DNA from: a virus
IMG/VR virus record: IMGVR_UViG_3300045988_161245
Span: 32,001-96,000 of that record
Reading direction: 5' to 3' (one strand)
Length of the DNA stretch: 64,000 nucleotides
The notes beneath the pieces were generated by a model. It had not been told where the DNA came from, made no database searches, and worked only from the letters and a program-made list of their open reading frames with translations. This document shows, piece by piece, positions 1-64,000 of this stretch (within the stretch, counting starts at the first letter, position 1; every line of letters starts with the position of its first letter). The position numbers and the translations under genes are program-made.

Positions 1-996
1 TAAATCTTTAGTCTGTTTATTTATATATCCGCACACATTGCAAGTCTGTGAACTTGCGAAGAATTTATCCACTTTTATAACATCTCTTCCGTACCAATCG
101 GCTTTATATGTGAGCTGTCGTACAAATTCAGACCATGAAACATCAGCAATAGACCTTGCAAGCCTATGATTTTTAATCATGTTTTTTACTTGTAAATCTT
201 CAATACAGATCACATCGTTGTTCCTGATAATCTCAGTAGATAATTTTTGTAGAAAATCTTTGCGCTGATTTGCAATATGCTCATGAAGTCTGGCAACTTT
301 AATTCTTGCTTTATTACGATTTGAACCACCTTTCGATTTTCGAGATAGTTTTCTTTGCAATTTAGCAAGCTTGCATAATGACTTCCTAAGATATCTTGGA
401 TTTTCAATCATTTCACCATCAGAAGTAATACAAAATTCTTTAATTCCAAGATCAATCCCAATTGAACTTCCAATCTTTTCTAATGGTTTTATATCTACGT
501 CAGTACAACAGAGTGATACGAAATATTTTCCACTAGGCTCTTGTGATACAGTTGCATTAAGTATCCTGCCTTGTGGTATCAACTTGTTTTTCGTTTTTAC
601 CATTCCAAGTTTAGGTAACTTAATATACTTATTACAATACTGAATATTCCCATTTACACATTTTGACTTATATGAATATCTATGTGTTTTCTTTGATTTA
701 AATTTCGGATATCCTGTATGTTCTTTGAAGAATTTTTGATAAGCCGAATCTAAGTCTCTAAGCGAAGATTGAAGAGCAGTGGAATCAACTTCTTTAAGCC
801 ATTTCAATTCAGTTTTAAGTTTTTTCATATCATTTGCACATTGCGCATATGCAAAAGTCTCTTTATTCTTTTCGTATATCTCAATTCTTTTTGCAAGATA
901 TGTATTATATACAAATCTACAGTAACCAAATGTTTTGGCAATAATCTCTCTTTGTTTCTTGTTTGGATATATTCTATATTTGTAAGCTTTTTCCAC
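1..996 (-). CDS. tnpB: TnpB-like RNA-guided endonuclease (IS200/IS605 OrfB family); C-terminus lies beyond the window edge
   Basis: Absent from ORF track because no stop falls inside the window. Reverse translation from GTG 994-996 (GAGGTG just upstream) reads [19 protein letters not shown]...[12 protein letters not shown]...[12 protein letters not shown]...[10 protein letters not shown], giving RuvC D and E motifs and the start of a Zn finger. Confidence 0.85.
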
Positions 997-1089
997 TATA
1001 CTTCACCTCACTTTCATATATTTATATATTCTCTCTGTCAAACGATTCATCTCACGACTAAAGTCACGATTATTCTTGTTTGAAGCGCA

Positions 1090-1128
1090 ATAAAAATAGA
1101 GTGCCAAGTTTAATTACCTGACACTCTA
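1090..1128 (-). terminator. intrinsic terminator
   Basis: Stem TAGAGTG (1097-1103) / CACTCTA (1122-1128), followed on the minus strand by TTTTTA. Lies directly after the ORF ending at 1157. Confidence 0.6.
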
Positions 1129-1156
1129 CTCTTCTTATTTAATACTTAATTTATTC

Positions 1157-1375
1157 TTATTTTCTATTCTGTCTTCTCTGTTTCTGTCTTTCTTTGCGAA
1201 TTCTGTTTTTAGCTTTCTGATTTTTACGAATCTGTTCTGCCTTTTCTAATTCTGCATCCTCCTGTAAAAATGTCTGCACCATATTTTTAAGATACTTAAT
1301 GTATTTATCAAGTGCAATACCGGTATTCTTATGTAATAAATATTTTGCAGTTATTTTTGCTTCAAAAGAACTCAT
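1157..1375 (-). CDS. hypothetical protein with lysine/arginine-rich tail; open frame extends upstream to about 1584 without a canonical start
   Basis: Track ORF starts at ATG 1375. The same frame stays open for about 70 more codons (IKIGFTGGHEQTLVPKKVYHDSTTSTIVIDFGD...) with no ATG, GTG or TTG. Confidence 0.5.
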   Translation of the reverse strand: MSSFEAKITAKYLLHKNTGIALDKYIKYLKNMVQTFLQEDAELEKAEQIRKNQKAKNRIRKERQKQRRQNRK

Positions 1376-1596
1376 ATCAGACTCAAACGGAAAACTAAAT
1401 CTTTTATAAATTGCCTTGGCAACAATAATATTGAATGCTACACTTGGATCATACTTATCATCTGCAATTGGTTTTGCTTTAATTTTTCCAACGCTATCTC
1501 CAAAATCAATTACAATTGTACTTGTTGTCGAATCGTGATAAACCTTTTTAGGAACTAAAGTTTGTTCGTGTCCACCTGTAAATCCAATTTTTATAT

Positions 1597-1953
1597 TTAA
1601 TACATTCGCTTACTTTCGTATTTCTCTTTAATCTGCTGCTCCAATGGTTTCTTTTCATATTCGTTTTTCTGCATAATCTTATCCTCACTTTTCTTTTCAT
1701 CGTATAATTTTAAATATTTTTCATTTACAATCTGTCCATAACCATCTTTACACATTCCATTACAATCATGTCCACCAATATTTTCTTCAAATGCAACTTT
1801 ATAAGACATACTTCCATTGTCCCAACTGGTACAAGCACCACATATTGTTCCAACCAAATTAAAAAGATCTTTTTTTGCACTAATACATGGATATTCCATC
1901 TCCTCTTTATGTGCAGTTATAATAACTTTATCTCCAATTTGAAATTTACCCAT
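1597..1953 (-). CDS. hypothetical protein (Cys-rich)
   Basis: 118-aa ORF, co-directional and tightly packed. No domain recognised. Confidence 0.6.
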   Translation of the reverse strand: MGKFQIGDKVIITAHKEEMEYPCISAKKDLFNLVGTICGACTSWDNGSMSYKVAFEENIGGHDCNGMCKDGYGQIVNEKYLKLYDEKKSEDKIMQKNEYEKKPLEQQIKEKYESKRMY

Positions 1954-1970
1954 AAAATTCTCCTTTTCTT

Positions 1971-2378
1971 TTATAATCCGTAATCTTCCAGATCAATATA
2001 CTTCAGCGAATCCACTACTCTCTGGTTCAAAAACCAGTTGGTCCAAGGATTGTCTGCCCAATATTTTGCATCATAAACTTCTTTATTCCATTTATATACA
2101 TTTTGAATTACATTTGCCTTGGAAACATCTTCATATTCACTTGAAATAATCTGACATTGCTTTATAAGTGATTCATACTCAATTTGCTTTGAATGTACTT
2201 TCTTTTCGGTGTTACACTGTTCTATAGCTATAGTTGGAATACAAAGAACTAAGCCGGTTATAGATAATATTATTAGTGCTGCGCATATAATATCAATATA
2301 GATTTCAGAACTTCTTTCACATGCAATAAGAACAAAAGCAATAAGTAACATAATGACCAATATTAATATAATAATCAT
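1971..2378 (-). CDS. hypothetical membrane protein
   Basis: The N-terminal stretches IIILILVIMLLIAFVLIA and AALIILSITGLVLCIPTIAI look like two TM helices. Confidence 0.6.
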   Translation of the reverse strand: MIIILILVIMLLIAFVLIACERSSEIYIDIICAALIILSITGLVLCIPTIAIEQCNTEKKVHSKQIEYESLIKQCQIISSEYEDVSKANVIQNVYKWNKEVYDAKYWADNPWTNWFLNQRVVDSLKYIDLEDYGL

Positions 2379-2421
2379 AATTTAATATCCTTTCCGTTTT
2401 ATTCTTCATCAGGTTTTAAAA

Positions 2422-2634
2422 TCATTCCACATTCTCCCACTTGCAGAGCACAGATTTTCCTGTGCTCAGTTCATCAAGTTCACTTTTCTTAATATAATTC
2501 CATGCATAATACTTCTTACCACAAACCAAACACTCCATAGTCTCAAGTCTCATCGGAAAACCGCTCTGATCGAACTGGATCACATTTGATTTTGCTACAA
2601 TTACACTTTTAGGATGTCTGCAAAATATAGCCAT
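2422..2634 (-). CDS. hypothetical protein
   Basis: The track start GTG 2646 lies inside the SD AGGTGGTGA. ATG 2634 follows at normal spacing, so the start is moved there. Confidence 0.55.
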   Translation of the reverse strand: MAIFCRHPKSVIVAKSNVIQFDQSGFPMRLETMECLVCGKKYYAWNYIKKSELDELSTGKSVLCKWENVE

Positions 2635-2651
2635 ATTTATCACCACCTGCC

Positions 2652-4253
2652 TTACGCTGTCTTATTTTCTTTATATGTCAAATATGAATTAAAATCTTCT
2701 TTCATATCATCGAGAAGTTTCTGTACATCATTCTCTGGTTTTGTACACTGGAAAGCGTAATCTTTAAACCAATTAAGAGCATCTGTATTTGTATCGTTGT
2801 CATATGTATATTTTACGAATCCTACCATTGCAGGAACGTATTTTGCCTTGAGAAGTGTAGTACCGGCTGGAAGCTCCAGACTCCATTCATTCACTTCATC
2901 AAGATACAGATCCACATCTTCAATATTATCTTCTGTATATTCATCAGCAGTGATAAATTCCTGAATTGCCTTATCAGAGAAATTTGTCTTTCCACATACT
3001 GCCATAAGTGTCTGTGCAGCAATACGATCAATATCACTTCCCATTGGAATACCAAGTGCTTCCATTAACTCTGTGTTCTCAAACTTTGTTGCAAATGCAT
3101 CAAATCTGTCTGTTGTCTCAAAAGATTCAACAATATCTTCCTTATTAATAGAAAAGAAATCCATCATAAGAGATTCAAGATACTCTAATTTGCCAAAGAT
3201 TGTATTTCTGTTCTTTGTAGATTTATTTCCCTTAATTTCATCGAAAGATTCTCCATTAATTTTGGTTTCTCTTAACCCACCAATAAATGCCTCTAAAAAC
3301 TCTTTAAACTTAGAATCATCCATTTCAAGTTTTGAGAATTTATCGAATAAAGCAATCCACATTGGCGCATCTTTTTTCTCAAAAAGTTTTGAAAGTTCAT
3401 CGTTGTCTTCAACTAATGCATACATTCTTCCAAGATAGTTATCGAGAAGATTAAACTGTTCTTTTTCACCATTTGTTTCCACATACAAAGCATTTTTCTC
3501 TGCATTACTTTTCCATTCATCTTTAAAAAAGATAATCATTACAGTATCAAGCATTACTCTCTCTGGATCACTGTTCTTTTCAGAAGCTCCATGATAACAC
3601 GGAAGCTCTTTAAAGAATGGATTGGAACTCATAATTTCTTTTGTCCATTTTGCAGTCTGTTCCATATATGTAACGGATTTCTGATTTTTATTCATACTCT
3701 TCTGATTGTTATATCTTCGAATATGATAACCCATTCTACTTTCTGTACAGTTTGAATGCTCTACATAAATTACTTTGTAATTATTAAATCTTTCCTTAAG
3801 CTCCATAGGAAGATCTTTATAACGTTTTCCACGAAGATCAAACTCTAACTCTTCCATAATTGGATAGCCATCTTCATCTTTAACTACATTTCCGTTTTCA
3901 TCCTTTTTTGCTGACTCGTATGGAACAATGTAATTTTCAAGATTTTTCCCAAGAGCAAACACATTATTATAGAAATTATTCCATGTTTCAAATCTGTTTC
4001 CACCATCTACAATCCACTTTTGAGATGGTTTGCCTTCTCGAATTTCTTCACAGATTTTTACTGGATCAATATCTTCACCTTGTACAGTTGTTACAATTGC
4101 CTGGTCACGAATCTGATTATTCCACTGAGTAGATTTTCTCTGCAGCCAAAAGTCTCTTCTAATTTCACCTCTATCCAACTTACCAAGAAGAGTCTTAAGA
4201 AATTTCTGATCTCTTACCATTTTTTCGTTTTTGTTTGGTCTGATACATAACAT
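2652..4253 (-). CDS. DUF262 / ParB-like (GmrSD N-terminal type) domain protein
   Basis: The N-terminus LKTLLGKLDRGEIRRDFWLQRKSTQW...IVDGGNRFETW follows the DUF262 pattern (FQR..vW ... iDGqQRltT). GGAGGAAG SD precedes the ATG. The start overlaps the stop of the sigma-like gene. Confidence 0.65.
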   Translation of the reverse strand: MLCIRPNKNEKMVRDQKFLKTLLGKLDRGEIRRDFWLQRKSTQWNNQIRDQAIVTTVQGEDIDPVKICEEIREGKPSQKWIVDGGNRFETWNNFYNNVFALGKNLENYIVPYESAKKDENGNVVKDEDGYPIMEELEFDLRGKRYKDLPMELKERFNNYKVIYVEHSNCTESRMGYHIRRYNNQKSMNKNQKSVTYMEQTAKWTKEIMSSNPFFKELPCYHGASEKNSDPERVMLDTVMIIFFKDEWKSNAEKNALYVETNGEKEQFNLLDNYLGRMYALVEDNDELSKLFEKKDAPMWIALFDKFSKLEMDDSKFKEFLEAFIGGLRETKINGESFDEIKGNKSTKNRNTIFGKLEYLESLMMDFFSINKEDIVESFETTDRFDAFATKFENTELMEALGIPMGSDIDRIAAQTLMAVCGKTNFSDKAIQEFITADEYTEDNIEDVDLYLDEVNEWSLELPAGTTLLKAKYVPAMVGFVKYTYDNDTNTDALNWFKDYAFQCTKPENDVQKLLDDMKEDFNSYLTYKENKTA

Positions 4254-4255
4254 AA

Positions 4256-4933
4256 TTAGTCTTCCTCCAATGCTAATCTAAATTCTGAAGTTCTCATATC
4301 GGTTACATAATCAAAATACTGTTTGTTAGTAAGTTGCAATCTCTCTTGAATCTCATTTGGTTTATAACCATCAATCATCAGAGAAACTATTTTCTTTTGT
4401 GTTTTATTGAGTTTGTTAATACATGCTTCTAATTTTGATGCTTTTTTATTCGAAAAAATAATGTCTTCAACATCTTTTTCACATTGAATTGTGTCTGCAT
4501 ATGTAATATCTGAATCAGAGTCTATTTTGTCATAGATACTGACAGTTTTTACTCTCACGCTTTTTTTGACTTTTTCGCCATTTTCATCACGTTTTTCAGG
4601 GTCCCAATTTCCGTCACCACCACGCTTAAGAGAATTAATTCCATAAATATAGCTGATAAATTTCTTTTGCATATACGGATAAACATATGCTCTAAACGGT
4701 CCTGTAGTTGGATCATAAGACTCCAGGCAAAATGTGATAATATATCCTGCTAAAGATTCAAAATCATCTCTGTAATAATCTGGAATATCATTCCAAATTA
4801 TATGAAGTATCTGGTTGCAAAGTTTTTTAAGCTCCTTTCCTTTGTCTTTGTAGAAAAAGTCAACTATGTTATTGACCTCATCTTCTGTAAGTTTCTCATT
4901 CTTACTCCATTTCTCTGATCCCATAATTTTCAT
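4256..4933 (-). CDS. sigma-70 family (ECF/TcdR-like) phage sigma factor
   Basis: Region-2-like FRAYVYPYMQKKFISYIYG and C-terminal region-4 HTH LNKTQKKIVSLMIDGYKPNEIQERLQLTNKQYFDYV. Start taken at ATG 4933 rather than TTG 4945. Confidence 0.6.
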   Translation of the reverse strand: MKIMGSEKWSKNEKLTEDEVNNIVDFFYKDKGKELKKLCNQILHIIWNDIPDYYRDDFESLAGYIITFCLESYDPTTGPFRAYVYPYMQKKFISYIYGINSLKRGGDGNWDPEKRDENGEKVKKSVRVKTVSIYDKIDSDSDITYADTIQCEKDVEDIIFSNKKASKLEACINKLNKTQKKIVSLMIDGYKPNEIQERLQLTNKQYFDYVTDMRTSEFRLALEED

Positions 4934-4949
4934 TCTGCCACTCAAAATA

Positions 4950-5114
4950 TGAACAAAATATCCATATCGAGAATTGAAATCCTCACGGATATTTCTTACT
5001 GCTTCATTGTATATGCTTTCATGGTTATTTAACTCACTACTCGCAGATCCTTGTATACTCCACAGTCGTAAATTCCCGACTAAGCCATCGGTACATACTT
5101 ACTTTTGCTTTTAT
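4950..5114 (-). ncRNA. candidate TnpB guide-RNA (omega/reRNA) scaffold
   Basis: A 165-nt noncoding gap lies immediately 3' of the tnpB stop. It is GC-richer than its surroundings and has stems such as AGTCG...CGACT. TnpB omega RNAs are known to derive from the 3' end or right end of the element. Confidence 0.35.
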
Positions 5115-6287
5115 TTATGCAATTTCGTAAGCTATCGCATCTCTTAAATTAAGTGCTGCATTATAATCTCTATCAGCATAATATCCACATTCGCAAATAT
5201 ATTCTCTGTCAGAAAGTTTTAAATCTTTCTTAATACATCCACATTCGTGACATAATTTGCTTGATGGAAACCACCGATCCACAATTCTTAATTCGATTCC
5301 TAATTCTTTGCATTTTTCAATAAGCTTTAATCTGAACTCATAAAACTTCTGTGATGCAACTGCTTTAGAGAGATGTTTATTCTTCATCATTCCTTTTATA
5401 TTAAGATCTTCAATAGTTATATAAGATGGTTTGGTTTTCACTATCTCTGTTATTGTTTTATTAATATAATCGGTTCGAATATTAGTTATTCTTTGATAAA
5501 TTTTCTGTACCTTTAAAACTTGTTTTTGAATATTCTGTTTAGTAGCTGCTCCTTTATTGTTTTTGTTTCGTTGTTTATAACTTTCGTATTTTCTCGAAAG
5601 ACAACGTTGTTCTCTTTTTAATTTCTTTTTTAGCTTTTTAAATTTTTTTGTTTTATTAATATTTTTCTTTACAGTACCATCGCTTATTACTGCAAATTCC
5701 TTTATACCTAGATCAATTCCTAAACCAAAATCATTTAAAATAGCTTTATCTTGTTCTGGAACATCAACTAAAACAGAAATATAATATCTTTCTGCTTTCA
5801 TAGATATAGTTCCACTTTTAATTACTAATCCTGATTTAGTTGTTGGAATATAACCATTTTCTTTAAGCCTGACCCAACCTAATGTAGGAACTTTTATACG
5901 ATGCCTTTCACACCATATAACCGACTTACTATCGGTTTTTACAAAATACATTTTTACATCAGATTTGTTTTTCTTTTTAAATTTGGGGAATTTACTTTGA
6001 TTTTTGAAGAATCGTTTAAAAGATTTGTCTGCATTCATTATGCTTTGCTTGACAGATTTGGAGCTTACTTCTTTTATCCATAGATAATTAGGATTTTCTT
6101 TTAGGAATACATTATTTAACCATTTAGAAAAATCCATTCCTGAAACAAATATTTTTTCTTTTTTATACATCTCTATATTATGTGCAATATAGAAATTATA
6201 AATGTATCTACATGTCCCAATAGTTTTATTTATTATTTGTTTCTGCTCCAATGTCGGATTTATCTCCGTTTTGAAGCTTTTTAGCAT
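5115..6287 (-). CDS. tnpB: TnpB-like RNA-guided endonuclease
   Basis: 390 aa with [11 protein letters not shown] (RuvC-I D), YITIEDLNIKGM (E), CHECGCIKK...YICECGYYADRDYNAALN (Zn finger plus RuvC-III D). Confidence 0.9.
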   Translation of the reverse strand: MLKSFKTEINPTLEQKQIINKTIGTCRYIYNFYIAHNIEMYKKEKIFVSGMDFSKWLNNVFLKENPNYLWIKEVSSKSVKQSIMNADKSFKRFFKNQSKFPKFKKKNKSDVKMYFVKTDSKSVIWCERHRIKVPTLGWVRLKENGYIPTTKSGLVIKSGTISMKAERYYISVLVDVPEQDKAILNDFGLGIDLGIKEFAVISDGTVKKNINKTKKFKKLKKKLKREQRCLSRKYESYKQRNKNNKGAATKQNIQKQVLKVQKIYQRITNIRTDYINKTITEIVKTKPSYITIEDLNIKGMMKNKHLSKAVASQKFYEFRLKLIEKCKELGIELRIVDRWFPSSKLCHECGCIKKDLKLSDREYICECGYYADRDYNAALNLRDAIAYEIA

Positions 6288-6480
6288 TCACGTCCTCCTT
6301 ATTTTGATTTACACCTTTAAATTGCAAATAATGTTCATAAGTATAATATCTTCTATTAGTAGGAGTACGATTTGCTATTAAGATTCCTGCTCTATCCCAA
6401 CGCTGCAATGTTTTTACAGATACATTTAACAATTCAGCAAATTCTCTTGGTTTATAGTTAGTGATATTTTTTGTGTTCAT
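6226..6480 (-). CDS. MerR-type HTH protein, resembling only the N-terminal DNA-binding domain of IS607 TnpA
   Basis: REFAELLNVSVKTLQRWDRAGILIANRTPTNRRYYTYEHYLQF. The ORF ends after 84 aa inside the tnpB 5' end, with no resolvase domain. Confidence 0.6.
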   Translation of the reverse strand: MNTKNITNYKPREFAELLNVSVKTLQRWDRAGILIANRTPTNRRYYTYEHYLQFKGVNQNKEDVNAKKLQNGDKSDIGAETNNK

Positions 6481-6719
6481 AATATCGTCCTCCTTATGAA
6501 CACATTATAACACTTTTGTACACATTTATCTACATTTTTTTCATTCTCCCTTTACATTTGAATTTTGCGTATACTAAATACACTATTCGCTTCTAAAAAG
6601 AGAATGAAATTATTCTTAAAAAGATAACAATTCCATTTTTAGCAAATAGCATATTTAATATACAGTTATACTCACGGAATTTCTCTTACAGAATGGCAAG
6701 AGATTAGAATTGGAAAATA

Positions 6720-6748
6720 TTGACATTTCCATTGAATTGCTACATAAT
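6720..6748 (+). promoter_or_regulatory. sigma-70-like promoter
   Basis: TTGACA (6720-6725), a 17-nt spacer, then CATAAT (6743-6748). Confidence 0.4.
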
Positions 6749-6754
6749 ATGTAT

Positions 6755-6832
6755 GTATCCATCCGTGGGTACAGAAAACCCTGTCCTATCAGCTGACGGT
6801 CGCCAAACTTTCTGCTGGTAGGGCATTTTTCT
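6755..6832 (+). ncRNA. candidate small RNA (about 75 nt)
   Basis: Lies downstream of the promoter above. Has a 5' hairpin GTATCCA-tccg-TGGGTAC and a terminal hairpin CCCT..CAGC/GCTG..AGGG followed by TTTTT. No ORF. Confidence 0.35.
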
Positions 6833-6833
6833 T
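6774..6833. terminator. bidirectional intrinsic terminator
   Basis: Hairpin 6779-6823 is flanked by AAAA on the left and TTTTT on the right. On the minus strand it closes the mazF-like operon. Confidence 0.55.
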
Positions 6834-6958
6834 TATAAGATCAATGTCGATTAAAAATCAGAACATTTGTTCTTTTATGTATTTGATTATACCACTTTAT
6901 CGTACCAATAAAAAGGTATAATTTAACATTTTCGAACTTTTGTTCGATTTTTGTTCGA

Positions 6959-7192
6959 TCAGAATAGAATAACAATAGAGCTACATGGAGAAAATTTGAA
7001 TTTCCCTTTGATTCCATGTAGCTCTATCTTCCTGATATATTCAGAATCGCTATAAGTAATAGTCTTTGCATTCTGAATATTTTTCTCCACCCTCCTCTTG
7101 CCAATTTTTTTAGATTTTGAAGATATACCTTTTTTCTTGTTATAGTACATTGCACAAACTTTACTTCCTACAATCCCTTTTATAAGTTCCAT
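6959..7192 (-). CDS. hypothetical basic protein, second gene of the mazF-like cassette
   Basis: ATG 7192 is preceded by AAGGTGGAGG and lies 15 nt after the mazF-like stop. The product is K/R-rich. Confidence 0.55.
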   Translation of the reverse strand: MELIKGIVGSKVCAMYYNKKKGISSKSKKIGKRRVEKNIQNAKTITYSDSEYIRKIELHGIKGKFKFSPCSSIVILF

Positions 7193-7206
7193 TGCCTCCA
7201 CCTTAT

Positions 7207-7647
7207 TTAATTCGCACATACAGTCCCCTCCTTAACAAGTTTACAGAAAAGCTGTGTAATCTTGGTCCATAATGGATTTCCATATCTACTTTTTCCAGTA
7301 AGATTAGCCATATATGTTCCAATAATTCCATCTTTATCTGCGGTATTATCTACTACACCAATTTTCTGTTTAATACGCTGCTTTGAGATCTGTGTAATAG
7401 TCTCCCCTAATACCATTGAATCAAATCGTAATCCATTCGCATTATTCTTCCTAATTATGTAATGGGTTGGCTGATTTGCTTTCTTAAGTTCCTTTGTAAG
7501 CGCCATTACAAGAACAGTTGGACTGTGAATGTTGCCGGTATCATTTTGAATGATTATCACAGGTCGTATACCTTTCTGCTCAGATCCTATGGTTCCTTTA
7601 CTAGAAAGATCAGCGTAAACAATATCAAACTGTTTGTATTCGTCCAC
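7207..7647 (-). CDS. mazF: MazF/PemK/Kid-family endoribonuclease toxin-like protein
   Basis: FDIVYADLSSKGTIGSEQKGIRPVIIIQNDTGNIHSPTVLVMALT matches the PemK fold signature. GTG start is preceded by AGGAAGTGAG. The C-terminus is about 30 aa longer than typical MazF. Confidence 0.75.
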   Translation of the reverse strand: MDEYKQFDIVYADLSSKGTIGSEQKGIRPVIIIQNDTGNIHSPTVLVMALTKELKKANQPTHYIIRKNNANGLRFDSMVLGETITQISKQRIKQKIGVVDNTADKDGIIGTYMANLTGKSRYGNPLWTKITQLFCKLVKEGTVCAN

Positions 7648-7674
7648 TACTTCTCACTTCCTTTCGTTTTTAGT

Positions 7675-7704
7675 ATAAAAAAGACACCACATAATGTGAT
7701 GTCT
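7675..7704 (-). terminator. intrinsic terminator
   Basis: Stem AGACACCACA / TGTGATGTCT (7682-7704), followed on the minus strand by TTTTTTAT. Confidence 0.7.
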
Positions 7705-7723
7705 AAGTATAATCATTATATTT

Positions 7724-8023
7724 TCATTCTGTTTCTGCAATATCATAATCAGATCCTGCAACAAACTCTCCATCTTCATCTGAATCAAAATACTCTAATG
7801 CATATTCTTCAATATCATACATTCCATTCGATTCTTGATAACTGCATTTGTATTTTTTCAATGCATCTAAAGCCTTTTCTTTCTCATCTTCATTCCATCG
7901 AGAAATCTCTTCTGCATCAGAATCATTTCCCCATATTGTATCACCAGGCTCAAAATTTTTATATTCCCTTGTCGTAAGGAATGCCGTTCCTTTTAACAAC
8001 CTAATTGTATTATAGTAACTCAT
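7724..8023 (-). CDS. hypothetical acidic protein
   Basis: ATG 8023 has an AAAGGAGAGG SD. The upstream gene stops at 8047. Confidence 0.6.
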   Translation of the reverse strand: MSYYNTIRLLKGTAFLTTREYKNFEPGDTIWGNDSDAEEISRWNEDEKEKALDALKKYKCSYQESNGMYDIEEYALEYFDSDEDGEFVAGSDYDIAETE

Positions 8024-8046
8024 AATTTCCTCTCCTTTATCAAGTC

Positions 8047-8292
8047 TCATCCAATCGGTGGTTTATCCAGCATGTGCCATTCCCAATCAATTGGAATTAC
8101 TTCATCTGCCGTTTCCATTACTGCACAATCCTTATCACAACCATCTTGTACACAAGAACAAGCCATTTTTGTCTTCTTCATTTCACCAGGATAACCGTCA
8201 TACTGAACCAACCATAGTCCTCTATAATGCATTCGCTTGCAAAGTCCATATTCATATTCATATTTTGTTTGCCTTATTGGTGGCTCTTCCAT
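8047..8292 (-). CDS. hypothetical Cys-rich protein
   Basis: 81-aa ORF in the co-directional block. Confidence 0.55.
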   Translation of the reverse strand: MEEPPIRQTKYEYEYGLCKRMHYRGLWLVQYDGYPGEMKKTKMACSCVQDGCDKDCAVMETADEVIPIDWEWHMLDKPPIG

Positions 8293-8313
8293 AGCGTTAT
8301 CTCCTTTGCTCTG

Positions 8314-8910
8314 TTAAAATAGTATTCTGTCTTTTTTATCAGAATACAGGTGATATTCAGGTTCATTATATATAAATGGGTCGCCATATTCATTATAAGA
8401 CACTAACGTTGCAAACCTAAATTTACTTTCATCTGGTGAGTATTTACGTTCCCAATCTATGGTTTCTACCTGTTCTTTAAATACCATTTTTTTATATAAT
8501 TCACTTTTAAGGGCAGCCATTATAAATTCATCATTGAAAATCACATTATTATTATGTTTATCCAAATATGTAAAATTCTTTTTTATTACAATAGGATGAA
8601 ACACATCATATATTATTTCATACACTTGATAAACAAATATATTATTTAGTGTATTTTTATAAAAATTTTCATATTCCTCAAATGTTCTGACAGGTTTTCC
8701 ACTCATGCACCACTTATGAAATTCATTAAATACTTTGTGAGCTTCACATTTCATTTTAAAAAGATAAATTTCATATTTATCTTCTGCCGGCAAAAGCCCA
8801 TCAACGACTGCTAATAAAATATTTTCTTTATCTTTCTCGGTTAACTTGTTCTTTTCAACTATGCATTTATCGTATATAGTCATCAGCTGTTCTAAGTATT
8901 CTGCTTTCAC
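8314..8910 (-). CDS. hypothetical protein
   Basis: 198 aa; GTG start is preceded by GGAGGT. Confidence 0.6.
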   Translation of the reverse strand: MKAEYLEQLMTIYDKCIVEKNKLTEKDKENILLAVVDGLLPAEDKYEIYLFKMKCEAHKVFNEFHKWCMSGKPVRTFEEYENFYKNTLNNIFVYQVYEIIYDVFHPIVIKKNFTYLDKHNNNVIFNDEFIMAALKSELYKKMVFKEQVETIDWERKYSPDESKFRFATLVSYNEYGDPFIYNEPEYHLYSDKKDRILF

Positions 8911-8978
8911 GAACTAATACCTCCGATTAAATATCTGTTTTATTAATCAATCTGCATCAATAATTTCTACCGTAGTTC

Positions 8979-9209
8979 TTAATATTTGCGATTTTTCTTG
9001 ATAATTCTAAAAAACAATGTATATATTTCTCCGTCCTCATCTTCTACTGAAATTTTTCGGTTTCTTAAAATTTCAGAAATGTTTCCAACGCCATTCCAAA
9101 TTTTACCAATAGGATATGTGTCTCCAATATGCATATCATGCCCTAACTGAATGCAATATGCATATTCTGCTAATATGCCAGATGTGTATTCATCATATAA
9201 TGTTCTCAT
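8979..9209 (-). CDS. hypothetical protein
   Basis: Track ORF trimmed to ATG 9209 (GGAGG upstream), so it no longer overlaps the gene at 9223-9447. Confidence 0.55.
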   Translation of the reverse strand: MRTLYDEYTSGILAEYAYCIQLGHDMHIGDTYPIGKIWNGVGNISEILRNRKISVEDEDGEIYTLFFRIIKKNRKY

Positions 9210-9222
9210 ATGTCGCCTCCGT

Positions 9223-9447
9223 TCAAAATATATATGTCGCAACCCATCTCTTCGCACTTGCAAGAGATTTACATTCCGCCAATTTTGTATTACAGTTCTT
9301 TCCACTGTATACTCCAAACTTCTCACCTTCATCGTCGATCCAAACGAATCTTCCATAATCCGGATGATTTATTTCAGCAGCCCATTGAGTTGGATTTCCG
9401 TTGTCATCGTCACACTCGTGAACTATGTTCCATTTTAATCTTGCCAT
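9223..9447 (-). CDS. hypothetical protein
   Basis: AAGGGAG SD precedes the ATG. Confidence 0.6.
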   Translation of the reverse strand: MARLKWNIVHECDDDNGNPTQWAAEINHPDYGRFVWIDDEGEKFGVYSGKNCNTKLAECKSLASAKRWVATYIF

Positions 9448-9478
9448 CTTATATCTCCCTTCAAATCGTCATTTTATA

Positions 9479-9658
9479 TTATAATTTTTCCACAGAGTCT
9501 CCACTAACTTCATCTAGCCATTTAAGCCAATCTTCATAATTACTTGGATATTTCTCTGGATTTATATTTATGTCATTTAATAGATAAGCCATTTGCTCTG
9601 TTTTAAATTCCCTTATAGCTTGAGATTTTGTATTGATTCTTCCATATTCGTCTATCAT
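9479..9658 (-). CDS. hypothetical small protein (59 aa, below track cutoff)
   Basis: My translation reads MIDEYGRINTKSQAIREFKTEQMAYLLNDINI...; TAAGGAGA SD precedes the start. Confidence 0.5.
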   Translation of the reverse strand: MIDEYGRINTKSQAIREFKTEQMAYLLNDININPEKYPSNYEDWLKWLDEVSGDSVEKL

Positions 9659-9669
9659 TTTATATCTCC

Positions 9670-9921
9670 TTAAAACATATCAATTACCACATGATACGGA
9701 TCAATGGTCTCAGCAGTAATCCAAAAGTTCCCTTCTGGCTGTATTAACTCATTACAATTTTGGTTATACAATTGAAAGTTGTCGCTAAGAAAATGTACCG
9801 GTATAACCAATGTTCCTGCAGAAACCATTGTGATTGACTTTTCTGTAAGTTTATATTTGTGCTGTCTTTTGCTTCCAATTCGTTCTACAACGACACCAGC
9901 CCTATTTGACTTTAAATACAT
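9670..9921 (-). CDS. hypothetical protein
   Basis: GGAGGT SD precedes the ATG. Confidence 0.6.
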   Translation of the reverse strand: MYLKSNRAGVVVERIGSKRQHKYKLTEKSITMVSAGTLVIPVHFLSDNFQLYNQNCNELIQPEGNFWITAETIDPYHVVIDMF

Positions 9922-9939
9922 TTTCTACCTCCATAGAAG

Positions 9940-10545
9940 TTATAAAATACTATCTTGTATATACTTTTGATTTTCATTTGCATTAATTAATTTGCCAGCA
10001 ATATTTGTTTTCTTTATATTTTCTTTTACATTTTCCATATATTCATAAACATAATCTTGTGCTAAACTTATTTTATCTTCAGACACGCCATAATTAACAC
10101 AAAATCTAGTACCAAAGTCATCTATACCTATTTCTGAAAAATCTTTATTTCCACCATCGCTTACTTCTGTATGCTCAAATAACTGTTCAAATAATATTTT
10201 TTTCAAATATCTATTAACAGGATCAATAAAATAATATGAATCAATAATATGGCTTCCTTCTAACTTAAACCACTCTCTATATTTACTTTCTTTTATAAGA
10301 CCGTTAATATAATTTTTATTAAAATATTGCTCGAATTTTTGAATACAATGTATCATTCTGTTTTCTACAATACTTTTTTTTAGTTCAATTTTTTCATCAT
10401 TATTTAAATTTTCATACTTCAGTTTTATAATCGACCAAATCAAATATTCTAAATCATTAAAAGAAATCTCTTCGTTATTATCTAATTTAAAAAACAAATC
10501 CCAAAATTCATAATTATTTTTCAATTTTAATAATTCCGATTCCAT
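9940..10545 (-). CDS. hypothetical protein
   Basis: Start moved to ATG 10545 (AGAGGTAG SD), after the upstream stop at 10572. Confidence 0.6.
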   Translation of the reverse strand: MESELLKLKNNYEFWDLFFKLDNNEEISFNDLEYLIWSIIKLKYENLNNDEKIELKKSIVENRMIHCIQKFEQYFNKNYINGLIKESKYREWFKLEGSHIIDSYYFIDPVNRYLKKILFEQLFEHTEVSDGGNKDFSEIGIDDFGTRFCVNYGVSEDKISLAQDYVYEYMENVKENIKKTNIAGKLINANENQKYIQDSIL

Positions 10546-10571
10546 ATTTCTACCTCTGTAAAAGTTAAATT

Positions 10572-10751
10572 TTACTCCCATACCTCATCATTATCTGCTA
10601 ATTCAGCATCAAAAGAAAAAGTGGTTATCCCTGTTTTCTCTTTTACTATTTCAATAGCTTCTTTATAATCATTTGCCTTTACAATGTAAATATAACTTGA
10701 TACATCATCCTCGTATTTTGGGACATCCTTAACGACATATAATTGTTTCAT
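10572..10751 (-). CDS. hypothetical protein
   Basis: ATG 10751 is preceded by an AGAGGTG SD. Confidence 0.55.
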   Translation of the reverse strand: MKQLYVVKDVPKYEDDVSSYIYIVKANDYKEAIEIVKEKTGITTFSFDAELADNDEVWE

Positions 10752-10772
10752 ATTCAACACCTCTGTTTCATA

Positions 10773-11006
10773 TTATTCAATATAACATGCAATATCCATC
10801 CCACTTCCACTATAATCATAATTATATGGAAAACTTATCATATTATCCTCAGTTTCAACCTCATAATGAAGTCCATCTTCTTGTTTTACATTCCACGTTT
10901 TGTATTTTTCCTTATCTGAAAAATACCATTCAGCTCCAACGCATTCAACATATACTTTGATTCCGTTCTCTAATTTTTGCACATCTGACAATTCTATTTT
11001 TTTCAT
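10773..11006 (-). CDS. hypothetical protein
   Basis: 77-aa ORF whose start overlaps the upstream stop. Confidence 0.55.
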   Translation of the reverse strand: MKKIELSDVQKLENGIKVYVECVGAEWYFSDKEKYKTWNVKQEDGLHYEVETEDNMISFPYNYDYSGSGMDIACYIE

Positions 11007-11365
11007 TTAACATCCCTTTCAAATTTAGACCAATCAACACCAGAATATTTATCTTCAAGTTTTAACATTTTTTTTCTCATATCTGCAACTTTATCAAACT
11101 CGTATCTTTCGTCTCTCTGTGATTGATCAGGATATCTTTTTATTAAAAGAATACCTTTTTTCTTCCCATCTTTATAGGTTCGTCCTAATATTATAAAATT
11201 CTTCTGTTGCTCCCAGTTGTCAATTAAAGCAATTCTTTCTTTTGCACGTTTTTCGAATTCTATAATCTCTAGTTTCTGTTGCTCTATGTCTTGATTAAAT
11301 TTTTCTAAATACTTCTCAAGATCGTTTTTAGTATAAACATATCTATCGTACTGTTCGTAGTTCAT
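11003..11365 (-). CDS. hypothetical protein (coiled-coil-like)
   Basis: 120-aa ORF in the packed block. Confidence 0.55.
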   Translation of the reverse strand: MNYEQYDRYVYTKNDLEKYLEKFNQDIEQQKLEIIEFEKRAKERIALIDNWEQQKNFIILGRTYKDGKKKGILLIKRYPDQSQRDERYEFDKVADMRKKMLKLEDKYSGVDWSKFERDVK

Positions 11366-11431
11366 TTAACCACTTCCTCTAAAACTTTGATTTTACCAAC
11401 TTGAATTACTTCCATCATACCATAATTTCCC

Positions 11432-11650
11432 TTACATTGCCATACCGCATCTCTTGCAAGTGTCACGAAATGTTTTCCAGTTCATATTGCCAATCGGAGC
11501 TATTACCAACTCCGATCTGCCTTTCTTCTTATATATATTATGATTATTTGTCCTGACTATGTACCACCCATTTGCATTGAATATCTTTTCAACCTGGCGT
11601 GGTTTTAAGTCTCCCTTGTTTCTTAATATATCATCTAAACTTTTGCTCAT
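11432..11650 (-). CDS. HicA-like (YcfA family) small protein
   Basis: FNANGWYIVRTNNHNIYKKKGRSELVIAP resembles the HicA core G(F/W)xxxRxxGSHxxy. Abuts the recombinase stop. Confidence 0.45.
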   Translation of the reverse strand: MSKSLDDILRNKGDLKPRQVEKIFNANGWYIVRTNNHNIYKKKGRSELVIAPIGNMNWKTFRDTCKRCGMAM

Positions 11651-12673
11651 TTAATCATCTCCATATAAATCTTCTACTGCGTCAGCAATTTCTCTTCTCT
11701 GCTGAACTGTATCATCCAAATATTTCTGTGTTGCTGCTAAACTCTTTTGTCCAAGTAATTGCTGTACCGCTCTAGCATTACCGGTTTTTAAATAATAATT
11801 CGTTCCGGTTGAACTACGCATTGTATGTGGGACAATTCTTTTTTCTTTATTAATGTCACCGGCATATGCTCTTAGTATCCTTCCAACTGTTTTTTGAGAA
11901 ATTCTACCAGACTTATTTGAAATAAATAGCGCAGGACTTTCTACTCCATTTTCTCTAACATATTCATTTCGCTTCTGAACCCAACTTTGAAGTATCTTAA
12001 TTGTACCATCACTGAGGCGGACATGCCTTGGTTTATTTCCCTTTTCAATAACACTCAAAGACTTGTCTTCCCAATTAATATCATCAATATTAATTGATAT
12101 TATTGCAGAAACACGCAGAGCCTTGTGGAATCCAAGGTTAATTATAGCTTCGTCTCTCTCATTCCACTGAGAAAGATATAATCTACTTCTTTTAGTGTTT
12201 CCGGAAGATACATTTTTTTCAATCTCTTTTACCTCATCAACATCTAGGTATACTTTTTTCTTCATTCTCTCATTACTTGGAGTTTTAATTTTTCTCATTG
12301 GATTTTTACTGATATGATCCCCATCTTCCAAAAACTTAAAAAAGCAATTTAAAGAAAAATATCTAATATATTTATAAGAATCAGAAATTTTTCCATTTTT
12401 CATAATTATATGATTATCATCGTCTACAATATACTTTCTTATAGTTTCTATATTTAATCTTCCAATATCATCTATAGTTTCCGTTGGATATCCAGAATCT
12501 TTTAGATAATGTACTAACCTTATTACATTATTGATATAATTTAATCGTGTCTTTGCTGTTTTATCATCTGCAATCATAAATACATTAAACAATTCCATGT
12601 ATTCTGGTTCATTTTTTAGGAGCCGATTAATGTTATTTATATACTTAACTTCAATCTCCATTCTACCTATCAT
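11651..12673 (-). CDS. tyrosine recombinase / phage integrase family
   Basis: ALRVSAIISINIDDI (Arg box) and HTMRSSTGTNYYLKTGNARAVQQLLGQKSLAATQKY (H-x-x-R ... Y). Confidence 0.8.
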   Translation of the reverse strand: MIGRMEIEVKYINNINRLLKNEPEYMELFNVFMIADDKTAKTRLNYINNVIRLVHYLKDSGYPTETIDDIGRLNIETIRKYIVDDDNHIIMKNGKISDSYKYIRYFSLNCFFKFLEDGDHISKNPMRKIKTPSNERMKKKVYLDVDEVKEIEKNVSSGNTKRSRLYLSQWNERDEAIINLGFHKALRVSAIISINIDDINWEDKSLSVIEKGNKPRHVRLSDGTIKILQSWVQKRNEYVRENGVESPALFISNKSGRISQKTVGRILRAYAGDINKEKRIVPHTMRSSTGTNYYLKTGNARAVQQLLGQKSLAATQKYLDDTVQQRREIADAVEDLYGDD

Positions 12674-12688
12674 TTATATCACCTCACT

Positions 12689-12997
12689 TTATATTACCAA
12701 TTTGCTTATTCCCTGGTAGTTCATATGATAATCCAATATTTTTTCTTTCATATCTACAATCATATCTTCTAATTCATCATCAATTTCATCCTCTTTATAT
12801 TTTTTCAAAATATCATTTGCTACATCAGCAATTTCTTCCCATTCACAAAGCGTTTCTTCGTTAACACTTGTAGGACGAAATGTTGTTCGCATTTGTAGTT
12901 CCAGTAATCTATCCTTTACACATTCACACATTCTTATGATGAAAGCTTTATTTGTGCATTCTGAATTGGCAGCATGTAATAATTTTATATTCTTCAT
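12689..12997 (-). CDS. hypothetical acidic protein
   Basis: GGAGGT SD precedes the start. Confidence 0.6.
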   Translation of the reverse strand: MKNIKLLHAANSECTNKAFIIRMCECVKDRLLELQMRTTFRPTSVNEETLCEWEEIADVANDILKKYKEDEIDDELEDMIVDMKEKILDYHMNYQGISKLVI

Positions 12998-13021
12998 TTC
13001 GCTTATACCTCCGGTTTTCTT

Positions 13022-13055
13022 AAATACAAAAACAGCCTACATTTATGTAAGCTGT
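13022..13055 (-). terminator. intrinsic terminator
   Basis: Stem ACAGCCTACA / TGTAAGCTGT, followed on the minus strand by TTTTTGT. Confidence 0.6.
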
Positions 13056-13069
13056 TTCTATTATAAATA

Positions 13070-13831
13070 TTATTTTTTATTATATGGAAGTCCATGTGTG
13101 GCTCTATAATATCGCTCTGCTGCAAATTGCCTTTGTTTATAATCTTTATAAACGTCACAAAGATACCAAACCCAAATTAATACAATAAAAGGTGCAAATA
13201 TTGTAATAAGAAGTATTCCGGATACAACAAGTAATCCTAATCCTATTTTAATCTGATCGGTTGTGAAAATAGGAATATTTGTATAACAATCTGGGTTACA
13301 AAATTCCGCTGGTTTTCCTGTTCCATCCGTTGACAATACACCGGCTTCTATAGCTGCTTTCCTCAAAGCTTCATTGTATTTTTTCTGCTTCTTTTCCTCT
13401 ACATATTTTTCGTAGTCAATTTTACATTTTTCAGTTGGGAACCAATAATCATCTGTTGTTGATGGAGCATATGCATGTATAGGTGGTTTAGTCTTTTTCC
13501 CATCGTATACAAGATAACCTGCATCTATGTATGGTTGTGCATTTTTTACAAATAAAAGTTCCTTAAAAAACTCTTTTTCTTCATTTGTCATAACACCTTT
13601 ATTGAATTCTAAACATTCATGTTTTAAAATGTCCATCTCATAGTCGTCTGTTGTGCAGCCATAAATAAGCCTAAACTTTGAGTACCCAAACTCTCTTTTT
13701 TTACCTTTTTCAAACATTTCTGCAAATTGTTCTAGTTGAGATGCTAATATTTTCTTATTACTACTCAAGAAATCATCAGAATCGTAAAAAAAGATATGAT
13801 CAAACCGATCATCATTTGCATAATGTGACAT
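13070..13831 (-). CDS. hypothetical protein with C-terminal TM segments
   Basis: IGLGLLVVSGILLITIFAPFIVLIWVWYL lies near the C-terminus. GGAGGAAAG SD precedes the start. Confidence 0.6.
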   Translation of the reverse strand: MSHYANDDRFDHIFFYDSDDFLSSNKKILASQLEQFAEMFEKGKKREFGYSKFRLIYGCTTDDYEMDILKHECLEFNKGVMTNEEKEFFKELLFVKNAQPYIDAGYLVYDGKKTKPPIHAYAPSTTDDYWFPTEKCKIDYEKYVEEKKQKKYNEALRKAAIEAGVLSTDGTGKPAEFCNPDCYTNIPIFTTDQIKIGLGLLVVSGILLITIFAPFIVLIWVWYLCDVYKDYKQRQFAAERYYRATHGLPYNKK

Positions 13832-13934
13832 TTTCTTTCCTCCATTCCAATTATTTCACGTACAGTTAATTTCTTAAATCATACCACATTTATCTCATAT
13901 TGTCAGTAGATTTCTCTTGTAAAATCCAACTTTT

Positions 13935-13966
13935 ACAAAAGCGACCAGAAATTAATCTGATCGCTT
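13935..13966 (-). terminator. intrinsic terminator
   Basis: Stem AAGCGACCAGA / TCTGATCGCTT, followed on the minus strand by TTTTGT. Confidence 0.6.
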
Positions 13967-13968
13967 AT

Positions 13969-14085
13969 CTACTCGTTTTTAGGTTTCAATCCCATTCGCT
14001 GCCGAATCACATCTTCTTCAATCATATCTGTGTTTGCCTTAATAGTCCATCCATCAACTTCTATGATAATATCTATGTCATCCAT
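13969..14085 (-). CDS. hypothetical small protein (38 aa)
   Basis: MDDIDIIIEVDGWTIKANTDMIEEDV...; GAGGA SD precedes the start. Confidence 0.4.
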   Translation of the reverse strand: MDDIDIIIEVDGWTIKANTDMIEEDVIRQRMGLKPKNE

Positions 14086-14088
14086 GTA

Positions 14089-14358
14089 TTAATCCTCGCT
14101 AAAATTATTACTCCACATAACACTTCCTGTATTATTGCAATTAAGCTCTATTTTATATTTCTCTTTGAACCATAATTTTAACCAATCGAAAAATTCTTTT
14201 GTTGGGTTGACAATAAAACTATCAACGCAATTCATACTTGGAAGTGTAATTTCCATTGAACTTATAATCATATCATCAACAAATTTATATCTAAATGGAC
14301 AACCTTTAATAGCTAATTCAATATTTAGGTTCATTACCATTTCCTTTGTAATCTTCAT
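14089..14358 (-). CDS. hypothetical protein
   Basis: 89-aa ORF with a GGAGATG SD. Confidence 0.55.
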   Translation of the reverse strand: MKITKEMVMNLNIELAIKGCPFRYKFVDDMIISSMEITLPSMNCVDSFIVNPTKEFFDWLKLWFKEKYKIELNCNNTGSVMWSNNFSED

Positions 14359-14394
14359 TTAATCATCTCCATTCTTCACCTTGAAAGCAATTTT

Positions 14395-14790
14395 TCAACT
14401 ATTCATTTTCCATTTTTTAATATTAAACAATTCTTTTAGGATAACTTTTTTAATGTCAAATATTCCGTTCTCCCAAACATCCATCTCTCCGTATTCATTA
14501 AATCCAGATGTGCGGATTTCTCCATTATCCATGCAGTTAATACATTTCAAAATATCACAGTGTCCAGTTCTTGCTCCCCATAACCTAACAGAATCTAATA
14601 CAACTTCAGAGTATGTGGTTATAATCAAATCTTCATTTGCTTTAAAATACGTATCACATAATTTCAAAATTTTTTCAGATAGTTTATAAGGATGTAATGT
14701 GCTTTGTTCTGGAAAATACTTTACATGTTCATAATTCCCTGCAAGATATAAACTTCCATTTCGTTGACCTGTAACAATGATTATTTCCAT
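14395..14790 (-). CDS. hypothetical protein
   Basis: 131 aa. LIITTYSEVVLDSV weakly recalls the C-terminal motif of ABC/AAA_15 ATPases, but no P-loop is present. Confidence 0.55.
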   Translation of the reverse strand: MEIIIVTGQRNGSLYLAGNYEHVKYFPEQSTLHPYKLSEKILKLCDTYFKANEDLIITTYSEVVLDSVRLWGARTGHCDILKCINCMDNGEIRTSGFNEYGEMDVWENGIFDIKKVILKELFNIKKWKMNS

Positions 14791-14983
14791 TATGTCACCT
14801 CTTTAAAACTCTCATTTTATGTCATTCAAAAACGTTAAGTCTAGATTTTTAATTTCTGCATTAAATCCATTTTCACATCTTTGTATTGAAACATTCTGTT
14901 CAATAGTTTCCCATAACTTTTTATTTTTGCGTATTGTTTCCTTTGATGGACGAAATATTGAGTTATATTCTATGTATATTGAG

Positions 14984-15445
14984 TTATTCATCTTTACCCC
15001 AGTAAGTCTTTACAAATCCCTGTTCTGGATCTCTATAACTTCTACCTTCACATTCTTCATAAGCTCTGTTATAGGATGCCGAAACAAGTTTTAATGGGAA
15101 TTTCAATTTATCAATATCTTTATCATCGCATCCAATACAAATTCCTTTACATCTATTTGATTGTTTACATGTATTTCCATATTTTATGATTTCTTCCATT
15201 GTTTTTGGATAATGCCCACATTCATACGAATAATCCATACCATCACAACCATTCCAATATGCCAGAATCCCATATAGATCTGCTTCATTTTCTGTCCCAT
15301 GAAAAACATGTCCATAATCATAGTATGTATCTTTGATAAATCCGCCACCAAATTCCTTTGGAATAAGTATCTTGTAGCGATCTCCTTTAGTGAGATTACT
15401 TCTCTTTGTAGTTCTATCTGCTCTTAACCAACTAAAGCTTCCCAT
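14984..15445 (-). CDS. hypothetical Cys-rich protein
   Basis: ATG 15445 follows a GGAGG SD. Confidence 0.6.
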   Translation of the reverse strand: MGSFSWLRADRTTKRSNLTKGDRYKILIPKEFGGGFIKDTYYDYGHVFHGTENEADLYGILAYWNGCDGMDYSYECGHYPKTMEEIIKYGNTCKQSNRCKGICIGCDDKDIDKLKFPLKLVSASYNRAYEECEGRSYRDPEQGFVKTYWGKDE

Positions 15446-15459
15446 TATTCTGCCTCCGC

Positions 15460-15663
15460 TCATTTTATACTATTGTAATCATTAATCAATTTTCTTGTAT
15501 ACTCGATCATGGAAATAATTTTAAGATTTCCCTTAGCCAGATTCTCATTAAGCCATGCGTGAAAATTATTTTCTTTTATATTTAGTATTTGTAGGTAAAA
15601 TATTTTTAATTTCTCTTCTGTGAAAACAGCACCATCAAAAGTACGTTTATAATAATTTTCCAT
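15460..15663 (-). CDS. hypothetical protein
   Basis: 67-aa ORF in the packed block. Confidence 0.55.
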   Translation of the reverse strand: MENYYKRTFDGAVFTEEKLKIFYLQILNIKENNFHAWLNENLAKGNLKIISMIEYTRKLINDYNSIK

Positions 15664-15684
15664 TCTTAATTCTTAATACCTCCA

Positions 15685-16203
15685 TCATTTTACTGGTTCA
15701 ATGACAATTTTGTTTGCGACATATCTTCTCTCTCCCGGTTTAATATTCCAGTTTTCATCAAATATACCATCAAGTATCTGCTGTTGAAAATAATATTTAC
15801 ACATGCCAGCGTATCCTAAATGTGGTGTTGTTAAAAGTATTTCATCTCCGTACTGGACATTATATGACAAAGCCTCAATGTTTTCCATGTTCTTAGCTTC
15901 GTATTCATCAATCTCGTCCTGGATAGCATCATAATCAACTGTGCCATATCCAATACGATTTCCGTCTTCGTTCTCATAAAGCTGATAAAAAAGCCCTTCA
16001 ACATCAGCTTTTTCTATTTCTTCACTTAGCTCTCTAAAATTGTCTCCATCTATGCAACATTCAAATCTGCCTTCCCAGGGATGATCTACAAAGAATCCGA
16101 GCTGAACACCAACCCCATCATGTGGAGCATTTGGATTATATCTTTCATCCTCACTTGTAACAATCATCACATATTTTTTATTATTATTTCGCTTGTCAAC
16201 CAT
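15685..16203 (-). CDS. hypothetical protein
   Basis: ATG 16203 follows a GGAGGTG SD. Confidence 0.6.
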   Translation of the reverse strand: MVDKRNNNKKYVMIVTSEDERYNPNAPHDGVGVQLGFFVDHPWEGRFECCIDGDNFRELSEEIEKADVEGLFYQLYENEDGNRIGYGTVDYDAIQDEIDEYEAKNMENIEALSYNVQYGDEILLTTPHLGYAGMCKYYFQQQILDGIFDENWNIKPGERRYVANKIVIEPVK

Positions 16204-16205
16204 AA

Positions 16206-16418
16206 TCACACCTCCGAATCAAAAATTTCTTTTATCTGGTCCTCTGTTAATACCCCATCAAATAGTTCCCTTACTGTCCAGTTCTTAGAACTACGTCCTG
16301 TGTAGAAATCTGCATATTTAATACAATTACATGCCAATTTAATAAGTTGATCTCCATCGGATCTTTCCGATGTTGTGTTACTTTTCAAATAGCCAATTAC
16401 CTTATCAAGCCGGTCCAT
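16206..16418 (-). CDS. hypothetical protein
   Basis: Trimmed to ATG 16418 (GAGG SD), downstream of the stop at 16429. Confidence 0.5.
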   Translation of the reverse strand: MDRLDKVIGYLKSNTTSERSDGDQLIKLACNCIKYADFYTGRSSKNWTVRELFDGVLTEDQIKEIFDSEV

Positions 16419-16428
16419 TTTACTTACC

Positions 16429-16749
16429 TCACTCATCTTTGTATTTGAAAAACTTCTCTTTCTGATCATATATTCGTTCCTGGATATCACTTATACCTTT
16501 AATTAAATTTTCATATTTATCATCCAGAAATTCTTGTGCTTTTGATGCAACCAGCTCATCAATAGAATCCTCAATTCTCTTTGCAACTACTGAAAAGTCC
16601 AATTCAATTCCGCCAACTTCAAATTTTACCGGATATGTTCCATCTTTCTCACTTTTAGCCATTTTTAAAATTTTATCATTATCTCCCTTAATCGCGGCGC
16701 AAATTAACCAAAGTTCCATATCGCCATGTTTAGGTTTATAATTCGTCAT
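16429..16749 (-). CDS. hypothetical protein
   Basis: ATG 16749 follows an AAGGAGTGA SD. Confidence 0.6.
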   Translation of the reverse strand: MTNYKPKHGDMELWLICAAIKGDNDKILKMAKSEKDGTYPVKFEVGGIELDFSVVAKRIEDSIDELVASKAQEFLDDKYENLIKGISDIQERIYDQKEKFFKYKDE

Positions 16750-16761
16750 ATTTATCACTCC

Positions 16762-16854
16762 TTATGCAATTTTTTTTAATACGTGTCTAATACTTACTTC
16801 CGTTCTTCCCATCTCTGCAGCAATTTCTTTTGTATTTAATCCACGGTGCTTCAT
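16762..16854 (-). CDS. mini HTH peptide (30 aa from ATG; frame is open back to the upstream TAA)
   Basis: MKHRGLNTKEIAAEMGRTEVSIRHVLKKIA looks like a sigma-r4/LuxR-type HTH. AGGA lies 8 nt upstream of the ATG. Confidence 0.4.
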   Translation of the reverse strand: MKHRGLNTKEIAAEMGRTEVSIRHVLKKIA

Positions 16855-16890
16855 ATGTTTTATCCTAACAATTTCATTGTCCGTAAACCT

Positions 16891-17313
16891 TTACCCATGA
16901 CGTTTTGTTTTATATCTCGCTTGCTCAAATTCAACCCAACGTGGTTCTGGAAGAATGGAACATAAATCATAACCAGACCAATTGATTATACTTCGGTGAG
17001 TATCTGCCCATTTCCAAAATTGCTCTGGATCTATCTGATATCTTGTACGGTTTGGCTCTTTTACCTTGATTGCCGGAAGATTGAATTTTTCCACCCATCT
17101 TTTTACCGCTCTCTCATTCGTACTAAAGCATCTTCCAAGCACTCTAGCACTCAGATACCCATCATAATATGTATTGATTCCCATTCTAGCAGCTTTCTTC
17201 CGAACAGATTCAACTGTTCGATTGAGAGCTTTTGCAGTTCGCTTGTTAGGCTGTCGCAAATAATATTTATTCATATATTTCTCTTCTTCAGCTGTCCAAT
17301 ATCTTTTGTCCAT
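16891..17313 (-). CDS. Myb/SANT-like DNA-binding protein
   Basis: KRYWTAEEEKYMNKYY...TAKALNRTVESVRKKAARMG. ATG 17313 follows GGAGG. Confidence 0.5.
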   Translation of the reverse strand: MDKRYWTAEEEKYMNKYYLRQPNKRTAKALNRTVESVRKKAARMGINTYYDGYLSARVLGRCFSTNERAVKRWVEKFNLPAIKVKEPNRTRYQIDPEQFWKWADTHRSIINWSGYDLCSILPEPRWVEFEQARYKTKRHG

Positions 17314-17342
17314 TTCAGCCTCCATAAAAAGTTGATTTCATA

Positions 17343-17528
17343 TTAATCTTCTACACATATACACAAATCTTCATACCAATTTGTTCCAAAGCTCACCACA
17401 TTGTACTTAGAATATAATTCCATGGCTTTTTTAACAGATCCTGAAAATATTTCCTTTCTATTGTATATTTTTACTGTTCCAAAAGAACCATTTTGTAATG
17501 AAAGCAAATCTCCAACTGTCGTTCCCAT
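17343..17528 (-). CDS. hypothetical protein
   Basis: GGAGGTAG SD precedes the start. Confidence 0.55.
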   Translation of the reverse strand: MGTTVGDLLSLQNGSFGTVKIYNRKEIFSGSVKKAMELYSKYNVVSFGTNWYEDLCICVED

Positions 17529-17555
17529 TTTTGCTACCTCCGTAAAAACTCGATT

Positions 17556-17930
17556 TTATCTTTCTGAAATATATTTCTGAATATAATCATCTGCTTCTTT
17601 TTCTGTCATCATTTCAGTAGTTGAAGCGCTGCCATCTGTCATTTCTTCAAAAATACATTCCGCAATAATCTGATCAGAATAATCATCATAAATTTCTCTT
17701 AATGATTCAATAGAATCGTAATATCCAGAAATATTACATTCCTTTTCATACTCTGTATAATCATCGAGATCGACCAAAGCAGTTTTTACTGTATATTTTT
17801 TATCCGGATATCCAGGATCTCCCTTACAAATATCTAACCATACCTTTTCTATGAAACTATATGTTCCATCTGAATTTATCTTAGAATATTGACTGCTATC
17901 TGAATCTGTACAAACCCATTCTTCTCTCAT
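17556..17930 (-). CDS. hypothetical acidic protein
   Basis: AAAGGTGA SD precedes the start. Confidence 0.6.
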   Translation of the reverse strand: MREEWVCTDSDSSQYSKINSDGTYSFIEKVWLDICKGDPGYPDKKYTVKTALVDLDDYTEYEKECNISGYYDSIESLREIYDDYSDQIIAECIFEEMTDGSASTTEMMTEKEADDYIQKYISER

Positions 17931-17943
17931 TTAATCACCTTTT

Positions 17944-18159
17944 TCAAATTACATCCCATAACATTTTCATATCTGGATGGCTATAACCAATGTAAGCAAG
18001 TGCCTGGTTAATTCCTTGGGCATAGCTTTGTTTCTGATCGGCAAACCTCATCTGTGTAGCAGATATATTGGTTCGCTTAAAAACATCTTGCGCTTCTCTT
18101 CCGTTCCTAATTCCTTCCCACATAAGTTTGTGACATTTTTGTTTTTCCAATTCAGTCAT
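17944..18159 (-). CDS. hypothetical protein
   Basis: GTGAGGTAA SD precedes the start. Confidence 0.55.
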   Translation of the reverse strand: MTELEKQKCHKLMWEGIRNGREAQDVFKRTNISATQMRFADQKQSYAQGINQALAYIGYSHPDMKMLWDVI

Positions 18160-18171
18160 ACTTTAATTACC

Positions 18172-18453
18172 TCACCATTCATATGTTTTAAATCCATTCT
18201 CAATCGGACCATCGGAATCAAGACAGATCCAATCTACTCCACATCCAATTGCAAAAGCAATTATTGTTTCAATATCTTCCGGAAGATTCATTTCTTCATA
18301 ATCAAAATCATCTGGCACATAAACAAAATATCCACCAGTTTTTTCATACACACATAATCCCTCAGTCGGTTCTTTTACTTGCCCTATTAACCATTTGTCT
18401 GTTTCTTTTGAAATATGCGCTGTACTCAGTGTCCACATTTTTGCAATTTCCAT
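18172..18453 (-). CDS. hypothetical protein
   Basis: AAAGGAGGG SD precedes the start. Confidence 0.6.
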   Translation of the reverse strand: MEIAKMWTLSTAHISKETDKWLIGQVKEPTEGLCVYEKTGGYFVYVPDDFDYEEMNLPEDIETIIAFAIGCGVDWICLDSDGPIENGFKTYEW

Positions 18454-18455
18454 TG

Positions 18456-18782
18456 TTAACCCTCCTTTAATCCAAGTTTTGCAAAGAAATCGTCAACCAT
18501 CTTATCTGATTCTTCTGCTTTTCTCTTTTCTTTTTCAAGTGCATTGTAAATGTCTTTAATTACGTCATTTTGATATCTGTAATCCAGTGACTCTGAATTT
18601 CCATTGTCAGAAAAGTGTGTTTCATACAAGGGTATGCAGCTTCTTCCAATCCGAACGCATTCTACATTATTCCAATAACCACATCGTGTATAATCAATTT
18701 CAAATCCTACTTTCTGAAGCTTTTTCATAAAAGTGTCATTTACTTTCCGGTCCTTTTTTAAATACTCAATTGTCTCTTTCAT
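18456..18782 (-). CDS. hypothetical protein
   Basis: AAAGGAGAAG SD precedes the start. Confidence 0.6.
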   Translation of the reverse strand: MKETIEYLKKDRKVNDTFMKKLQKVGFEIDYTRCGYWNNVECVRIGRSCIPLYETHFSDNGNSESLDYRYQNDVIKDIYNALEKEKRKAEESDKMVDDFFAKLGLKEG

Positions 18783-18797
18783 CTATATCTTCTCCTT

Positions 18798-18974
18798 TCA
18801 AATAATTCCGTTCTCACGAAATTCATTTACCAATCCATATCGTTTTGCCTTTGTACTAAAAAACTCCTGCCATTGGAGTAATTCCGACCAGGAGTAATTG
18901 TTGTTTCCAAAATCCGACTGCCAATCTGCAGCCAGATCACGTATTTTATTTTTCGCTTGCTGATATTTAGTCAT
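18798..18974 (-). CDS. hypothetical protein
   Basis: Trimmed to ATG 18974, which overlaps the upstream stop in ATGA style. Confidence 0.5.
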   Translation of the reverse strand: MTKYQQAKNKIRDLAADWQSDFGNNNYSWSELLQWQEFFSTKAKRYGLVNEFRENGII

Positions 18975-19527
18975 CGCTATCACGCTCCAAGTATCTATTA
19001 ATCTTCTCATATAGCTGGTCGCAAAGAGAAAGAATTCCATAGGTTCCATTATCATCGTCATCGTCATAAACCTCATCTGAAGCCTGTGCTGCTAAATCTG
19101 CAACTCTGGATAATAAATCTTTCATTTCTTCTGTTACAAACAAATCGTCCATAGGAAATCTATATTCTTTAAAAAACTGCTCCTTATCATCGTACCCTTC
19201 CATAAAATCATTAATATCAGGAGTTTGCCAATCAACATAATTAAATAAATCTTCTGCAATATTTTCATGCCCATTGCATTCTTTTATAAAGTCGTTTGTT
19301 GTATAACACCGACCCATAACGCTATCAATTTCATAACTTTTGACAATACTCTTATTAACTGGGATATCAACTAAAGAAAGATCAGAAATATAACAAATAT
19401 CATCTCCAATAATGCCAGGAAGAAATTTTCCTTTATAGATTAGACAATCCTGTCCATCTGTAAATTCGAATATATCCTCTAATTTCACACCGGCTTTTAA
19501 TTCTTTCCGCAATTCGTCTCTCGTCAT
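18967..19527 (-). CDS. hypothetical acidic protein
   Basis: ATG 19527 follows a GGAGGT SD. Confidence 0.6.
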   Translation of the reverse strand: MTRDELRKELKAGVKLEDIFEFTDGQDCLIYKGKFLPGIIGDDICYISDLSLVDIPVNKSIVKSYEIDSVMGRCYTTNDFIKECNGHENIAEDLFNYVDWQTPDINDFMEGYDDKEQFFKEYRFPMDDLFVTEEMKDLLSRVADLAAQASDEVYDDDDDNGTYGILSLCDQLYEKINRYLERDSDD

Positions 19528-19543
19528 AATAACCTCCAAATAA

Positions 19544-19864
19544 TCACTGTGTAATATAAACAACTTTCCCAGATTTTAATTGAATAAAATTGTCATTTAC
19601 AAAAAGGTCTTCTTCTAATTTTTCAAAATTAAAATATTCTTCGTTTTCTTTACTTACAAGTCCCAATGAATATGCTGTTTCTATAGCAGCAGTACTATAA
19701 TCTTCATATACCGCATTAATACTTTGAATCTCATTTCCGTATTCATCTAATAATTCGCAACATTCTTCGTCAGACAAATCATAGTCATCCTGAATTTCTC
19801 CAATAATACTATTTTTTAATGCTGTTTTCTGATTAATATATTTTTTATATAAATCACTAAACAT
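19544..19864 (-). CDS. hypothetical protein
   Basis: ATG 19864 follows a GGAGGTAA SD. Confidence 0.6.
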   Translation of the reverse strand: MFSDLYKKYINQKTALKNSIIGEIQDDYDLSDEECCELLDEYGNEIQSINAVYEDYSTAAIETAYSLGLVSKENEEYFNFEKLEEDLFVNDNFIQLKSGKVVYITQ

Positions 19865-19897
19865 ATAATTACCTCCAATCAAATACGACTTTTATTT

Positions 19898-20326
19898 CTA
19901 CATAAACATTAGATATTCTTCATATGTAACTTCTGGGATTATATTTATTAAAAATTTTATTAACTCTTCTCCATTATATTTGGATTTTGCATAATCAATA
20001 ATATTTTCTAATACATCCCAGTTCCAATGTGTATCAATTACTCCTGGAAATTCTTCCTTTATATAATCTAGTAATCCATCTTTATCAATTGATTTATTTG
20101 TTGATTTGCTGTTTTGTGATATAACCCTAAATGCCCTTGCTTCTCCAGGATGTTCTGTTTCAAATCTACCATTTCTAAATAATCGTTGCATATGTCTATG
20201 TACGACTGATGTACTACTAAGCCCAACTCCCTTTCCGATTTCTCTTATTGTTGGAGCGTAACCATGCTCATCTATGTAAGACTTACAAAAATCATATATT
20301 TTTTCTGTTGTTTTATAATATTTCAT
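19898..20326 (-). CDS. LexA-type winged-helix DNA-binding protein (no peptidase domain)
   Basis: IYDFCKSYIDEHGYAPTIREIGKGVGLSSTSVVHRHMQRLFRNG matches the LexA N-terminal DNA-binding domain pattern. Confidence 0.65.
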   Translation of the reverse strand: MKYYKTTEKIYDFCKSYIDEHGYAPTIREIGKGVGLSSTSVVHRHMQRLFRNGRFETEHPGEARAFRVISQNSKSTNKSIDKDGLLDYIKEEFPGVIDTHWNWDVLENIIDYAKSKYNGEELIKFLINIIPEVTYEEYLMFM

Positions 20327-20440
20327 ATCTCACACCTCCAGACTATCTAATCTGCCATAATTCATAATCTTCAAGCAGCTCTTTCAAATTTGTATTCTCT
20401 GTATATTATTCTACTCCAATCATTCACTTTATATTATAAT

Positions 20441-20677
20441 TTATTTATACCAATAATCTTTATCTGTTTTAGAATCAGCACTTTCAACACAGTATTCTGT
20501 ACCATTCACAATTATATATTCTCTAATGAGGTTTTCTAACTCATCTCCATCATCGTCAACTGCATCTTCAAATTGTTCAATATTAAATACTTCTCTTGTT
20601 TCTGTGTTTACCTTACAGCTGCTAAGTAATTCGAAACCACCATCCCAAACTGAAATAAATGTTGCGTCCTTAACCAT
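20441..20677 (-). CDS. hypothetical protein
   Basis: AAAGGAGGA SD precedes the start. Confidence 0.6.
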   Translation of the reverse strand: MVKDATFISVWDGGFELLSSCKVNTETREVFNIEQFEDAVDDDGDELENLIREYIIVNGTEYCVESADSKTDKDYWYK

Positions 20678-20694
20678 ATTATCCTCCTTTCAAA

Positions 20695-20844
20695 TCATCG
20701 TTTTATCGGTTCATATTCTGTAATACTTGCCTTTATTGCTTCTTTTTCACTCATTCCATATACCTCGATTTTCCACCATTTCCAGGCGGTTCGACTATCT
20801 TCTTGATTTGTCCGTTTTAAATATTCTTCATAGCTCTCAAACAT
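20695..20844 (-). CDS. hypothetical small protein (49 aa)
   Basis: MFESYEEYLKRTNQEDSRTAWKWWKIEVYG...; AAAGGAGA SD precedes the start. Confidence 0.45.
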   Translation of the reverse strand: MFESYEEYLKRTNQEDSRTAWKWWKIEVYGMSEKEAIKASITEYEPIKR

Positions 20845-20855
20845 AACAATCTCCT

Positions 20856-21188
20856 TTATTCGTGAAATTCTTTATAATCATCACATAGGTCCACAATTGT
20901 TTCTGACAGAGAAGCCGCTGAATTAATTCCTTTTCCAAAATAACCATCAATTAATTCATCATTGCATCCATCTTTATTACTGTATAATTTTATAATATGT
21001 GCCCAACATCCGCCCTCGTCTGCATCAATTTCAAACTGAATTGTCATATATACTTCTTTATTAAATATATTATATACCTCTATTTCGCTTGAAAAACTTG
21101 AAGGCATATTGCCTGATCCGTCCCACAAATCCGGATTATGCTCCTTTATAAATTTATCTGCTATTTCTCTTGCAACTTCTTTTGTCAC
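20856..21188 (-). CDS. hypothetical protein
   Basis: GTG start follows GAGGTGAG. Confidence 0.55.
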   Translation of the reverse strand: MTKEVAREIADKFIKEHNPDLWDGSGNMPSSFSSEIEVYNIFNKEVYMTIQFEIDADEGGCWAHIIKLYSNKDGCNDELIDGYFGKGINSAASLSETIVDLCDDYKEFHE

Positions 21189-21213
21189 AATCTCACCTCA
21201 ATTATTTTAAAAT

Positions 21214-21600
21214 TTAATTTGGTAATGAAATAATTTCAGGTGTAATAACTAATGCTTGTCTACCATCAACCATTTCAATATGCATTTCTGAAACGTTAGA
21301 AGGAGTAACAGAATCATTTTCCAAAATGCTATTTATCATAATAGGCAAATTAATTCCTTGTAAGTATTTTGTATGTCCGCCTACATCATCTAGCATTATT
21401 GAAAAAGATTTTGAACCTGTGCATTTTTGTCTATTTCTCATAGATTCTATATCATTGTAAAATCTATCTATTTTATTCCAAGCTTCCGTCATACTTTTTG
21501 AATCAGATATATCTTCTGTAACAGAAGAAGCTAACATTTTAATTTCTTTCATAAACTCTACTGCCAATCCAACGTTCATTTCTCTTTGTTTTTTAGTCAT
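21214..21600 (-). CDS. hypothetical protein
   Basis: GTGAGGAAA SD precedes the start. Confidence 0.6.
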   Translation of the reverse strand: MTKKQREMNVGLAVEFMKEIKMLASSVTEDISDSKSMTEAWNKIDRFYNDIESMRNRQKCTGSKSFSIMLDDVGGHTKYLQGINLPIMINSILENDSVTPSNVSEMHIEMVDGRQALVITPEIISLPN

Positions 21601-21636
21601 AACATTTTCCTCACTTTCTCTTATAAAATTCTTGTT

Positions 21637-21888
21637 TTATTTATCTTTATATTTCAGTGGGTATTTTTCAAAATCTAAATATTTCTGATTGTAAACGCAT
21701 GGTATGTATTCTCTAAAATCATCGTAGTACCACGCTTTCCATAATTTAGTTCCTGGCTTTGAAAGTTCTCTTACTGCCTCTTTAAATGAGTCGTATAAAC
21801 CCATGCTATATACTTCCATATTTTCTTTTGTGCGGTCTAATATTTTCTTTGAGACACGTTTTGCAAAATCAGTTTCATCAAAAGTCAT
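21637..21888 (-). CDS. hypothetical protein
   Basis: ATG 21888 follows a GCGAGGTGA SD. Confidence 0.55.
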   Translation of the reverse strand: MTFDETDFAKRVSKKILDRTKENMEVYSMGLYDSFKEAVRELSKPGTKLWKAWYYDDFREYIPCVYNQKYLDFEKYPLKYKDK

Positions 21889-21901
21889 ATTTTCACCTCG
21901 C

Positions 21902-22276
21902 TTAACACATAAAATCCATCTTCTCGGCAAAATTCCTCAATGCTTTTTCTTTGTATTCTTCATTATGTACAAGATCAATCACTCCTGGAATACCAGATGT
22001 TCCATTTCTTTTCGCTTCTAGCCACATGTAAACATTTTCCTCAACATCACAATCATTGTATAAATTCCAAAATTCTTTACTAAGACTTTTAGCTAAATCT
22101 TCCTCTGTCTCAGGAGTTTCAACTGTAATATAAAAACACCAGTCTTCACATTCAGGGTTATCTCCGTCCACAAGCAATTCTATTTCTTCATTTTTATCCT
22201 CACTAATCTCAAATGAAAAATCAGTTCCTTTAGATAATTTTTCTAAACTATTAACTATCTGATCAATCGTCATCAT
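21902..22276 (-). CDS. hypothetical acidic protein
   Basis: ATG 22276 follows an AAGGGAGA SD. Confidence 0.6.
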   Translation of the reverse strand: MMTIDQIVNSLEKLSKGTDFSFEISEDKNEEIELLVDGDNPECEDWCFYITVETPETEEDLAKSLSKEFWNLYNDCDVEENVYMWLEAKRNGTSGIPGVIDLVHNEEYKEKALRNFAEKMDFMC

Positions 22277-22305
22277 AACTTTAGTCTCCCTTCTAAACAA
22301 AATTG

Positions 22306-22530
22306 CTATTTTATTTCCATAAGCAGCTTTCCAATTTCCTTTGCTTCACCAATAGTACAAATTGCAGTTGCCTTACTATCTTTGCTTCCATTCTTTCTTG
22401 TAAAGTGATTTACCATATAAACTTTATCCGGCATTACTTTACCATCTACTATGTAGTGACCAATCTCAACAATTTTGTCTCCGATTTTTCCAAGATCCTG
22501 TACTTTTGTGTAAACGAATTCCTTTGCCAT
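22306..22530 (-). CDS. hypothetical protein
   Basis: 74-aa ORF with a GGGGG-type SD. Confidence 0.55.
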   Translation of the reverse strand: MAKEFVYTKVQDLGKIGDKIVEIGHYIVDGKVMPDKVYMVNHFTRKNGSKDSKATAICTIGEAKEIGKLLMEIK

Positions 22531-22541
22531 AGTTCTGCCCC

Positions 22542-22760
22542 CTATCTAATCACTATTTTGAATCCATATTTTTCAGCAAGTTCTTTATTAATAACGATTC
22601 CTTTATCGAAAGTTTTTCCTGCATCAAAATTTTCAACATTTACCAATGCTTTTGTTTTACCACACATATCATCAAAAATTCCAACTGCAATTCCATTATT
22701 GAGTGAGGTTTTATAACTCCATGGCTCAAGCTCTTCACCGGTCCATAAACACTGCTTCAT
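22542..22760 (-). CDS. hypothetical protein
   Basis: CGGAGGTA SD precedes the start. Confidence 0.55.
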   Translation of the reverse strand: MKQCLWTGEELEPWSYKTSLNNGIAVGIFDDMCGKTKALVNVENFDAGKTFDKGIVINKELAEKYGFKIVIR

Positions 22761-22786
22761 AAAATACCTCCGACCAAATATCTCTT

Positions 22787-22956
22787 TTATTTGTCTATAC
22801 TGTTTTTCTTTCCATTGCTAGAAATATGAGTATTAACTTCAATAGTGGCAACCTCTCCATCTTTAAGATTTGAAAACATAGTTATTTCTTCTTTTTTAGG
22901 ACCTAATATTTTTGTAATTTTTACAACTACGTTTTCATTATATATTTTAAAATTCA
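22787..22956 (-). pseudogene. small ORF split by a frameshift in an A/T homopolymer
   Basis: ATG 22956 (GAGGTAA SD) reads MNFKIYNENVVVK and then stops. The continuation ITKILGPKKEEITMFSNLKDGEVATIEVNTH... is in the adjacent frame, with the junction at the T4 run near 22918-22921. Confidence 0.4.
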
Positions 22957-23051
22957 TACTTTATTTACCTCAAAATTTTAAGTCAAATTAATTTTCACCC
23001 ATCTCCATTCTTCTGTCTGTTTGACTATCATTCGTTGTGGTTTTTCTCATT

Positions 23052-23315
23052 TTAATTACCTCTCGTGATTTCTTTCATACATTTATCCAAGTAATCATCA
23101 AATTCTGTATCTGTAAATTCAAAGAACATTTGTTTTACAGCATCTTTATCCTTACTTCTCTTATAAATATTAAAAATATCTTGTGAGAAACCTGAGATTT
23201 CATTATCTACATTTGATAACAAATCAGCCAAAATTGTGTCTGAATCAATAATTATACCTTCAGGAGTACTGGTATTTAACAGCTCTACTTGCCTAATCTT
23301 TTCTCTTGTCGTCAT
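23052..23315 (-). CDS. hypothetical protein
   Basis: ATG 23315 follows a GAGGAGGTG SD. Confidence 0.6.
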   Translation of the reverse strand: MTTREKIRQVELLNTSTPEGIIIDSDTILADLLSNVDNEISGFSQDIFNIYKRSKDKDAVKQMFFEFTDTEFDDYLDKCMKEITRGN

Positions 23316-23317
23316 AA

Positions 23318-23707
23318 TCAGCACACCTCCTCGTATTTTGTACAAACCGTGTACACTGTTCTCTTCAAGATTTTATATCGAGTTACATCGTATTTCTCTT
23401 CTGACAGCTCATGCAAACGTTTCATCAATCTCTCTTCACATAACATTTTGTTAAGTGTAGCTTTTCCGCTTGGCACATATCCAGATCCATATCTAAATAT
23501 GTATGCCTGATATTCTTCGTCTTCTTCGTAAGAATCAAATTCTGTAAATCCATCAAGATTTACACCGGACTGATTGAGCCAGTTAAATTCATTATCAAAA
23601 TCTTCAAGAATATCATCTACACTATAATCGTCATCGTCTATGTAAGTGTGACCTGCTGCATCTTTTAAAATTCCCTTGTCAACATCGCAAAATGCTAATA
23701 TCTTCAT
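23318..23707 (-). CDS. hypothetical acidic protein
   Basis: ATG 23707 follows a TGGAGGTA SD. Confidence 0.6.
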   Translation of the reverse strand: MKILAFCDVDKGILKDAAGHTYIDDDDYSVDDILEDFDNEFNWLNQSGVNLDGFTEFDSYEEDEEYQAYIFRYGSGYVPSGKATLNKMLCEERLMKRLHELSEEKYDVTRYKILKRTVYTVCTKYEEVC

Positions 23708-23721
23708 TTTCTGTACCTCCA

Positions 23722-23901
23722 TTATTCTGCACTTGCAATTACTGTATTGTGAATAAAATCGTCACTAACATAGTTTGATAATTCTTCATACGCAAGGCAT
23801 CTTTGATCAATATTTAAACTATCAGTGTCTATATCAAAATTCATTGGAATAATAATTCTTATTCCATTCTTATTGTTGTAAAATTCAACTTTAGTAATCA
23901 T
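23722..23901 (-). CDS. hypothetical small protein (59 aa)
   Basis: MITKVEFYNNKNGIRIIIPMNFDIDTD...; GGTGGTGAAAG SD precedes the start. Confidence 0.5.
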   Translation of the reverse strand: MITKVEFYNNKNGIRIIIPMNFDIDTDSLNIDQRCLAYEELSNYVSDDFIHNTVIASAE

Positions 23902-23915
23902 TTCTCTTTCACCAC

Positions 23916-24245
23916 CTACCGTAATTCAAGTCCCATACTATAAACCATTTCTTTTGCTATTTCCTTTGTTACGTCTCTATGAGCTAGTTTTTTGTCATCT
24001 TCGTCTAAATATGCTGTCGTCACATTGAAATCTAAATCAGATTCTAATAGATATTCAATAAACTCTTTATTTTGTGTTGTGACCACAGGTGGGTTGTCAG
24101 ATTTAAGATCTTCTATAAGGATTTTAAATTCTGTATAGTGCTCTTTGCCTGGATAGTAAACAACATCTGAATACTCATCAATGTCTGGCAACATTTCTTT
24201 AATATACTTTCTAATTGCTTCTGGCTTTCCTAAGAGTAAAAGCAT
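23916..24245 (-). CDS. hypothetical protein
   Basis: TGGAGGTAA SD precedes the start. Confidence 0.6.
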   Translation of the reverse strand: MLLLLGKPEAIRKYIKEMLPDIDEYSDVVYYPGKEHYTEFKILIEDLKSDNPPVVTTQNKEFIEYLLESDLDFNVTTAYLDEDDKKLAHRDVTKEIAKEMVYSMGLELR

Positions 24246-24271
24246 ATTTTTACCTCCATCAAATCTACATT

Positions 24272-24571
24272 TTATTTTGAAGTTACTGCCACAATCACTA
24301 CCTCACAATAAGATTTAATTTCTCCTAACATTTTCGTTGCACTCGAATAATCAGTAAAGCTGATTGTTTTCTTTCTAATATCATTCATCCACCGAACTAC
24401 AATGTTTTCTGCACTATCCTTTTCCTCTTTTTCTTGCTTTAAATCAACTTTTAATGTTGTATCTGATAGATTTGTTGAGAACAATAAAAACTCAGGATTC
24501 CCACTCAAACAATTTTTTAAATCATTAAACTGTTTATCAGTTACGTTAATCATATGAGTAATTTCTGCCAT
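24272..24571 (-). CDS. hypothetical protein
   Basis: 99-aa ORF with an AAAGGAAA SD. Confidence 0.55.
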   Translation of the reverse strand: MAEITHMINVTDKQFNDLKNCLSGNPEFLLFSTNLSDTTLKVDLKQEKEEKDSAENIVVRWMNDIRKKTISFTDYSSATKMLGEIKSYCEVVIVAVTSK

Positions 24572-24574
24572 TTT

Positions 24575-24931
24575 TCAGTTTCCTTTCTGTATAACAGTTT
24601 TGATACAGTTCTCAATCTGGTCATTCTCACTTAAGTTACAGTCATAAATTCTTTGAAACAATATAACAACTTCTTCAGCTTCTTCCCAACTGATGTCATA
24701 ACCCCAATCATCTGCACGATTCAATACATCATCAACTTTACCTTCGAAAACTTTTTTCTTATAAAACATATAACCTAATGAAACGAACCCTTCCATTCCG
24801 GTAAAACCATGTCTATAGTTAGTTGTTTCCATCCACTTATTAAGTTCATCCAACTCCATTACTAAATCTTCTTTTGTCTTACCAAGCTTGTTTAATAACT
24901 CATCAAGAGTACTATCTAATGTTTTGTTCAT
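24575..24931 (-). CDS. hypothetical protein
   Basis: 118-aa ORF whose start overlaps the upstream stop. Confidence 0.55.
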   Translation of the reverse strand: MNKTLDSTLDELLNKLGKTKEDLVMELDELNKWMETTNYRHGFTGMEGFVSLGYMFYKKKVFEGKVDDVLNRADDWGYDISWEEAEEVVILFQRIYDCNLSENDQIENCIKTVIQKGN

Positions 24932-25311
24932 TACGGTTCCTCCACAATAAATTTTAATTTCATATAATCTGTTTCTTCTGGATCAACATCCATCTCATTA
25001 CATAAATATTCCCAACTGTAATCTGACATTGCTGCCTTACCTATTTCGATTTCTTTTACTGCAGGAGTAAACCATGCTTCACATCTGATGTATTGTAAAA
25101 TTTCATGAGTATCACACTCATTTGCAATCCGAACCGCAGTTCTAACAATTGACTGGCAAAACTCTTCTGTCATCAACCCATTTCTTCTTACAGTTTTTAT
25201 ATCATCTTCTGTAATGGATTTTAAATTTTCAATTCCCTTGTCAAGCATATAATAAATAATCATCATCTCTGCGCTTCCACTGCGACTTAAAATTTCTTTC
25301 ATTTTGTTCAT
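24931..25311 (-). CDS. hypothetical protein
   Basis: TGGAGGTAAG SD precedes the start. Confidence 0.6.
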   Translation of the reverse strand: MNKMKEILSRSGSAEMMIIYYMLDKGIENLKSITEDDIKTVRRNGLMTEEFCQSIVRTAVRIANECDTHEILQYIRCEAWFTPAVKEIEIGKAAMSDYSWEYLCNEMDVDPEETDYMKLKFIVEEP

Positions 25312-25374
25312 TCTCTCTTACCTCCATTTTTTGTACTAAAAAAGACAATTGGTAATATTTACTTCCCAGTTGCC

Positions 25375-26238
25375 TTATGCTACATTCTCAAATTTTTCAA
25401 ACAGTTGTTCTGATATTCCATACTCTTTGACGATTTCTTCAATCAAATCATCGCCCCATTTGTCACTATAAAATCCCCAGCAAGATTCTTTATCGGTCCA
25501 ACTATCATCATCCTCTGGATTTCCCTCTCCATCATATTCTTCAGTAATAATTCCGTATACTTCATTCTGAAGATACATATCATACTCTTTTACTTCGCCT
25601 TCCATCCATTTGTAAGCAGTTTCTTTCCAATTTCTCTTAATATCTGCACCAGTTCCTAATACAGTATTTTTATCAGTATAAATCCAACCAACTTGACCAG
25701 AATCCCACCGATCAGAAAATCCACAACAATTCATTGTAATTCCACTATGATCGTATAAATATAATGGAAGTGCAATAATATTTGCATGTTTCTCTAATAG
25801 ATACCATTTATCTTTGCGTGATAGACAATCAATAATATCGTCCACCAACCAGGTAATATCTTCATTTTCTTCATAAACCTGATATTTTGCATTTTTAATC
25901 GACTGAATTGTTAAATAATACGAGACCCATAACTCCCACATTTTGCTTCTTCTATTATAAGTTAATTTTACATCATTTGAAGCTTTACCATTCTTAACGA
26001 AATTAATTATTGATTTTTCGCTTACATTTTCACGTAATAAATCTGACAAGAATTGATCTGAATCACTATAATTATTTTCTTCATAATCACCCAAATTGTA
26101 ATATCTATGCCAACACATCATTTTACCTACATGTCCATCGAAATCTGTTCTCGGATTAAGAGGACTGCTATCATCCTCTATATGTAACCGAATAATTTTC
26201 CCTTCGGATTTTTTGTAATATCTATACTCTTTTTCCAT
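25375..26238 (-). CDS. hypothetical protein
   Basis: 287 aa with a GGGAGGT SD. Motifs NPRTDFDGHVGKMMCWHRYYNLGD and LPLYLYDHSG look conserved, but I cannot name the family. Confidence 0.65.
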   Translation of the reverse strand: MEKEYRYYKKSEGKIIRLHIEDDSSPLNPRTDFDGHVGKMMCWHRYYNLGDYEENNYSDSDQFLSDLLRENVSEKSIINFVKNGKASNDVKLTYNRRSKMWELWVSYYLTIQSIKNAKYQVYEENEDITWLVDDIIDCLSRKDKWYLLEKHANIIALPLYLYDHSGITMNCCGFSDRWDSGQVGWIYTDKNTVLGTGADIKRNWKETAYKWMEGEVKEYDMYLQNEVYGIITEEYDGEGNPEDDDSWTDKESCWGFYSDKWGDDLIEEIVKEYGISEQLFEKFENVA

Positions 26239-26253
26239 TGTAAAACCTCCCTT

Positions 26254-26451
26254 TTACCGGCTCCATTCTCCAACTTTATTTCCATTGATGTCTATTAAAA
26301 CTCCTGATTCACAGCCATACTCAAGCTTATCAATAACTTCTCTTAAGATTCTGGAAATTTCTTCTGCCTCACAGTATTTGTCATAAGCTTTATCATCATT
26401 ATATTCATCGTGAAAAGCTGCATTACCTGTATTAATTGTAAGTTTAAACAT
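26254..26451 (-). CDS. hypothetical protein
   Basis: CGGAGGATA SD precedes the start. Confidence 0.55.
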   Translation of the reverse strand: MFKLTINTGNAAFHDEYNDDKAYDKYCEAEEISRILREVIDKLEYGCESGVLIDINGNKVGEWSR

Positions 26452-26468
26452 ATTTTTATCCTCCGTTC

Positions 26469-27194
26469 TTATAAATAATAACTATCAACTTGCTTCTGAA
26501 GCTCTTCCTTAACAATTTCTACCTGTTTATTTGTTAAATCACTCCATCTATAACCAAGTGCATCCAGTGTGTCGTCTGCTTCACCTGTAATACAGGCTTC
26601 ATGATTTGCCAATTCGTAGGAAATCATTTCTCTAAACTTATCCAGATCTTCCCTGAGTTTTCTATACTCATTTTCAATATTACTCATATATTTCGCTTGC
26701 TCATTTATAATTTCTTCACTTTTTACATAGCAGAATGAAAACTGATCATAAAATGGATAAAATTTCTTTTGTCTGTCAAATTCTCTCTGTGCTTCATCAC
26801 CTATACCGAAGATTGATAAATAATCATATCTCATTATCCAGTAGTCTCTGATGAAATGATCTTTCCGCGTGTATTCATCATAGTCTTTTATATGCTCTAA
26901 TAATTCATCTTCTGTGAACAGTATCTCATTTAACTTTTTAATATAATATTCTTTTAATGCTTCATTACCTTTTTCTTTTACTAACCATTCATTGTGCAAC
27001 TCATAGTCATTAGCATAATGAATATGTCTTTTATTTTTGAATACAAGAATTGATTTTCCAAAATATCCACCAAAATCAACTAAAAAACAATCATGACCTT
27101 TAATATTTAAAGTTTCGATTGCCATTTCCTTTGCCTGGTCATATGTCAAATTTTCAATATCATAAATTGTGTAATCTTTATTTGCGCTTATCAT
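26469..27194 (-). CDS. hypothetical protein
   Basis: ATG 27194 follows an AAGGATGGTGA SD. Confidence 0.6.
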   Translation of the reverse strand: MISANKDYTIYDIENLTYDQAKEMAIETLNIKGHDCFLVDFGGYFGKSILVFKNKRHIHYANDYELHNEWLVKEKGNEALKEYYIKKLNEILFTEDELLEHIKDYDEYTRKDHFIRDYWIMRYDYLSIFGIGDEAQREFDRQKKFYPFYDQFSFCYVKSEEIINEQAKYMSNIENEYRKLREDLDKFREMISYELANHEACITGEADDTLDALGYRWSDLTNKQVEIVKEELQKQVDSYYL

Positions 27195-27212
27195 ATTAAC
27201 CATTCACCATCC

Positions 27213-27467
27213 TTATCTTATATAATAAATGCACACTAAAATTCCCCTAAGAGCATACTTACACTGTTCTGCAGTCATGTATCCAATAAGACTTTCTTCG
27301 TTATTTTTTATGTGAAACTGATTTCCGCCATCTATAGAAATGACAACTGAAATATTTTTATTTCGACTATGTAGGATTTCAAGATATTTATCTATTGCTT
27401 CACAATTTCTTTTTTCTTCTTTACTTAGATATCCTAAAATATCATAGTCCCATTTGATGTACTTCAT
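27213..27467 (-). CDS. hypothetical protein
   Basis: 84-aa ORF in the packed block. Confidence 0.55.
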   Translation of the reverse strand: MKYIKWDYDILGYLSKEEKRNCEAIDKYLEILHSRNKNISVVISIDGGNQFHIKNNEESLIGYMTAEQCKYALRGILVCIYYIR

Positions 27468-27805
27468 TACTCATCAACCTTCCCAATAATTATGTACATT
27501 CGATCCAACTTGTCTGCGGTTCCATCCTCATGCTCAAAAATGGCAATCGCATCATTTGTTTCGCTTACTGCAAGACCTTCAAATCTCCATTCTTCAGACC
27601 ATTTATAAACAGCTTCTGCCTGACAATTCCAAATAGCAGCAAAGCAACTTGATGATGTATATGGAAATCCAAATATATCCTCAACGGTTCTTCCGTTGCC
27701 ATGAGTGATTTTAAGGTTTGACAACCTCCATATATTAAATTGTCTGCATAACTCTCTCGATGTTCTTTCAACATCATTCCATTCTTTCTTTAATTTTATC
27801 ATCAT
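27467..27805 (-). CDS. hypothetical protein
   Basis: GGAGGT SD precedes the start. The overlapping track ORF 27565-27777 is in another frame and was discarded. Confidence 0.55.
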   Translation of the reverse strand: MMIKLKKEWNDVERTSRELCRQFNIWRLSNLKITHGNGRTVEDIFGFPYTSSSCFAAIWNCQAEAVYKWSEEWRFEGLAVSETNDAIAIFEHEDGTADKLDRMYIIIGKVDE

Positions 27806-27817
27806 GTCGTACCTCCA

Positions 27818-27976
27818 TCACTCATCTACATTCCAGCGTTTACACCGAACATTACTTTTATTAAACTCATGTCCAGGTTTTGCTACCGGAATGCGTTTTA
27901 CATTATTGATTTCCTTCTGCTTCTTTTTAGGTAACTTTTTAAATTCCTCAGTTGCCATATTTTCTAATTTAGTCAT
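27818..27976 (-). CDS. hypothetical small basic protein (52 aa)
   Basis: MTKLENMATEEFKKLPKKKQKEINNVKR...; AAAGGAGAG SD precedes the start. Confidence 0.45.
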   Translation of the reverse strand: MTKLENMATEEFKKLPKKKQKEINNVKRIPVAKPGHEFNKSNVRCKRWNVDE

Positions 27977-27988
27977 TTATTCTCTCCT

Positions 27989-28240
27989 TTACGCAATTGG
28001 ATATAATCTACTCAATATTTTGTAAATTACTGCATCCTGGTCCATGTACTCAAATCTATATCCGTAATCATTATTATACTTTTGCACTGACTGACCAACG
28101 ACACTGGCAAGTTTAAATTTAATAAAGTGATATTGTGAACCAGTTTTTGCTTTTCCAACTATCTCATCCACTTGATCGCAAAATGGTTTTATGCTTGTTA
28201 CATAACAGTATAGTTCTTTCGCTTCTACTGTCATTTCCAT
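27989..28240 (-). CDS. hypothetical protein
   Basis: AAAGGAG SD precedes the start. Confidence 0.55.
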   Translation of the reverse strand: MEMTVEAKELYCYVTSIKPFCDQVDEIVGKAKTGSQYHFIKFKLASVVGQSVQKYNNDYGYRFEYMDQDAVIYKILSRLYPIA

Positions 28241-28248
28241 TACTCCTT

Positions 28249-28467
28249 TCAGTCAAAAATATGTTCTGATAAAATTTCTTCCGTACCCATTTCATCAATC
28301 TCATTTCCTAATGCTTCTGTAAAACATGCAGCATCTTTATATCCTGCCTCTTTTAATAAATCAGCAACAAAGAACACTGTACGTTCAACTTCCATTCTAG
28401 TTTCAAGTTTTAAAAAATTTTTTCTTCTATGTTTTTCTATAACTTTTTTTAACTGTTTCGCTACCAT
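28249..28467 (-). CDS. hypothetical protein
   Basis: ATG 28467 follows an AAAGGAG SD. Confidence 0.55.
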   Translation of the reverse strand: MVAKQLKKVIEKHRRKNFLKLETRMEVERTVFFVADLLKEAGYKDAACFTEALGNEIDEMGTEEILSEHIFD

Positions 28468-28484
28468 TTTCTTACTCCTTTTAT

Positions 28485-28853
28485 TCAAAATTCATACATC
28501 AGTAATAACCATTCTTCTTCTGTCAAGACATCTGCCTCATCAGACATAAGAGCATCTAATATATTTTCATGCTTTTCACAGAATTCTTTTATAACGTCTT
28601 CTCTAATATCGTCATAAGAAAAGAACAATTCTTTCTGCTCACTTTTACCAAACAATAATTCCTGACATTCTGGACAATACCCAGTTTTTAAAAATTCCCT
28701 TACTGTTGGACTTGTGTTTGAAAGGGCATTCTGAATCAAGCTTCCATATGCAATATATTTTTTGTACTGATCATATTCAACTTCTGTCAATTTGACAAAA
28801 TGTGTTTTACCGCACATTGGGCATTCTTTTTTTACAATTTTTGAATATTTCAT
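28485..28853 (-). CDS. hypothetical zinc-ribbon protein
   Basis: Contains the cysteine pairs CPMCGK ... CPECQ. Confidence 0.55.
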   Translation of the reverse strand: MKYSKIVKKECPMCGKTHFVKLTEVEYDQYKKYIAYGSLIQNALSNTSPTVREFLKTGYCPECQELLFGKSEQKELFFSYDDIREDVIKEFCEKHENILDALMSDEADVLTEEEWLLLMYEF

Positions 28854-28882
28854 TTTTCTTCTCCGATCAAATACGAATTTTA

Positions 28883-29038
28883 TTATTCAACCTCAATCAT
28901 TATTTGTTTTTTTCCTTCATTTTCATTTTCAAAAGAAAAACAATATTCATATGGTTCGCCGGTGTGTCTATCAAAAATAACTATTTCTGCATCCGGATCG
29001 TAATGCATTAAAGATTTGACTAACTGATCTACTGTCAT
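28883..29038 (-). CDS. hypothetical small protein (51 aa)
   Basis: MTVDQLVKSLMHYDPDAEIVIFDRHTGEPYEY...; AAAGGAAG SD precedes the start. Confidence 0.45.
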   Translation of the reverse strand: MTVDQLVKSLMHYDPDAEIVIFDRHTGEPYEYCFSFENENEGKKQIMIEVE

Positions 29039-29055
29039 AATTTTCAACTTCCTTT

Positions 29056-29466
29056 CTAATTTGCATGATCATAACTATAACCATTTTCTGCCACATATTT
29101 ATCAAGAGCTTCAAACATATCTCTTTCAAGCTGCTCTGCCCAATTGTCTGATTCCCAATTTACATTAATATCATGATCGACATAATCATCAGACCTCCAA
29201 TCATTTTCATTATCTCCACACTTAATACAGGCAAAGTAATCAATAATTGGACGTTTATCACCAGGATGTTTTCCAACCTGTTCATATGTCATTAAATTTA
29301 CCTCAATGTCTACATAACCGATTTCAAGAATAGCAATTCCTCTTTCCGGATCACCACTCTCATATAACCCTTTCATATAGTTGTTTCGAATATCTTCAAT
29401 ATCGTTTTCAATTCCATTTAATGCAAAGTTATAATCAGATCTCTGTCTTGCTTCCTCAAACGTCAT
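29056..29466 (-). CDS. hypothetical protein
   Basis: ATG 29466 follows an AAGGAGA SD. Confidence 0.6.
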   Translation of the reverse strand: MTFEEARQRSDYNFALNGIENDIEDIRNNYMKGLYESGDPERGIAILEIGYVDIEVNLMTYEQVGKHPGDKRPIIDYFACIKCGDNENDWRSDDYVDHDINVNWESDNWAEQLERDMFEALDKYVAENGYSYDHAN

Positions 29467-29479
29467 AGTCTTCGTCTCC

Positions 29480-29848
29480 TTACCCAAAATTGAACTGAGG
29501 ATTATCTTTTCGCTGAATACATTCTCTTAACCACTGTTTTACTTCCTCATTCCAATAGCACAGTCCGTTTGTGAACGTTCCACAAGAATAAATAATTAAT
29601 CCGTCTTTTTCAATCTGTTCAACCCAGTAACGGTATCTTTCATCATCCCTTGATGAAATACAAGAACTATCTAAATGCAATTCTTTATCATTTTTATCAT
29701 CAGGATTAACAAAAAACATAGAACCTTCATATTTCCCTTTTACCATTCCAAATAGCCAATCTGCAATTTCCTCTAACGAAGAGAATATTTTAACTTCTTG
29801 GGTTCCACCATAGCCGTAACGATATTTTTCATATTTTACCTTATACAT
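29480..29848 (-). CDS. hypothetical protein
   Basis: TAAGGAGA SD precedes the start. Confidence 0.6.
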   Translation of the reverse strand: MYKVKYEKYRYGYGGTQEVKIFSSLEEIADWLFGMVKGKYEGSMFFVNPDDKNDKELHLDSSCISSRDDERYRYWVEQIEKDGLIIYSCGTFTNGLCYWNEEVKQWLRECIQRKDNPQFNFG

Positions 29849-29875
29849 ATTTTATCTCCTTATAAAATGCGGATT

Positions 29876-30043
29876 TTATAGTTCTGTTACATCACACCAA
29901 CTGTCGCAGCAATTCTCTGGACCATCTTCTTTGCCCTCCTGGATTCTATATCTGAGAATATCTTCTGCTTCTTCTGGTGAGTTGGCTTCGATTTCATAAT
30001 TCTCTTCATAGGTTTCATGGTAAGTTACACTATACTTTTTCAT
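29876..30043 (-). CDS. hypothetical small acidic protein (55 aa)
   Basis: MKKYSVTYHETYEENYEIEANSPEEAEDIL...; the start overlaps the upstream stop. Confidence 0.45.
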   Translation of the reverse strand: MKKYSVTYHETYEENYEIEANSPEEAEDILRYRIQEGKEDGPENCCDSWCDVTEL

Positions 30044-30044
30044 T

Positions 30045-30224
30045 TTAATTTTCCTTTCTTGCTCTTAAAATTTCTGACGCAATATATTCGGTTCCCACAT
30101 AAGTGGCTGGTTCATCATTCTCATATGATTTATTTCTAGAAATTTCTTTTGCTTCTTCCGGATCATCTGCATCAACAACAGAGTAACGCTCGTAAACTTT
30201 TCTTTCGAGTACTATATATTGCAT
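30045..30224 (-). CDS. hypothetical small protein (59 aa), related in sequence to the next ORF (29876-30043)
   Basis: MQYIVLERKVYERYSVVDADDPEEAKEISRNK... shares the ...PEEA(E/K)(D/E)I... core with 29876-30043. Confidence 0.45.
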   Translation of the reverse strand: MQYIVLERKVYERYSVVDADDPEEAKEISRNKSYENDEPATYVGTEYIASEILRARKEN

Positions 30225-30258
30225 GTAAAATTCCCCCTTAAAATTTCCGTTTTATTGT

Positions 30259-30444
30259 TTAAAAGTTTAAGCAGATAATTTCCTTAATCTGTTCGATTAC
30301 TCTTTTATGCTCTGATACCATAAGCATCACAGCAAATTCGCTCCTATCTTTAATATCTGCATACTGTTTAATATCTGGTTCACAATATGTTTCACTATAT
30401 TCAGTTAATAAATCCATCAACTGAATTAGATCTTCTTTACTCAT
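30259..30444 (-). CDS. hypothetical protein
   Basis: ATG 30444 overlaps the upstream stop. Confidence 0.5.
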   Translation of the reverse strand: MSKEDLIQLMDLLTEYSETYCEPDIKQYADIKDRSEFAVMLMVSEHKRVIEQIKEIICLNF

Positions 30445-31160
30445 GCAATTACTTCCCATTCTTCGTTTTTCTCTTCACGCTTTCCTTTAAAAATCTGACC
30501 TTTATAGTATCTAAACATGTATTCCCAAATCCTTGGAATGGATAAAAGCTTTTGCTTTATAATTTCAATTTCTCTTCCACCATGATCCGCTTCATATTTT
30601 TCTAAAGCCCAATCAATGTTTTCATATACATCTAAAAGTCTACAGTAGATATGATTTTTATATCTGTTTTCCCTTTGAATCTTTAAATGTTTTTCACATT
30701 CCTCGTATGTATCAAACACATCATCAGGATAATAATCATTGTGCTCACCATATCCAAGTGGATAGCCATGCGCTTTTTTAACTATTCTATAAAAACCATG
30801 GTCAATTTCTGCTTCAATAAATTTATCAACTATTGGAGCAATCACTAATAAACCATTGTCAAACAACTCCTGTATTCTTTTTGTATCTTTTACATTGACA
30901 GTTCCAAATTCTGCAACATATTTTTCATATTTCCATTGGTCAATAGATTCTTCCCAAAGTCTTGTGTTATAGGTCCAGTCTTTAGGTAACTTTTTGAACT
31001 CAATTTCTGATTCAAATTCATCAAACGGAATTCCATTAATCAACCGAACTTCTGGTGTTCTGAGCCTTTTTACAACATGTGTACATGTGCTTTTATAGCT
31101 GTATGCACCAAAAATAACCATATCATTTTCTATGAAATAACAGATCTGGTTTTCTTTCAT
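30441..31160 (-). CDS. hypothetical protein
   Basis: About 239 aa; a GGAGGGG SD precedes the start. Confidence 0.6.
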   Translation of the reverse strand: MKENQICYFIENDMVIFGAYSYKSTCTHVVKRLRTPEVRLINGIPFDEFESEIEFKKLPKDWTYNTRLWEESIDQWKYEKYVAEFGTVNVKDTKRIQELFDNGLLVIAPIVDKFIEAEIDHGFYRIVKKAHGYPLGYGEHNDYYPDDVFDTYEECEKHLKIQRENRYKNHIYCRLLDVYENIDWALEKYEADHGGREIEIIKQKLLSIPRIWEYMFRYYKGQIFKGKREEKNEEWEVIA

Positions 31161-31165
31161 TTCCA

Positions 31166-31408
31166 TTACCCCTCCGTCAAACTATCAAGTGCAAACATAA
31201 ATGCTGCAACCTCTCTATCACTTGTAATAAAATCGCCTCTATAATTTGCAAATTTTCCAACAAAATCTCCATGATCATTTAAGAATTTGTCTCCGGCTTC
31301 TACTGCTTCATTAAAACCTGCAACTTGATCTCGATTTTTATACAAAAAATCATATTCTTCATCAAATTTCTTTTTAAACATTTCAATATCTACATTAAAT
31401 TCTCTCAT
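31166..31408 (-). CDS. hypothetical protein
   Basis: GTGAGGTAAGG SD precedes the start. Confidence 0.55.
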   Translation of the reverse strand: MREFNVDIEMFKKKFDEEYDFLYKNRDQVAGFNEAVEAGDKFLNDHGDFVGKFANYRGDFITSDREVAAFMFALDSLTEG

Positions 31409-31423
31409 TTTCCCCTTACCTCA

Positions 31424-31657
31424 CTAAACCACATAGAAATATGATTTTTTGATTTCCGGTGCATATTTGTAAAAACCTACGCAGTCAAGACCAACAAATC
31501 TCTTACTGGTCATTTTATCTTTCTCTTCCTGGGTAAGAAGTCTGTCAATAGTAACACGGATGGCGCTACGACCATCCATCAACCGAACATCTTTAAAATC
31601 TACAGTGTCACATTTAACACTGTTTGGAAGTAACTCAATTAATTTTTCAATACACAT
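31424..31657 (-). CDS. hypothetical protein
   Basis: ATG 31657 follows a CGGAGGATA SD. Confidence 0.55.
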   Translation of the reverse strand: MCIEKLIELLPNSVKCDTVDFKDVRLMDGRSAIRVTIDRLLTQEEKDKMTSKRFVGLDCVGFYKYAPEIKKSYFYVV

Positions 31658-31658
31658 A

Positions 31659-31808
31659 TTATTTATCCTCCGTTTCTCTTGCTTCTTTTTGTTTACCACG
31701 TTCTCTAATATGTTCTACCATCCAATCAGCAGAACCATTTCGCTTACAAGTCCTAGCAAATCGTTCATAGAACGGAAGATCTTTCCATCTCGGTTTATTT
31801 TTCTTCAT
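31659..31808 (-). CDS. hypothetical small basic protein (49 aa)
   Basis: MKKNKPRWKDLPFYERFARTCKRNG... follows a GGAGCAAG SD. The N-terminal part of track ORF 31659-31910 is judged spurious. Confidence 0.45.
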   Translation of the reverse strand: MKKNKPRWKDLPFYERFARTCKRNGSADWMVEHIRERGKQKEARETEDK

Positions 31809-31917
31809 TTTTTCTTGCTCCATCATCTTTTTTGTCATCAGTTTCGTAAGCACATTTTGAACCTGGCAATTTACAAGAACATGATTCATAAGTGCATGTA
31901 CATTCATCACATTTCAT
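31795..31917 (-). CDS. hypothetical Cys-rich peptide (40 aa)
   Basis: GGAGGTAAGG SD followed by MKCDECTCTYESCSCKLPGSKCAYETDD... Confidence 0.45.
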   Translation of the reverse strand: MKCDECTCTYESCSCKLPGSKCAYETDDKKDDGARKNEEK

Positions 31918-32056
31918 TTACCTTACCTCCGTTTTTAATTCATCAGCGTATTATATGCTTCATCCAATGAGCAACTTAACCCAATCATTAACATCATACA
32001 TTCGTGGGCAGTTTCTTTAATATATCATGTTTTTTCTTCTGCGGTTAAATCTCTTT

Positions 32057-32470
32057 TTAATGCAGCTTGCCAGATACCCATGCATTACCAGATATCTCTG
32101 TGTCACCAGACATCTCTATATTGCCAGATATCTCTGCGTTGCCACGTACACATGCGTTACCACGTACCTCTACGTTGCCACGTACACATGCATTATCATA
32201 TACTTCTGAGTTGCCACGTACACATGCATTATCACGTACACATGCATTATCACGTACACATGCATTATCACGTACACATGCATTATCATATACCTCTGCG
32301 TTGCCAAATACCCATGCGTTACCATACTGACTTAGATTTTCTTCTTTTTCTATCCATCCTCCTTTTTCTCCGGCAATTATAAGTCCAAAAGAAATAAGTG
32401 CTTTAATTCTAAAAAGTTTTTTACCACAAATATTAATTTTAGTTTCTGTTGTAAGTTCAAATTTCTTCAT
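32057..32470 (-). CDS. hexapeptide-repeat (left-handed beta-helix type) protein
   Basis: The C-terminal half is about 13 consecutive 6-residue units (DNACVR x4, GNSEVY, GNVEVR, GNAEIS ...). ATG 32470 follows an AAGGGAGGAAA SD. Confidence 0.65.
   Translation of the reverse strand: MKKFELTTETKINICGKKLFRIKALISFGLIIAGEKGGWIEKEENLSQYGNAWVFGNAEVYDNACVRDNACVRDNACVRDNACVRGNSEVYDNACVRGNVEVRGNACVRGNAEISGNIEMSGDTEISGNAWVSGKLH
32215..32286. repeat. four perfect 18-bp tandem repeats (CACGTACACATGCATTAT) inside a longer degenerate 18-bp array (about 32090-32330)
   Basis: Read directly from the sequence. Encodes the DNACVR units of the gene above. Confidence 0.9.
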
Positions 32471-32626
32471 TTTGTTTTCCTCCCTTAAAAGTTTCATTTT
32501 ATCTCATAAATAAGTGAATCCAACTATCATAATGAAAATGACTTCCATCTGAAAGCTTCACATCAATGTCTATAATTCCAAGGGTAATACCTATAAAGAG
32601 AACAAAGAATATAAAATATACGTATT

Positions 32627-32905
32627 TCAACAATCCCACTCTCCTTTGCAATATAAAATGTCCATAGCATCCTCTAAGTCTAAGTCATAATGACCAAAGT
32701 TTAGCGACTGTGTGGTTTCATTCCAACATGTCCACACTGCATACTTCCCAGTTGTCTTGTGCTGTGCCATTACCCTATAAAGATAAGTTTCGGTTAATTT
32801 TTGTCGAACTGATACAAGATTATAATTTTCAACTCCATGTCCAGCTGAAAAGTAAGACCGAACATTTTTATAAACTTTTGATGTTGCTTCAATTGTTGAT
32901 GCCAT
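32627..32905 (-). CDS. hypothetical protein
   Basis: AGGGAGATA SD precedes the start. Confidence 0.6.
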   Translation of the reverse strand: MASTIEATSKVYKNVRSYFSAGHGVENYNLVSVRQKLTETYLYRVMAQHKTTGKYAVWTCWNETTQSLNFGHYDLDLEDAMDILYCKGEWDC

Positions 32906-32997
32906 AATTTTTATCTCCCTTCTTGCTTATATAATTTGAGGGCAACAAGTTTTAATTTCGCTTGCTACCCTCTACTTCTTAGTTTATGTAAAGTTTG

Positions 32998-34062
32998 TTA
33001 TGCAAATTTGCGAATAACTTCAAGTTTCTGTTCATCATCTGAAAGTTTTCTAGTCTGCTGTAAATGCAGATTTTCAACAATTGCATCTTCTATGTAAAAA
33101 CTAAATGCTGCATCAGCGTCAAGATATTCATATGCAACCTTTGATCTTGCTTTAATGAGTGCAGGTGTTTTTCCGTGTAAATATTCTGATAAAAACTGCT
33201 CAGTCTTATTTCTATCACTTGCATAATATCTCCACATATCCCTTAACGCTTTAAATACACATCTTGAATATCCATTTGAAAGACGGTTAAAGCCTGACTT
33301 TTTACAAATATCAAGAATATATTCCATACAGCTTCTTCCATATTTCTCGCACAATTCTCTTGTGTAAGGATATGAACCAAGAATTCCACCCTCTCTTTGA
33401 CCTTTCTTTAAAACCCAGTCAAAATCATACTGGTGCTTTAATTCTTCAAGCAACATAGTAGGGCGATCTTCTCTAATTAATCTTGCACCATGCTTCTGAT
33501 AATCTTTTAATGGCTCTGTTCCAGAATTCTGATATTCGTATTTTTTAGCTTCAAATTTCTGTCTTTCATTTGGGTCACTTGGAGCTTTTAAAAGGACAGT
33601 AACATCAAGTTTTTCGTATTTGTCACTATCAATAACATTAGATGCACGAACTCTACCAGTTCCATCAACAACTGCTATGTATCCATCTTCAAAATGTGGT
33701 ACACCAAGTAATGGATCACATGAATCATAGTCCCATTCTTTTAACAGTTTTCCCAAACTTCTTTCTGTTCGTTCTGGAATCTGATATGCTGTATCCATTG
33801 CAAGTAATCTTACAGGAATTTTAAGTATAACTTTTGATAAACCTGATGCAATAGAAGATGCAAGAATTCCCTTAAGCTCTCCAATATCCTCAGCTCTTTG
33901 TTCTAATGTTCTTTCTTTGTTTCCAAGAATCGGAACAACTGTATTTATAACATTTGCACTAACTTTAGTTTCTGCCTTACTAATCTTTCCAATAACTTCC
34001 TGTACTGCCTTATTTTCATTTACGTTTCCATTTACATAATCTTTCATATTAACTGTTGTCAT
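32998..34062 (-). CDS. ParB/Srx-fold (ParB-like nuclease domain) protein
   Basis: VRLLAMDTAYQIPERTE...GYIAVVDGTGRVRASN resembles the ParB N-terminal domain (DGxxR box). Confidence 0.55.
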   Translation of the reverse strand: MTTVNMKDYVNGNVNENKAVQEVIGKISKAETKVSANVINTVVPILGNKERTLEQRAEDIGELKGILASSIASGLSKVILKIPVRLLAMDTAYQIPERTERSLGKLLKEWDYDSCDPLLGVPHFEDGYIAVVDGTGRVRASNVIDSDKYEKLDVTVLLKAPSDPNERQKFEAKKYEYQNSGTEPLKDYQKHGARLIREDRPTMLLEELKHQYDFDWVLKKGQREGGILGSYPYTRELCEKYGRSCMEYILDICKKSGFNRLSNGYSRCVFKALRDMWRYYASDRNKTEQFLSEYLHGKTPALIKARSKVAYEYLDADAAFSFYIEDAIVENLHLQQTRKLSDDEQKLEVIRKFA

Positions 34063-34153
34063 AATCTTATTCTCCTTTATTCATCAATGTATTTTCAATT
34101 TGCCTTATGGCATCCATTATTCAATTTTCAAAATTTTCCCAATAAAAAAAAGA

Positions 34154-34405
34154 CTACCGAACACGCTCATAAGGAACATAATTGTAGCCTTTTGATTTGA
34201 GATCATCTGCGACCTCTTCAATGGTTCGTTTCCAAACCATCTTATTAATATGATTGTTTACCTCTACGTTGTTTCCTGTAATTGTTGACCGGTATTTGTC
34301 ATGGCTGCCTTTTGAGCAGATATACAAATAACCGTTTGCCTTGAGATAAGACCGGAGCCTTCGTTCCTGTTTCTTATCCCATGATTTTGTGGTTCGCTTA
34401 CCCAT
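34154..34405 (-). CDS. HicA-like (YcfA family) protein
   Basis: LRSYLKANGYLYICSKGSHDKYRS matches the HicA core including GSH. Confidence 0.55.
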   Translation of the reverse strand: MGKRTTKSWDKKQERRLRSYLKANGYLYICSKGSHDKYRSTITGNNVEVNNHINKMVWKRTIEEVADDLKSKGYNYVPYERVR

Positions 34406-34407
34406 TA

Positions 34408-34737
34408 TTACACCTCCAATTCTGTAATTATATTATCTATATGCGCAGTATGGATATAGTCTAAATCCGTTCCGATCATCGGATTAATCATCCTATCCCA
34501 TACAGTACAATCTGGATTAACCTGAATAGATGACAGTCTCTTTCTGTTTCTTTGACTGATTCTGCCATCATGTTTTTTGATTTCTGCGATTGTTGCAAAA
34601 GCTTCATTTGCCTTTGCCTTACCGAATTTTTTGTAAATTGCACTTACTGTTACCTTTGGATTGTTTTGCGGAATAGTTTCTTTATAGATTTCAACAATTC
34701 CATCCCAAATTTTTGCAATTTCTTTCAAATCTGTCAT
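34408..34737 (-). CDS. hypothetical protein
   Basis: GGAGGTGTAAGG SD precedes the start. Lies immediately upstream of the HicA-like gene. Confidence 0.6.
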   Translation of the reverse strand: MTDLKEIAKIWDGIVEIYKETIPQNNPKVTVSAIYKKFGKAKANEAFATIAEIKKHDGRISQRNRKRLSSIQVNPDCTVWDRMINPMIGTDLDYIHTAHIDNIITELEV

Positions 34738-34742
34738 TTGCC

Positions 34743-34910
34743 TTACACCTCCTTAAACACGCCAGATTTCAACATATCGGTAAACCAACAGTCAAAATCT
34801 TGATACTCTTCTTTGTCTACAAGATCTCTGTAAACCTCATGAAGCTGGTTGATTGTAAAACTTTTTCCTTCCAATGGTTCCTCGTAGGTAATATACTTTT
34901 TCAGTTCCAT
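34743..34910 (-). CDS. hypothetical small protein (55 aa)
   Basis: MELKKYITYEEPLEGKSFTINQLHEVYRDL...; AAGGAGGCA SD precedes the start. Confidence 0.5.
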   Translation of the reverse strand: MELKKYITYEEPLEGKSFTINQLHEVYRDLVDKEEYQDFDCWFTDMLKSGVFKEV

Positions 34911-34915
34911 TTGCC

Positions 34916-35098
34916 TTATGCCTCCTTAATTTTCTCTCTCCATTTTTTAATCCGAACTGGATAATTAACGTTTTCTCTATATGTTTTTAATTGCACCTTT
35001 GCATCTTTTAAGTCTTCACAGTTACACTCAATGCTCCAGCCATGCCCTTCATAAAAACTCTCAATTGCGTAACAATCAACTGTTTTACGTTTATACAT
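34916..35098 (-). CDS. hypothetical protein
   Basis: ATG 35098 follows an AAGGGAGGTA SD. Confidence 0.55.
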   Translation of the reverse strand: MYKRKTVDCYAIESFYEGHGWSIECNCEDLKDAKVQLKTYRENVNYPVRIKKWREKIKEA

Positions 35099-35112
35099 TT
35101 TTATACCTCCCT

Positions 35113-35355
35113 TTAAAACTGCCATCCCTGTACAATATTTGCACAGTGGCAACAATTGTTTGAATAGCCATTTGTATAATATACAGAATTGTCTGGATGA
35201 ACCAAGTAGGAAAATTCGAATGCTTTAAAAAGAAGATCTCCCTTTACACGTTCCTTGAAAGTAACATTTACTGTCCAAGTATACGGATCACCGTTTTCAT
35301 CATGCCTTGAAAGCATTAAAGAATACTGTTTCCCTTTGTAAAATCTTTTCACCAT
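35113..35355 (-). CDS. hypothetical protein
   Basis: AGGAGGATA SD precedes the start. Confidence 0.6.
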   Translation of the reverse strand: MVKRFYKGKQYSLMLSRHDENGDPYTWTVNVTFKERVKGDLLFKAFEFSYLVHPDNSVYYTNGYSNNCCHCANIVQGWQF

Positions 35356-35367
35356 TTCTGTATCCTC

Positions 35368-35751
35368 CTACATTCTTCTTAACTGGTTTATCAAGTAAGC
35401 TGCAACTGGTCCTGTGATAATGTACAACCATAAATACACAGCTTCTCTTACAATTACGGTCCCTAAAACCGGAATCAGTAATAACATAAAGATCATCATG
35501 GATAATTCAACCATAGAAAGAAGTTTCTGTTTCTTCTTCTCTCTGATGATTAATTCGCGGTTTCTTTTGCGGATTTCAAGACCGTGAGATTCCAGGTTTG
35601 CCTTGCGTACACCAGATAAAGAATCTTTTAACAGATTAGCAAGCTCATCATTAAGCTCGCTATCTGTGAAGCACCGAACAATTTTATCTGTTGTTTCGGT
35701 TGGTGTATCAATAACATCATAATCATAGTTAATTGCCTCTGCTACTCCCAT
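35368..35751 (-). CDS. hypothetical membrane protein
   Basis: The C-terminal stretches LSMMIFMLLLIPVLGTVIV and LWLYIITGPVAAYLI look like TM helices. Confidence 0.6.
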   Translation of the reverse strand: MGVAEAINYDYDVIDTPTETTDKIVRCFTDSELNDELANLLKDSLSGVRKANLESHGLEIRKRNRELIIREKKKQKLLSMVELSMMIFMLLLIPVLGTVIVREAVYLWLYIITGPVAAYLINQLRRM

Positions 35752-35752
35752 T

Positions 35753-35938
35753 TCAATTCACCTCTTTTTCTAAGAATCTATTTATTGCTGATATTTCGCT
35801 TCGAGTGGTGAGTAGTTTGATCTGCATATTGTCACCAGATGAAACTACTCTGTGTTTCACTCTTCTGTTTGTTAAATAGTTGCATACTCTTCCTACTGAT
35901 TTTTCAGTAGTATTGATTGTTGCTAATACCTCTACCAT
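35753..35938 (-). CDS. hypothetical protein
   Basis: GGGAGGTG SD precedes the start. Confidence 0.55.
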   Translation of the reverse strand: MVEVLATINTTEKSVGRVCNYLTNRRVKHRVVSSGDNMQIKLLTTRSEISAINRFLEKEVN

Positions 35939-35954
35939 TTTCCTTGCACCTCCC

Positions 35955-36137
35955 TTATAATTCCATTAAAAACTTATCAATAGTTTCTACTTCTACGTCA
36001 TTGCACAGAATTTCAAAATGTGTATAATGCCAGCCAACACCAGATGACTCAAATTCAATTCCCTCTTCTTTCAGTTTTGCCTTGAGTTTCTGAGCATCCA
36101 GCTCTTTAAGTTCGCAGTTATAATATTTGCGTTTCAT
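35955..36137 (-). CDS. hypothetical protein
   Basis: 60-aa ORF that overlaps the upstream gene end. Confidence 0.5.
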   Translation of the reverse strand: MKRKYYNCELKELDAQKLKAKLKEEGIEFESSGVGWHYTHFEILCNDVEVETIDKFLMEL

Positions 36138-36366
36138 CTGTAAGTTTCACCCATCCTTTCTCTTTCATTTCCTTCTCATTTCTTGCCGTATCACATGAGA
36201 TATTTTTAATATCCCCAAACGGCGAAGGGTACTTATACGGATAGTTTTCTCTTGCAAACTCAAACATCATTATGCTTAGTGGAAAACCATCCTCGCAGCG
36301 ATCAAAAATTACGACAGCTTTAGTTTTGTCATATTTTCGCTCAACTAATGCACATGTTCTAACCAT
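36118..36366 (-). CDS. hypothetical protein
   Basis: AAGGAGGTG SD precedes the start. Confidence 0.6.
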   Translation of the reverse strand: MVRTCALVERKYDKTKAVVIFDRCEDGFPLSIMMFEFARENYPYKYPSPFGDIKNISCDTARNEKEMKEKGWVKLTDETQIL

Positions 36367-36417
36367 TTGCTTTACACCTCCTTGTGTTTCTCTTCCAAAA
36401 TCGGAAACTTTTTATAT

Positions 36418-36447
36418 TAAAAAATCCATCTACAAGTCGCAGATGGA
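36418..36447 (-). terminator. intrinsic terminator
   Basis: Stem TCCATCT / AGATGGA, followed on the minus strand by TTTTTT. Confidence 0.65.
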
Positions 36448-36474
36448 ATGAAAAGCTTCCTTATTATATAGGTG

Positions 36475-36633
36475 TTAATAATACCGTTTTGTATGTCTGC
36501 CTTCGATCATCAGTCGGCAGATCTCGCTTTCCGTTGTGGCATTGTTTAATCTCGCAAGAATATAATCTGAATATTTCAGTTGCCTTGCAGCTTTGATTGC
36601 ATCTCGCTTATAAGATTTAACTGATTCTGACAT
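36475..36633 (-). CDS. hypothetical small protein (52 aa)
   Basis: MSESVKSYKRDAIKAARQLKYSDYILARLN...; GTGAGGTG SD precedes the start. Confidence 0.5.
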   Translation of the reverse strand: MSESVKSYKRDAIKAARQLKYSDYILARLNNATTESEICRLMIEGRHTKRYY

Positions 36634-36643
36634 TGTAAACACC

Positions 36644-37147
36644 TCACTTTCTAATACTCCAGATATTTCCGTTTGGCTCTGTTACCGTCACGGAATCTAT
36701 AGCTTCCCTTATTGAGACGTAATAGGAATTGACCATCTGTTTGATTTCCTGGTAGCTGATACTGTTAGGATCGTCATTTATACAGCCGTAATCTTTCAGC
36801 TGTAGTGTGGTGTAACCCAGGAAATCCGTGTACACCAGAGCAATATCAGAAACCGGAATACTAACTTCTGGCTTCGCCTGTTTTGCCTTTGGTACTTTGG
36901 AAACTTTAAGGATTGTATCATCCTTTTTTCTGCGAGTTCCTTTAGTGTCAAATTTAACTTGTACACTGGCTCCCTTGTGAAGATGGAGTTTCCGCTTTGT
37001 ATGCCAGATATTACCGTCTGAGGTTGTGATAGATTTTGCACCGGTCACAATTCCGGTACTATACCGGACATTTGCCTTTGCGGAAACTGTGGTTGGTGTG
37101 GTAATTGTTAATGCTGCGAATGTTGCAGCTACGAGAAGTTTTTTCAT
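36644..37147 (-). CDS. secreted protein (Sec signal peptide)
   Basis: ATG 37147 follows an AAGGGAGA SD. MKKLLVAATFAALTITTPTTVSA-KA is a typical signal peptide. Confidence 0.65.
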   Translation of the reverse strand: MKKLLVAATFAALTITTPTTVSAKANVRYSTGIVTGAKSITTSDGNIWHTKRKLHLHKGASVQVKFDTKGTRRKKDDTILKVSKVPKAKQAKPEVSIPVSDIALVYTDFLGYTTLQLKDYGCINDDPNSISYQEIKQMVNSYYVSIREAIDSVTVTEPNGNIWSIRK

Positions 37148-37251
37148 TATTGTGATCTCCCTTCTGAGAATGAATTTATTTCGTGGTTGTTTTTGGAGCT
37201 GACATAATAAACACAATCTCCCTTCTGAAAAATGAGAATTATTTTTGAGCA

Positions 37252-37288
37252 CAAAAAAGGACCTACTAATAACGTAGATCCTTTTTTG
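37252..37288. terminator. bidirectional intrinsic terminator
   Basis: Stem AGGACCTAC / GTAGATCCT, flanked by an A-run on one side and a T-run on the other. Confidence 0.65.
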
Positions 37289-37304
37289 TTGCTGATTGTA
37301 ATAA

Positions 37305-37517
37305 TTAAAATTTTTTGCCATCTGGGAACTCAAAATAACAAACGTATTCTGCTCCCATGGCGTGAGCAATCTGCTCAAGTTCCTCTTTGGTAAATTTACC
37401 GCGTGATATTCTTGTACAGATTGTCTGCTGTGTCACATCAAAGGCTTTTTTACCCATTTCAGTCTTGGACATATTTGCATGGGCTAAAGCCCCTTCAATT
37501 TTTTCCTGCATATTCAT
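37305..37517 (-). CDS. XRE/Cro-type HTH regulator
   Basis: MSKTEMGKKAFDVTQQTICTRISRGKFTKEELEQIAHAMG. AGGAGG lies 10 nt upstream of ATG 37517. Confidence 0.55.
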   Translation of the reverse strand: MNMQEKIEGALAHANMSKTEMGKKAFDVTQQTICTRISRGKFTKEELEQIAHAMGAEYVCYFEFPDGKKF

Positions 37518-37680
37518 AGTCAAACTACCTCCTGCACTTAATTATAAATTATGCAAAGAGTGTATGCAAGAACCTTTTTCACCTCCTCATAAAAGGGTAG
37601 ACTATGCCCTGGATCATAAATGCTGCGGTTTACGAGTTACGAATGGCACACTTAACGTTGATGCCAGTGTGCCTGTTTAA

Positions 37681-37887
37681 TTACAGAATATTAGACACGT
37701 AATCTTTTACCATGTCTACAACTGCCGTGTCTACATATTTCAACGGATCATCAGCAAACGCTTTCCAGTCCTGCTGAATACACATCCATTGATAAGTGGT
37801 TAAAGGAGTACCAAGAAGGTACTCCGTGGCTTTTCTACGAGTTACTACGCCACTTACGCTGTCAGAAATCTTAACTATAGCTACCAT
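37681..37887 (-). CDS. hypothetical protein
   Basis: ATG 37887 follows a CAGGAGGTGG SD. Confidence 0.55.
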   Translation of the reverse strand: MVAIVKISDSVSGVVTRRKATEYLLGTPLTTYQWMCIQQDWKAFADDPLKYVDTAVVDMVKDYVSNIL

Positions 37888-37888
37888 A

Positions 37889-38494
37889 TTAAGCCACCTC
37901 CTGTTTAGTCTCAGCCTCAGCTTTGATTGATTTATCAATTTCAGCCAGTGCATAGTCACAGAATGCGCTCATCCACATTTTATTGAACTGACGTTTGGAG
38001 TACAGACTTGTGAACTGGTTTTTCTCCAGAATCATTTTGTTACTGGAGGCTTTAATACCTACAAGGTCACACAGTCTTTCAGCCATTTTATTAATGGCAG
38101 TATCTGTACCTTTTGCGCCGAATCTGCGGACGAACTCCTGGCAAGCCTGGAGATATTCGCCACGTTTACCCTCGTTAATCTTTTTAAGGTAACAGTCGTA
38201 CATACCCTGTGGTACGAGACAAAGAACACGGTTCAGCTCCTCATTGATAGGTGATACCTCAGCCTTATAACCTTTAGTAAGAGCCTCAATTTCAGCGGAC
38301 AGAGACTTAGAAAGCTCCACATCACCTGTTGAGATAGCCACGTCCAGCTTATCCTGGAGCGGTTTTCTGGCAAGTGCAAAGTCATTAGCTTTCTGTGCCA
38401 GTTCTAACCGAACCTGTTTAAAGGTTCTGAGGTCATCAATTACACCACTGTTCATAGAATTGAAGTTGATTTTTTTGTTTGTAGATTTAGACAT
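37889..38494 (-). CDS. hypothetical protein
   Basis: ATG 38494 follows an AGAGGAGAA SD. 201 aa, helical and charged. Visibly GC-richer than the rest of the block. Confidence 0.6.
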   Translation of the reverse strand: MSKSTNKKINFNSMNSGVIDDLRTFKQVRLELAQKANDFALARKPLQDKLDVAISTGDVELSKSLSAEIEALTKGYKAEVSPINEELNRVLCLVPQGMYDCYLKKINEGKRGEYLQACQEFVRRFGAKGTDTAINKMAERLCDLVGIKASSNKMILEKNQFTSLYSKRQFNKMWMSAFCDYALAEIDKSIKAEAETKQEVA

Positions 38495-38639
38495 AGTATT
38501 CTCCTCTGGTATTTTTACCAGTCGCTTTTTACTGGGAAGGCATAACCCATCATTCACTGGATATAATCCTAGTGCGTGTTATTCAATTGTGAAACAATAA
38601 TCCTGTGATTGAACCATAGACCTATAGCCTGGATCATTA

Positions 38640-38672
38640 GAAAAGCCTGTACATTACACCCTGTACAGGCTT
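38640..38672 (-). terminator. intrinsic terminator
   Basis: Perfect 10-bp stem AAGCCTGTAC / GTACAGGCTT, followed on the minus strand by TTTTCT. Confidence 0.65.
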
Positions 38673-38704
38673 GACATTTAGTGACTAATGGTGTAAACTA
38701 AAAG

Positions 38705-38848
38705 CTACTTAAAGCTACCACAGAGAACACTTTTTACAGCGTCCTCGTAGCAACTTTTTAGTTCGTTCGTGTCGCAAGAACACAGAAATCGTCCCTGGAA
38801 GAACAATTCGTAGTGTTCTTTGCACCGAACTACATCAATAGTTACCAT
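38705..38848 (-). CDS. hypothetical Cys-rich small protein (47 aa)
   Basis: GGAGGTGAAAC SD followed by MVTIDVVRCKEHYELFFQGRFLCSCDTNELKSCYEDAVKSVLCGSFK. Confidence 0.55.
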   Translation of the reverse strand: MVTIDVVRCKEHYELFFQGRFLCSCDTNELKSCYEDAVKSVLCGSFK

Positions 38849-39244
38849 AGTTTCACCTCCTCTCTGAAAATAAGTTGGTGAAACAATTATGTATTATGTA
38901 TTTATAAACCGCTTTTCCAGTTTCGAGCGAATCCAGAACGAATTACTGGTAGCGATGGACAGAATCAGCCTCTTACCGCATGACTTAGGTGTAATCCAAC
39001 ACCTGTAGCTTATTGTAACCGCTGGTCTTTTGGCGGTAGGTCTGCTACAACCCTTCACGCACTTTTACTGGTGGCGCTAATACTGGCGAGAAATCCACAA
39101 GCCAGAACCTTTTATGAGGAAAACAGAAAGACTTCACGCTATCGCTAGACAACTTGCAATTTGTAAGAACTGCTATTCAATCAATCATCATTCACTTTTC
39201 AAAGTACGGAATGCTGAATGCCTAAATCATCAGCGTGGGTTGAT

Positions 39245-39276
39245 TGTTACCGCCGGATTAGTCCGGCAACTTTTTT
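39245..39276 (+). terminator. intrinsic terminator
   Basis: Stem GCCGGA-ttag-TCCGGC followed by TTTTTT. Confidence 0.7.
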
Positions 39277-39306
39277 GGGACACTCAACAGACATTTGTCT
39301 GTTGTT

Positions 39307-39353
39307 GGTGTTACTATATCACATACGTTTGTATGTGTCAACACCTTTTTTTT
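39307..39353 (+). terminator. intrinsic terminator (compound hairpin)
   Basis: Outer stem GGTGTT...AACACC encloses ACATAC-gttt-GTATGT and is followed by a T8 run. Confidence 0.65.
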
Positions 39354-39461
39354 AAACTTTTTAAAACTTTTTTCTGGTAGGTATTCCAGATACATACACT
39401 TGAACATTCACAACTGAAAAGTCGTTGTTGCTGTATCTCAATTGCTTGACGCAAGTATAAC

Positions 39462-39536
39462 ACTTTGTACAAAGTATTTTCAAGTCGGAATATTGTACAA
39501 AGTGTAGCTTGCTTTTCTGTTTACTTTGTACAAAGT
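39462..39536. promoter_or_regulatory. three operator-like palindromes (ACTTTGTACAAAGT) overlapping candidate divergent promoters
   Basis: Perfect 14-bp palindromes at 39462-39475 and 39523-39536, and a 12/14 copy at 39490-39503. TATAAT at 39538-39543 is on the plus strand. TTGAAA-17nt-TTATAC on the minus strand spans the first site. Confidence 0.55.
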
Positions 39537-39709
39537 GTATAATTACATACTTTTTTTATTCGCCTTTATTAGAAGGAATATTTCAAAAATACAGAAGTAA
39601 AAACCATGGAAAGTATTGATTTTACTAGCGTTGTGGGCTGTCGTATGGTATAATTCTTGTGAAATTATTTCTATATAATGCAAAAAAATGAAAGTAGGTT
39701 GATATATAA

Positions 39710-39919
39710 ATGTCAGATAATAATGAAAATAAATTCAATAAAGTAAAATATGATAATGATTATATAAAAAATAACTATGACCAGGTACGTTTTACAGTCA
39801 AAAAGGGTAAAAAAGAAGAATTGAAAGAACATTGTAGCAAGTTTGGTTATAAAAGTGTGAATGATTTTATAAATAAAGCTGTAAATGAGAAAATAGCTAG
39901 GGATTTAGGTGAAATGTAA
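39710..39919 (+). CDS. ribbon-helix-helix (Arc/CopG-like) protein
   Basis: VRFTVKKGKKEELKEHCSKFGYKSVNDFINKAVNEKI fits an RHH strand-helix-helix layout. First rightward gene after the operators. Confidence 0.5.
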   Translation: MSDNNENKFNKVKYDNDYIKNNYDQVRFTVKKGKKEELKEHCSKFGYKSVNDFINKAVNEKIARDLGEM

Positions 39920-40611
39920 ATACAATTTAGTGTATTATAGCTATTGCGTGTGTAAATGTATAATTGTTTGAAAACGTCCGTGTATGAAAGACATTTTGTA
40001 AGCAGTGAGTTGAGCTGCGGTATAGGCATATTGCACAAAAGTATTGGATTTAGTGGGATTGTTGGCTGTGGTGTGGTGTGGATTGCATGGTGAAAGTGTC
40101 TTTTTGAGGGTAATTTTTAGGGAATCGGGGAAAGACATTGTGCAAAGTGCATAAAATGGTGTATAGGAATACTATGTCATGTAGTTTTGAAAACTATATA
40201 AGGTAGTTTAGTATTCCATATGTGATAGTTTATAGTATACATGATGTACTATAGTGTACTAGTTAAATTGTTTTGAAAATGATATAACATAGTTTTCGAT
40301 ACTGTATTATATGGTATTACTGCAATGTCTGGTAAAAAATTTCATTTTATCCATAGCCATTAAACCCTTGTAAATACTGGATTTCTACGACTTTTTACCC
40401 TATTTTTTTGAAAAATTCCTACTATATACCAGTTTAAAGCCCTTGCCAGACAACGCCAGAATGTCTTGTATAGTAATTTCTATATTTTCTATCATAGAAG
40501 TATAAAAGCATGTCTACTAATATCTATTAGAAGTCATGGAAAATAAGGATGGGGGTACTTTCCATCCTGGAGCAGATCCAGGATCGGCTCAGCAGCATAA
40601 GCAGGTCAATC

Positions 40612-41275
40612 TCCACACTGACTGGAAAATCCCTCTTCACAATAAATCCCTACTAACTCACGCTCTCCATTACTCTCTCATCGTATCGACCACCGTATCG
40701 TAAAATCCCAGTTTTTTCCTATCATCTTTCACTCCCACTCCACAAAAATCACACCAAAAATCACACAAAAATCACACACCAATCTCGCTCAACTCAAATA
40801 AATTCAAGCCATCAATCGATACCGTTCAACCATCCAAGTTCCTCCACAACCATCGCTCCCCACTCACCACACCAAAATCTCAATGTTTTCCTGGCATAAC
40901 TAGCAATTTTTCACCACTCTCAAAATATTCATTCGATAAAATCCCAATAAATCCCTACTCAAAACCCATTTTACTCATCACACAAATCGTATTCTTTCCT
41001 ATATAAATACTGTTATCTCTCGGTATCAAAAAAACACAACTTAATTCACACAATTTAAACTAAAAAATTTAAAAGCAGCCATCCAATCTGGACGTGCTGC
41101 TTTATTTTTTAACTCTCCACTCACTCAAATCCAGTTTTAACACATCTATAGTCCACACCTATTCTAAATCAAAATTCTACCATAAAAATCGTCCAAACAC
41201 CTCTACCCTACCAATTTACCACTAACCACTATTTCATCAAAAATTACCATCAAAAACTCATCTAAAGTACCGTAA
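40612..41275 (+). other. G-depleted, C/A-rich ORF-free tract with internal direct repeats
   Basis: By eye, roughly one G per 15-20 nt on the plus strand. No ORFs on either strand. CAATAAATCCCTACT occurs at 40640-40654 and 40945-40959, and AAAAATCACAC occurs three times at 40744-40777. Confidence 0.8.
41072..41110 (+). terminator. intrinsic terminator inside the G-poor tract
   Basis: Stem AAAGCAGC / GCTGCTTT followed by ATTTTTT. Confidence 0.6.
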
Positions 41276-41347
41276 TGAGGGGTATGTTTTAGTCTCAGCT
41301 GCACTCACTACCCAGATCACCATCCAGGTCTAATATATAGCTATAAT

Positions 41348-41446
41348 TTTTTCGAATCTAACTCAAAGTTAACTCAAATCTAACTTGAATTTAATTCAAA
41401 GTTAATTCAAAGTTAACTCGAATCTAACTTAAAATTACATTAAACT
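41348..41446. repeat. array of about 8-9 degenerate 11-bp tandem repeats (TAACTCAAAGT type)
   Basis: Units are TAACTCAAAGT, TAACTCAAATC, TAACTTGAATT, TAATTCAAAGT, TAATTCAAAGT, TAACTCGAATC, TAACTTAAAAT. TCGAATCTAACT recurs 65 bp apart. Confidence 0.85.
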
Positions 41447-41619
41447 AATATACTTCTCATTTCGCATTAAATTTAATTCCTAAGAATAAAATAAAATTCC
41501 ATTTAGAAGTCTATATTGATCCATCTATCTCACTTTCACTATCACTATTTTTAGATTAAATACAAATCTAAACAAGAAAAAAATAATATAGTATATATCA
41601 GTTAAGGAGAATTTTAAAT

Positions 41620-41967
41620 ATGAATAATAACGAAATTCAGAGATACGTATCTATCTTACTTGGCAAAGAAAATGTTGAAACAATATCAGATCTACAACTT
41701 TTGTTTAATCGCTATGACGTACATATCTCCAGACGTTTTGACGCAGTAGAAAATGGCGAACCTATGCTTTACCGTAGAGAAGATCTTACACAATGGGCAA
41801 AAGAAGCATTTGAACGTGGTGAAAAATATTTTTACTGTAAACCAGTTGATGAGAAAAATCCTTATGGACCATTAGTTCTTTGTAAACCAGAATACAAATA
41901 TAGGTTACTTCGTGCACTAACTGAAGAAGAATACAATAACGTTTTTTCAGAATATAAAGAAAAATAA
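41620..41967 (+). CDS. hypothetical protein
   Basis: TAAGGAGAA SD precedes the start. First gene of the rightward block. Confidence 0.65.
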   Translation: MNNNEIQRYVSILLGKENVETISDLQLLFNRYDVHISRRFDAVENGEPMLYRREDLTQWAKEAFERGEKYFYCKPVDEKNPYGPLVLCKPEYKYRLLRALTEEEYNNVFSEYKEK

Positions 41968-41998
41968 TTTAGAAGTAGATATTAAGGAGGAATTATTT

Positions 41999-42298
41999 AT
42001 GGCTCAACGACCATATACAGAGCTACAAAGATATTTGAGAAAACTTTATAATAAAGGAACTATTTTTCTTATGTGGGCAGATAGAAAAGAATTAATAGAA
42101 ACTATAAATGCTAAAAGTAATGGAAAACTTTTAAAGAGAGCATCTTCTATTAATAAAGTTTTAGAAGAACGAAAAATCAATTTTCGTATAAAACCAATAA
42201 CAAAACAAATTACTTTTGTAGATGAAAATGGAAATAAAATTAGAAGAAGATATAAAAGTGCATGGCGCATTATAAAAATTCCAAAGGAGGAAAAATAA
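41999..42298 (+). CDS. hypothetical basic protein
   Basis: AAGGAGGAA SD precedes the start. Confidence 0.65.
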   Translation: MAQRPYTELQRYLRKLYNKGTIFLMWADRKELIETINAKSNGKLLKRASSINKVLEERKINFRIKPITKQITFVDENGNKIRRRYKSAWRIIKIPKEEK

Positions 42299-42301
42299 TT
42301 T

Positions 42302-43552
42302 ATGATAACTGTAATTGATTCTATCATGGGATCTGGTAAAACCAGTTGGGCAATTCAACACGTTAATGAAGCTGATTACTGTAATGATCGTTTTCTTTAT
42401 ATAACTCCATTCTTAGATGAAGTAAAACGTATTATGGATAAAACGGATGTCGATTTCTTCCAACCACAAAACAGAGGAAAGGGCAAATTAAATAATATCA
42501 ATATGTTATTTCAGAAAGGTTCTAATATTGCTTCTACCCACGAACTATTTAAAAATTTTGATGAAAATACTCGATCTAACATAAGAGAAATTTCACAAAC
42601 ACTTAATTACACTCTTATTCTTGATGAGGTATTAAATGTAATTGAACCTTATACAGAATTAAAACAAGGTGATTTACGAATTCTTAAGCAAGGCGGTTGG
42701 ATTACAATTGACGAAGATGGCTTTGTTATATGGAATGAAAAAGAATATAAACTGGATAGCAAATATAACGACATTAAACAATTAGCAATCACAAAATCAC
42801 TGCTATGTATTAATGACACTATTCTTCTTTGGAGATATCCACCAGAAATTTTTTCTTATTTTAAAAATATTTATATTCTTACATATATGTTTGATGCAAG
42901 TATTTTAAAATATTATTTTGATGTATATCATATCGACTATACAGTAAAAAGTATTATACTTGAAAATGGATTTTATAAAATTGTAGATTATTATAAACCA
43001 GATACAACTAAATATCAGGATATCATTAATATTTACGAAGGTAAACTTAATGAAAATATTCCATGTAAACTTACATCATTTTCAAGTAGCTGGTTTGATA
43101 CTGCAAATAAAAATTATACAGATAAATTAAAAAATAACATTTACAATTATTTTACAAATATTATTAATTCTTCATCAAAAGATATTATGTGGACTTGTTT
43201 TAAGAAAGCAAAAAACAAACTAAAAGGTAAGGGATATACAAAACAGTTTGTTCCATGTAATTGTAGATCAACAAATGATTATAATGAAAAATCTACATTA
43301 GTTTATTGTTGCAATATCTTTTTTCATCCAGGAATAACTAACTTCTTTTCAAAACACAATTTAACATTAAATGCAAATAAATATGCTTTATCAGAAATGA
43401 TTCAATGGATTTGGAGAAGTAAAATAAGAAATGATGAAAAAATTAATATTTACATTCCTTCTGTCCGTATGAGAATGCTTCTCAAAGAATGGTTAAAATT
43501 AGATGATGAGAAAATTAATGAAAAAAAGTTTTTAGGAAGTCAAACTTCCTAA
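42302..43552 (+). CDS. P-loop NTPase (helicase/ATPase-like)
   Basis: Walker A DSIMGSGKTSW and Walker B YTLILDEVLN. Confidence 0.6.
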   Translation: MITVIDSIMGSGKTSWAIQHVNEADYCNDRFLYITPFLDEVKRIMDKTDVDFFQPQNRGKGKLNNINMLFQKGSNIASTHELFKNFDENTRSNIREISQTLNYTLILDEVLNVIEPYTELKQGDLRILKQGGWITIDEDGFVIWNEKEYKLDSKYNDIKQLAITKSLLCINDTILLWRYPPEIFSYFKNIYILTYMFDASILKYYFDVYHIDYTVKSIILENGFYKIVDYYKPDTTKYQDIINIYEGKLNENIPCKLTSFSSSWFDTANKNYTDKLKNNIYNYFTNIINSSSKDIMWTCFKKAKNKLKGKGYTKQFVPCNCRSTNDYNEKSTLVYCCNIFFHPGITNFFSKHNLTLNANKYALSEMIQWIWRSKIRNDEKINIYIPSVRMRMLLKEWLKLDDEKINEKKFLGSQTS

Positions 43553-43687
43553 AATTGAAAAATTAGGGCTTTCGATGCCAATAAAATAAAGGGATCTCAA
43601 TTTTGATTCCTTAAAAGAAAAAATAAAAAAATTTATAAAAAGAGCTATATAAAAATAAAACCAATTTTATACAATCAAACCAATTTC

Positions 43688-43948
43688 GAACGAACAATTT
43701 TGAAGCGTTAGCGAAAAATTGTGAAGTGACTCCAAATGAACGAAGCTTTAGCGTAGTGAATGCGGTGAAGCACTGTCGGAACGACAGGATAGTTAATTTA
43801 AAATATTTGATTATAAATATTTATTATAAATTTGGATTATACTTTACTGGTGTTCCACCAGGTACTGCCGCACTCACTTCGCTTACGCTACGTTCATTTG
43901 TCATCACTACGCTATATGTTTCGCTGCGCTTCACATCTAGCTTCGTTC
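43688..43948. repeat. composite imperfect inverted repeat (about 85-bp arms) around an AT-rich spacer; origin-like
   Basis: The left arm 43688-43772 and the reverse complement of the right arm 43862-43948 share TGAAGCG, AGCGAAA, AAATGAACG(A/T)AGC, AGCG(T/A)AGTGA. GAACG(A/T)AGC boxes occur in both orientations. The spacer 43790-43850 is almost pure A/T. Confidence 0.75.
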
Positions 43949-44227
43949 TATTTGATTTTATTATTTATTATCTATTTTTATTGTCAATATCATTATCTAT
44001 TCAGATAAATAAATTCCAACATAACTCACAACTAAATAGAGAAGAAATTAATAGTCAGGTGTGAAATAACACATTTGCACTTTTTGTGAATAAAAGATTT
44101 TTCTATTAAGAAGAATTTTATATAACCTACTACCCTTCAGCCCTTCACATTTAGTAGGTTATGCAACTTATCAACCTCGCACAGAAAGGATTAATACCAA
44201 TTATGTTAAAAGGAGTAAACACTAAAT

Positions 44228-44527
44228 ATGAATACAGAAGTAAACACAGACAACGTTGCACTTACACAGAGATTATCATCTAAGACTACTAAAAATTATT
44301 ATACAGGCGGTACATTTCCTGCTATACCATCTCGTGAAGAATTTCATCGCTATGCATCAAATGTATTAAATTTATATGCTTTTGAGACTGATTATCCCCC
44401 ATTTCCTAGTTGTAATATTAATGCTGCAGCTTCTTCTATTGGATGGACAAAAAGTAATAATAAAAATAAGGGAAATAAATACAAATTTAAATCAACTAAA
44501 AATTCTACTAAGAAAGATCATCAATAA
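44228..44527 (+). CDS. hypothetical protein with lysine-rich tail
   Basis: AAAGGAG SD precedes the start. Confidence 0.6.
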   Translation: MNTEVNTDNVALTQRLSSKTTKNYYTGGTFPAIPSREEFHRYASNVLNLYAFETDYPPFPSCNINAAASSIGWTKSNNKNKGNKYKFKSTKNSTKKDHQ

Positions 44528-44533
44528 TGTAAG

Positions 44534-47317
44534 GTGGTGATTATCATTAGTGAATTTGGAATTAAAATTAAAAATATCAGTGCTGGTACATTATATGATG
44601 TTAATTTAGGCACAAGAGATTATTTCTCATACACTGAAGCAATGCTTAATAATAGTTTATTTTCTGCTTTTCTTATAAAGAATGGTCTTAATGTATATAA
44701 AGGTGAATCTACTAGAGATATTATTTGCTTAGACTTTGACTTTGGTACAAGATCTTATGAGGATGAGCATAAACGAATTGAGCAGTTGTATAAAAATTCT
44801 GATGGCGAATTAAAGGAACGTCTTAAATACACTTTGGAGAAAGTTGAGAATAACAAGGATCTCTATGATGAGAAAAAGCGTGAGCAGATCAGAGATAAAT
44901 TCTACAACGAAGGTGTAGATGTTACTTATAAAACTAAGAATAAAGATGGCACTATTAAAAGTGAAGAAACAATTCACTATGAGATGTTGTTTCGAACCAG
45001 TGCTAAAGCAAAGCTTGGACAGGTTATCTTTATAAACTCTGAACTTTATGAAGTGGCTTACGAATGGTTAACTATCGGACTTGGAAAACTAATGACAGAT
45101 GACAATGCAAAAATTGTTGAGATGTCTGCCTATGCTCCACTTACTACATCTACCATCGTTGGAACTAAGTATATTCCTGTAGAGGATATTCTCATTCTTA
45201 GGGACCAAGATTCATTTTTTAAGACAATGGCTAACATTGTTCGTGCAGAAGATTACGTGGACTCTAAGGGTCGAATTTGTAAGAAATGTGTCGTAGACAA
45301 GAAGGTTACCGAAGTCAAGAATACACTTTGGGATGGCATGGGACTGATTGAAGCTGATTATTTTAAAGACTGCAGAAATGCTTATAATCCGGATTGGACT
45401 GTTAAGATTAATGGCATGGCTTTAATGAGACATCATTTATTTAAGATGTGTGGTTTTAAATCTCATATACAGTTATTTTTTAAGGATTGGTGTGAGAAAA
45501 CCGGTAATGATTATGAAACTTACCAGGTCCAAGACATGTTTGGTCATTGGCATTATTTGAAAGACATTAAGATTATCACTACTGACAACGCCATCAAATG
45601 GAAAAAATTTAAGGATTTAATGGGCGGCTCATTAGAATCTGCATATGAGTATTGGTGCAATAAGGTAAATGAAGATGGCAGCGTGTTCGGTATTGTAAAA
45701 ACCGATCATCCTAGTAAACTTGGTGAATATCAACAGCTCAGTTATCAGATGGTTAATACTCTCCCATGTACCAAAGATGATGTAAGGGATATTGCAAGCA
45801 CCAGTATTGAATATGTGGAGTTACTGAAGCAGGATAATAATGAGTTTGAGAAATTCTTAAGAAAAAATGCTAATGAGGTAAACCACTATGAGATGATGGC
45901 TGATTTATATGATCACAACCATGAATTTGGCAATAGTACATTTTTCAGACATGAGAAGTCAAAAATTATTTCCGCATATGTACATAAGCTTAGAAAAGGC
46001 AAGATTGTTGTGAACGGAGATAATTTAACTGTTTGTGGTAATCCATACGCTCTTCTACTCTATTCTGTTGGTGAGGATTTTACAAAAGATCCTACCCTTC
46101 AACCAGAATCTGGAACTATTCAATGTTATACAACAAGATTTAAACATGATGAATTTCTATGTGCATTTCGCAATCCGCATAATTCCCCAAATAATATTTG
46201 TTATTTTCACAATGTTTACAGTGATGAAATGGAAAAATACTTTGAATTTTCTTCAAATATTGCTGCAGTGAACTGTATTTGTACTGATGTACAACCACGT
46301 TTAAATGGTTGCGATTTTGACAGTGACTTCGTTTTAGCCACAAATCAGCCTACTATGGTAAGATGTGCAGCTTATTGCTATAAACACTACCCTACTATTG
46401 TTAATGATTTAAAAGAAAGTGGCGTGGTTTATAAAAGTAACAAATCAGAATATGCACGTATGGATAATACATTTTCTAAATCAAGAATCGGAATTGGATA
46501 TTCTAGTAATTTGGCACAGCTTGCCATGACTTATTACTGGAGTGAATTACAGGGTGATAGTCCAGATCCAAAAAGACTTGATGAGCTATCAGATAATTTC
46601 GTAATTCTAAGCGTTCTTGCTCAAGTAATAATCGATAGCTGTAAAAGACTCTATGAAATTGATGGAATTAAAGAGATTGATCGTATTAGCAAACTTCCAT
46701 GTATGACAATGAAAAAAGAAGTAATTGACAAAAATGGAAATAAAAGAATGAAAAAGTGTGACTTCCCTGAATTTATGAAATACACAAGAGAAATTGCTGT
46801 TACTAAGGATGGTAAAGAGCTTCCACAAGAAGATATTGAGGAATCCAAGAACAAATTAAAAGGACGAATCAATAAAGATCTTATATGCCCAATGAACTGG
46901 TTGCAGGAATGGTTGGATAAAATCCAGGGAGCAAGCACTAAGGTTACTACTCCTACTGAGAATTTCTTTATTAAGATGACAGGTGAAGGAAATTATAATC
47001 AAATGACCAAAATTATGACTACCATAGAAGAATATGATTCATATATAAAAAATATGCAATTATTATGTAGTGATAACGAAACATACTATGATTTAATTGC
47101 ACAAAAAGCGGCAGACATGGTGAAGGAAATTTCAAAAATGAAAATTAGAAATGTTGTCACTATTAATCGTCTTATTGAAATCAGTTTAGGAATAAGTACA
47201 GAAAAAGGTAGATCGAGTTATAGAAAAAGTAATCCACAAAAATATGCTAGAAAAACACTTAATCTTTTGTATAAATATAGCAAAGAAAAATTTTTAAATA
47301 ACTTTGTTTGCGAATAA
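44534..47317 (+). CDS. single-subunit two-barrel RNA polymerase, YonO / RdRP-like
   Basis: 927 aa. LNGCDFDSDFVLATNQ (DNA 46313-46327) matches the DxDxD metal site, cf. NADFDGD of beta-prime and DbDGD of cellular RdRPs. AFRNPHNSPNN upstream matches the R-x-P-x-x-H element. The start is probably downstream of the track GTG (see findings). Confidence 0.6.
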   Translation: MVIIISEFGIKIKNISAGTLYDVNLGTRDYFSYTEAMLNNSLFSAFLIKNGLNVYKGESTRDIICLDFDFGTRSYEDEHKRIEQLYKNSDGELKERLKYTLEKVENNKDLYDEKKREQIRDKFYNEGVDVTYKTKNKDGTIKSEETIHYEMLFRTSAKAKLGQVIFINSELYEVAYEWLTIGLGKLMTDDNAKIVEMSAYAPLTTSTIVGTKYIPVEDILILRDQDSFFKTMANIVRAEDYVDSKGRICKKCVVDKKVTEVKNTLWDGMGLIEADYFKDCRNAYNPDWTVKINGMALMRHHLFKMCGFKSHIQLFFKDWCEKTGNDYETYQVQDMFGHWHYLKDIKIITTDNAIKWKKFKDLMGGSLESAYEYWCNKVNEDGSVFGIVKTDHPSKLGEYQQLSYQMVNTLPCTKDDVRDIASTSIEYVELLKQDNNEFEKFLRKNANEVNHYEMMADLYDHNHEFGNSTFFRHEKSKIISAYVHKLRKGKIVVNGDNLTVCGNPYALLLYSVGEDFTKDPTLQPESGTIQCYTTRFKHDEFLCAFRNPHNSPNNICYFHNVYSDEMEKYFEFSSNIAAVNCICTDVQPRLNGCDFDSDFVLATNQPTMVRCAAYCYKHYPTIVNDLKESGVVYKSNKSEYARMDNTFSKSRIGIGYSSNLAQLAMTYYWSELQGDSPDPKRLDELSDNFVILSVLAQVIIDSCKRLYEIDGIKEIDRISKLPCMTMKKEVIDKNGNKRMKKCDFPEFMKYTREIAVTKDGKELPQEDIEESKNKLKGRINKDLICPMNWLQEWLDKIQGASTKVTTPTENFFIKMTGEGNYNQMTKIMTTIEEYDSYIKNMQLLCSDNETYYDLIAQKAADMVKEISKMKIRNVVTINRLIEISLGISTEKGRSSYRKSNPQKYARKTLNLLYKYSKEKFLNNFVCE

Positions 47318-47339
47318 AATTACGGTTAAACAAAAATTG

Positions 47340-47373
47340 ACCCTTAATAAAGTCAATAAAAATAAGGGTTTTA
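47340..47373 (+). terminator. intrinsic terminator
   Basis: Stem ACCCTTA / TAAGGGT followed by TTTT. The loop is large. Confidence 0.5.
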
Positions 47374-47596
47374 CAAGGATGCAACAATTACCACGTATAG
47401 GGAGAATAACGTGAAAGCACAGAGTTGTGTTAGTAGGCCCTCGCGCTATTGCCGAGTGCGCGTTATAAATATGGGTTCGCGAATTAAAATGTACAAACAG
47501 CTCACAGGGGTGAGGTGAGTGTATGGGTGACCATTCACAAATTGTGACTGCAGCTGGGCTAGGTTACGTAACTGGTCCAGTTGTGGTTTAAATTGA

Positions 47597-47670
47597 CGCA
47601 GGATAGAGAAGTTTGGTATCTCGTCAGATTCATGCTCTGAAGATCGACAGTTCAAATCTGTCTCCTGCAA
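47597..47670 (+). tRNA. tRNA with anticodon CAT (Met / initiator-like / possible Ile2)
   Basis: Hand-folded 74-nt cloverleaf: acceptor CGCAGGA/TCCTGCA (C1-A72 mismatch), D stem GAGA/TCTC, anticodon arm TCAGA-TTCATGC-TCTGA, T arm GACAG-TTCAAAT-CTGTC. Confidence 0.8.
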
Positions 47671-47707
47671 TTATTATCCTCTATTACGAGGAAATTTAGA
47701 ACGAAAG

Positions 47708-47893
47708 GTGTGTATTGTTATTAAAACAATTACAAAAGAGGGTATTCAGTCCCTTATTGATAAGAAAATCTTAAAGCCATACTCAGGTGGGTACATGAAT
47801 TCCAGAGGGTACCATGTGGGGTATTATAAAACCTGTGGAAACAAGAGGTATATTGAGGATTACTATGCAGATAGAGTGGAGAAATTAAAATAA
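47708..47893 (+). CDS. hypothetical small protein
   Basis: 61-aa track ORF. Its GTG lies within the AAAGGTG SD, and an in-frame ATT at 47720 sits at canonical spacing. Confidence 0.45.
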   Translation: MCIVIKTITKEGIQSLIDKKILKPYSGGYMNSRGYHVGYYKTCGNKRYIEDYYADRVEKLK

Positions 47894-47954
47894 GAAAAAT
47901 ACAACTGAATATATCGCATAAGGCGAAATACTTAAAGAAAGGTGGTTATTTACC

Positions 47955-49172
47955 ATCGAAACAAAAGTAAAATTTTATGATACAAATGCTGTTTTAGCAT
48001 TACAAAAAAATGTATTAGACAGTTATTTTTACATTAGCTCTACTACCCTTCAAGAATTAGAGCATATTAAAGTATCAAGAAATAAAGACGAAGAAACAAA
48101 ATATAAATCACGTAAAATATTACATATTTTGGATGAAAATACTGACAAGTATAAAGTTGTTATAACAGACAATTCTATCCTATCTATTATTGAATCAAAA
48201 GGTCTTGAAAATTCCCCAGATAATCAGATTTGTGCATGTGCTTCTACAATTGAAAATGTTATTTTTGTTACAAACGATCTTGCATGTAAAACAATTGCTA
48301 AATGGATTTTTGGTTTAGATGTTGAAAGTGCGATTGAAAATAATTTTGATTATTATAAAGGATACCAGGAAATAAGTCTGTCAGAAGAAAAGATGGCTTA
48401 TTTTTATGAACATCTTAATGAAAATACATTAAATCTTTTGATAAATGAATATGTACTGCTTAAGGATGAGAACGGAAATGAAGTAGATACATTAAAATGG
48501 GATGGTGAAGCTTACCAGTCAATTAGATGTAAACCATTTAAATCTAATATGTTTGGGACATTAAAACCATTAGATAATATTCAGGCATTTGCAATGGATT
48601 CAATTAACACTAATGATATTACAGTATTATACGGTAAGGCTGGTTCAGGTAAAACTACTCTTCCGCTTAATTATATTATGCAAGAAATTGAAAAGGGTAG
48701 ATTTAAAAAATGTTACATTATCTATTCTTATGAGCCATTAAAAAATGCAAAGACGCTTGGATTTGAAAAAGGTGATCATCTTACAAAACTTCTTTATTAT
48801 GGTTCTATTGGAAATATTCTTGCATCAAAATTTGGTGATATGCAGCAAGTAGAATATATGGTTGAACGTGGAATGTTAGATATTATTCCAACTGCAAATA
48901 TACGAGGTATAGAGCTTGAGTCGGATAGTATTTGCCTCGTAACAGAATCTCAGAACTTGGATGTTTATACTTTAAAAACAATAATTCAACGTTGTAAATC
49001 TGGATGTAAACAGATTTATGAGGGAGATATTATTGAACAGAAAGATACTAATATTCAAAATATCGGAATGAATAGACTTATTGACGTGTTTAAAGGTAAC
49101 GAAAGTTTTGGATGTGTCAAATTGAAAAATAACTATAGATCAAAGCTTAGTGAGCTTGCGGATCTTATGTGA
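47955..49172 (+). CDS. phoH: PIN-domain PhoH-like ATPase (PhoH2/YlaK type)
   Basis: Walker A VLYGKAGSGKTTL. The frame is open upstream of the track start (TTG 48129) and there encodes a PIN N-terminus ETKVKFYDTNAVLAL. AAAGGTGG plus 9 nt precedes ATC 47955, and no ATG, GTG or TTG is available. Confidence 0.75.
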   Translation: METKVKFYDTNAVLALQKNVLDSYFYISSTTLQELEHIKVSRNKDEETKYKSRKILHILDENTDKYKVVITDNSILSIIESKGLENSPDNQICACASTIENVIFVTNDLACKTIAKWIFGLDVESAIENNFDYYKGYQEISLSEEKMAYFYEHLNENTLNLLINEYVLLKDENGNEVDTLKWDGEAYQSIRCKPFKSNMFGTLKPLDNIQAFAMDSINTNDITVLYGKAGSGKTTLPLNYIMQEIEKGRFKKCYIIYSYEPLKNAKTLGFEKGDHLTKLLYYGSIGNILASKFGDMQQVEYMVERGMLDIIPTANIRGIELESDSICLVTESQNLDVYTLKTIIQRCKSGCKQIYEGDIIEQKDTNIQNIGMNRLIDVFKGNESFGCVKLKNNYRSKLSELADLM

Positions 49173-49212
49173 CTATAAAAATAAAAGATTAAAAGGAAAG
49201 CAGGTAAAACGT

Positions 49213-49833
49213 ATGGATATTTTACCATTATCCCTTGTTGGGACAACAAAAGAAAGTGACGTTCCTACTCCAGAAGAATATACCTACTGGGAGGATCGAA
49301 AAAATAGAACATTCTATATTGATTTTGAAATTGAAGAAGATTATGCATTAATTGAACTTGCAAAAATCATTATTCAGTTAAATATTGCCGAAAAAGATAT
49401 ACCAACTTCCGAACTGCAGCCGATCCGCTTATTAATACACTCTTTCGGTGGAGATCTTGAACAGGCAAACTTCTTTGCAGATTTATGTATTGCTTCGCGC
49501 ATTCCAATTATTACAGTTGCTATGGGAGTAGCTATGTCAGCAGGATTTATTATTTTCCTATCCGGACATAAGAGATATGCATTTAAACATACTCAAATGA
49601 TGGTTCATTCTGGAAATGCATCATTTTCCGGTACTGCGGAACAAATTGATTCTGCACAGAAAAATTATAAGAAACAGATTGAGGATATGAAGTCTTATGT
49701 TCTTGAGCGTACATCTATTGATGAGAAAACTTTCAATAAAAATAGATCTAAAGACTGGTATCTCACTGAGGAAGAGTTAAAAAAATATAATGTTGTTGAT
49801 GAGATTATTTCTGATATTTCAGTTATATTTTAA
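49213..49833 (+). CDS. clpP: ClpP-family serine protease
   Basis: LLIHSFGGDL, GVAMSAGFIIFLSG and MMVHSG match the ClpP Ser/His regions. ATG 49213 follows an AAAGGAAAG SD. Confidence 0.75.
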   Translation: MDILPLSLVGTTKESDVPTPEEYTYWEDRKNRTFYIDFEIEEDYALIELAKIIIQLNIAEKDIPTSELQPIRLLIHSFGGDLEQANFFADLCIASRIPIITVAMGVAMSAGFIIFLSGHKRYAFKHTQMMVHSGNASFSGTAEQIDSAQKNYKKQIEDMKSYVLERTSIDEKTFNKNRSKDWYLTEEELKKYNVVDEIISDISVIF

Positions 49834-49864
49834 AAAAATTTTATGATTAAAAGGAGAAAATAAA

Positions 49865-50101
49865 ATGAGGTCTTGTTTAAGCTTCAAACGTAATACAACT
49901 GATAAATTATCTATTAAAGGAACACTTTCTGATGATTGTTCCACAATTACATATGCAGATGAAAATGGTGATGAAAAAGAAATATTTGTTGTAGATCTTC
50001 TTAATGCAATGAAAAATCAGCATATTGAGATGACTGCTCAGATTAAAACTGAGGAAGAGTTAGATGTAATTCCTGCAGAGGATGCAGATAACGCAGAGTA
50101 G
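49865..50101 (+). CDS. hypothetical acidic protein
   Basis: AAAGGAGAA SD precedes the start. Confidence 0.6.
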   Translation: MRSCLSFKRNTTDKLSIKGTLSDDCSTITYADENGDEKEIFVVDLLNAMKNQHIEMTAQIKTEEELDVIPAEDADNAE

Positions 50102-50111
50102 GTGATCGCAT

Positions 50112-51485
50112 ATGGATTTTGAAAAAAGAATAAGTGATTATGGAATGACACCTGAACAGTATGAGGCTTCGTTTGCCGAAATAACTGCAAAAGTACAGGG
50201 AAACTCAGATAAAGATTGGACTGAAATTATTGATCAATATTCTATTCCACTATCTCGCAATACTCTTCGGAATGCTTGTAGCAATGTATATGGCAGCGTA
50301 TTCGTAAAAGAATATTTTGATGAAAAAAGAAGAAAAGAAATGGAAGTAAATAGTGAACCAACTACAGACGAACCGGCTCCTCTCTCGCTTCCAAGATATA
50401 AAGAACAGACAGATGTAAATAAGGATGGCTCTTTTACAAGTGATCGACTTATTGAGATTAATGAGGAAAACTTGAAAAATCCTGAATTTTTACTTAACGC
50501 GCATGGTTATGATCCACTCGAATGGGAACTTGTCTCTGCAAGAAACTCTATTTGGAATCAGGGTGGAAAATCTGGTGTTAAAAATCTGTATGCAAGCAAA
50601 ATCAATGTAAAACCTAGAACTGAAATTTCTCAGATTGAAATTGAAAAGTTTTACGAAGACTTAGTTAGAAACTATAAACCGACAAATAGAGATTATTTTA
50701 CAAAGCCAAAAGTTGATGATGGAGTTTTATATGAGATTCCAATCATGGATTTACATTATGGTAAGTTCGCATCAGGAAATCTTACAAACGGAGCATATGA
50801 TTATATTATAGCTGAAAAATGCTTTAATACGATTATAACCGAGGCTATTGAGGATATTAAATCAAGAAAAGTCGCAAAAATTCTTATGCCAATCGGCAAC
50901 GACCTTCTCCATTTTGATAATGTACAAGGAACAACAACTCGTGGTACAGCACAGGACACAAATATGAGACATCAGGAGATGTTTAAAGGATGCGTTGAAA
51001 TGCTTATTGATGGCATTACTGCATTATCTAAATTTGCTCCTGTTGAACTTATGTATGTCCCAGGAAACCATGATTTTTTAAGCTCTTGGCACGTAGTTAT
51101 GACATTATGGGCTTATTTTCATGAAGATCCAAATGTACTTGTTGATGTAGACATGCATCCAAGAAAATATTTTGAATGGGGCAATTCTCTTATTATGTAT
51201 GCTCATGGAGATAAAGAAGGTAAACGTGTAGACAAAGTAATGCAGGTTGAAGCCAGAGAAGCATTTGGAAGAACAAAATACCATGAAGCACATCTCGCAC
51301 ACCTTCATTCGGAACAGGCAATTAAAGAACTTGGTGGTTTAATCATTCGTAATCTCCCATCTGTTACAGGCGAGGATAACTGGAGTCACGAATCCGGATT
51401 TGTTGGTGCTGTAAGAAAATGCATTTGTTTCATTTGGGACAAAGAAAAAGGTCTTAAAGGAACTAATAACATTGTTATTGACTGA
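50112..51485 (+). CDS. calcineurin-like metallophosphoesterase (Mre11/SbcD-type nuclease-like)
   Basis: Motifs appear in order: IMDLHYG (DxH), PIGNDLLHFDN (GD), VPGNHDF (GNHD), YAHGD, LAHLHSE (GHxH-like). Confidence 0.7.
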   Translation: MDFEKRISDYGMTPEQYEASFAEITAKVQGNSDKDWTEIIDQYSIPLSRNTLRNACSNVYGSVFVKEYFDEKRRKEMEVNSEPTTDEPAPLSLPRYKEQTDVNKDGSFTSDRLIEINEENLKNPEFLLNAHGYDPLEWELVSARNSIWNQGGKSGVKNLYASKINVKPRTEISQIEIEKFYEDLVRNYKPTNRDYFTKPKVDDGVLYEIPIMDLHYGKFASGNLTNGAYDYIIAEKCFNTIITEAIEDIKSRKVAKILMPIGNDLLHFDNVQGTTTRGTAQDTNMRHQEMFKGCVEMLIDGITALSKFAPVELMYVPGNHDFLSSWHVVMTLWAYFHEDPNVLVDVDMHPRKYFEWGNSLIMYAHGDKEGKRVDKVMQVEAREAFGRTKYHEAHLAHLHSEQAIKELGGLIIRNLPSVTGEDNWSHESGFVGAVRKCICFIWDKEKGLKGTNNIVID

Positions 51486-51600
51486 TGAAAATCAGTTTGA
51501 GTATAGACAATTAAATAATATGCCGAGCGTGGCGGACCCACGTATAAACAAAAAATAAAATTATAAAAATTTTTAGAAGAAAAAAAGGAGTAACAAAATT

Positions 51601-51873
51601 ATGACAAAGACTGAACTCATTAAAGCAACAGCAACTAAAGCAGAGAAGACAATTAAGGAGACTGGTGATATCGTAGCAGCTCTTCAGGAAGTTATCATGG
51701 AGACACTGAAAGCTGGCGAGGATGTTAGAGTACCAGGATTCGGAAGCCTTGAGGTAAAGGATGTAGCTGGAAGAAAAGGCCGCAATCCGCTCACTGGGGA
51801 AGACCTGATGATTAAACCTCATAAAACTGTTAGGGCAAAACTGGCAAAAGCTGTAAAGGATGCTGCTAGATAA
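51601..51873 (+). CDS. hup: HU/IHF-family histone-like DNA-binding protein
   Basis: MTKTELIKA...VRVPGFGSLEVKDVAGRKGRNPLTGEDLMIKPHKTVRAKLAKAVKDA is a canonical HU sequence. Confidence 0.95.
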   Translation: MTKTELIKATATKAEKTIKETGDIVAALQEVIMETLKAGEDVRVPGFGSLEVKDVAGRKGRNPLTGEDLMIKPHKTVRAKLAKAVKDAAR

Positions 51874-51898
51874 ATAGAATTTTTCATTTTTTGATAAA

Positions 51899-51923
51899 CC
51901 ACAGGGCTGTAATAGTCCTGTGG
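51899..51923 (+). terminator. hairpin after hup (weak terminator)
   Basis: Stem CCACAGG / CCTGTGG, with no immediate T-run. Confidence 0.35.
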
Positions 51924-52076
51924 TAAATATAAAATCGTTATTTTATGTGATGTGATTTGCCGTGAGGCAATTACTTTTTTCGCTCATTATTATAAAATTT
52001 TCTGAAGAGGTGATGGTTAGTGCTGTCATCTCACATAAGATAACGAAATATTTTGATAAAAGGAAGTGATGAAGAA

Positions 52077-53033
52077 ATGGCAGTTGAACGAAGTAAACCT
52101 ATATTATTATATGACGCAGAAAAAGCTAAACAGGTTAATCCGGAAACATTAAGATTGTTTCAAAAATATCAAATTGATATGTCAATTAGAGACCTATCAG
52201 AAAAGACAATTAGGGGTTATAATTCTGATTTAATGCAGTGGTTCATTTATATGTATAATAACCAATTTAATCTATCTGTTCTTGAAGCAAAAGAAGAAGA
52301 TCTTGAAGAATATTATTTCTGGAGAAAACAGCAAGGTAATAATGTTAATCGTCAGAAACGTGTCATGTCTTCTATTTCCGCTTTCTATAAATTTCTTCGT
52401 AAGAAAAAACTCATTACAGAATCCCCAATGGAATTTATTGATAGACCAAAACAAGGACAACCTGTTGTTGTACAAACTTATTTAAAAAAGGAAGAAGTGC
52501 AATTTATGAGAGAAAAACTTTCTGAATATGGTGATGTTCAGTTACAGGTTTATGCTTTTTTATCTCTCACTACAATGGCCAGAGTTAATGCAATTGCTCA
52601 TTTGAAATGGGATCAAATCAATATGGAAGAACGTATTTGCTCTGATGTGCTTGAAAAAGAAGGTAAAATTGTAGAGCTTTCATTTAGTGAAGAAACTCGC
52701 GATTATATGAATGAATTACGTAAATATAGAGAAGACAATAATATAGATGATTATGGTTGGGTGTTCAAAACGGCTTATACAAATGAGAAACAATGTGTAA
52801 GTAATGATACTCTAAATGAATGGTGTAAAAAAATTGGTAATATGATTGGGCATCCTACATTACATTGTCATGATTGGAGACATAGCTATGCTAGTCTGCT
52901 TAAGGAAAATGGGGCAAGTTTAGAAGATGTTTCAGAAATGCTTAATCATGCAGGAACTGATGTTACTAAGAAATATTACATAAAGGTAGATCATTCTAAG
53001 GTTAGAAAAATTAAGGATTCAATCAAAATTTAA
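52077..53033 (+). CDS. tyrosine recombinase (XerC/D-phage integrase family)
   Basis: N-terminal SAM-like core-binding region, ARVNAIAHLKWDQI (Arg box), HCHDWRHSYASLL...LNHAGTDVTKKYY (HxxR...Y). ATG 52077 follows AAGGAAGTGA. Confidence 0.85.
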   Translation: MAVERSKPILLYDAEKAKQVNPETLRLFQKYQIDMSIRDLSEKTIRGYNSDLMQWFIYMYNNQFNLSVLEAKEEDLEEYYFWRKQQGNNVNRQKRVMSSISAFYKFLRKKKLITESPMEFIDRPKQGQPVVVQTYLKKEEVQFMREKLSEYGDVQLQVYAFLSLTTMARVNAIAHLKWDQINMEERICSDVLEKEGKIVELSFSEETRDYMNELRKYREDNNIDDYGWVFKTAYTNEKQCVSNDTLNEWCKKIGNMIGHPTLHCHDWRHSYASLLKENGASLEDVSEMLNHAGTDVTKKYYIKVDHSKVRKIKDSIKI

Positions 53034-53342
53034 TTTAGAAGTACATAATAGAGAAGGTAACACTTTTGATATTGACCATCTTAGTTTATGGTCCAACATA
53101 ACATTTTTGAATTTCTGTGGAATAACAGAGTATTACGACTGTTATCTTCTCTTCTATTATATTTGTTCTGTGGTGGAACATTTTATTCCCAAGACGCTTG
53201 CGACATCAGGTAGGTAAGAAGAGGCTGAAAAGCGGGGATTTGTTCTGGAAGTCTGCACCAGTACCTGATAAACAATAAATGTAGTCTAAAAAACAAAGAG
53301 GCAGCTACAAAAGTAACTGCCCATTGCCGATGAGATAGTCTT

Positions 53343-53540
53343 TTATTGACAATCATCATCTAATACGCTTGCAAAGTTCACAGCAAATTCTGCGTTAACC
53401 TTATCGGCATTAACAGAGATTGTGAGGCTTTGCGGATTATTATTAAAAATCATCCACAGTGCAGCGATTATAATTATAGTAAAACAAAGAAGTCGGATCG
53501 CTAACTTTGCAAGCTTAAGCTTGTTGTGTTCCCTTCTCAT
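53343..53540 (-). CDS. small membrane protein on the opposite strand
   Basis: Strong AGGAAGGAGGTGAAAT SD. The TM segment is IRLLCFTIIIIAALWMIF. It has its own terminator hairpin, GGCAG...CTGCC plus T-run, near 53290-53325. Confidence 0.6.
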   Translation of the reverse strand: MRREHNKLKLAKLAIRLLCFTIIIIAALWMIFNNNPQSLTISVNADKVNAEFAVNFASVLDDDCQ

Positions 53541-53574
53541 ATTTCACCTCCTTCCTAGCTATAAAGTAGCTAAC

Positions 53575-54200
53575 TGGTTCAGAGGGGAATATGTGAGCAG
53601 AACGCCCAGAATCATATAGACTTCTGATGTGAATGCACCGATCCTTTCCGGTCTTATCTTAAATGCCAGGTGCTATGTCAATAAGTTACAGTGTATCGGA
53701 GTAGTTGAAGTACTCTTCTACACTTTCTATTATGATTCATGGGCGTTAAATAAACAAGCCGGAACTTATGTTTGTTGCCCAGAATAGAAATATTCTGTTA
53801 TGCAGATAAGGAGCGTCTGCCATCGGAGAATGACATAGTTGACAAGTGCCTCAAAGTTATTCGCGCGTAGCCGATGTAAAAGAATCCGTGATTCATCATA
53901 CAGTGTTAGGACTGGAACCTTCCGACTGAGCGGAAGCAAATAATACTCTTCCTGATTTAGTCAGGATAGCTGGCGGACAGCGAAGTAACTACGCAAACAG
54001 AGAGATCCTGCTTTAGTGGACGATTCAAAATTGATGATGAGGTGTGATTGCTAACTATATCACCTCGGTAAAATAAAGAAAAATTAGTGAAATGCGTCCT
54101 GTGACGGTTCTGACAGGAAGTTAAAATAAAAATTGACCGAGTGATGAAGGGTCGGAATGGAGACCTAAAACCCATTTGATTGCAGGAGTGTTATCCTGCT
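53575..54200 (+). ncRNA. candidate large structured ncRNA, segment A (ROOL/GOLLD-like context; unclassified)
   Basis: About 620 nt with no credible ORF, visibly GC-richer, with many perfect 6-bp hairpins (53919-53936, 53950-53966, 54097-54118, 54182-54199). Directly abuts tRNA genes. Confidence 0.35.
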
Positions 54201-54202
54201 AT

Positions 54203-54293
54203 GGCAGGTATAGCTTAATTGGTAAAGCGTCATATTCAAATTCTGGAAAACATACAAATGAAGACTCCAGGTTCGAGTCCTGGTGCACTGCCC
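54203..54293 (+). tRNA. aberrant tRNA-like element, about 90 nt (class-II length; anticodon uncertain, CAA most consistent)
   Basis: Clean D arm GCTT-AATTGGTA-AAGC and T arm CCAGG-TTCGAGT-CCTGG. The acceptor pairs only GGCAG/CTGCC, with extra or bulged bases. The anticodon stem TCATA/TCTGG has a mismatch. The variable region is 20 nt. Confidence 0.45.
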
Positions 54294-54329
54294 TACAACT
54301 CAATTTTTATTGAGTATAAAATTTTATTT

Positions 54330-54411
54330 GGATGGATAGCGAAGTGGTTAAACGCTCCTGACTGTAAATCAGGCGGCTCTGCCTTCGAAGGTTCGAATCC
54401 TTCTCCATCCA
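54330..54411 (+). tRNA. tRNA-Tyr (GTA)
   Basis: Acceptor GGATGGA/TCCATCC, anticodon arm CCTGA-CTGTAAA-TCAGG, 13-nt variable arm, T arm GAAGG-TTCGAAT-CCTTC. Confidence 0.85.
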
Positions 54412-54509
54412 CTAAATAGGACTACTGTCCTATTCTATTATTCTTCTCTTTTCTTTGTATTTTTCATTTTCATGATTATTTCTCCAAGCTGGGCTTCGGT
54501 CCAGCGTCT

Positions 54510-54583
54510 TGGGATGTAGCTCAGTTTGGTAGAGCGCCTGATTTGGGGTCAGGAGGTCCAGGGTTCAAGTCCCTGTATTCCAA
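54510..54583 (+). tRNA. tRNA-Pro (TGG)
   Basis: Acceptor TGGGATG/TATTCCA (two G-U pairs), D arm GCTC-AGTTTGGTA-GAGC, anticodon arm CCTGA-TTTGGGG-TCAGG with G37, T arm CAGGG-TTCAAGT-CCCTG. Confidence 0.8.
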
Positions 54584-54589
54584 CTTTCC

Positions 54590-55195
54590 TATATACGACA
54601 TAATATTCCACAGGAGGCATGGTGTAGATTTTGCATACCTGTGACAGAAAAAAATAATGAACAAAAACATTCGAGGTTTTTACTGGGGCGTTGCGTGCAG
54701 TAAACCAGATTTGAGCTTGTGTGGCAAGTGCATTGAAGCTATCTGGACTGGTTCAGGTCTGAAAATAATTATGAACCATGGATAACATGATTGTGAGTAG
54801 GTAATAAGAGAAATAGATGGTCGTACTATCCGCTTGCATTTAATAGGAATAATTTTAGAAGAAACACCGTCAGGTACCTAGAATTGAGTAAGAAAAGAAA
54901 ATCTTTATCAGAGAGATTCGATCCAGACTCAGGTGACAAATTTATTTCTTCCTATCGGTTAGGAAGACTGCGCCAGTGTTCATGAACAAACTCCCACCTA
55001 AAAAGACGGAAGCGCCAATATGCTCTGACGTGTACAGGCTTTAAAATTGTCGGTACAAATGCCATGTAGTTCACCTGCCTCTCGTGTTTATATTTCAAAA
55101 CTGGAGAAACTGACGGTGCTTTGATGTGTATACCTACTAATGTAGATATAAGTATTAGTTTATCACAGATTTATTGTTATTGTAAATGAGTTTTT
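54590..55195 (+). ncRNA. candidate large structured ncRNA, segment B (unclassified)
   Basis: About 600 nt with no ORF, GC-richer. Has nested helices CCAGAT..ATCTGG around AGCTT..AAGCT (54705-54746), CTTCCTA-tcggt-TAGGAAG (54948-54966), and CACAGG..CCTGTG. Confidence 0.35.
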
Positions 55196-55271
55196 ATCTA
55201 CTTGGTCTAACTGGTTATGACAGACGGACATTTTGTGCCTTCAGATACAGGTTCAAAGCCTGTAGTAGATA
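55196..55271 (+). tRNA. tRNA-like element lacking a canonical anticodon loop
   Basis: Perfect acceptor ATCTACT/AGTAGAT, D arm with GG, T arm ACAGG-TTCAAAG-CCTGT. The anticodon arm folds as an interrupted 6-7 bp stem with the 5-nt loop TTTTG. Confidence 0.45.
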
Positions 55272-55389
55272 TTAAAGATAGGGATCTTATAACTGATCAT
55301 TATAAGAGAAAGGTGGATACTCGCACCACTGCCCTATCTATTTTTATTAATATTAATTGTATATGCGAGTGGAAAGCGAGTAATGTTTT

Positions 55390-57105
55390 ATGAAAAAGGA
55401 AACACAAGGATGTAAATATTGTGGTTACGAAAAAACATCAAAAAGAACAAAGAAACCGTTTGATGAATTTATAAAAGAATTGAAAGAAAGTCGTGGAGAT
55501 GAATTTACATACGTATCTGGCTATAATGGTGCAAGTTCAAAAGCTATTTTTAGACATCATATGAAAGATGGAAGTCATCATGATTTTAAAATGGTTCCAA
55601 AAAATTTAATTAATGGCACATATTATTGCCCTTGCTGCTCTGGATATCAAATTTATATAGGATATAATGATTTTAATACTAGAAGACCTGAGTTGGTAAA
55701 ATATTTATTAAATCCAGAGGAAGGTACAAAATATAGTGAATATAGCAATCATATATTAGAATGGAAATGTCCGGATTGTGGAAATATATTGAAAAAGAGA
55801 ATATCTGAAGTTAGTACAAGAGGTATTTGTTGTCCTAGATGCTCTGATGGGATAAGTTATCCAAACAAATTTATGTACAATTCATTACTCCAAATAAAAG
55901 ATTATTTAAATTATATTGAAAGAGAATTTCGTCCTGATTGGTGCAAATATACATATAATGAAAAAGAATGCTTTGGCGTATATGATATTTATTTCGAAAA
56001 AGATAATAAAAAATATATAGTTGAAATGGATGGTGGACTTGGACATGGGAATCGAACTTATACAAAATCGGATAAATCAAAAGATGAATTACTGGATATA
56101 GATAAAATAAAAGATCTACTTGCAAAAGAACATGATATTGAAGTTATACGAATAAACTGTGATTATGGATCAAATGATAGATATTCTTTTATATTAAATG
56201 AAGTTTTAAATTCTAAATTATCTTCAATTCTTAATTTATCTTTAATAGATTTTAAAAAATCAAATATTTTATCACAACAATCATTATTATTAAAAACTGT
56301 TGAATTATGGAATGATGGATATTCTGTAGGAAAAATAAGTTCTGAAATTGGTGTTTTTTCAGATACAGTAACACACTATCTTAAATCGGCACAAAAATAT
56401 GGTATATGCAATACATATTCAATAAAGGAAAGTAGAAATAGGTCTATATCAAATAAAATTGTGTGTATTACAACAAATAAAGAGTTTGATTCTATTGTTG
56501 ATGGTGCAAAATTTTATAATACATTAGCTACTTCTGTAAGTAAATGTTGTAGACATAAAGCTGGATATGCTGGTTATTATAATGGACAAAAACTTATTTG
56601 GATGTATAAAACGGAATATGATAATTTTCCAAAAGAAAAATTAAAAGATTATGTCCCAAAGGAAGATAATAATTATACAAAAGTTGTATGTTTAAATACA
56701 GGCGAGATATTTGATGGTATTATTTATGCTGCTGAAAAATATGGAGTGCTAGATAGTGGAATAACGGCATGTTGTTCAAAAACAACACATTATTCAGGTA
56801 AAGATTCTGATGGAAATATTTTGGTTTGGAGATATTTAGATGAATATAAACAAATGACAAAAGAAGAAATTAATACACTTCTATCATATAAAAGTATGGG
56901 TAAAAAGAAAGTTATATGTCTTAATACCTTACAAATATTTGATAATGCATACGAAGCAAGTGTGTGGTGTGGGTTAAATAATAAATTAATACTACAAAGT
57001 TGCTGTAGAAACGAAGTTAGATTTGCAGGAGTTCATCCTGATACCGGTGAAAAATTAAATTGGTTGTATTATAAGGATTATTTGAAAGAAAAAGAGGCTG
57101 CTTAA
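55390..57105 (+). CDS. homing-endonuclease-like protein: Zn ribbons, PD-(D/E)xK-like core and three DNA-binding repeats
   Basis: N-terminal CxxC pairs (CKYCG, CPCCSG, CPDCG, CPRCSD). YDIYFEKDNKKYIVEMDGGLGH resembles the Vsr/DUF559-type nuclease core. Three ~50-aa repeats, V(C/I)(I/L)xT...CC...(A/S)G...W(M/R/L)Y, resemble NUMOD/IENR-type modules. Confidence 0.55.
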   Translation: MKKETQGCKYCGYEKTSKRTKKPFDEFIKELKESRGDEFTYVSGYNGASSKAIFRHHMKDGSHHDFKMVPKNLINGTYYCPCCSGYQIYIGYNDFNTRRPELVKYLLNPEEGTKYSEYSNHILEWKCPDCGNILKKRISEVSTRGICCPRCSDGISYPNKFMYNSLLQIKDYLNYIEREFRPDWCKYTYNEKECFGVYDIYFEKDNKKYIVEMDGGLGHGNRTYTKSDKSKDELLDIDKIKDLLAKEHDIEVIRINCDYGSNDRYSFILNEVLNSKLSSILNLSLIDFKKSNILSQQSLLLKTVELWNDGYSVGKISSEIGVFSDTVTHYLKSAQKYGICNTYSIKESRNRSISNKIVCITTNKEFDSIVDGAKFYNTLATSVSKCCRHKAGYAGYYNGQKLIWMYKTEYDNFPKEKLKDYVPKEDNNYTKVVCLNTGEIFDGIIYAAEKYGVLDSGITACCSKTTHYSGKDSDGNILVWRYLDEYKQMTKEEINTLLSYKSMGKKKVICLNTLQIFDNAYEASVWCGLNNKLILQSCCRNEVRFAGVHPDTGEKLNWLYYKDYLKEKEAA

Positions 57106-57142
57106 TGTAGTCTCTTTTTCTGATTAAAAGGATGGTGATTAT

Positions 57143-58195
57143 ATGGCAAACTTGCGTCAAGCAAAAACAGATGCAGAGTTACGAACCATGACTATAACAA
57201 ATGTTAAAAAGGCGTATTCAAATTTGGCAGAAGATTATAATCGCCTTCTTGATTTAGAGTTTATATATTGTCCTCATTGTGGAAAGTGGAAATCTATAAA
57301 AGCAAGTAACTTTTATTCATCAAATGATACAGTTGATGGAATTGAGCATTTTGCATGTAAGGAATGTATACTTAACATGTGTACAGATAAAAATAAAGAT
57401 GGTTCGAGATCTGATAATAAAGAAAAAACAATAAATACTTTTAGAAAATTGGATTGGTGTTTTATCGAAGATGATTATGATAAGCAGTTAGTAAAAACTA
57501 CTGAAGCGGTAAATGAAAAAGTAAGAAGCACAGCCGCACAACAGCTTATTGTAATGGTTCAGTCACTTCCACAGTATAATGGAAAAAATTTTTCAAATAG
57601 TGAATTTAACGATTCTACAGATGGATCTTTATCTTATAAAAGAAAGCCACGAAAAGAAATTGTAAAACTATTTGGTTCAGGACTTTCAAATGAAGATTAT
57701 TTGTATCTTCAAGACCAATATGATGATTGGTGTGAAAGAACACAGGTGGATTCTAAATCTCAACAAACATATATTGTTAGAATTTGTTTTAAATTGTTGG
57801 ATATTTGGAAAGCACAGAAATCAAGTAAAGACACAACAAAACTTGATGAATCTTTAAATAAATTAATGGATGCAGCAAATTTACAACCAAGACAAAATGT
57901 TGGAAATGCTGCTACAGACGCTTTAACTTTTAGTCAGTTGATTGAAAAATGGGAACAGGAAAAACCAATACCTGAACCAGATCCAGAATTTAAGGATTGT
58001 GATGGTATAGGAAAATATATTCGCGTATGGTTTAAAGGTGCACTATCTCATGCTCTTGGCTTAGAAGGCGGTTATTCTAAAGAGTATGAAGATTATGTTA
58101 GTCAATATGCCGTAACTAAACCAGAAGAACAAGATCTTGATGAAAAATCTGAAAGTATTTATAGCCAAATTTTTGGTGATGAAAGTCAAAAGTAA
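57143..58195 (+). CDS. putative terminase small subunit (Zn-ribbon containing)
   Basis: Called by position immediately upstream of, and overlapping, terL. Contains CPHCGKW...CKEC. No family recognised. Confidence 0.4.
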   Translation: MANLRQAKTDAELRTMTITNVKKAYSNLAEDYNRLLDLEFIYCPHCGKWKSIKASNFYSSNDTVDGIEHFACKECILNMCTDKNKDGSRSDNKEKTINTFRKLDWCFIEDDYDKQLVKTTEAVNEKVRSTAAQQLIVMVQSLPQYNGKNFSNSEFNDSTDGSLSYKRKPRKEIVKLFGSGLSNEDYLYLQDQYDDWCERTQVDSKSQQTYIVRICFKLLDIWKAQKSSKDTTKLDESLNKLMDAANLQPRQNVGNAATDALTFSQLIEKWEQEKPIPEPDPEFKDCDGIGKYIRVWFKGALSHALGLEGGYSKEYEDYVSQYAVTKPEEQDLDEKSESIYSQIFGDESQK

Positions 58196-59967
58196 TGGCA
58201 AAACGATTAAAACAAAATCTATCTGATTCCCAAATAAAAAAAAATAAAACTGACAAAATAATGAATATTGTTGCAGAAAGAGCTTCGTATTATAGAGCTA
58301 ATCCACATAGGTTTGTGAAGGATTATCTTGGAATAGAATTAAAATTATTTCAAAAAATACTACTCTTCTGCATGATGCATAATGATGCCTTTTATTATAT
58401 TGCTTCGAGGGGCCAGGGCAAAACTTACTTGGTATCATTATTTTGCGTTGTAAGGTGTCTTTTGTACCCTGGTACAACTATTGTGGTAAGTAGTTATACT
58501 TTTAAACAGGGAAAAGAAACAATAATGAAGATAACGGATGATTTTATGAGAAAATCTCCGTTATTACGAAGTGAAATAGCTAAATACAGTATAGGACAAA
58601 ATGATTGTTCGGTATATTTTAAATCTGGTGGTTGGATACAGGTAAAAGTTGCTGCTGAGTCATCAAGAGGTGCCCATTGTCAGATATTAATCATTGATGA
58701 AAGTCGTATGGTTCAGCAAAAAATAATAGATACCGTATTAAAGCCAATGCTTTCAGCTCCACGTACTCCTCCGTATATAAACAAGCCGGAATATAAGGGC
58801 AAAGGTTATGAGGAAATGAATAAAATCCTTATGATGTCTTCTGCCTGGTATAAACAATCTGAGATGTATGAAATTGTAAAAGCTTATGTGGCAAATATGC
58901 TTGATCCAAAGATGAAATATTTCATTTGTGATTTACCATATACACTTTCAATTGCAGAGCATCTTCTTATGCGTCAATCGATAGAAAATGAAATGTCTGA
59001 AGCTACTTTTTCTGATATTTCATTTAAAATGGAACGAGAAGGTATTTTTTATGGAAGTGGTGACGAATCGCTTTTCAATTTTAATGTATTAAATACACGT
59101 AGAATTTTACAAGATAGTTTCCATGATTTAGATTTTTATAGAAATAGTAATGTAAGGATTCCACAAAAACAAGCTGGAGAAAAACGTATATTAAGTCTTG
59201 ATATTGCACTTCTTGCATCAAAAAAACACGATAATGATGCTTCTGCTTTTATTATTAACAGTGCCCTTCCTACATCCTCAAACGATTACATTAGTAATAT
59301 AAAGTATATAGAAACACAAGAAGGATTAATGACTGAAGAGCTTGGTCTTATGACTATGCGCTATTTTTATCAATATGATTGTGATTATATTGCGATTGAC
59401 GCAAATGGTGTTGGACAAGGTGTATTGGATTATTTAATGCAGGATAGATATGATCCTGTTTATAATATGACATATGGTGCCTTAAATTGTTGTAATAATG
59501 ATGATTTAGCAGACAGGTGCAAAGTTCGTAATGCTCCAAAGGTTATTTATGCAATAAAAGCAAGTGCAAAATCAAATAATGATATGTGTCTTGCTCTTCG
59601 TAGTGGTTTTCAGAATGGAAATATTAATCTTTTAAATTCTGAAACTGAGATTGATGAAAAATTACAAAAGCTTATAAAAGGTTTTAATAAGTTGTCTGAT
59701 ACACAAAAAATAAAGCTTCGTCTTCCATATTATCAAACAACATTCCTTATTGAAGAACTTATTAATCTTGATCATGAAGTAAATAATGGACTTATTAAAG
59801 TTAAAGAAAAATCAGGAATGCGGAAGGACCGTTATTCTTCACTTGAGTATAATTATTATGTTGTTCAGGAACTCGCACTTAAACTTAAGCCAAAGAATAC
59901 AAATATGAAAAACCTCGCTGACATCCTACCAATACGTACAGCGAAGCGTCATTCTTATTTCGATTAA
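58195..59967 (+). CDS. terL: terminase large subunit
   Basis: Walker A YIASRGQGKTYL and Walker B QILIIDESR. C-terminal acidic nuclease-like region LSLDIAL...YIAIDANGVG. Size and position fit. Confidence 0.85.
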   Translation: MAKRLKQNLSDSQIKKNKTDKIMNIVAERASYYRANPHRFVKDYLGIELKLFQKILLFCMMHNDAFYYIASRGQGKTYLVSLFCVVRCLLYPGTTIVVSSYTFKQGKETIMKITDDFMRKSPLLRSEIAKYSIGQNDCSVYFKSGGWIQVKVAAESSRGAHCQILIIDESRMVQQKIIDTVLKPMLSAPRTPPYINKPEYKGKGYEEMNKILMMSSAWYKQSEMYEIVKAYVANMLDPKMKYFICDLPYTLSIAEHLLMRQSIENEMSEATFSDISFKMEREGIFYGSGDESLFNFNVLNTRRILQDSFHDLDFYRNSNVRIPQKQAGEKRILSLDIALLASKKHDNDASAFIINSALPTSSNDYISNIKYIETQEGLMTEELGLMTMRYFYQYDCDYIAIDANGVGQGVLDYLMQDRYDPVYNMTYGALNCCNNDDLADRCKVRNAPKVIYAIKASAKSNNDMCLALRSGFQNGNINLLNSETEIDEKLQKLIKGFNKLSDTQKIKLRLPYYQTTFLIEELINLDHEVNNGLIKVKEKSGMRKDRYSSLEYNYYVVQELALKLKPKNTNMKNLADILPIRTAKRHSYFD

Positions 59968-60079
59968 TAAATCTAACACTATCCATCAACCAACACCAAC
60001 TACTCTCCCACTTCTTACTTCTTAAAATAAATTCCAACCAATCCAAATCCAAATCAAAAATAGAAAGGCAGGTGTACCA

Positions 60080-61843
60080 ATGGGTAGACCCAAAGGTAGT
60101 AAAAATAAGCCAAAGGTGCAGGACGGTACACCTATTTCAAATAAAACCGTTAATACAGCTGCCTCAACTTCCACTTCGAAGTCAAAGGTAGCTCCTAAAA
60201 CAACTAAAACAGTCAATACAAAATCAACCACAACTAGAAATCAAACAAAGAAACTAGATAAAGTTGATAAATTACTGTTAAACAAATCAGCCACTGTTCC
60301 AACTATTGATACACCAAAAGGGAAGAAAACTGTAGCTGAAATGTCAACAACACTTACAAAGCATGAGCGTGTGCTTGAAATGGCAAAAACCACAAAAGCA
60401 ATGATAGATGCCTTGCAGCTTACCGATTTGTCTAAAACTGAATCGCGTACTTTCCAGACCTATTCCAGGGAAACACTTCGTACTTATATGAAATCACCAA
60501 AATCATACGAGTCTCAGTTAAGAAATTTAAGCCGGTATCTGTACAGACTTTGCTATGAGTACAGACGTATCTGTTTACACTATGCGACGATGATTTGTGG
60601 AGATGCATTTAATATTATCCCATTGGATGATCCTACGCAGGAAATGACTCCGGAGGAACGTACCAATACTTGGTATGAAACTATGATTCGTTGGCAACGT
60701 ATGGATTTTGCCAGCGAACTTGTAAAACTACTTCTTGTAGCTTGGCGTGAAGACTCTGTATACGCATATGTTTATGATGACTCTGATCAGGAAGGTGGAA
60801 CTTGTTTCTATCAGATTCTTGATGGAGATTATTGTAGAGTATCTTCTGTTGAAGCAGGTGTATTCAGATTTGCATTTGACTTTTCTTATTTCAGATCACA
60901 TGAAGCATATCTTGAATATTGGGATTCTGAATTTAAGTCTAAATATGAAGCATATCAGAAAGATTCTACATTAAGATGGCAGGAACTTGAACCTGAAAGA
61001 CAAGTTTGTTTTAAAGTAAATAGTGATGATCCGACTATGGATTACAGTCCACTAGCTAGTTTATTTCAGACGATCATAAATAATATTGATCTGTTAGAGA
61101 TTCAGGCAGTTAAGGATGAACTTAGCGCTTATAAACTTCTTGTAGCAAGATTAAAGCCATTAAGTGGAACTTCTGATCCTGACGATTTTGAAATTGATCC
61201 AGATACCGCATTAAAATATTATAACAAACTTGCAGCTAATGTTCCGCCATGTGTTAATGTTGTACTTTCTCCTATGGAAATTGATACAATTGAATTTAAA
61301 GATTTGAATAATACAGATGATACAGATATGGTTTCCAATTCAATATCTAATATTTTCAAGCATATTGGTGGTGTAATTCTTGACTCAGATAAATCTGGAA
61401 CAACAATTTATGAAGCACAGATTATTGCAGATATGAAATATGGTCAAAGTACATTATTACCTCAAGTGCAGAGATATCTAAATTTATATTTTAACTATGT
61501 TGTTGGAACTGGACATGGATACTTTAAGTATATAGATGGTGTTTGTCCTTACACAAAAAAAGCAAAACGTAAAGAACTTATTGAATCTGCCCAGAATGGA
61601 TTACCAAGAATGTCAGTTGGTGTCCTTGATGGAAATACACTTCTTGAGCAAATGTCTATGCTTAAGCTTGAGCGTGATTTAGGGCTTGTTGATTTGATGA
61701 GCAATCCACTTAGTACAAGTTATACGCAATCTGGTGATACTTCTACTACAGATACCGATCCTATTAATGGCGGTGCCCCAAGTAAAGATTCTGATGATCT
61801 AACCGACTCTGGTAGTAAATCCAAAGAACGTGGAAATGAGTGA
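60080..61843 (+). CDS. portal protein (probable)
   Basis: 587 aa, directly after terL, with a K/T-rich disordered N-terminus. Called on position and size only. Confidence 0.55.
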   Translation: MGRPKGSKNKPKVQDGTPISNKTVNTAASTSTSKSKVAPKTTKTVNTKSTTTRNQTKKLDKVDKLLLNKSATVPTIDTPKGKKTVAEMSTTLTKHERVLEMAKTTKAMIDALQLTDLSKTESRTFQTYSRETLRTYMKSPKSYESQLRNLSRYLYRLCYEYRRICLHYATMICGDAFNIIPLDDPTQEMTPEERTNTWYETMIRWQRMDFASELVKLLLVAWREDSVYAYVYDDSDQEGGTCFYQILDGDYCRVSSVEAGVFRFAFDFSYFRSHEAYLEYWDSEFKSKYEAYQKDSTLRWQELEPERQVCFKVNSDDPTMDYSPLASLFQTIINNIDLLEIQAVKDELSAYKLLVARLKPLSGTSDPDDFEIDPDTALKYYNKLAANVPPCVNVVLSPMEIDTIEFKDLNNTDDTDMVSNSISNIFKHIGGVILDSDKSGTTIYEAQIIADMKYGQSTLLPQVQRYLNLYFNYVVGTGHGYFKYIDGVCPYTKKAKRKELIESAQNGLPRMSVGVLDGNTLLEQMSMLKLERDLGLVDLMSNPLSTSYTQSGDTSTTDTDPINGGAPSKDSDDLTDSGSKSKERGNE

Positions 61844-61849
61844 TAAATA

Positions 61850-62035
61850 ATGAAAGATAAAAAATTTATTTTTACATATGATAAAGAAGTTCGTGAGCAG
61901 TTGATCACTCTAGGTTATATAGAGGTTCAGACACCTGCTCATTTTTATATGTTTGTAAATAACAATAAGATGAATTTTGCTGAAAATGACATTGATATGT
62001 CTAAAGTAAAATTCACAAATATTATGTGTGTTTAG
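61850..62035 (+). CDS. hypothetical small protein
   Basis: 61-aa ORF between the portal and head genes. Confidence 0.5.
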   Translation: MKDKKFIFTYDKEVREQLITLGYIEVQTPAHFYMFVNNNKMNFAENDIDMSKVKFTNIMCV

Positions 62036-62092
62036 TCCTCTTTTCTAAGGGCTATTATATAGAAATTTTCAGAAAGGAGGTAAATACCAAAG

Positions 62093-63940
62093 ATGCGCAA
62101 TAAAACGCTACTTACTATTGATGATTTGGTCAAATTTTGCGAGGAACAGAAATTTGCAAAATTCAGTTCAAATGAAACAGGATATAAACTTGCAGTTAAA
62201 GTCCCTACTACTTTTGAATCGGAAGATTCTGTTGATGAAAATCATCGTGGTATGAAAAAAGTTAAAATTAAGATTTTCCATACTGGAGTAAATCGAAATA
62301 AATCTCGTGTTTCTAAAGAATCAGCAGAACGTGCAATGAAAACAATTCCAGACAGACCGGTACTCGCCGCTATTCATCAGCTTGACGATGGTTCGTGGGA
62401 TTTTGAAGGTCACGAAATGAAAACTGTTAGAAACGAAGAAACCGGTGAAGACGAAACAGTATATATCGAATCCCAAGTTGGATCATTTTCTTCTGAACCA
62501 GCATTTTGGGAACATGATGATAAATTAGATAAAGACTTTGTATGTGCTTATGCTTATATTGCTGAAGACTACACTCGCACCACTTCTATATTAGAAGAAA
62601 AAAACGGTACTAAAAATAGTTGTGAGCTTGTTATTGAGGAATTATCCTACGATGCAAAGGAAAAAGTTCTTGATTTAGATGATTTTTATTTAAATGCAAG
62701 CACCTTCTTGGGGTCTCGTGATGATGGTACTGAAATAGGAGAAGGAATGGAAGGTTCCAGAGCAGATATTGTTGATTTTAGTGAAGCACATAATTCAGTT
62801 TTGATTGATTTACAGACTAGACTTTCTAACGTTGAGTCTAAGTTAGAAAAGGTTTGTTTCAATAATAATACACAAATTAATCAGAAAGGAGGAAATGATC
62901 TGGTGAAATTTGAAGAATTACTTAAGAAATATAATGTAACAGCTGATGATATTACCTTTGATTATGAGGGGTTATCTGATGAAGAGCTGGAACAGAAATT
63001 TGCAGAAACATTTGATGATGACGGTGGCGCAGCTTCTGATGATGGAGCCGGTGATGCAGGTACAACTGATGGTAACTCTGATCCAGAACCTACTTCTGAT
63101 GAAAATGCAGACGAAGGCAATGGTGAATCTGATCATGTAGAAGAACCAGTAAATGAAGAGGGAGCTGGCGAAACTCAGGAAGAAAATCCGGTATCTGAAG
63201 AATCCGAAGATGAGCCTGTTGCAACATCCGATGATTCTAAAGAAAATCCAGTTGAGGAAGAGGCTTGTGGAGCAGATAATAAAAAGAAAAGGAAATACTC
63301 TATCACTACTGGTGAGAAATCTGCCAACTTCGAAGTTTCTCTCGATGAGAAAATTTGGGCACTATCTGATCTAGTAAATGCTCAGTATGGAGAGTCAGAT
63401 AACTGCTGGTACTCTGTAAAGGTTTATGAAAACTATCTTATTATGTATGATTATTGGACATGCATTGCTTATAAGCAGACATATTCTCAGGATGGAGATA
63501 ACTTCTCTCTCACCGGTGATCGTGTAGAAGTATATGCTACATATCTTACCAAAGAGGAATTAGATGAAGTTGAAGCGATGAGAAGCAATTATGCATCTCT
63601 TGTTGAATACAAAGAAAATGCAGAGTTTGCAAAACTTCATACACAGAGAGAAGAAATTCTTAATGCTGAGAAATACAACGATCTAAGAGATACAGATGAG
63701 TTCAAAGCTCTTGTTGAGAACATGGACCAGTACAGTCTTGTTGATCTTGAAAAAGAGGCAAAAGTTATTTTTGCTGACTTTATCACATCTAATGCAGGAA
63801 CTTTTTCTGCACACACTTCTGAAACAAAATCCAAAAAGAAATTTAATGGTGGAATGACATTTGGTGTTGGTTCTGAAAAACCAGAAGCTGATAATGAGAA
63901 TTCACCTTATGGAGATTATTTTAAATCTCTTAAAAAGTAA
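62093..63940 (+). CDS. head maturation protease and/or scaffold-like protein with long acidic linker
   Basis: AAAGGAGGTAA SD precedes the start. Called from its position after the portal gene. The central D/E/G-rich low-complexity region (DDDGGAASDDGAGDAG...EEPVNEEGAGETQEE) and coiled-coil C-terminus are typical of scaffolds. Confidence 0.35.
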   Translation: MRNKTLLTIDDLVKFCEEQKFAKFSSNETGYKLAVKVPTTFESEDSVDENHRGMKKVKIKIFHTGVNRNKSRVSKESAERAMKTIPDRPVLAAIHQLDDGSWDFEGHEMKTVRNEETGEDETVYIESQVGSFSSEPAFWEHDDKLDKDFVCAYAYIAEDYTRTTSILEEKNGTKNSCELVIEELSYDAKEKVLDLDDFYLNASTFLGSRDDGTEIGEGMEGSRADIVDFSEAHNSVLIDLQTRLSNVESKLEKVCFNNNTQINQKGGNDLVKFEELLKKYNVTADDITFDYEGLSDEELEQKFAETFDDDGGAASDDGAGDAGTTDGNSDPEPTSDENADEGNGESDHVEEPVNEEGAGETQEENPVSEESEDEPVATSDDSKENPVEEEACGADNKKKRKYSITTGEKSANFEVSLDEKIWALSDLVNAQYGESDNCWYSVKVYENYLIMYDYWTCIAYKQTYSQDGDNFSLTGDRVEVYATYLTKEELDEVEAMRSNYASLVEYKENAEFAKLHTQREEILNAEKYNDLRDTDEFKALVENMDQYSLVDLEKEAKVIFADFITSNAGTFSAHTSETKSKKKFNGGMTFGVGSEKPEADNENSPYGDYFKSLKK

Positions 63941-64000
63941 TTTAGAAGTAAATTATAACAACTGAATATAGAAAAAATTTTATAGTTGAACGAGGTATTT

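What the first reader, a model, noticed from the sequence alone, without database searches (positions are those of the whole stretch)
40546..41275. About 650-nt tract almost devoid of G on the plus strand, with direct repeats and its own terminator
After two adjacent hairpins (GGATGG..CCATCC at 40547-40567 and CCTGGA..TCCAGG at 40566-40582), the plus strand becomes C/A/T only. By my hand count this is roughly one G per 15-20 nt for about 650 nt. Neither strand has an ORF. The tract contains exact 15-mers CAATAAATCCCTACT (40640-40654, 40945-40959), three tandem AAAAATCACAC units (40744-40777), recurring AAAATCCC, and an internal intrinsic terminator (41072-41110). Such extreme strand asymmetry is not explained by coding. 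If transcribed rightward, the RNA would be C-rich, G-poor and unstructured, the classical signature of Rho-loading (rut) sites but many times longer. Other options are a protein-binding repeat field, a replication or packaging element, or a region under selection to avoid particular motifs.
Basis: seen in the sequence. Interest (0 to 1): 0.7.

Follow-up and report, generated by a model that had tools for sequence, protein, structure and literature searches.

The report
G-free spacer beside phage packaging site
A 0.7-kb non-coding stretch of an SPbeta-like prophage is kept almost free of G on one strand; related Bacillus phages carry a similarly composed block right at their mapped DNA-packaging cut, so it is probably a transcription-blocking spacer guarding that site rather than a gene.

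Summary
Window 40626-41266 has 31 G in 641 nt, with C about 31%. It is the G-poorest 650-nt window of the 64 kb. It has no ORF over 55 aa and no Rfam match. As plus-strand RNA it is almost unstructured.

It is one half of a mirror pair. A C-poor block (about 39650-40349) lies to its left, across a conserved core (40350-40600).

In 18 of 19 near-relatives G stays near 7%. One tract allele is only 71% identical yet equally G-poor, so composition is conserved more than sequence.

The phage is SPbeta-like (YonV homolog, YonO-like RNA polymerase, TerL 40% identical). In 20 Bacillus Spbetavirus loci the published 250-bp pac block is flanked in the same way. The G-poor block there starts exactly at the mapped cut. 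A reported SPbeta sRNA (ncr1052) runs outward across the mirror block.

Best reading, at moderate confidence: this is a composition-selected spacer flanking the packaging region. Outward transcripts across it would be C-rich and unstructured, so it would act as a Rho-loading barrier. The conserved bidirectional terminator at 41072-41110 would reinforce it.

The pac location and the Rho dependence are inferred for this phage, not shown.

Rivals are terminase binding, end-processing (telomere-like) roles, a mutational footprint and a regulatory RNA.

The parts
39460..39538 (.). Three copies of the palindrome ACACTTTGTACAAAGTGT. They look like operators and overlap a perfect -10 (TATAAT 39538-39543) that points rightward.
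   Evidence: D3, I8, I18; sequence.
39710..39919 (+). 69-aa Arc/ribbon-helix-helix-like gene. It is preceded by TGGTATAAT (39646-39654). No plus-strand terminator-like site follows it before 41072, so its transcript would run into the tract.
   Evidence: ORF. (phrog_13890 at 2.5e-16; Arc-like repressor phrog_582 at 1.8e-3). (no plus-strand terminator between 39305 and 41072). (sequence).
39920..40349 (.). Non-coding part of the mirror block. It is C-poor and G/T-rich on the plus strand (C 2-6 per 50 nt). The low C starts near 39650, inside the RHH gene. The minus-strand RNA here is the least structured on that strand.
   Evidence: composition. (minus-strand MFE -10.7 to -15.9 per 200 nt at 39701-39901, against a mean of -33.6).
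40350..40625 (.). Core between the two skewed blocks. It is better conserved among relatives (27-41 of 50 columns invariant). It contains the G cluster GGATGGGGGTAC and the two hairpins at 40547-40582. It is the candidate position of the packaging cut, by analogy only.
   Evidence: conservation; hairpins not conserved; GGGGTAC at 40552.
40626..41071 (+). G-poor tract, first part. The stretch 40600-40950 evolves fast (71% identity in the L113/L117 allele) but stays G-poor. The stretch 40940-41070 is nearly invariant. It holds AAATCCC (5 copies in the whole tract), the three tandem AAAAATCACAC units and both copies of the 15-mer.
41072..41110 (.). Conserved bidirectional intrinsic terminator inside the tract. 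The stem is AAAGCAGC/GCTGCTTT, with T-runs on both strands.
41111..41270 (+). G-poor tract, second part (3 G in 160 nt). It is well conserved among relatives.
41271..41350 (+). Right boundary. It contains ATGAGGGGTAT (a second GGGGTAY) and an invariant TATAAT at 41342-41347 pointing rightward with no good -35. This may be the first promoter of the right arm.
41351..41449 (.). About nine tandem 11-bp repeats (AACTCAAAGTT-like). Copy number differs between relatives by multiples of 11. They are adjacent to the tract; whether they belong to the same element is not established.
   Evidence: (D1).

Best explanation
What it is. The tract is the right-hand half of a two-part, mirror-skewed non-coding region that separates the two gene arms of an SPbeta-like temperate phage. 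By analogy with Bacillus Spbetaviruses, this region surrounds the DNA-packaging start (pac, or genome opening point).

What is selected. Selection acts on composition, not on sequence. On each side of the core, the strand that reads 5'->3' away from the core is kept almost free of G and rich in C.

How it would work. Any RNA made outward across a block is C-rich and cannot fold. That is the substrate requirement of termination factor Rho. In this window, rightward transcripts from the Arc-like gene at 39710 meet no terminator before the tract. The tract, together with the conserved intrinsic terminator at 41072-41110, would stop them. That would keep them out of the right arm, which carries YonV, the YonO-like RNA polymerase, terminase and portal. 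It would also keep the packaging core insulated from the flanking promoters.

Shown:
- the extreme composition, the lack of coding and the lack of plus-strand RNA structure;
- the mirror partner to the left;
- conservation of composition beyond conservation of sequence;
- the same layout at the mapped Spbetavirus cut;
- an outward G-poor sRNA reported in SPbeta.

Inferred:
- that pac lies in the core in this phage;
- that the tract is transcribed;
- that Rho acts on it.

My own split: about 0.55 for 'pac-flanking, composition-selected spacer' and about 0.3 for the Rho-barrier step.
For: 1. The tract is extreme and non-coding.
2. Plus-strand RNA at 40601-40801 folds at -2.5 to -5.6 kcal/mol per 200 nt, against a window mean of -29.4 (sd 10.4). 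The mirror block is the least structured on the minus strand.
3. G stays at 7.0-7.8% of the aligned 730 nt in 18 of 19 close relatives, and is 13% in one (L134). Among the ten aligned contigs the tract is 71-98% identical. This includes an allele only 71% identical with 24 G in 468 nt. C stays at 25-31%, against 18% for the window.
4. The phage is SPbeta-like. The YonV homolog is 42% identical. TerL is 40.5% identical over 93% of its length. The 927-aa protein carries DFDSD where YonO has DNDGD.
5. Kohm et al. (bioRxiv 10.1101/2021.11.22.469490) map the Spbetavirus opening point between yonP and yonR and give the 250-bp fragment. I located it in 20 loci. The 450 nt to its left have 8-10% C and 23-29% G. 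The block itself is balanced. The 300 nt after the cut motif AATCGAAG have 3-6% G in most loci (up to about 11%) and mostly 26-31% C.
6. The linear BUCT082 record ends exactly at that cut, and the G-poor block begins there.
7. Spbetavirus G-poor blocks are only about 45% identical pairwise, against about 76% for the pac block, yet keep their composition.
8. SPbeta sRNA ncr1052 (Irnov 2010, PMC2965217) maps to L001 6111-6293 on the minus strand. It starts at the edge of the pac block and runs outward as a roughly 7% G, 30% C RNA. No intrinsic terminator follows it. The coordinate mapping was checked against two independent landmarks.
9. No plus-strand terminator-like site lies between the Arc-like gene and 41072.
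10. Third-codon-position skew of the adjacent genes is not extreme, so the skew is confined to the non-coding blocks.
Against: - No DNA similarity links this region to any Spbetavirus region. Local alignments are no better than shuffles. The analogy is therefore one of architecture and composition only.
- Gene order also differs: here YonV and the late genes share one arm.
- No virion termini or read-start data exist for this phage. Metagenome contig ends give no signal.
- I found no convincing conserved sigma-A promoter pointing into the tract from the core.
- An intrinsic terminator already sits in the tract, so a Rho barrier may be redundant.
- Lachnospiraceae-type relatives with 53-58% identical YonV show no such tract near yonV.
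- Rut-site maps for B. subtilis could not be consulted at this locus.
- Whether the host has Rho is unknown.
Confidence: 0.4

Rival explanations
1. DNA-level packaging element. The tract is bound or wrapped by the small terminase or an accessory protein during pac recognition. The skew would come from arrays of asymmetric binding motifs placed in opposite orientation on the two sides of the cut.
For: - Short motifs are enriched beyond dinucleotide composition: AAATCCC 5 copies against 0.3 expected, and TCACAC 5 against 1.0. The repeated 15-mer is rare by chance.
- AA/TT shows a periodicity of about 11.25 bp through 40780-41340 (p<=0.025). The strongest such signal of any 758-nt window in the 64 kb is at 40251.
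- The block touches the mapped cut in Spbetaviruses.
Against: - The motifs are not kept in the 71%-identical allele, although the terminase genes of that relative are about 99% identical.
- Spbetavirus G-poor blocks are about 45% identical and show no significant periodicity.
- By my recollection, known pac sites are far shorter than 0.5-0.7 kb per flank. SPP1 pac lies inside the TerS gene.
Confidence: 0.18
2. End-processing element with telomere-like polarity. After cutting or injection, 5'->3' resection would leave 3' tails. On both sides those tails are the G/T-rich, C-free strands. They cannot fold, and RecA-type recombinases are known to prefer such sequence. This would favour annealing, recircularisation or recombination-dependent replication.
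For: - The polarity is symmetrical about the cut. The strand whose 3' end lies at the cut is G/T-rich on both sides.
- Two GenBank Spbetavirus records end at the two edges of the 250-bp block. This fits both blocks being subterminal in virion DNA.
- Selection on composition rather than sequence fits this idea.
- RecA's preference for GT-rich DNA is from my own knowledge and was not tested here.
Against: - The B. subtilis Chi sequence AGCGG is not enriched in the correctly oriented strands of 16 Spbetavirus loci.
- Kohm et al. interpret the data as headful packaging in one direction. In that case the G-poor block lies on the non-packaged side of the first cut.
- The idea does not explain the high C content of the other strand better than the RNA models do.
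Confidence: 0.1
3. No function. The skew would be a mutational footprint, as in mitochondrial DNA. The strand exposed as single-stranded DNA next to the genome end would accumulate C->T and A->G changes. Unconstrained non-coding DNA would then drift to A+C-rich on one strand and G+T-rich on the other.
For: - The composition (A35 C31 T28 G6%) resembles the mitochondrial light strand; that resemblance is from my own knowledge.
- The AT skew has the predicted sign on both blocks.
- G gains and losses are balanced among alleles, as expected at equilibrium.
Against: - The block edges are sharp and there is no gradient with distance from the core.
- Third codon positions of genes 50-300 nt away do not share the skew.
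- A<->C transversions are common among alleles. Transitions are only 43-52% of differences, against about 80% in the nearby genes.
- The phage spends most of its time as double-stranded prophage DNA.
Confidence: 0.1
4. A free-standing regulatory or sponge RNA. This would be a long, unstructured, C-rich transcript whose UCCC/CCCC motifs pair with G-rich ribosome-binding sites, as C-rich sRNAs of Firmicutes do, or which titrates an RNA-binding protein such as Rho itself.
For: - There are five AAAUCCC motifs plus CUCCC, CCCC and ACCC runs.
- The island 40940-41110, which ends in a terminator, is nearly invariant.
- SPbeta ncr1052 is detected as a discrete 183-nt RNA in lysogens.
Against: - No Rfam family matches.
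- There is no canonical promoter in front of the conserved island.
- Motif positions are not conserved between alleles or between phage groups.
- The tract continues past the terminator.
Confidence: 0.07
5. Replication origin. Inward transcripts across the blocks would be G-rich and could form stable R-loops that prime replication. The neighbouring 11-bp repeats and AT-rich stretch would act as iterons and unwinding element.
For: - The cumulative GC skew of the window reaches its minimum at about 41000-41500.
- Tandem 11-bp repeats lie at 41351-41449, followed by DNA of about 20% GC.
- A P-loop protein (YonV) is encoded just downstream.
Against: - There is no DnaA-box cluster.
- The one leftward promoter-like site to the right of the tract is not conserved.
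- The large-scale skew follows gene orientation.
- Nothing links Spbetavirus replication to the pac region in the papers read.
Confidence: 0.06

Closest known systems
Spbetavirus pac / genome-opening region between yonP and yonR (Fink and Zahler 1982; Kohm et al., bioRxiv 10.1101/2021.11.22.469490)
   Same: Both are non-coding gaps between the two gene arms of a roughly 125-kb temperate phage that has a YonV homolog, a YonO-type polymerase and a related TerL. In both, a C-poor block, a core and a G-poor block follow in that order relative to yonV. The blocks are 0.3-0.7 kb long and vary in sequence while keeping their composition.
   Different: There is no detectable sequence similarity. The cut is mapped only in the Bacillus phages. 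Here the tract is longer and more extreme, carries an internal terminator, and leads into an arm that holds both YonV and the late genes. The skewed flanks themselves are not mentioned in that paper ('skew' has 0 occurrences).
Rho utilisation (rut) sites of Rho-dependent terminators, such as lambda tR1 and the rho leader
   Same: B. subtilis Rut sites also follow the C>G rule and are more abundant in prophages (PMC12350095).
   Different: Mapped Rut peaks average about 100 nt. This tract is 6-7 times longer, comes as a mirror pair, and contains an intrinsic terminator. Rho dependence is untested.
Phage T7 subterminal repeat region SRL, next to the terminal repeat
   Same: Both are non-coding DNA just inside a genome end, with short repeats (CCTAAAG in T7) and C>G on the strand reading inward. 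T7 181-240 has C24 and G5.
   Different: The T7 region is only about 180 nt and its skew is mild. T7's right-end region is not a mirror image. That the T7 repeats have no established function is my recollection.
SPbeta sRNA ncr1052 / ncr44 (Irnov et al. 2010)
   Same: It is an RNA transcribed outward from the edge of the pac block across a skewed block. It is G-poor and has no intrinsic terminator.
   Different: It lies on the other side of the core, towards yonP. It is 183 nt long. Its function is unknown. No homologous sequence exists here.

Membership tests
Rho-dependent terminator / rut site | C-rich, G-poor RNA segment (C>G) of at least 70-80 nt | tested here: met
   C201 and G35 in 651 nt.
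Rho-dependent terminator / rut site | RNA free of stable secondary structure | tested here: met
   MFE is -2.5 to -5.6 kcal/mol per 200 nt at 40601-40801, against a window mean of -29.4.
Rho-dependent terminator / rut site | Lies in a transcribed but untranslated stretch | tested here: inconclusive
   No ORF over 55 aa. A rightward gene lies upstream with no terminator before 41072. No expression data are available.
Rho-dependent terminator / rut site | Termination depends on Rho (rho mutant or bicyclomycin) | not testable with these tools
   Needs experiment. B. subtilis Rut tables were not available for the SPbeta locus.
pac region of SPbeta-like phages | Contains or abuts the terminase cut mapped on virion DNA | not testable with these tools
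   No virion reads for this phage. In Spbetaviruses the analogous block starts at the mapped cut.
pac region of SPbeta-like phages | Sequence similarity to the 250-bp Spbetavirus pac fragment | tested here: not met
   The SPbeta pac block used as a blastn query matched only Spbetavirus loci, not this phage. No blastn match of this region in the phage collection. Local alignments to the flanking blocks are at shuffle level.
pac region of SPbeta-like phages | Phage has the SPbeta-type packaging enzyme and gene set | tested here: met
   TerL 40.5% identical over 93%. YonV homolog. YonO-like DFDSD protein.
pac region of SPbeta-like phages | Non-coding gap between gene arms with a C-poor block, core and G-poor block | tested here: met
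Intrinsic terminator (41072-41110 only) | GC-rich stem-loop followed by a T-run | tested here: met
   Stem AAAGCAGC/GCTGCTTT with T-runs on both strands. Conserved in relatives, with changes only in the loop or internal loop.
Known RNA families (Rfam 15) | Covariance-model match | tested here: not met
   Nothing at gathering score. Only chance-level hits at E<=1.
Replication origin | Cluster of DnaA boxes or initiator repeats with an AT-rich unwinding element | tested here: inconclusive
   No DnaA-box cluster. 11-bp repeats and AT-rich DNA lie next to the tract, not within it.
Chi-protected DNA end | Correctly oriented Chi sites near the end | tested here: not met
   AGCGG occurs 0-2 times per locus, near expectation, in 16 Spbetavirus loci. 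Chi of this phage's host is unknown.

The most novel reading that the evidence does not exclude
Mirror-image G-free and C-free blocks would be an undescribed, purely compositional class of genome-end element in SPbeta-like phages. Their polarity is telomere-like: the 3'-ending strands are G/T-rich. They would act on DNA ends during packaging, resection or recircularisation, or would form a very large two-way Rho trap around the packaging site. Their function would be encoded in strand composition rather than in any motif.
Probability: 0.15. Interest if true: 0.8.

Novelty: new variant of a known kind. Interest (0 to 1): 0.55.

Why it matters
SPbeta is a long-standing model temperate phage, yet its packaging signal is barely characterised. 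The papers I read do not mention the skewed flanks.

If one strand is kept nearly G-free for 0.3-0.7 kb on each side of the packaging site in two distant host groups, then strand composition itself may be the functional signal. That would give a simple sequence signature for finding packaging regions and genome ends in large uncultivated prophages.

It would also give a concrete, genetically tractable test in B. subtilis. One could ask whether Rho, or end-processing enzymes, read such tracts. One could also ask how a prophage keeps transcription from crossing between its arms.

Tried and rejected
- DNA similarity of the region to known phages, near and distant: no match.
- blastn and tblastn of the region and its small flanking genes against 120 fetched loci: nothing.
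- Homology between the tract and the Spbetavirus blocks: by eye several strings looked alike (ATCGTAAAA, CCCTACTC, CCCTCTTC), and 8-mer sharing looked raised. Local alignment scores equal Markov-shuffle expectation. Single motifs are at chance level in the window. Rejected.
- Hairpins 40547-40582 as a conserved RNA element: broken in half of the relatives, with no compensation.
- Known RNA family: none.
- DnaA boxes: chance level.
- Chi sites: not enriched.
- YonO promoter: the published start site lies upstream of yonK, not in the pac region.
- Genome termini from contig ends: contig ends scatter or fall at the 11-bp repeats.
- G-poor stretches upstream of yonV in more distant phages such as L050: these are minus-strand coding DNA, not the same thing.
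- Lachnospiraceae-type loci with 53-58% identical YonV: no such tract within 6-7 kb.
- Rut-site tables for B. subtilis: the held supplement does not cover the locus.
- Function of the YonV homolog and the 927-aa protein from PDB, Pfam and NCBIfam: no informative hits.
- GGGGTAY bracketing the tract and a 14-of-18 match, counted by eye, to the Spbetavirus pac-block edge: post hoc and not significant after multiple testing. Kept only as a lead.
Full report
**1.

- Window 40546-41275 has A255 C222 G56 T197. Window 40620-41270 has 35 G in 651 nt.
- Between 40626 and 41266 there is one G per 20.7 nt. Seven of those 31 G lie in a terminator stem.
- No other 650-nt window of the 64 kb has so few G. 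The minimum is 33, at 40626; the mean is 92 and the sd 28.
- An exact 15-nt repeat arose in only 1 of 300 Markov simulations of the tract.
- ORFs touching the tract are at most 55 aa. No Rfam family matches.
- The terminator at 41072-41110 has T-runs on both strands, so it is bidirectional.

**2. The tract is half of a mirror pair**

- Immediately to its left, 39500-40545 has C105 and G201.
- At 50-nt resolution, C stays at 2-6 per 50 nt from about 39650 to 40349. A balanced and better-conserved core follows at 40350-40600. The G-poor tract then begins.
- Folding makes the symmetry physical. As RNA, the plus strand of 40601-40801 has an MFE of only -2.5 to -5.6 kcal/mol per 200 nt, against a window mean of -29.4 (sd 10.4).
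- The minus strand of 39701-39901 is the least structured on that strand.
- So whichever strand reads 5'->3' away from the core is G-free and cannot fold.

**3. Genomic context**

- Genes run leftward up to 38557 and rightward from 41620.
- The right arm encodes the following:
  - a YonV homolog, 42% identical to SPbeta YonV;
  - a 927-aa protein with DFDSD where YonO has DNDGD;
  - PhoH and an exonuclease;
  - a terminase large subunit, 40.5% identical over 93% of its length to Spbetavirus TerL;
  - a portal protein.
- The window matches a 122.8-kb IMG/VR prophage contig.
- The nearest YonV relatives come from Lachnospiraceae-type gut bacteria. The host itself was not identified.

**4. Close relatives show that composition is what is conserved**

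- The 115-aa protein just right of the tract is encoded in many gut metagenome contigs.
- In ten such contigs the right arm from 41620 is 99-100% invariant. The tract is 71-98% identical, and everything further left is mosaic.
- The 40583-41070 segment always has 24-34 G in about 470-490 nt. This includes the L113/L117 allele, which is only 71% identical and nearly unalignable over 40600-40940.
- With eight further contigs and one viral contig, G is 7.0-7.8% of the aligned 730 nt in 18 of 19 relatives. One differs.
- Only 18-30% of allele differences in the tract involve G, against 44% in the left arm.
- C stays at 25-31%, against 18% for the whole window.
- The enriched motifs are not kept in the divergent allele.
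- The two hairpins are broken without compensation in half of the relatives.
- A nearly invariant island spans 40940-41110 and includes the terminator.

**5. The informative comparison is with Bacillus Spbetaviruses**

- Many Spbetavirus loci show a C-poor block followed by a G-poor block about 1-1.8 kb upstream of yonV.
- Kohm et al. report that the packaging start and genome opening point lie between yonP and yonR. They give a roughly 250-bp 'pac' fragment ending in ...GAATCGAAG, with packaging running towards yonP.
- I located that fragment in SPbeta (L001 6273-6523) and in 19 other loci. The layout is the same in all of them:
  - the 450 nt to the left have 8-10% C and 23-29% G;
  - the 250-bp block is balanced;
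  - the 300 nt to the right of the cut have 3-6% G in most loci (up to about 11%) and mostly 26-31% C.
- The linear GenBank record of BUCT082 ends exactly at the cut, with 3, 7 and 5 G in the first three hundreds. BUCT083 starts at the other edge of the block.
- Among nine representative loci, median pairwise identity is 76% for the pac block, 65% for the left block and only 45% for the G-poor block. The composition of the G-poor block is still kept.
- The paper does not mention skew.

**6. Evidence for outward transcription**

- Irnov et al. list an sRNA, ncr1052 (= ncr44), of 183 nt. It lies between yonR and yonP on the yonP strand.
- I checked the coordinate mapping against the YonO start site and against a second sRNA. 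With it, ncr1052 maps to L001 6111-6293 on the minus strand.
- The RNA starts at the left edge of the pac block, downstream of a promoter-like ATTACA-17-TATATT. It runs outward through the mirror block as an RNA of about 7% G and 30% C. No intrinsic terminator follows. The strong yonP promoter lies further on.
- In the window, an Arc-like gene at 39710-39919 points rightward. It has operator-like palindromes and good -10 elements upstream.
- No plus-strand terminator-like site lies between that gene and 41072. Its transcript should therefore enter the tract.

**7. Interpretation**

- The best-supported statement is that the tract is a composition-selected, non-coding spacer flanking the packaging region of an SPbeta-like phage.
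- For mechanism I favour an RNA-level barrier. Outward transcripts would be C-rich and unstructured, which is what Rho needs. B. subtilis Rut sites also follow the C>G rule and are more abundant in prophages. The conserved bidirectional terminator would add a second stop.
- This would keep transcription of the regulatory gene out of the right arm and insulate the packaging core.
- That pac lies in the core here, that the tract is transcribed, and that Rho acts on it are all inferences.

**8. Rival explanations**

- *Terminase or other protein binding.* Motif enrichment and an 11.25-bp AA/TT periodicity support it. The lack of motif conservation weakens it.
- *Role at DNA ends (unstructured G/T-rich 3' tails).* This fits the symmetry. 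B. subtilis Chi is not enriched.
- *Mitochondria-like mutational footprint.* This fits the base composition. It does not fit the sharp block edges, the ordinary third-codon skew of neighbouring genes or the many transversions.
- *Regulatory RNA, or an R-loop origin.* Neither is excluded, but I found little support for either.

**9. Limits**

- There is no sequence homology to the Spbetavirus region.
- Gene order differs between the two phage groups.
- Lachnospiraceae-type loci with 53-58% identical YonV lack such a tract near yonV.
- No termini or expression data exist for this phage.

**10. Known analogues**

- T7's subterminal repeat region shows only a mild skew and is not mirrored.
- SPP1 pac lies inside a gene.

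Noticed in passing
window 4996-6287 (-): A TnpB/OrfB_IS605-type gene (5115-6287) has a RAGATH-18 RNA match (4996-5066, 64.8 bits) directly downstream on the same strand. This looks like a transposon-associated nuclease with its guide-type RNA inside the prophage.
   Followed up: no
window 41351-41449: About nine tandem 11-bp repeats (AACTCAAAGTT-like) lie between the tract and the first right-arm gene. Close relatives differ by deletions or insertions of about one to three repeat units. This could be an operator, iteron or centromere-like array.
   Followed up: partly
window 39460-39919: Three copies of the palindrome ACACTTTGTACAAAGTGT overlap a perfect -10 and lie upstream of a 69-aa Arc/RHH-like gene. 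This is probably an autoregulated regulator of the phage.
   Followed up: partly
window 38560-39450: About 0.9 kb has no convincing ORF apart from a 47-aa gene with a strong ribosome-binding site at 38705-38848 (-). GC is about 40% against 32% for the window. Two plus-strand terminator-like hairpins lie at 39252-39304. There is no Rfam match. It may hold unannotated RNA genes.
   Followed up: no
window 44534-47317 (+): The 927-aa protein has no Pfam, NCBIfam or PDB match. It carries CDFDSD at residue 594, resembling YonO DNDGD and the NADFDGD motif of cellular RNA polymerase. It is conserved downstream of YonV homologs in several loci and is probably a YonO-like single-chain RNA polymerase.
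   Followed up: partly
window 41620 onward versus left of about 40950: There is a sharp change in conservation among ten metagenome relatives. The right arm is 99-100% invariant. The tract is intermediate, and the left arm is mosaic with many indels. The skewed region sits at a module boundary.
   Followed up: partly
window 40552 and 41279: GGGGTAY occurs only four times in 64 kb on both strands. Two copies, in the same orientation, bracket the G-poor tract. The Spbetavirus 250-bp pac block begins with GCTA(T/G)GGGTACAT. This is post hoc and not statistically secure.
   Followed up: partly
L071-L073 (BUCT083 ON107264 start, BUCT082 MZ969646 end); L001 6273-6523: Two Spbetavirus GenBank records end at the two opposite edges of the 250-bp 'pac' block, which the source paper describes as having sharp coverage. 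This fits a short direct terminal repeat at least as well as a single pac cut.
   Followed up: partly
window 52053-53033 (+), 47597-47670, 54204-54584: A tyrosine-integrase-like ORF lies within the right arm, with tRNA genes nearby: Met, Tyr, Pro and one weaker Rfam tRNA hit.
   Followed up: no
L020 2721-4201: In some phi3T-like prophages a winged-helix-like ORF and a tubulin/FtsZ-like 370-aa ORF (judged from the sequence by eye) lie immediately before the C-poor block. This would be a TubR/TubZ-type partition pair next to the packaging region.
   Followed up: no

Follow-up and report, generated by a model that had tools for sequence, protein, structure and literature searches.

Near-cognate AUU and AUC start codons in three neighbouring phage genes around an initiator-type tRNA

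Three consecutive rightward genes of an uncultured gut phage, IMG/VR record IMGVR_UViG_3300045988_161245, lack a usable canonical start codon, and a tRNA gene with anticodon CAU lies among them. This arrangement raises the question of whether the genes begin at AUU, AUC or AUA codons (AUH) and whether the phage tRNA takes part in their initiation. We address it using a window of 64,000 nt (positions 32,001 to 96,000 of the record, numbered here from 1) and contigs of related phages.

The first gene lies in a stop-to-stop frame at 44528-47317 (plus strand). Before its conserved N-terminus the only canonical codons are GTG 44534 and GTG 44537, both within AAGGTGGTGA, and an ATT at 44546 lies 8 nt downstream of GGTGG; the first-pass annotation had proposed this start, and both the coordinates and the homologues agree with it. 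The ATT is served by an extended Shine-Dalgarno (SD) sequence, AAGGTGGTGAT (44531-44541, plus strand), which contains both in-frame GTGs, forms a duplex of -14.2 kcal/mol with the 16S 3′ end and has a 4-nt gap from GGTGAT to the start. The same layout is seen in the annotation's method control, present as described, in which AGGTGGTGA precedes ATG 2634 on the minus strand. The resulting gene (44546-47317) would encode a 923-aa putative two-barrel RNA-polymerase-like (RNAP-like) protein with a DFDSD motif. Searches of Pfam and PDB returned no match for this protein, which matches PHROG 8308 (function not assigned) and, distantly, a protein of Enterocloster phage PMBT24 annotated as RdRP. Across 79 related contigs or loci, the RNAP-like start codon occupies one aligned position as ATG (44), TTG (16) or ATT (19), followed in every case by SE(F/Y)GIKIKNI. 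The ATT loci comprise at least four lineages, and in two groups of them (L011/57/59 and L051-54/58) no canonical codon separates the upstream stop from the ATT. It had been reasoned earlier that ATG in homologues would point to sequencing error; ATG is indeed found in 44 of the 79 loci, but more than 10 contigs, drawn from different samples, carry the identical ATT, which is therefore not an error.

The third gene encodes a PIN-PhoH protein. Its frame, open from 47922 after a stop at 47919-47921, contains no ATG, GTG or TTG until TTG 48129. An ATC at 47955 lies 9 nt downstream of AAAGGTGG, and the SD serving it, GAAAGGTGG (47937-47945, plus strand; 9-nt spacer), has a duplex energy of -13.1 kcal/mol. 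Initiation at this codon would yield a protein of 405 aa (47955-49172, plus strand), delimited by the open frame and by domain matches to Pfam PIN_4 (residues 9-116), the PhoH domain (203-393) and PHROG 2765 (residues 4-404). The PIN N-terminus is thus encoded upstream of TTG 48129, as had been claimed, with PIN_4 and PHROG 2765 aligning from residues 4-9. The ATC start is conserved among relatives, and the arrangement of GGTGG, 9 nt and ACC ATC G recurs at the PhoH start of L037/L041, whose protein is 46% identical.

Between these genes, the SD sequence AAAGGTG (47704-47710, plus strand) contains the in-frame GTG 47708 and serves an ATT at 47720, 9 nt further downstream, which opens an ORF of 57 aa with no assigned function (47720-47893, plus strand). 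The sequence again agrees with the annotation, and the start is assigned from family comparison: the 26 distinct family contexts all use AUH (ATA in 17, ATT in 8, ATC in 1), and the aligned codon is TTG in the outgroup L102 and ATG in the outgroup L154. In many lineages the stretch that follows the upstream stop is devoid of canonical starts; among homologues this stop often lies in frame 9-15 nt before the AUH codon. A short hairpin, TCCTC-tattac-GAGGA (47677-47692, plus strand), separates the tRNA from this ORF; relatives have different but self-complementary arms at this position (CCTAC/GTAGG, CTGC/GCAG).

It is exceedingly improbable that GTG 44534/44537, GTG 47708 and TTG 48129 are the true starts and the AUH codons internal isoleucines. 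Two of the three genes do have in-frame GTGs in the window, and in some small-ORF homologues a GTG or ATG precedes the AUH codon by 9-15 nt, but the window's GTGs belong to an SD and have none of their own. In small-ORF relatives the equivalent ..GTGA closes the frame with a TGA 9 nt ahead of the AUH codon, elsewhere the GTG is missing (GGG in L029), and the ATG or TTG of homologues falls exactly at the AUH position. TTG 48129 has no SD (+0.5 kcal/mol) and would remove the region of the first catalytic Asp of the PIN domain. We take the AUH starts as real because homologues support the same positions, and at the level of sequence comparison three neighbouring genes are confirmed to begin at AUU, AUU and AUC. 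Conservation of the start regions, for which the annotation had suggested looking in related phages, is evident in the aligned positions shared by the 79 RNAP-like loci and the 26 small-ORF contexts.

Within the window, the other SD-led starts (~82) are ATG or GTG, and the three AUH genes are consecutive, an arrangement with P of about 8e-4. Their SD strengths, -10 to -14 kcal/mol, fall inside the range spanned by ATG genes in the window. As judged from relatives, AUH starts are a habit of the whole phage family, broader than first noted, and a 15-kb locus of relatives can hold as many as five. In the aligned homologues the RNAP-like, exonuclease and PhoH genes switch among ATG, TTG and AUH over evolutionary time, ATG, TTG and ATT alternating at one position in the exonuclease family, and the small ORF is AUH family-wide. 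The nucleotide preceding the start (-1) is C at 40% of AUH starts versus 5% of ATG starts in the family, an eight-fold enrichment, and the RNAP-like and PhoH starts read C-AUU and C-AUC.

The tRNA gene itself (47597-47670, plus strand; ARAGORN and Rfam, 58.5 bits) is of initiator type with a remodelled anticodon stem-loop. It has the C1xA72 mismatch, G2:C71, C3:G70 and A11:U24; its anticodon stem (A29:U41, G30:C40, A31:U39) retains G30:C40 as the sole G-C pair, and its loop, UUCAUGC, has U32, G37 and C38. The features listed in the annotation, namely C1-A72, A11:U24, the lack of three G-C anticodon-stem pairs and G37, are all there. Across the aligned family, pairing holds in 99.5% of cells, compensatory changes occur at 11 pairs, and G2:C71, C3:G70, A11:U24 and G30:C40 do not vary. 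Elongator tRNAs require a paired 1:72 for EF-Tu binding. We regard it as very improbable that the gene encodes an elongator, whether tRNA-Met or a tRNA-Ile2 that reads AUA in this AT-rich genome through conversion of C34 to lysidine. The CAU anticodon and the ARAGORN label of tRNA-Met fit such a role, as do the frequency of AUA codons in AT-rich phages and the tRNA-Ile(UAU) found in the same region of other relatives. Against it stand the 1x72 mismatch, retained throughout the family in the form CxA or CxU, A11:U24 in place of the elongator pyrimidine11:purine24, the invariant determinants and an ungapped identity of 53/74 (72%) to E. coli tRNAfMet, which together with the covariation bear out the earlier view of an initiator-like tRNA. 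In E. coli, G30:C40 by itself is enough for initiator function (PMC5389676).

Eighteen of the 21 differences from E. coli tRNAfMet are changes from G/C to A/T, and only A37G and A38C run against this drift. Phage-encoded initiator-type tRNAs are not rare as such, IMG/VR yielding more than 120 pattern matches, and about a quarter of the sampled viral initiator-like tRNAs have non-canonical loops. Of 121 viral initiator-like tRNAs sampled, 6 have the UUCAUGC loop, which was also found in about 55 contigs of the same D-arm type and, in cellular DNA, in only about 12 genuine cases among 185,579 genomes. The G37-C38 loop persists even between phages with RNAPs of only 27% identity.

The suggestion that the phage tRNA is linked to non-AUG initiation finds no support in comparison with relatives. 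The tRNA does lie exactly between AUH genes, as noted at the outset, but it does so because the position is a tRNA-cassette slot, a hotspot; the comparison suggests that its place there is a coincidence. The slot after the RNAP gene holds a Ser, Pro, Lys, Asn or Thr tRNA in relatives, or none was seen there, and essentially all related lineages have AUH starts, regardless of the occupant. The same five AUH starts are common to the near-isogenic L057, which has tRNA-Ser, and L059/L011, which have the initiator-like tRNA. About 43 AUH-using related contigs (up to 206 kb, mostly 78-175 kb) yielded no tRNA of the initiator-like kind with this D-arm type, a count made per contig rather than per whole phage genome, such that a G37-type or other initiator tRNA may lie elsewhere.

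Put as a mechanism, the first-pass idea would make the tRNA a dedicated helper, in which G37 pairs with C, or wobbles with U, at mRNA position -1 and replaces the lost third-position pair, so that AUH genes depend on or gain from the phage tRNA. E. coli tRNAfMet with A37G prefers mRNAs with C at -1, G.U giving a small gain (PMC10018350), and the C-AUU and C-AUC contexts, the C(-1) excess, the two substitutions counter to AT drift and the persistence of the G37-C38 loop among divergent phages would all suit this proposal. We nevertheless hold it to be unlikely, since the C(-1) excess is the same whether the nearby tRNA has G37 (8/23), has A37 (9/18) or is not seen (23/60), and L046/L048 combine A37 with the very same C-AUU and C-AUC contexts. 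Besides L057 and the 43 contigs, distant phages with the same G37-C38 tRNA start mostly at ATG or TTG, and their few AUH starts have T or A at -1.

A separate observation concerns the sublineage of L017, L029 and L204, in which an initiator scaffold with anticodon AAU, complementary to AUU, lies 45 nt upstream of an AUU-start ORF, and which counts against a plain model of no tRNA link. This allele is absent from the window and carries a C27xA43 mismatch; it may be a decaying gene.

The explanation that we consider probable as a whole combines AUH starts with strong SDs, ordinary fMet-tRNA, attenuation and an initiator-type tRNA in a cassette slot. The three genes would be translated from near-cognate AUU, AUU and AUC codons located 4-9 nt past strong, partly extended SDs. 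Ordinary fMet-tRNA would initiate despite mispairing at the third codon position in the P site; the SD would keep the 30S subunit in place, and the weak codon would cut output. By analogy with known systems, synthesis of these enzymes and of the small protein would be low and probably sensitive to IF3. Attenuation by itself leaves the C(-1) excess unaccounted for. The tRNA would be a functional phage-encoded initiator type, predicted from its determinants to be formylatable and kept out of elongation, with an anticodon stem-loop that selection has probably remodelled, the most plausible reason being to set it apart from the host initiator; escape from nucleases cutting tRNAfMet would be one such benefit.

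Protection from a tRNAfMet-inactivating nuclease, of the host or of a competitor, might even be the sole reason for the remodelling (U32, G37, C38, U39, A29:U41), a tentative reading that has no bearing on start-codon choice, competes with the helper mechanism and is compatible with our preferred explanation. Enteric and leptospiral VapC cleave tRNAfMet between A38 and C39 (PMC4105405), both altered here; anticodon-loop changes at nuclease sites are common in phage tRNAs (PMC10264068), non-canonical loops are frequent among the viral initiator-like tRNAs sampled, and G37-C38 variants are nearly restricted to phage DNA. However, the same changes remove the A37.(G29-C41) triple and the C32-A38 pair, marks of the initiator conformation (PMC2528185), and therefore an effect on initiation itself is equally possible.

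Among known systems, the AUU and AUA starts with extended SDs known from S. aureus and B. subtilis reach about 10-30% of the output of AUG (bioRxiv 10.1101/2025.06.19.660503), and IF3 is the discriminator at such starts (bioRxiv 10.1101/2025.06.19.660503; PMC9723500). These Firmicute sites (S. aureus infC, cvfC1, ccpN and citZ; B. subtilis ccpN) and the AUU of E. coli infC share with the phage genes the spacing of strong SD and AUH codon and the conservation of the non-AUG codon among homologues; their output is lowered and IF3-modulated. The phage sites differ from the Firmicute ones in their density (three consecutive genes here, up to five per 15-kb locus in relatives), in the use of all three AUH codons including AUC, in the toggling of several gene families among ATG, TTG and AUH, and in the strong C(-1) bias.

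Classical engineered initiator anticodon mutants carry GAU, GAC or CUA. The AAU scaffold of L017, L029 and L204 is a natural allele, unlike engineered non-CAU initiators such as i-tRNA(AAC) (bioRxiv 10.1101/2021.05.25.445580). The window tRNA has in common with bacterial tRNAfMet the C1x72 mismatch, G2:C71, C3:G70, A11:U24, CAU, A73 and the T-loop UUCAAAU, and differs in its au/GC/au stem and in a loop with U32-G37-C38 instead of C32-A37-A38. The 3GC-poor tRNAfMet of mycoplasmas and alpha-proteobacteria likewise retains the essential middle pair G30:C40, and in mycoplasmas altered 3GC pairs occur together with frequent non-AUG starts (PMC5389676; PMC11775629). Unlike these natural variants, the phage tRNA coexists with a presumably normal host initiator, and there are no co-evolved IF3/uS9 changes to invoke. 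Quadruplet pairing between tRNAfMet base 37 and mRNA -1 (Hollerer and Jeschek 2023, PMC10018350) was described for AUG starts in engineered E. coli, where A37G favours C(-1); the window tRNA has G37 naturally and two adjoining AUH starts have that C, but across the phage family the -1 bias does not follow base 37 of the nearby tRNA. Lastly, nuclease-evading phage tRNAs (van den Berg et al. 2023, PMC10264068) likewise carry substitutions at or around a cleavage site, here that of VapC at A38/C39, and the window's loop variant is, like them, enriched in phage DNA, while that study reported that tRNAfMet genes are mostly avoided by phages whose enteric hosts have VapC (PMC10264068).

Three genes of the window, namely an RNAP-like gene encoding 923 aa (44546..47317, +), a small ORF of 57 aa (47720..47893, +) and a PIN-PhoH gene encoding 405 aa (47955..49172, +), probably start at AUU, AUU and AUC, respectively, a reading we adopt because relatives have start codons at the aligned positions. 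The frame of the RNAP-like gene is open from 44528, and the sole canonical codons before its conserved N-terminus, GTG 44534 and GTG 44537, both fall within AAGGTGGTGA, which is followed by an in-frame ATT at 44546. In the small ORF, GTG 47708 is located inside AAAGGTG and ATT 47720 follows nine nt later, while the PhoH frame, open from 47922, presents no ATG, GTG or TTG before TTG 48129, with ATC 47955 lying 9 nt after AAAGGTGG. The first-pass annotation had described these three genes as lacking a usable canonical start, and all three arrangements are found in the window sequence, as is that of its control gene, where AGGTGGTGA is followed after 4-5 nt by ATG 2634 on the minus strand. The PhoH protein translated from ATC aligns with PHROG 2765 from residue 4 and with the Pfam PIN_4 domain from residue 9, and its translation therefore begins upstream of TTG 48129. 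A 99-aa ORF (44228-44527, +) lies upstream of the RNAP-like gene in the same frame, with a single TAA between the two, 19 nt before the ATT.

To gauge Shine-Dalgarno (SD) strength, the 3′ end of 16S rRNA was hybridised to the sequence preceding each candidate start in the window. The duplexes preceding AUA, AUU or AUC (AUH) starts have energies of -14.2 kcal/mol (RNAP-like gene), -10.4 kcal/mol (small ORF) and -13.1 kcal/mol (PhoH), and at nearly all other window genes an SD of -9 to -16 kcal/mol precedes an ATG or, in a few cases, a GTG. The spacing between SD and AUH codon equals that seen at ATG genes with the same SD, and this hybridisation analysis identified no canonical start having its own SD in any of the three genes. 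The three AUH genes are consecutive, an arrangement with P ~8e-4 if 3 of 85 genes were drawn at random.

Scanning IMG/VR with the 923-aa protein yielded 80 related loci (54-99% identity), with contigs reaching 250 kb. At the codon aligned to ATT 44546, 44 loci have ATG, 16 have TTG and 19 have ATT, the latter spanning at least four lineages, and SE(F/Y)GIKIKNI follows in all cases. In two of these ATT lineages (one comprising L011, L057 and L059, the other L051-L054 and L058), there are zero canonical codons between the upstream in-frame stop and the ATT. For PhoH, the arrangement GGTGG, 9 nt and ACC ATC G is found again in two relatives (L037 and L041) whose protein is only 46% identical. The small ORF starts with ATA in 17, ATT in eight and ATC in one of 26 distinct family contexts. 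In many of these the GTGA of the SD generates an in-frame TGA 9 nt upstream of the AUH codon, in L051 a TAG is located 15 nt upstream, and in L029 and L204 GGG replaces GTG; at least ten lineages have no usable canonical start for this gene. Its distant homologues in L102 (TTG) and L154 (ATG) carry a canonical codon at exactly the AUH position.

Initiation at the GTG codons embedded in the SD was considered as an alternative and rejected, since relatives show an in-frame stop or have lost the GTG at that place. Sequencing error as the source of ATT and ATC was likewise rejected, given that the same codons recur in more than ten contigs from different samples. The start features thus hold up in relatives, the check that the first-pass annotation had proposed, either as a conserved AUH codon or as ATG or TTG at the exact same position. 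Homologues of the exonuclease gene, which starts at ATG 50112 in the window, alternate between ATG, TTG and ATT at one position, and other families, including a 477-479-aa protein and a ~195-aa protein, combine an AUH start with a strong SD in many lineages. Our evidence on starts comes from alignments; a heuristic start caller assigned AUH in 11% of its calls for viral loci that are unrelated and mostly GC-rich; these calls look like false positives, and rates based on the caller only were set aside. Judged by the aligned sequences, AUH starts are a property of the whole phage family and cluster in the genes that follow the RNAP-like one.

Pfam and PDB sequence searches with the 923-aa protein returned no match, and its only PHROG assignment is family 8308, of unknown function. 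The protein has a distant match to an Enterocloster phage gene annotated as RdRP and contains a DFDSD motif, which we take to be consistent with a two-barrel polymerase; its RNAP label is therefore putative. In close relatives, a single site of this gene, corresponding to window positions 46608-46621, is interrupted by insertions that measure 284 nt to ~1.3 kb (L048:8064-8347 and L007:8064-9370, and also L050 and L062), with lengths that are not multiples of three. An Rfam search for introns among these insertions gave no match; candidates for the inserted sequence are an intron and a small mobile element. Four homologues of the small ORF product matched nothing in Pfam or PHROG.

A tRNA(CAU) gene (47597-47670, +) separates the RNAP-like gene from the small ORF. 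Elongator tRNAs have a pyrimidine11:purine24 pair and a Watson-Crick 1:72 pair. An unpaired 1x72 permits formylation and blocks EF-Tu binding, and G2:C71 and C3:G70 are formyltransferase determinants. The window tRNA has C1xA72, G2:C71, C3:G70, A11:U24, a CAU anticodon, A73 and the T-loop UUCAAAU, and in a gapless alignment 53 of its 74 positions match E. coli tRNAfMet, a reference sequence verified across all 5,426 genomes of that species. We aligned it with nine phage relatives and E. coli tRNAfMet, for a total of 11 rows. Pairing holds in 99.5% of the cloverleaf cells, with compensatory changes at 11 pairs. Every one of the 11 sequences has G2:C71, C3:G70, A11:U24 and G30:C40, and 1x72 is CxA or CxU in nine of the ten family members, with L102 having U1-A72. 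Because of this covariation, the paired cloverleaf and the invariant initiator pairs, the gene most probably encodes a selected, folded tRNA of the initiator type. An elongator tRNA-Met or a lysidine-modified tRNA-Ile2, the readings against which the first-pass annotation had set an initiator-like molecule, would share the CAU anticodon but are ruled out by C1xA72 and A11:U24, and the features it had listed (C1-A72 mismatch, A11:U24, G37 and loss of the three G:C pairs) are all borne out. A short hairpin (47677-47692) immediately follows the tRNA and precedes GAAAtttAG; its arms differ in relatives yet remain self-complementary at the same place.

Compared with bacterial tRNAfMet, the phage tRNA shares the 1x72, 2:71, 3:70 and 11:24 features but departs from it in the anticodon stem and loop. 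The three consecutive G:C pairs are absent, with G30:C40 kept and A29:U41 and A31:U39 in place of the others, and the loop reads UUCAUGC (U32, G37, C38) instead of C32-U33-CAU-A37-A38. In E. coli, G30:C40 alone sustains initiator function (PMC5389676), and G29:C41 is also absent from most of 121 sampled viral initiator-like tRNAs. The initiator-specific conformation is made by an A37.(G29-C41) triple and a C32-A38 pair (PMC2528185), nucleotides that are changed in the phage tRNA, and its A38C and C39U substitutions flank the A38/C39 site at which VapC cuts tRNAfMet (PMC4105405). Of the 21 differences from E. coli tRNAfMet, 18 are changes from G/C to A/T; A37G and A38C alone run in the opposite direction, suggesting that G37-C38 has been selected.

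The UUCAUGC/CUCAUGC loop occurs in six of the 121 sampled viral initiator-like tRNAs and in ~55 IMG/VR contigs with a common D-arm, and the G37-C38 loop extends to phages whose RNAP-like protein is just 27% identical. A scan of 185,579 cellular genomes produced 113 loop matches, mostly due to chance, with only ~12 genuine cases having complementary stems. These are found mostly on short gut or rumen MAG contigs and on an Enterocloster lavalensis scaffold. The carriers, from gut and rumen Clostridia-type assemblies, include L303 (E. lavalensis KCTC 15153 scaffold_46), L229, L223, L250, L237 and L246; they may be prophages or phage fragments and offer a hint at host range. Phages with distant relatives of the RNAP-like protein infect Enterocloster and Clostridium. 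As in phage tRNAs that evade nucleases, the substitutions lie beside a known cleavage site and the variant loop is enriched in viral versus cellular DNA. As far as our searches show, no earlier description exists of the G37-C38 tRNA, a phage-associated variant of the known initiator type. Being nearly confined to phages, this class provides a natural test case for bacterial initiation, and could address the role of position 37 and of the three G:C pairs, the natural use of -1:37 pairing, and the replacement of the host initiator by phages to escape tRNA-targeting defences.

The first-pass annotation had further linked this tRNA to non-AUG initiation. The AUH starts and the initiator-like tRNA were confirmed and extended by our analysis, but the coupling between them was not. 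The slot between the RNAP-like gene and the small ORF (47318-47720 in the window) behaves in relatives as a tRNA-cassette hotspot (L057:10462 and L059:10230 were compared), holding initiator-like Met, Ser, Pro, Lys, Asn, Thr or Ile(AAU) tRNAs, and AUH starts occur with all of them. Loci L057, L059 and L011 have flanks that are 96-99% identical, yet L057 carries a tRNA-Ser(UGA) and the others a G37 initiator-like tRNA; the replacement between L057 and L059 ends exactly at the tRNA 3′ end, and five AUH starts are common to the three. Among the contigs compared, which are not whole genomes, ~43 related ones (up to 206 kb, mostly 78-175 kb) have AUH starts yet no tRNA of this D-arm at any point along their length, and distant G37-C38 carriers use ATG or TTG at nearly all genes, with few AUH starts. 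ARAGORN reports four-base anticodons (acag; ttat) in some relatives (L051:10083, L053:10084 and L058:10054; L068:12998, L070:12834 and L076:13448).

Pairing occurs between position 37 of tRNAfMet and the mRNA base at -1, with the A37G variant preferring C(-1) (PMC10018350). Across the window and L001-L080, C(-1) is present at 40% of AUH and 5% of ATG starts (Fisher p ~1e-13, with contexts that are not independent), and A at -1 is correspondingly depleted at AUH starts. The share of C(-1) among AUH starts is 35% with G37, 50% with A37 and 38% in lineages with no tRNA, revealing no lineage-specific covariation with position 37. Covariation of G37 with C(-1) across lineages was set aside on these grounds, as the excess depends neither on the presence of a nearby tRNA nor on its base at position 37. 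Our literature search found no paper linking phage initiator tRNAs to non-AUG starts.

Three relatives share an allele with the initiator scaffold, an AAU anticodon and the loop GUAAUAA (L017:9386-9462, L029:9386-9462 and L204:299-375). The small ORF, with its AUU start, follows 45 nt downstream and in two of the three contigs has also lost its upstream GTG. The allele contains a C27xA43 mismatch, and it could represent either a gene in decay or the natural equivalent of initiators engineered to carry mutant anticodons. Functional coupling between tRNA and AUH starts is in our view a minority hypothesis and an improbable one. Its fullest form, to which we give similarly little credence, would have a phage-specific initiator class of large gut phages (U32-G37-C38, with initiator acceptor and D-arm and G30:C40) retune start selection in infection, favouring AUH genes with C or U at -1, the AAU allele of one sublineage being a natural non-methionine initiator matched to AUU and lying beside an AUU-start gene. 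Conserved AUH genes with C or U at -1 would then be translated preferentially or solely during infection.

The window is AT-rich, phage-like sequence for which megablast found no close match among deposited or cultured phages. ARAGORN predicts three tRNAs and Rfam adds a fourth (54204-54287, +; 36.5 bits), missed by ARAGORN, with 18 nt in the anticodon loop versus 3 in the model and a weak acceptor stem; this sequence may be degenerate or interrupted. The Rfam E-value search of 43500-48000 revealed no structured RNA other than tRNA, and a scan for promoters and terminators around the tRNA returned background levels only. No IF3-like protein, formyltransferase, deformylase or TilS was found among ~85 window ORFs. 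A RAGATH-18 RNA (4996-5066, -; 64.8 bits) lies directly downstream of a transposase-like gene (PHROG 506; 5115-6287, -), an arrangement that resembles an IS element accompanied by its RNA. Further sites (1597-37887, -; 11651-12673, -; 52077-53033, +) comprise small minus-strand ORFs, including those for one MazF/PemK-like toxin, a LexA-like and a MerR-like protein, plus two tyrosine recombinases.

The preferred reading is that weak AUH codons behind strong SDs would serve to dose translation. In phages down to ~55% identity in the RNAP-like protein, the sole protein compared, the small ORF shows no reversion to AUG, though a single mutation from ATA, ATT or ATC would suffice, which argues that the weak start itself may be under selection. 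Conserved weak starts suggest translation-level dosing of early enzymes in Firmicute phages, with the small ORF as the clearest case. They also bear on annotation: callers limited to ATG, GTG and TTG mis-start or truncate AUH genes, the window PhoH is left without its PIN N-terminus, and such errors would repeat throughout a large gut phage family (80-250 kb). Two reports (bioRxiv 10.1101/2025.06.19.660503; PMC9723500) describe experimentally mapped AUA and AUU starts behind strong, extended, start-proximal SDs in S. aureus infC, cvfC1, ccpN and citZ, with the non-AUG start of ccpN found also in B. subtilis, an output of ~10-30% of that of AUG, and IF3 as the discriminator. Judging from anatomy, conservation and this precedent, the phage would use the Firmicute-type combination of AUH codon and strong SD, dosing several enzymes and one small protein. 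Like infC, cvfC1 and ccpN, the phage sites have no usable canonical start, a strong and correctly spaced SD, and a codon that is either conserved or swapped for ATG or TTG, and they would thus appear to be a new phage instance, unusually dense and conserved, of a known mechanism.

Follow-up and report, generated by a model that had tools for sequence, protein, structure and literature searches.

The window, a stretch of 64,000 nucleotides of DNA from a gut Firmicutes phage, carries on its + strand an open reading frame that starts with GTG and encodes a protein of 927 residues, exactly as listed in an earlier note made from the DNA letters alone. That note took the product for a phage-encoded single-subunit two-barrel RNA polymerase, a call that profile comparison, predicted fold, conserved residues and synteny all uphold. 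The gene, the motifs within it and the neighboring genes that bear on its function are as follows.

44534..47317, + strand: gene for a YonO-type single-chain two-barrel RNA polymerase (927 aa, GTG start; PHROG 8308, E 2e-84; homology to YonO; fold match to RDR2 and QDE-1)
44888..46843, + strand: YonO-homologous core, residues about 119-770 against YonO 125-671 (hhalign)
45332..45445, + strand: barrel B (beta-like) residues D267-G268 (in LWDGMG), R299 and K304 (in MRHHLFK), invariant in 52/52, 120/120 and 128/128 sequences including YonO
46169..46177, + strand: R546-N-P548 (cgc aat ccg), the invariant Arg and Pro of barrel A (beta-prime-like), aligned to RSP of YonO and corresponding to R962/P964 of QDE-1
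46313..46327, + strand: D594-F-D596-S-D598 (gat ttt gac agt gac), the Mg2+-binding aspartate triad in a DxDSD variant, aligned to DNDGD of YonO
46442..46549, + strand: 36-residue helix directly after barrel A, residues 637-672, holding N659 (DSSP on the AlphaFold2 model)
46634..46645, + strand: D701 and K704 (in IIDSCKR), family-wide invariant (128/128 including YonO)
51601..51873, + strand: gene for an HU-like DNA-binding protein, the yonN counterpart (Pfam PF00216, Bac_DNA_binding, E 7e-26; 48% identical to YonN)
57143-58195, + strand: YonG-like gene, presumed late target (tblastn with YonG, 31%, E 4e-40)
58195-59967, + strand: large terminase gene, presumed late target (tblastn with YonF, 41%, E 4e-128)
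60080-61843, + strand: portal gene, presumed late target (PHROG 2739, E 4e-80)

The closest characterized polymerase is YonO of the Bacillus subtilis phage SPbeta. A profile of 52 aligned homologues, which represent three subfamilies and are 17-95% identical to the query, matched YonO with 99.6% probability and an E value of 2.6e-24 over 535 columns (hhalign). The alignment pairs DFDSD with DNDGD and RNP with RSP, keeps all catalytic motifs in register and spans both barrels within one polypeptide. Only profile-profile comparison detects this kinship; a BLASTP comparison of the 927-residue protein with YonO is marginal (E 0.037) and the pairwise identity barely detectable. Both ends of the protein, residues 1-118 and about 771-927, fall outside the alignment with YonO, and the specificity determinants of the two proteins may therefore differ.

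Comparison with RdRP-type profiles, one of the checks proposed in the note, also came out in its favor, both through the YonO match and through relatives that match the Pfam RdRP family (PF05183). Seven of the 52 aligned homologues pass PF05183 individually (best E 5e-11), and the relative P0146 reaches 38 bits, well over the gathering score of 23.8. The 927-residue protein itself stays below the gathering threshold and gave no match to PF05183 even at E 10; it is related to the family through intermediates and by fold, not by the HMM. Searches of its sequence against Pfam, NCBIfam and PDB sequences returned nothing meaningful, and profile searches of the PDB with the 52-sequence alignment, a 128-sequence alignment and the Pfam-positive P0146 gave no match. 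It is thus through the predicted fold only, at a moderate TM of about 0.45, that the protein connects to solved structures.

The AlphaFold2 model of the protein is confident (pLDDT 86.4, pTM 0.81). When the model was compared with the PDB using Foldseek, the best 20 matches were all RDR2 (maize, Arabidopsis) or QDE-1, with a probability of 1.00, E values of 3.5e-12 to 3.6e-8, TM scores of 0.38-0.48, about 750-1070 alignment columns and identities of 9-12%. These two enzymes were the only significant PDB neighbors, and the overall fold of the model is like that of the solved two-barrel members, in line with what the note had expected from such a comparison. Multisubunit beta-prime/Rpb1 chains gave no significant fold match (E 0.03-0.3, TM 0.07) and no sequence match. 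In the viral library the best match was a phage 'RdRP', A0A8S5SZT9 (TM 0.76, E 2e-45). The long helix that follows barrel A is possibly a counterpart of the bridge helix; its residue N659 is invariant in the 52-sequence set.

The aspartate triad lies precisely at the DNA position given in the note and comprises residues 594-598, with LNGCDFDSDFVL starting at residue 590. The note had matched DFDSD to the universal DxDxD metal site and cited NADFDGD and DbDGD for it; residue 597, which separates the second Asp from the third, is a Ser where those two have the canonical Gly. We regard Ser-597 as a variant and not as grounds for exclusion, since Gly is absent from the eight universal residues of the 2010 survey (PMC2919709). 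Ser prevails at this position throughout a very large clade, with 98 of 120 diverse relatives having it (Gly in 10, Thr in 7, and Ala, Leu or Val in 5), and is therefore compatible with function. The aspartates themselves, whose conservation the note had proposed to check, are kept in homologues. The triad is invariant in 52/52 sequences, and in the diverse set of 120, which includes YonO, D596 and D598 are present in all and D594 in 119; conservation extends to the 128-sequence set, which also includes YonO.

Upstream of the triad, the segment AFRNPHNSPNN (residues 544-554) is present as described in the note, and its R546 and P548 are invariant in the 52-, 120- and 128-sequence sets. However, R546 precedes D594 by 48 residues, where the note had said about 45, and the R-x-P-x-x-H spacing that it had claimed for this element does not hold. 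The protein has R-N-P-H, which contains its sole R-x-P, and the position of the His differs among subfamilies, so that only the Arg and Pro are invariant. In barrel B, the R-x4-K spacing of R299 and K304 is identical to that of R738 and K743 in QDE-1, and the distance from Asp to Arg is 32 residues as compared with 29 in QDE-1. Judged by this spacing and the YonO alignment, and not by superposition, D267, R299 and K304 would be equivalent to the QDE-1 barrel residues.

The universal residues of two-barrel polymerases are represented by D709, R738, K743, R962 and P964 in QDE-1, R446/P448 in Rpb1 and D837, K979 and K987 in Rpb2 (PMC2919709). All eight are present in the 927-residue protein and are invariant in 52/52, 119-120 of 120 and 128 sequences, the last including YonO. 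Motifs such as DxDxD are weak evidence when taken alone, because 0.33 occurrences are expected by chance in a protein of such composition and the window translated in all six frames contains 12; it is only conservation and homology that lift them above chance. The invariance of the eight residues in about 120 diverse homologues argues for selection on catalysis.

The order polymerase, HU, YonG-like, large terminase and portal is that of SPbeta, as is the orientation. The note had pointed to an HU gene nearby and to an HU-like gene beside yonO in SPbeta, and both observations are correct, yonN being directly downstream of yonO. Whereas yonN directly follows yonO in SPbeta, in the window the polymerase gene is separated from HU by PhoH, ClpP, exonuclease and tRNA-Met genes, and HU in turn from the late genes by a tyrosine recombinase and additional tRNAs. 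We retrieved 80 related loci from IMG/VR, whose contigs measure about 7-250 kb and mostly exceed 75 kb, and in 58 of these loci an HU gene lies within 10 kb of the polymerase gene on the same strand. A small ORF (99 aa) that immediately precedes the polymerase gene was considered as a general subunit and rejected, as it is present in 11 of the 80 loci only. A DNA search of the phage collection gave no close match to the window, the tRNA-Pro segment alone matching.

We also looked for elements that could direct transcription. For the sigma-like factor that the note had placed at 4256-4933, an ORF at 4256-4945 on the - strand does match sigma profiles, but every match is sub-threshold (TIGR02937, E 1.3e-6, with 28 bits where the cut-off is 42.9; Pfam Sigma70_r4_2, E 0.0026; the sigma-factor PHROG, E 1.5e-4). 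It is possible that this putative phage sigma factor directs late transcription instead of the polymerase. A scan for sigma-70-type promoters stayed at chance level (85 sites against 90 expected). A 12-mer, AATTTAGAAGTA, is repeated in three exact copies and one near copy, all on the + strand and at gene boundaries, upstream of the polymerase-containing operon and also before the late region; sites of this motif lie at 41968 and 53034. It cannot be assigned as the promoter used by the polymerase, because it also precedes the polymerase's own operon and its position is conserved only in 88-99% relatives; in SPbeta it is not above chance. Neither the sigma-70-type scan nor the search for 12-mer repeats identified a promoter for the polymerase to recognize. 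An Rfam scan of the ORF-poor regions 53.0-55.4 kb and 35.7-41.7 kb yielded no ncRNA resembling the SPbeta late leader and no GOLLD RNA. GOLLD RNA is present only in a 54% relative.

YonO is a strict DNA-dependent RNA polymerase with a strong preference for DNA templates and a preference for NTPs; its aspartate triad is needed for RNA synthesis (the 3D>3N mutant is inactive), and yonO is required for infective phage and for the expression of 37 late SPbeta genes (PMC5467207). Like the protein described here, YonO (Forrest et al. 2017) is a single polypeptide in which a beta-like barrel is followed by a beta-prime-like barrel, and at 839 as compared with 927 residues the two are close in size, as the note had remarked. 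All catalytic residues are common to both in the 128-sequence set, each gene is shortly followed by an HU-like gene and the YonG/YonF (terminase) late genes, and relatives of the present polymerase likewise reside in large temperate Firmicutes phages or prophages. The metal loops differ, being DNDGD in YonO and DFDSD here. By analogy with YonO, we consider it likely that the 927-residue protein belongs to the YonO lineage, the phage kin of eukaryotic cellular RdRPs, and works as a single-chain RNA polymerase, most likely DNA-dependent, that serves the late genes for packaging and structure. This family has been described before, and the protein represents no new type of system.

In the working model, the active site would be built from two double-psi beta-barrels of the same chain, with the beta-like N-terminal barrel providing D267, R299 and K304 and the beta-prime-like C-terminal barrel providing R546/P548 and the Mg2+-binding triad D594/D596/D598. 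As in SPbeta, the polymerase would be produced from an early or middle operon transcribed by the host RNA polymerase, here the + strand block from near 41.6 kb that also includes PhoH, ClpP, exonuclease and HU. Once made, it would transcribe the downstream late genes as a strictly DNA-dependent enzyme; from the SPbeta precedent (PMC5467207), its targets would be the YonG-like, TerL and portal genes (57143..61843) and those onward. The HU-like protein from the linked gene may aid the polymerase.

Alternatively, the polymerase might travel in the virion or be produced early, and read early or middle genes without need of the host polymerase, as in the strategies of crAss-like gp66 or N4 type. 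The crAss-like phages carry their single-chain two-barrel polymerases as virion proteins, and the 'structural protein' of phi14:2 and other crAss-like polymerase models do match ours at E values from 1.7e-4 (uncultured phage cr4_1, significant) to 0.04, with phi14:2 itself weak at 0.017. The presence of the 12-mer upstream of the polymerase operon as well as before the late region would fit this reading too. However, the likeness to YonO is far stronger than that to crAss gp66, and although phi14:2 gp66 and the multisubunit beta/beta-prime enzymes belong to the same two-barrel superfamily and have its DxDxD metal site, their size, domain content and subunit organization are very different. Within the window, no tail or virion module contains or adjoins the polymerase gene, the synteny with SPbeta is kept, and Ruminococcus and Clostridium genomes, that of Ruminococcus sp. 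AM36-2AA among them, harbor the relatives as prophages, with integrases close by. Temperate phages of this kind normally begin expression with the host polymerase. We judge a virion-borne or early role unlikely.

We think it very unlikely that the protein is a true RNA-dependent RNA polymerase that turns transcripts of the phage or its host into dsRNA or antisense RNA, as a means of regulation or against host defence. The nearest solved folds are those of cellular RdRPs, QDE-1 (Neurospora/Thielavia; 2J7N, 5FSW, 7Y7P-T) and RDR2 (7W82, 7RQS, 7EU1), which are RNA-dependent or dual-template enzymes; QDE-1 has both activities (PMC9508822). They share the barrel order and the eight active-site residues of the 927-residue protein, but have the Gly of DbDGD in place of its Ser and work in RNA silencing in eukaryotes, not in a dsDNA phage. 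Besides the Pfam RdRP matches of relatives, public names point the same way: DAX89442.1, which is listed in NCBI nr and falls in the same 90%-identity cluster as our protein, DAT99576.1 and UniProt A0A8S5SZT9, all three from uncultured gut Caudoviricetes, and WDQ45559.1 are called 'RNA dependent RNA polymerase'. These names are computer-assigned, however, and come from the Pfam family label and not from experiment, whereas YonO, the sole characterized phage member, prefers a DNA template and drives late transcription (PMC5467207), and SPbeta-like synteny ahead of packaging genes fits a transcriptase of a dsDNA genome. The database label 'RNA-dependent' is probably a misnomer for the YonO-type phage polymerases. 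WDQ45559.1, from Enterocloster phage PMBT24, is 25% identical over residues 261-610 (E 3e-24) and is encoded in the same order of polymerase, HU, TerL and portal, with a canonical DFDGD metal loop as opposed to DFDSD; the PMBT24 paper does not discuss the polymerase gene.

That the protein is a dead or repurposed relic, or makes another polymer as a primase or a DNA polymerase like archaeal PolD, is hardly credible: its sequence is extremely divergent from cellular polymerases, its metal loop has Ser for Gly and the superfamily includes archaea-specific DNA polymerases (PMC7824862), but the eight catalytic residues are invariant, Ser-597 is the common state in relatives and the characterized relative that matches best makes RNA, with a preference for NTPs.

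An exhaustive search for relatives of the YonO-type polymerase returned 1,220 clusters at 50% identity. Polymerases of this type, shown experimentally in one Bacillus prophage, are thus widespread in gut Clostridia phages and prophages. It is conceivable, though unlikely, that the very large DxDSD gut-phage clade (about 1,200 clusters at 50% identity) is functionally distinct from YonO, for example through dependence on the co-inherited HU-like protein for recognizing promoters or shaping the template, or through a relaxed specificity that, like that of QDE-1, admits both DNA and RNA templates. In that case short phage-specific sequences would serve as its promoters, of which AATTTAGAAGTA could be an example, and abundant phages of the human gut would possess a transcription system that does not depend on the host. 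Compact, probably sigma-independent, HU-linked and with a Ser-for-Gly loop, the 927-residue polymerase offers a convenient second model for promoter finding by minimal two-barrel polymerases; its practical value is modest.

In close relatives the polymerase gene is interrupted by group I introns, inserted between D596 and S597 within the metal-binding motif and between A696 and Q697, 4 codons upstream of the D701/K704 site. Group I introns typically hit highly conserved sites of genes that the phage needs, and we count these insertions in favor of the polymerase reading.

ORF 44534-47317, which the earlier note had read as a two-barrel RNA polymerase of the YonO and cellular-RdRP kind, was confirmed from the DNA and its translation in strand, length and motif positions. 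Its start codon follows the stop of a 99-aa ORF after seven bases.

44534-47317 (+), polymerase ORF, 927 aa, GTG start
46169-46177 (+), R546-N-P548, DNA cgc-aat-ccg
46313-46327 (+), D594-F-D-S-D598, DNA gat-ttt-gac-agt-gac

In the protein, AFRNPHNSPNN starts at residue 544 and LNGCDFDSDFVL at residue 590. Taken alone these motifs prove little about polymerase identity (the chance expectation of DxDxD in this protein is 0.33, and the six-frame translation of the window holds 12), and the question is therefore whether homology and structure back them.

Searches of PDB sequences and NCBIfam with the window protein gave no match, and PHROG 8308, labeled "unknown function", matched it with an E of 2e-84. 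A word-indexed search for homologues yielded 2,465 matches, and HMMER, run exhaustively over 1.84 billion representatives, yielded 1,220 matching clusters at 50% identity, 605 of them with E ≤ 1e-30. We aligned 52 sequences from three subfamilies, namely the window's own (65–95% identical) and two centred, respectively, on a Mexican faecal phage contig (about 26% identical) and on Enterocloster phage PMBT24 (about 18% identical). The PMBT24 polymerase (WDQ45559.1) matches the window protein by pairwise BLASTP with an E of 3e-24 over residues 261–610. The related database protein P0362 (735 aa) is 98% identical to window residues 1–331 and unrelated in sequence after that; possible causes are a chimeric assembly, a rearrangement or a further insertion in the polymerase gene.

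Three independent lines tie the family to the two-barrel polymerases: matches to Pfam PF05183 ("RdRP"), a YonO profile alignment and an AlphaFold2 model. Seven of the 52 aligned members individually pass PF05183 (best E 5e-11), and the relative P0146 reaches 38 bits where the threshold is 23.8; a Pfam search with the window protein itself returned no family. The 52-sequence profile aligned with YonO, the single-chain RNA polymerase of Bacillus subtilis prophage SPbeta, with 99.6% probability (E 2.6e-24, 535 columns), spanning window residues about 119–770 and YonO residues 125–671 and placing LWDGMG/HTDGCG, MRHHLFK/VRLPWVK, FRNPH/LRSPH and CDFDSD/FDNDGD (window/YonO) in register. The AlphaFold2 model built from the 52-sequence alignment was confident (mean pLDDT 86.4, pTM 0.81), and its 20 best PDB matches comprised only eukaryotic cellular RdRPs, maize and Arabidopsis RDR2 and Neurospora and Thielavia QDE-1 (probability 1.00, E 3.5e-12 to 3.6e-8, TM 0.38–0.48, about 750–1070 alignment columns), with beta-prime/Rpb1 next below them at an E of 0.03–0.3. 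In a library of viral models the best match was a phage "RNA dependent RNA polymerase" (TM 0.76, E 2e-45), with a Bacillus phage 0305phi8-36 protein and fragments of crAss-like polymerases behind it; of these fragments some matched significantly (E 1.7e-4) and some weakly. Taken together, these data bear out the original call, and we regard it as almost certain that the window protein is a YonO-lineage two-barrel polymerase.

Eight residues are common to all two-barrel polymerases (Ruprich-Robert and Thuriaux, PMC2919709), and in QDE-1 these are Asp-709, Arg-738, Lys-743, Arg-962, Pro-964, Asp-1007, Asp-1009 and Asp-1011 (PMC2919709). Their window counterparts are D267, R299 and K304 in the N-terminal beta-like barrel and R546, P548, D594, D596 and D598 in the C-terminal beta-prime-like barrel, with internal spacings identical to those of QDE-1 (R-x4-K, R-x-P, D-x-D-x-D) and similar inter-motif distances (32 versus 29 and 48 versus 45 residues). 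All eight, and with them the aspartate triad on whose conservation the claim had hung, are invariant in 52 of 52 aligned sequences; in 120 diverse sequences each occurs in 120, except D594 (119/120). A 128-sequence alignment that includes YonO leaves seven of the eight invariant and D594 above 90%, and G268, K355, Q405, D701 and K704 are also invariant there. The match to earlier-cited consensus elements was looser: the R-x-P stands, but the His after it has no fixed offset, and the canonical Gly of DxDGD is a Ser (Ser597) in the window protein. Ser is the most common residue there in this clade, occurring in 98 of the 120 sequences, and Gly occurs in only 10, YonO and PMBT24 among them. In the model, beta-rich segments around residues 210–310 and 490–603 bear the two motif sets, and the 36-residue helix directly after the second barrel (residues 637–672) may be the predicted counterpart of the bridge helix.

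YonO-like proteins of Firmicutes phages were, according to later papers, first identified as relatives of RdRPs by Iyer, Koonin and Aravind (2003), and were surveyed in 2010 (PMC2919709), characterised in 2017 (PMC5467207) and mentioned for jumbo phages in 2021 (PMC7824862). In NCBI nr, DAX89442.1, "MAG TPA: RNA dependent RNA polymerase [Caudoviricetes sp.]", clusters with the window protein at 90% identity, and more distant relatives bear that name too. The window polymerase is thus a further member of a known family, correctly rediscovered; mildly new are how strongly DxDSD prevails, how large the family is in gut metagenomes, how consistently HU is linked to it and the introns in relatives.

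The gene lies within a plus-strand block that begins near 41.6 kb, past a strand switch, and that also contains the following.

47597-47670 (+), tRNA-Met (CAT), 280 nt past the polymerase stop codon
51601-51873, HU gene
52053-53033 (+), tyrosine recombinase gene, between HU and the late genes
54204-54584 (+), tRNA-Tyr, tRNA-Pro and a weak tRNA-like match, between the recombinase and the late genes

After tRNA-Met come genes for a PhoH-like ATPase, a ClpP-like protease, a repair-type exonuclease, HU and the recombinase, and after the three recombinase-side tRNAs (the tRNA-Pro segment is 94% identical to a T4-like phage tRNA-Pro) come a YonG-like protein, the large terminase and the portal. Matches to SPbeta proteins are collinear and co-oriented (identities: YonN/HU 48%; YonG 31%, E 4e-40; YonF/TerL 41%, E 4e-128), the SPbeta order being yonO, yonN, then yonG, yonF and yonE and that of PMBT24 polymerase, HU, TerL and portal. 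The proximity of an HU gene, also claimed earlier, recurs in 58 of 80 related IMG/VR loci, where an HU homologue lies <10 kb away on the same strand; the recombinase is found in 33 of the 80. Past the recombinase, four small leftward ORFs (53183-54175, −) end at a terminator-like hairpin (53322-53299), and together with the recombinase they may constitute an embedded lysogeny or moron cassette that separates the polymerase operon from the late genes. Relatives of the polymerase are encoded on a 499-kb scaffold from the Ruminococcus sp. AM36-2AA isolate and on contigs of metagenome-assembled genomes from uncultured Ruminococcus and Clostridium; the AM36-2AA relative at least is presumably a prophage, and the group is therefore likely temperate, like SPbeta.

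YonO is a strictly DNA-dependent, NTP-using polymerase whose 3D>3N mutant is dead, and without yonO no infective phage is made and 37 late genes, which are transcribed from a single start site upstream of yonK, fall silent (PMC5467207). From these properties, together with the homology, fold, residue conservation and synteny observed here, we infer the activity, template choice, timing and cofactors of the window enzyme: made from an early or middle operon, it would then use DNA as template to transcribe the late genes for packaging and structure, and we consider such a DNA-dependent late-gene role probable. As in crAss-like phages, the enzyme could instead act early or be carried in the virion, but its far closer relationship to SPbeta, in sequence and in gene order, speaks against this. 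That the enzyme is genuinely RNA-dependent, as its public name has it, would agree with the family label and with the solved relatives being RdRPs, to which the basis for this reading is confined, and we think it improbable. An inactive relic is very unlikely because the catalytic residues are invariant across about 120 diverse relatives.

The window copy of the polymerase gene has no intron. In many close relatives the annotation breaks the gene into two pieces (698 + 232 aa), the 698-aa form representing 378 member sequences. In one related locus (L005:6089-6359) the approximately 270 nt between the gene parts match the Rfam group I intron model RF00028 (E 1.6e-15), with scores of 62.9 bits there and 59.7 bits in a second case against a gathering score of 50. 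The intron sits between codons A696 and Q697 (46621 and 46622 in the window), four codons before the invariant D701/K704, and the same insertion occurs in L051, L052, L055 (9628-9897) and L067 and, at 1.3 kb, in L012. In relatives carrying it, exon 1 is 95–99% identical to the window but exon 2 only 75–82%. L055 has a second insertion of 950 nt (8378-9327) exactly between D596 and S597 (46321 and 46322 in the window), inside the metal-binding DFD|SD motif; it holds a 196-aa ORF (L055:8483-9073) with NUMOD4/HNH-like homing-endonuclease motifs and matches the group I intron model below threshold (33.9 bits, E 1.7e-6).

Further elements were located in the window.

4256-4945 (−), candidate sigma-like ORF, sub-threshold matches
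4996-5066 (−), RAGATH-18 RNA, directly downstream of the TnpB gene
5115-6287 (−), IS605-family TnpB gene
41351-41449, tandem 11-bp array of about nine units, consensus TTCAAAGTTAA
41500-41511, 41966-41977, 53032-53043 and 63939-63950 (+), 12-mer AATTTAGAAGTA, three exact copies and one near copy

The sigma-like factor proposed earlier is plausibly a divergent sigma factor, but it is not established, every profile match being sub-threshold: TIGR02937 sigma70-ECF reached 28 bits (E 1.3e-6) where the cut-off is 42.9, PHROG 1740 sigma factor had an E of 1.5e-4 and Pfam Sigma70_r4_2 one of 0.0026. PMBT24 likewise has an annotated SigK-like sigma factor. Copies of AATTTAGAAGTA (extended consensus AAAAnnTAATTTAGAAGTAnATAwTA) occur on the plus strand only and at gene boundaries of the rightward block only, one directly after the recombinase gene and before the tRNA and late region. 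Its 9-mer core is found 35 times on the plus and four times on the minus strand of the 80 related loci, with its position conserved only among 88–99% relatives. The element may be a phage promoter or mark a processing site; it is not assignable to the window polymerase. The TTCAAAGTTAA array lies just upstream of the rightward operon in a 3-kb ORF-poor strand-switch region (38.6–41.6 kb) in which an Rfam search gave no match, and G+C at 36–40 kb is above that of the rest of the window; its units resemble iterons, and the array could serve either as an origin of replication or in regulation.

In another related locus, a GOLLD RNA (RF02032; L074:14953-15426; 152.8 bits, gathering score 150) lies 1.9 kb downstream of the gene for a polymerase 54% identical to the window's, with a tRNA cluster after it. 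It recalls the unannotated ncRNA of SPbeta at the YonO transcription start, and no GOLLD-like RNA was detected in the window. The TnpB gene, which encodes OrfB_IS605 and Cas12f1-like TNB domains, and the RAGATH-18 RNA (64.8 bits, gathering score 44.9) form a TnpB and guide-RNA-type element within the phage (4996-6287, −).
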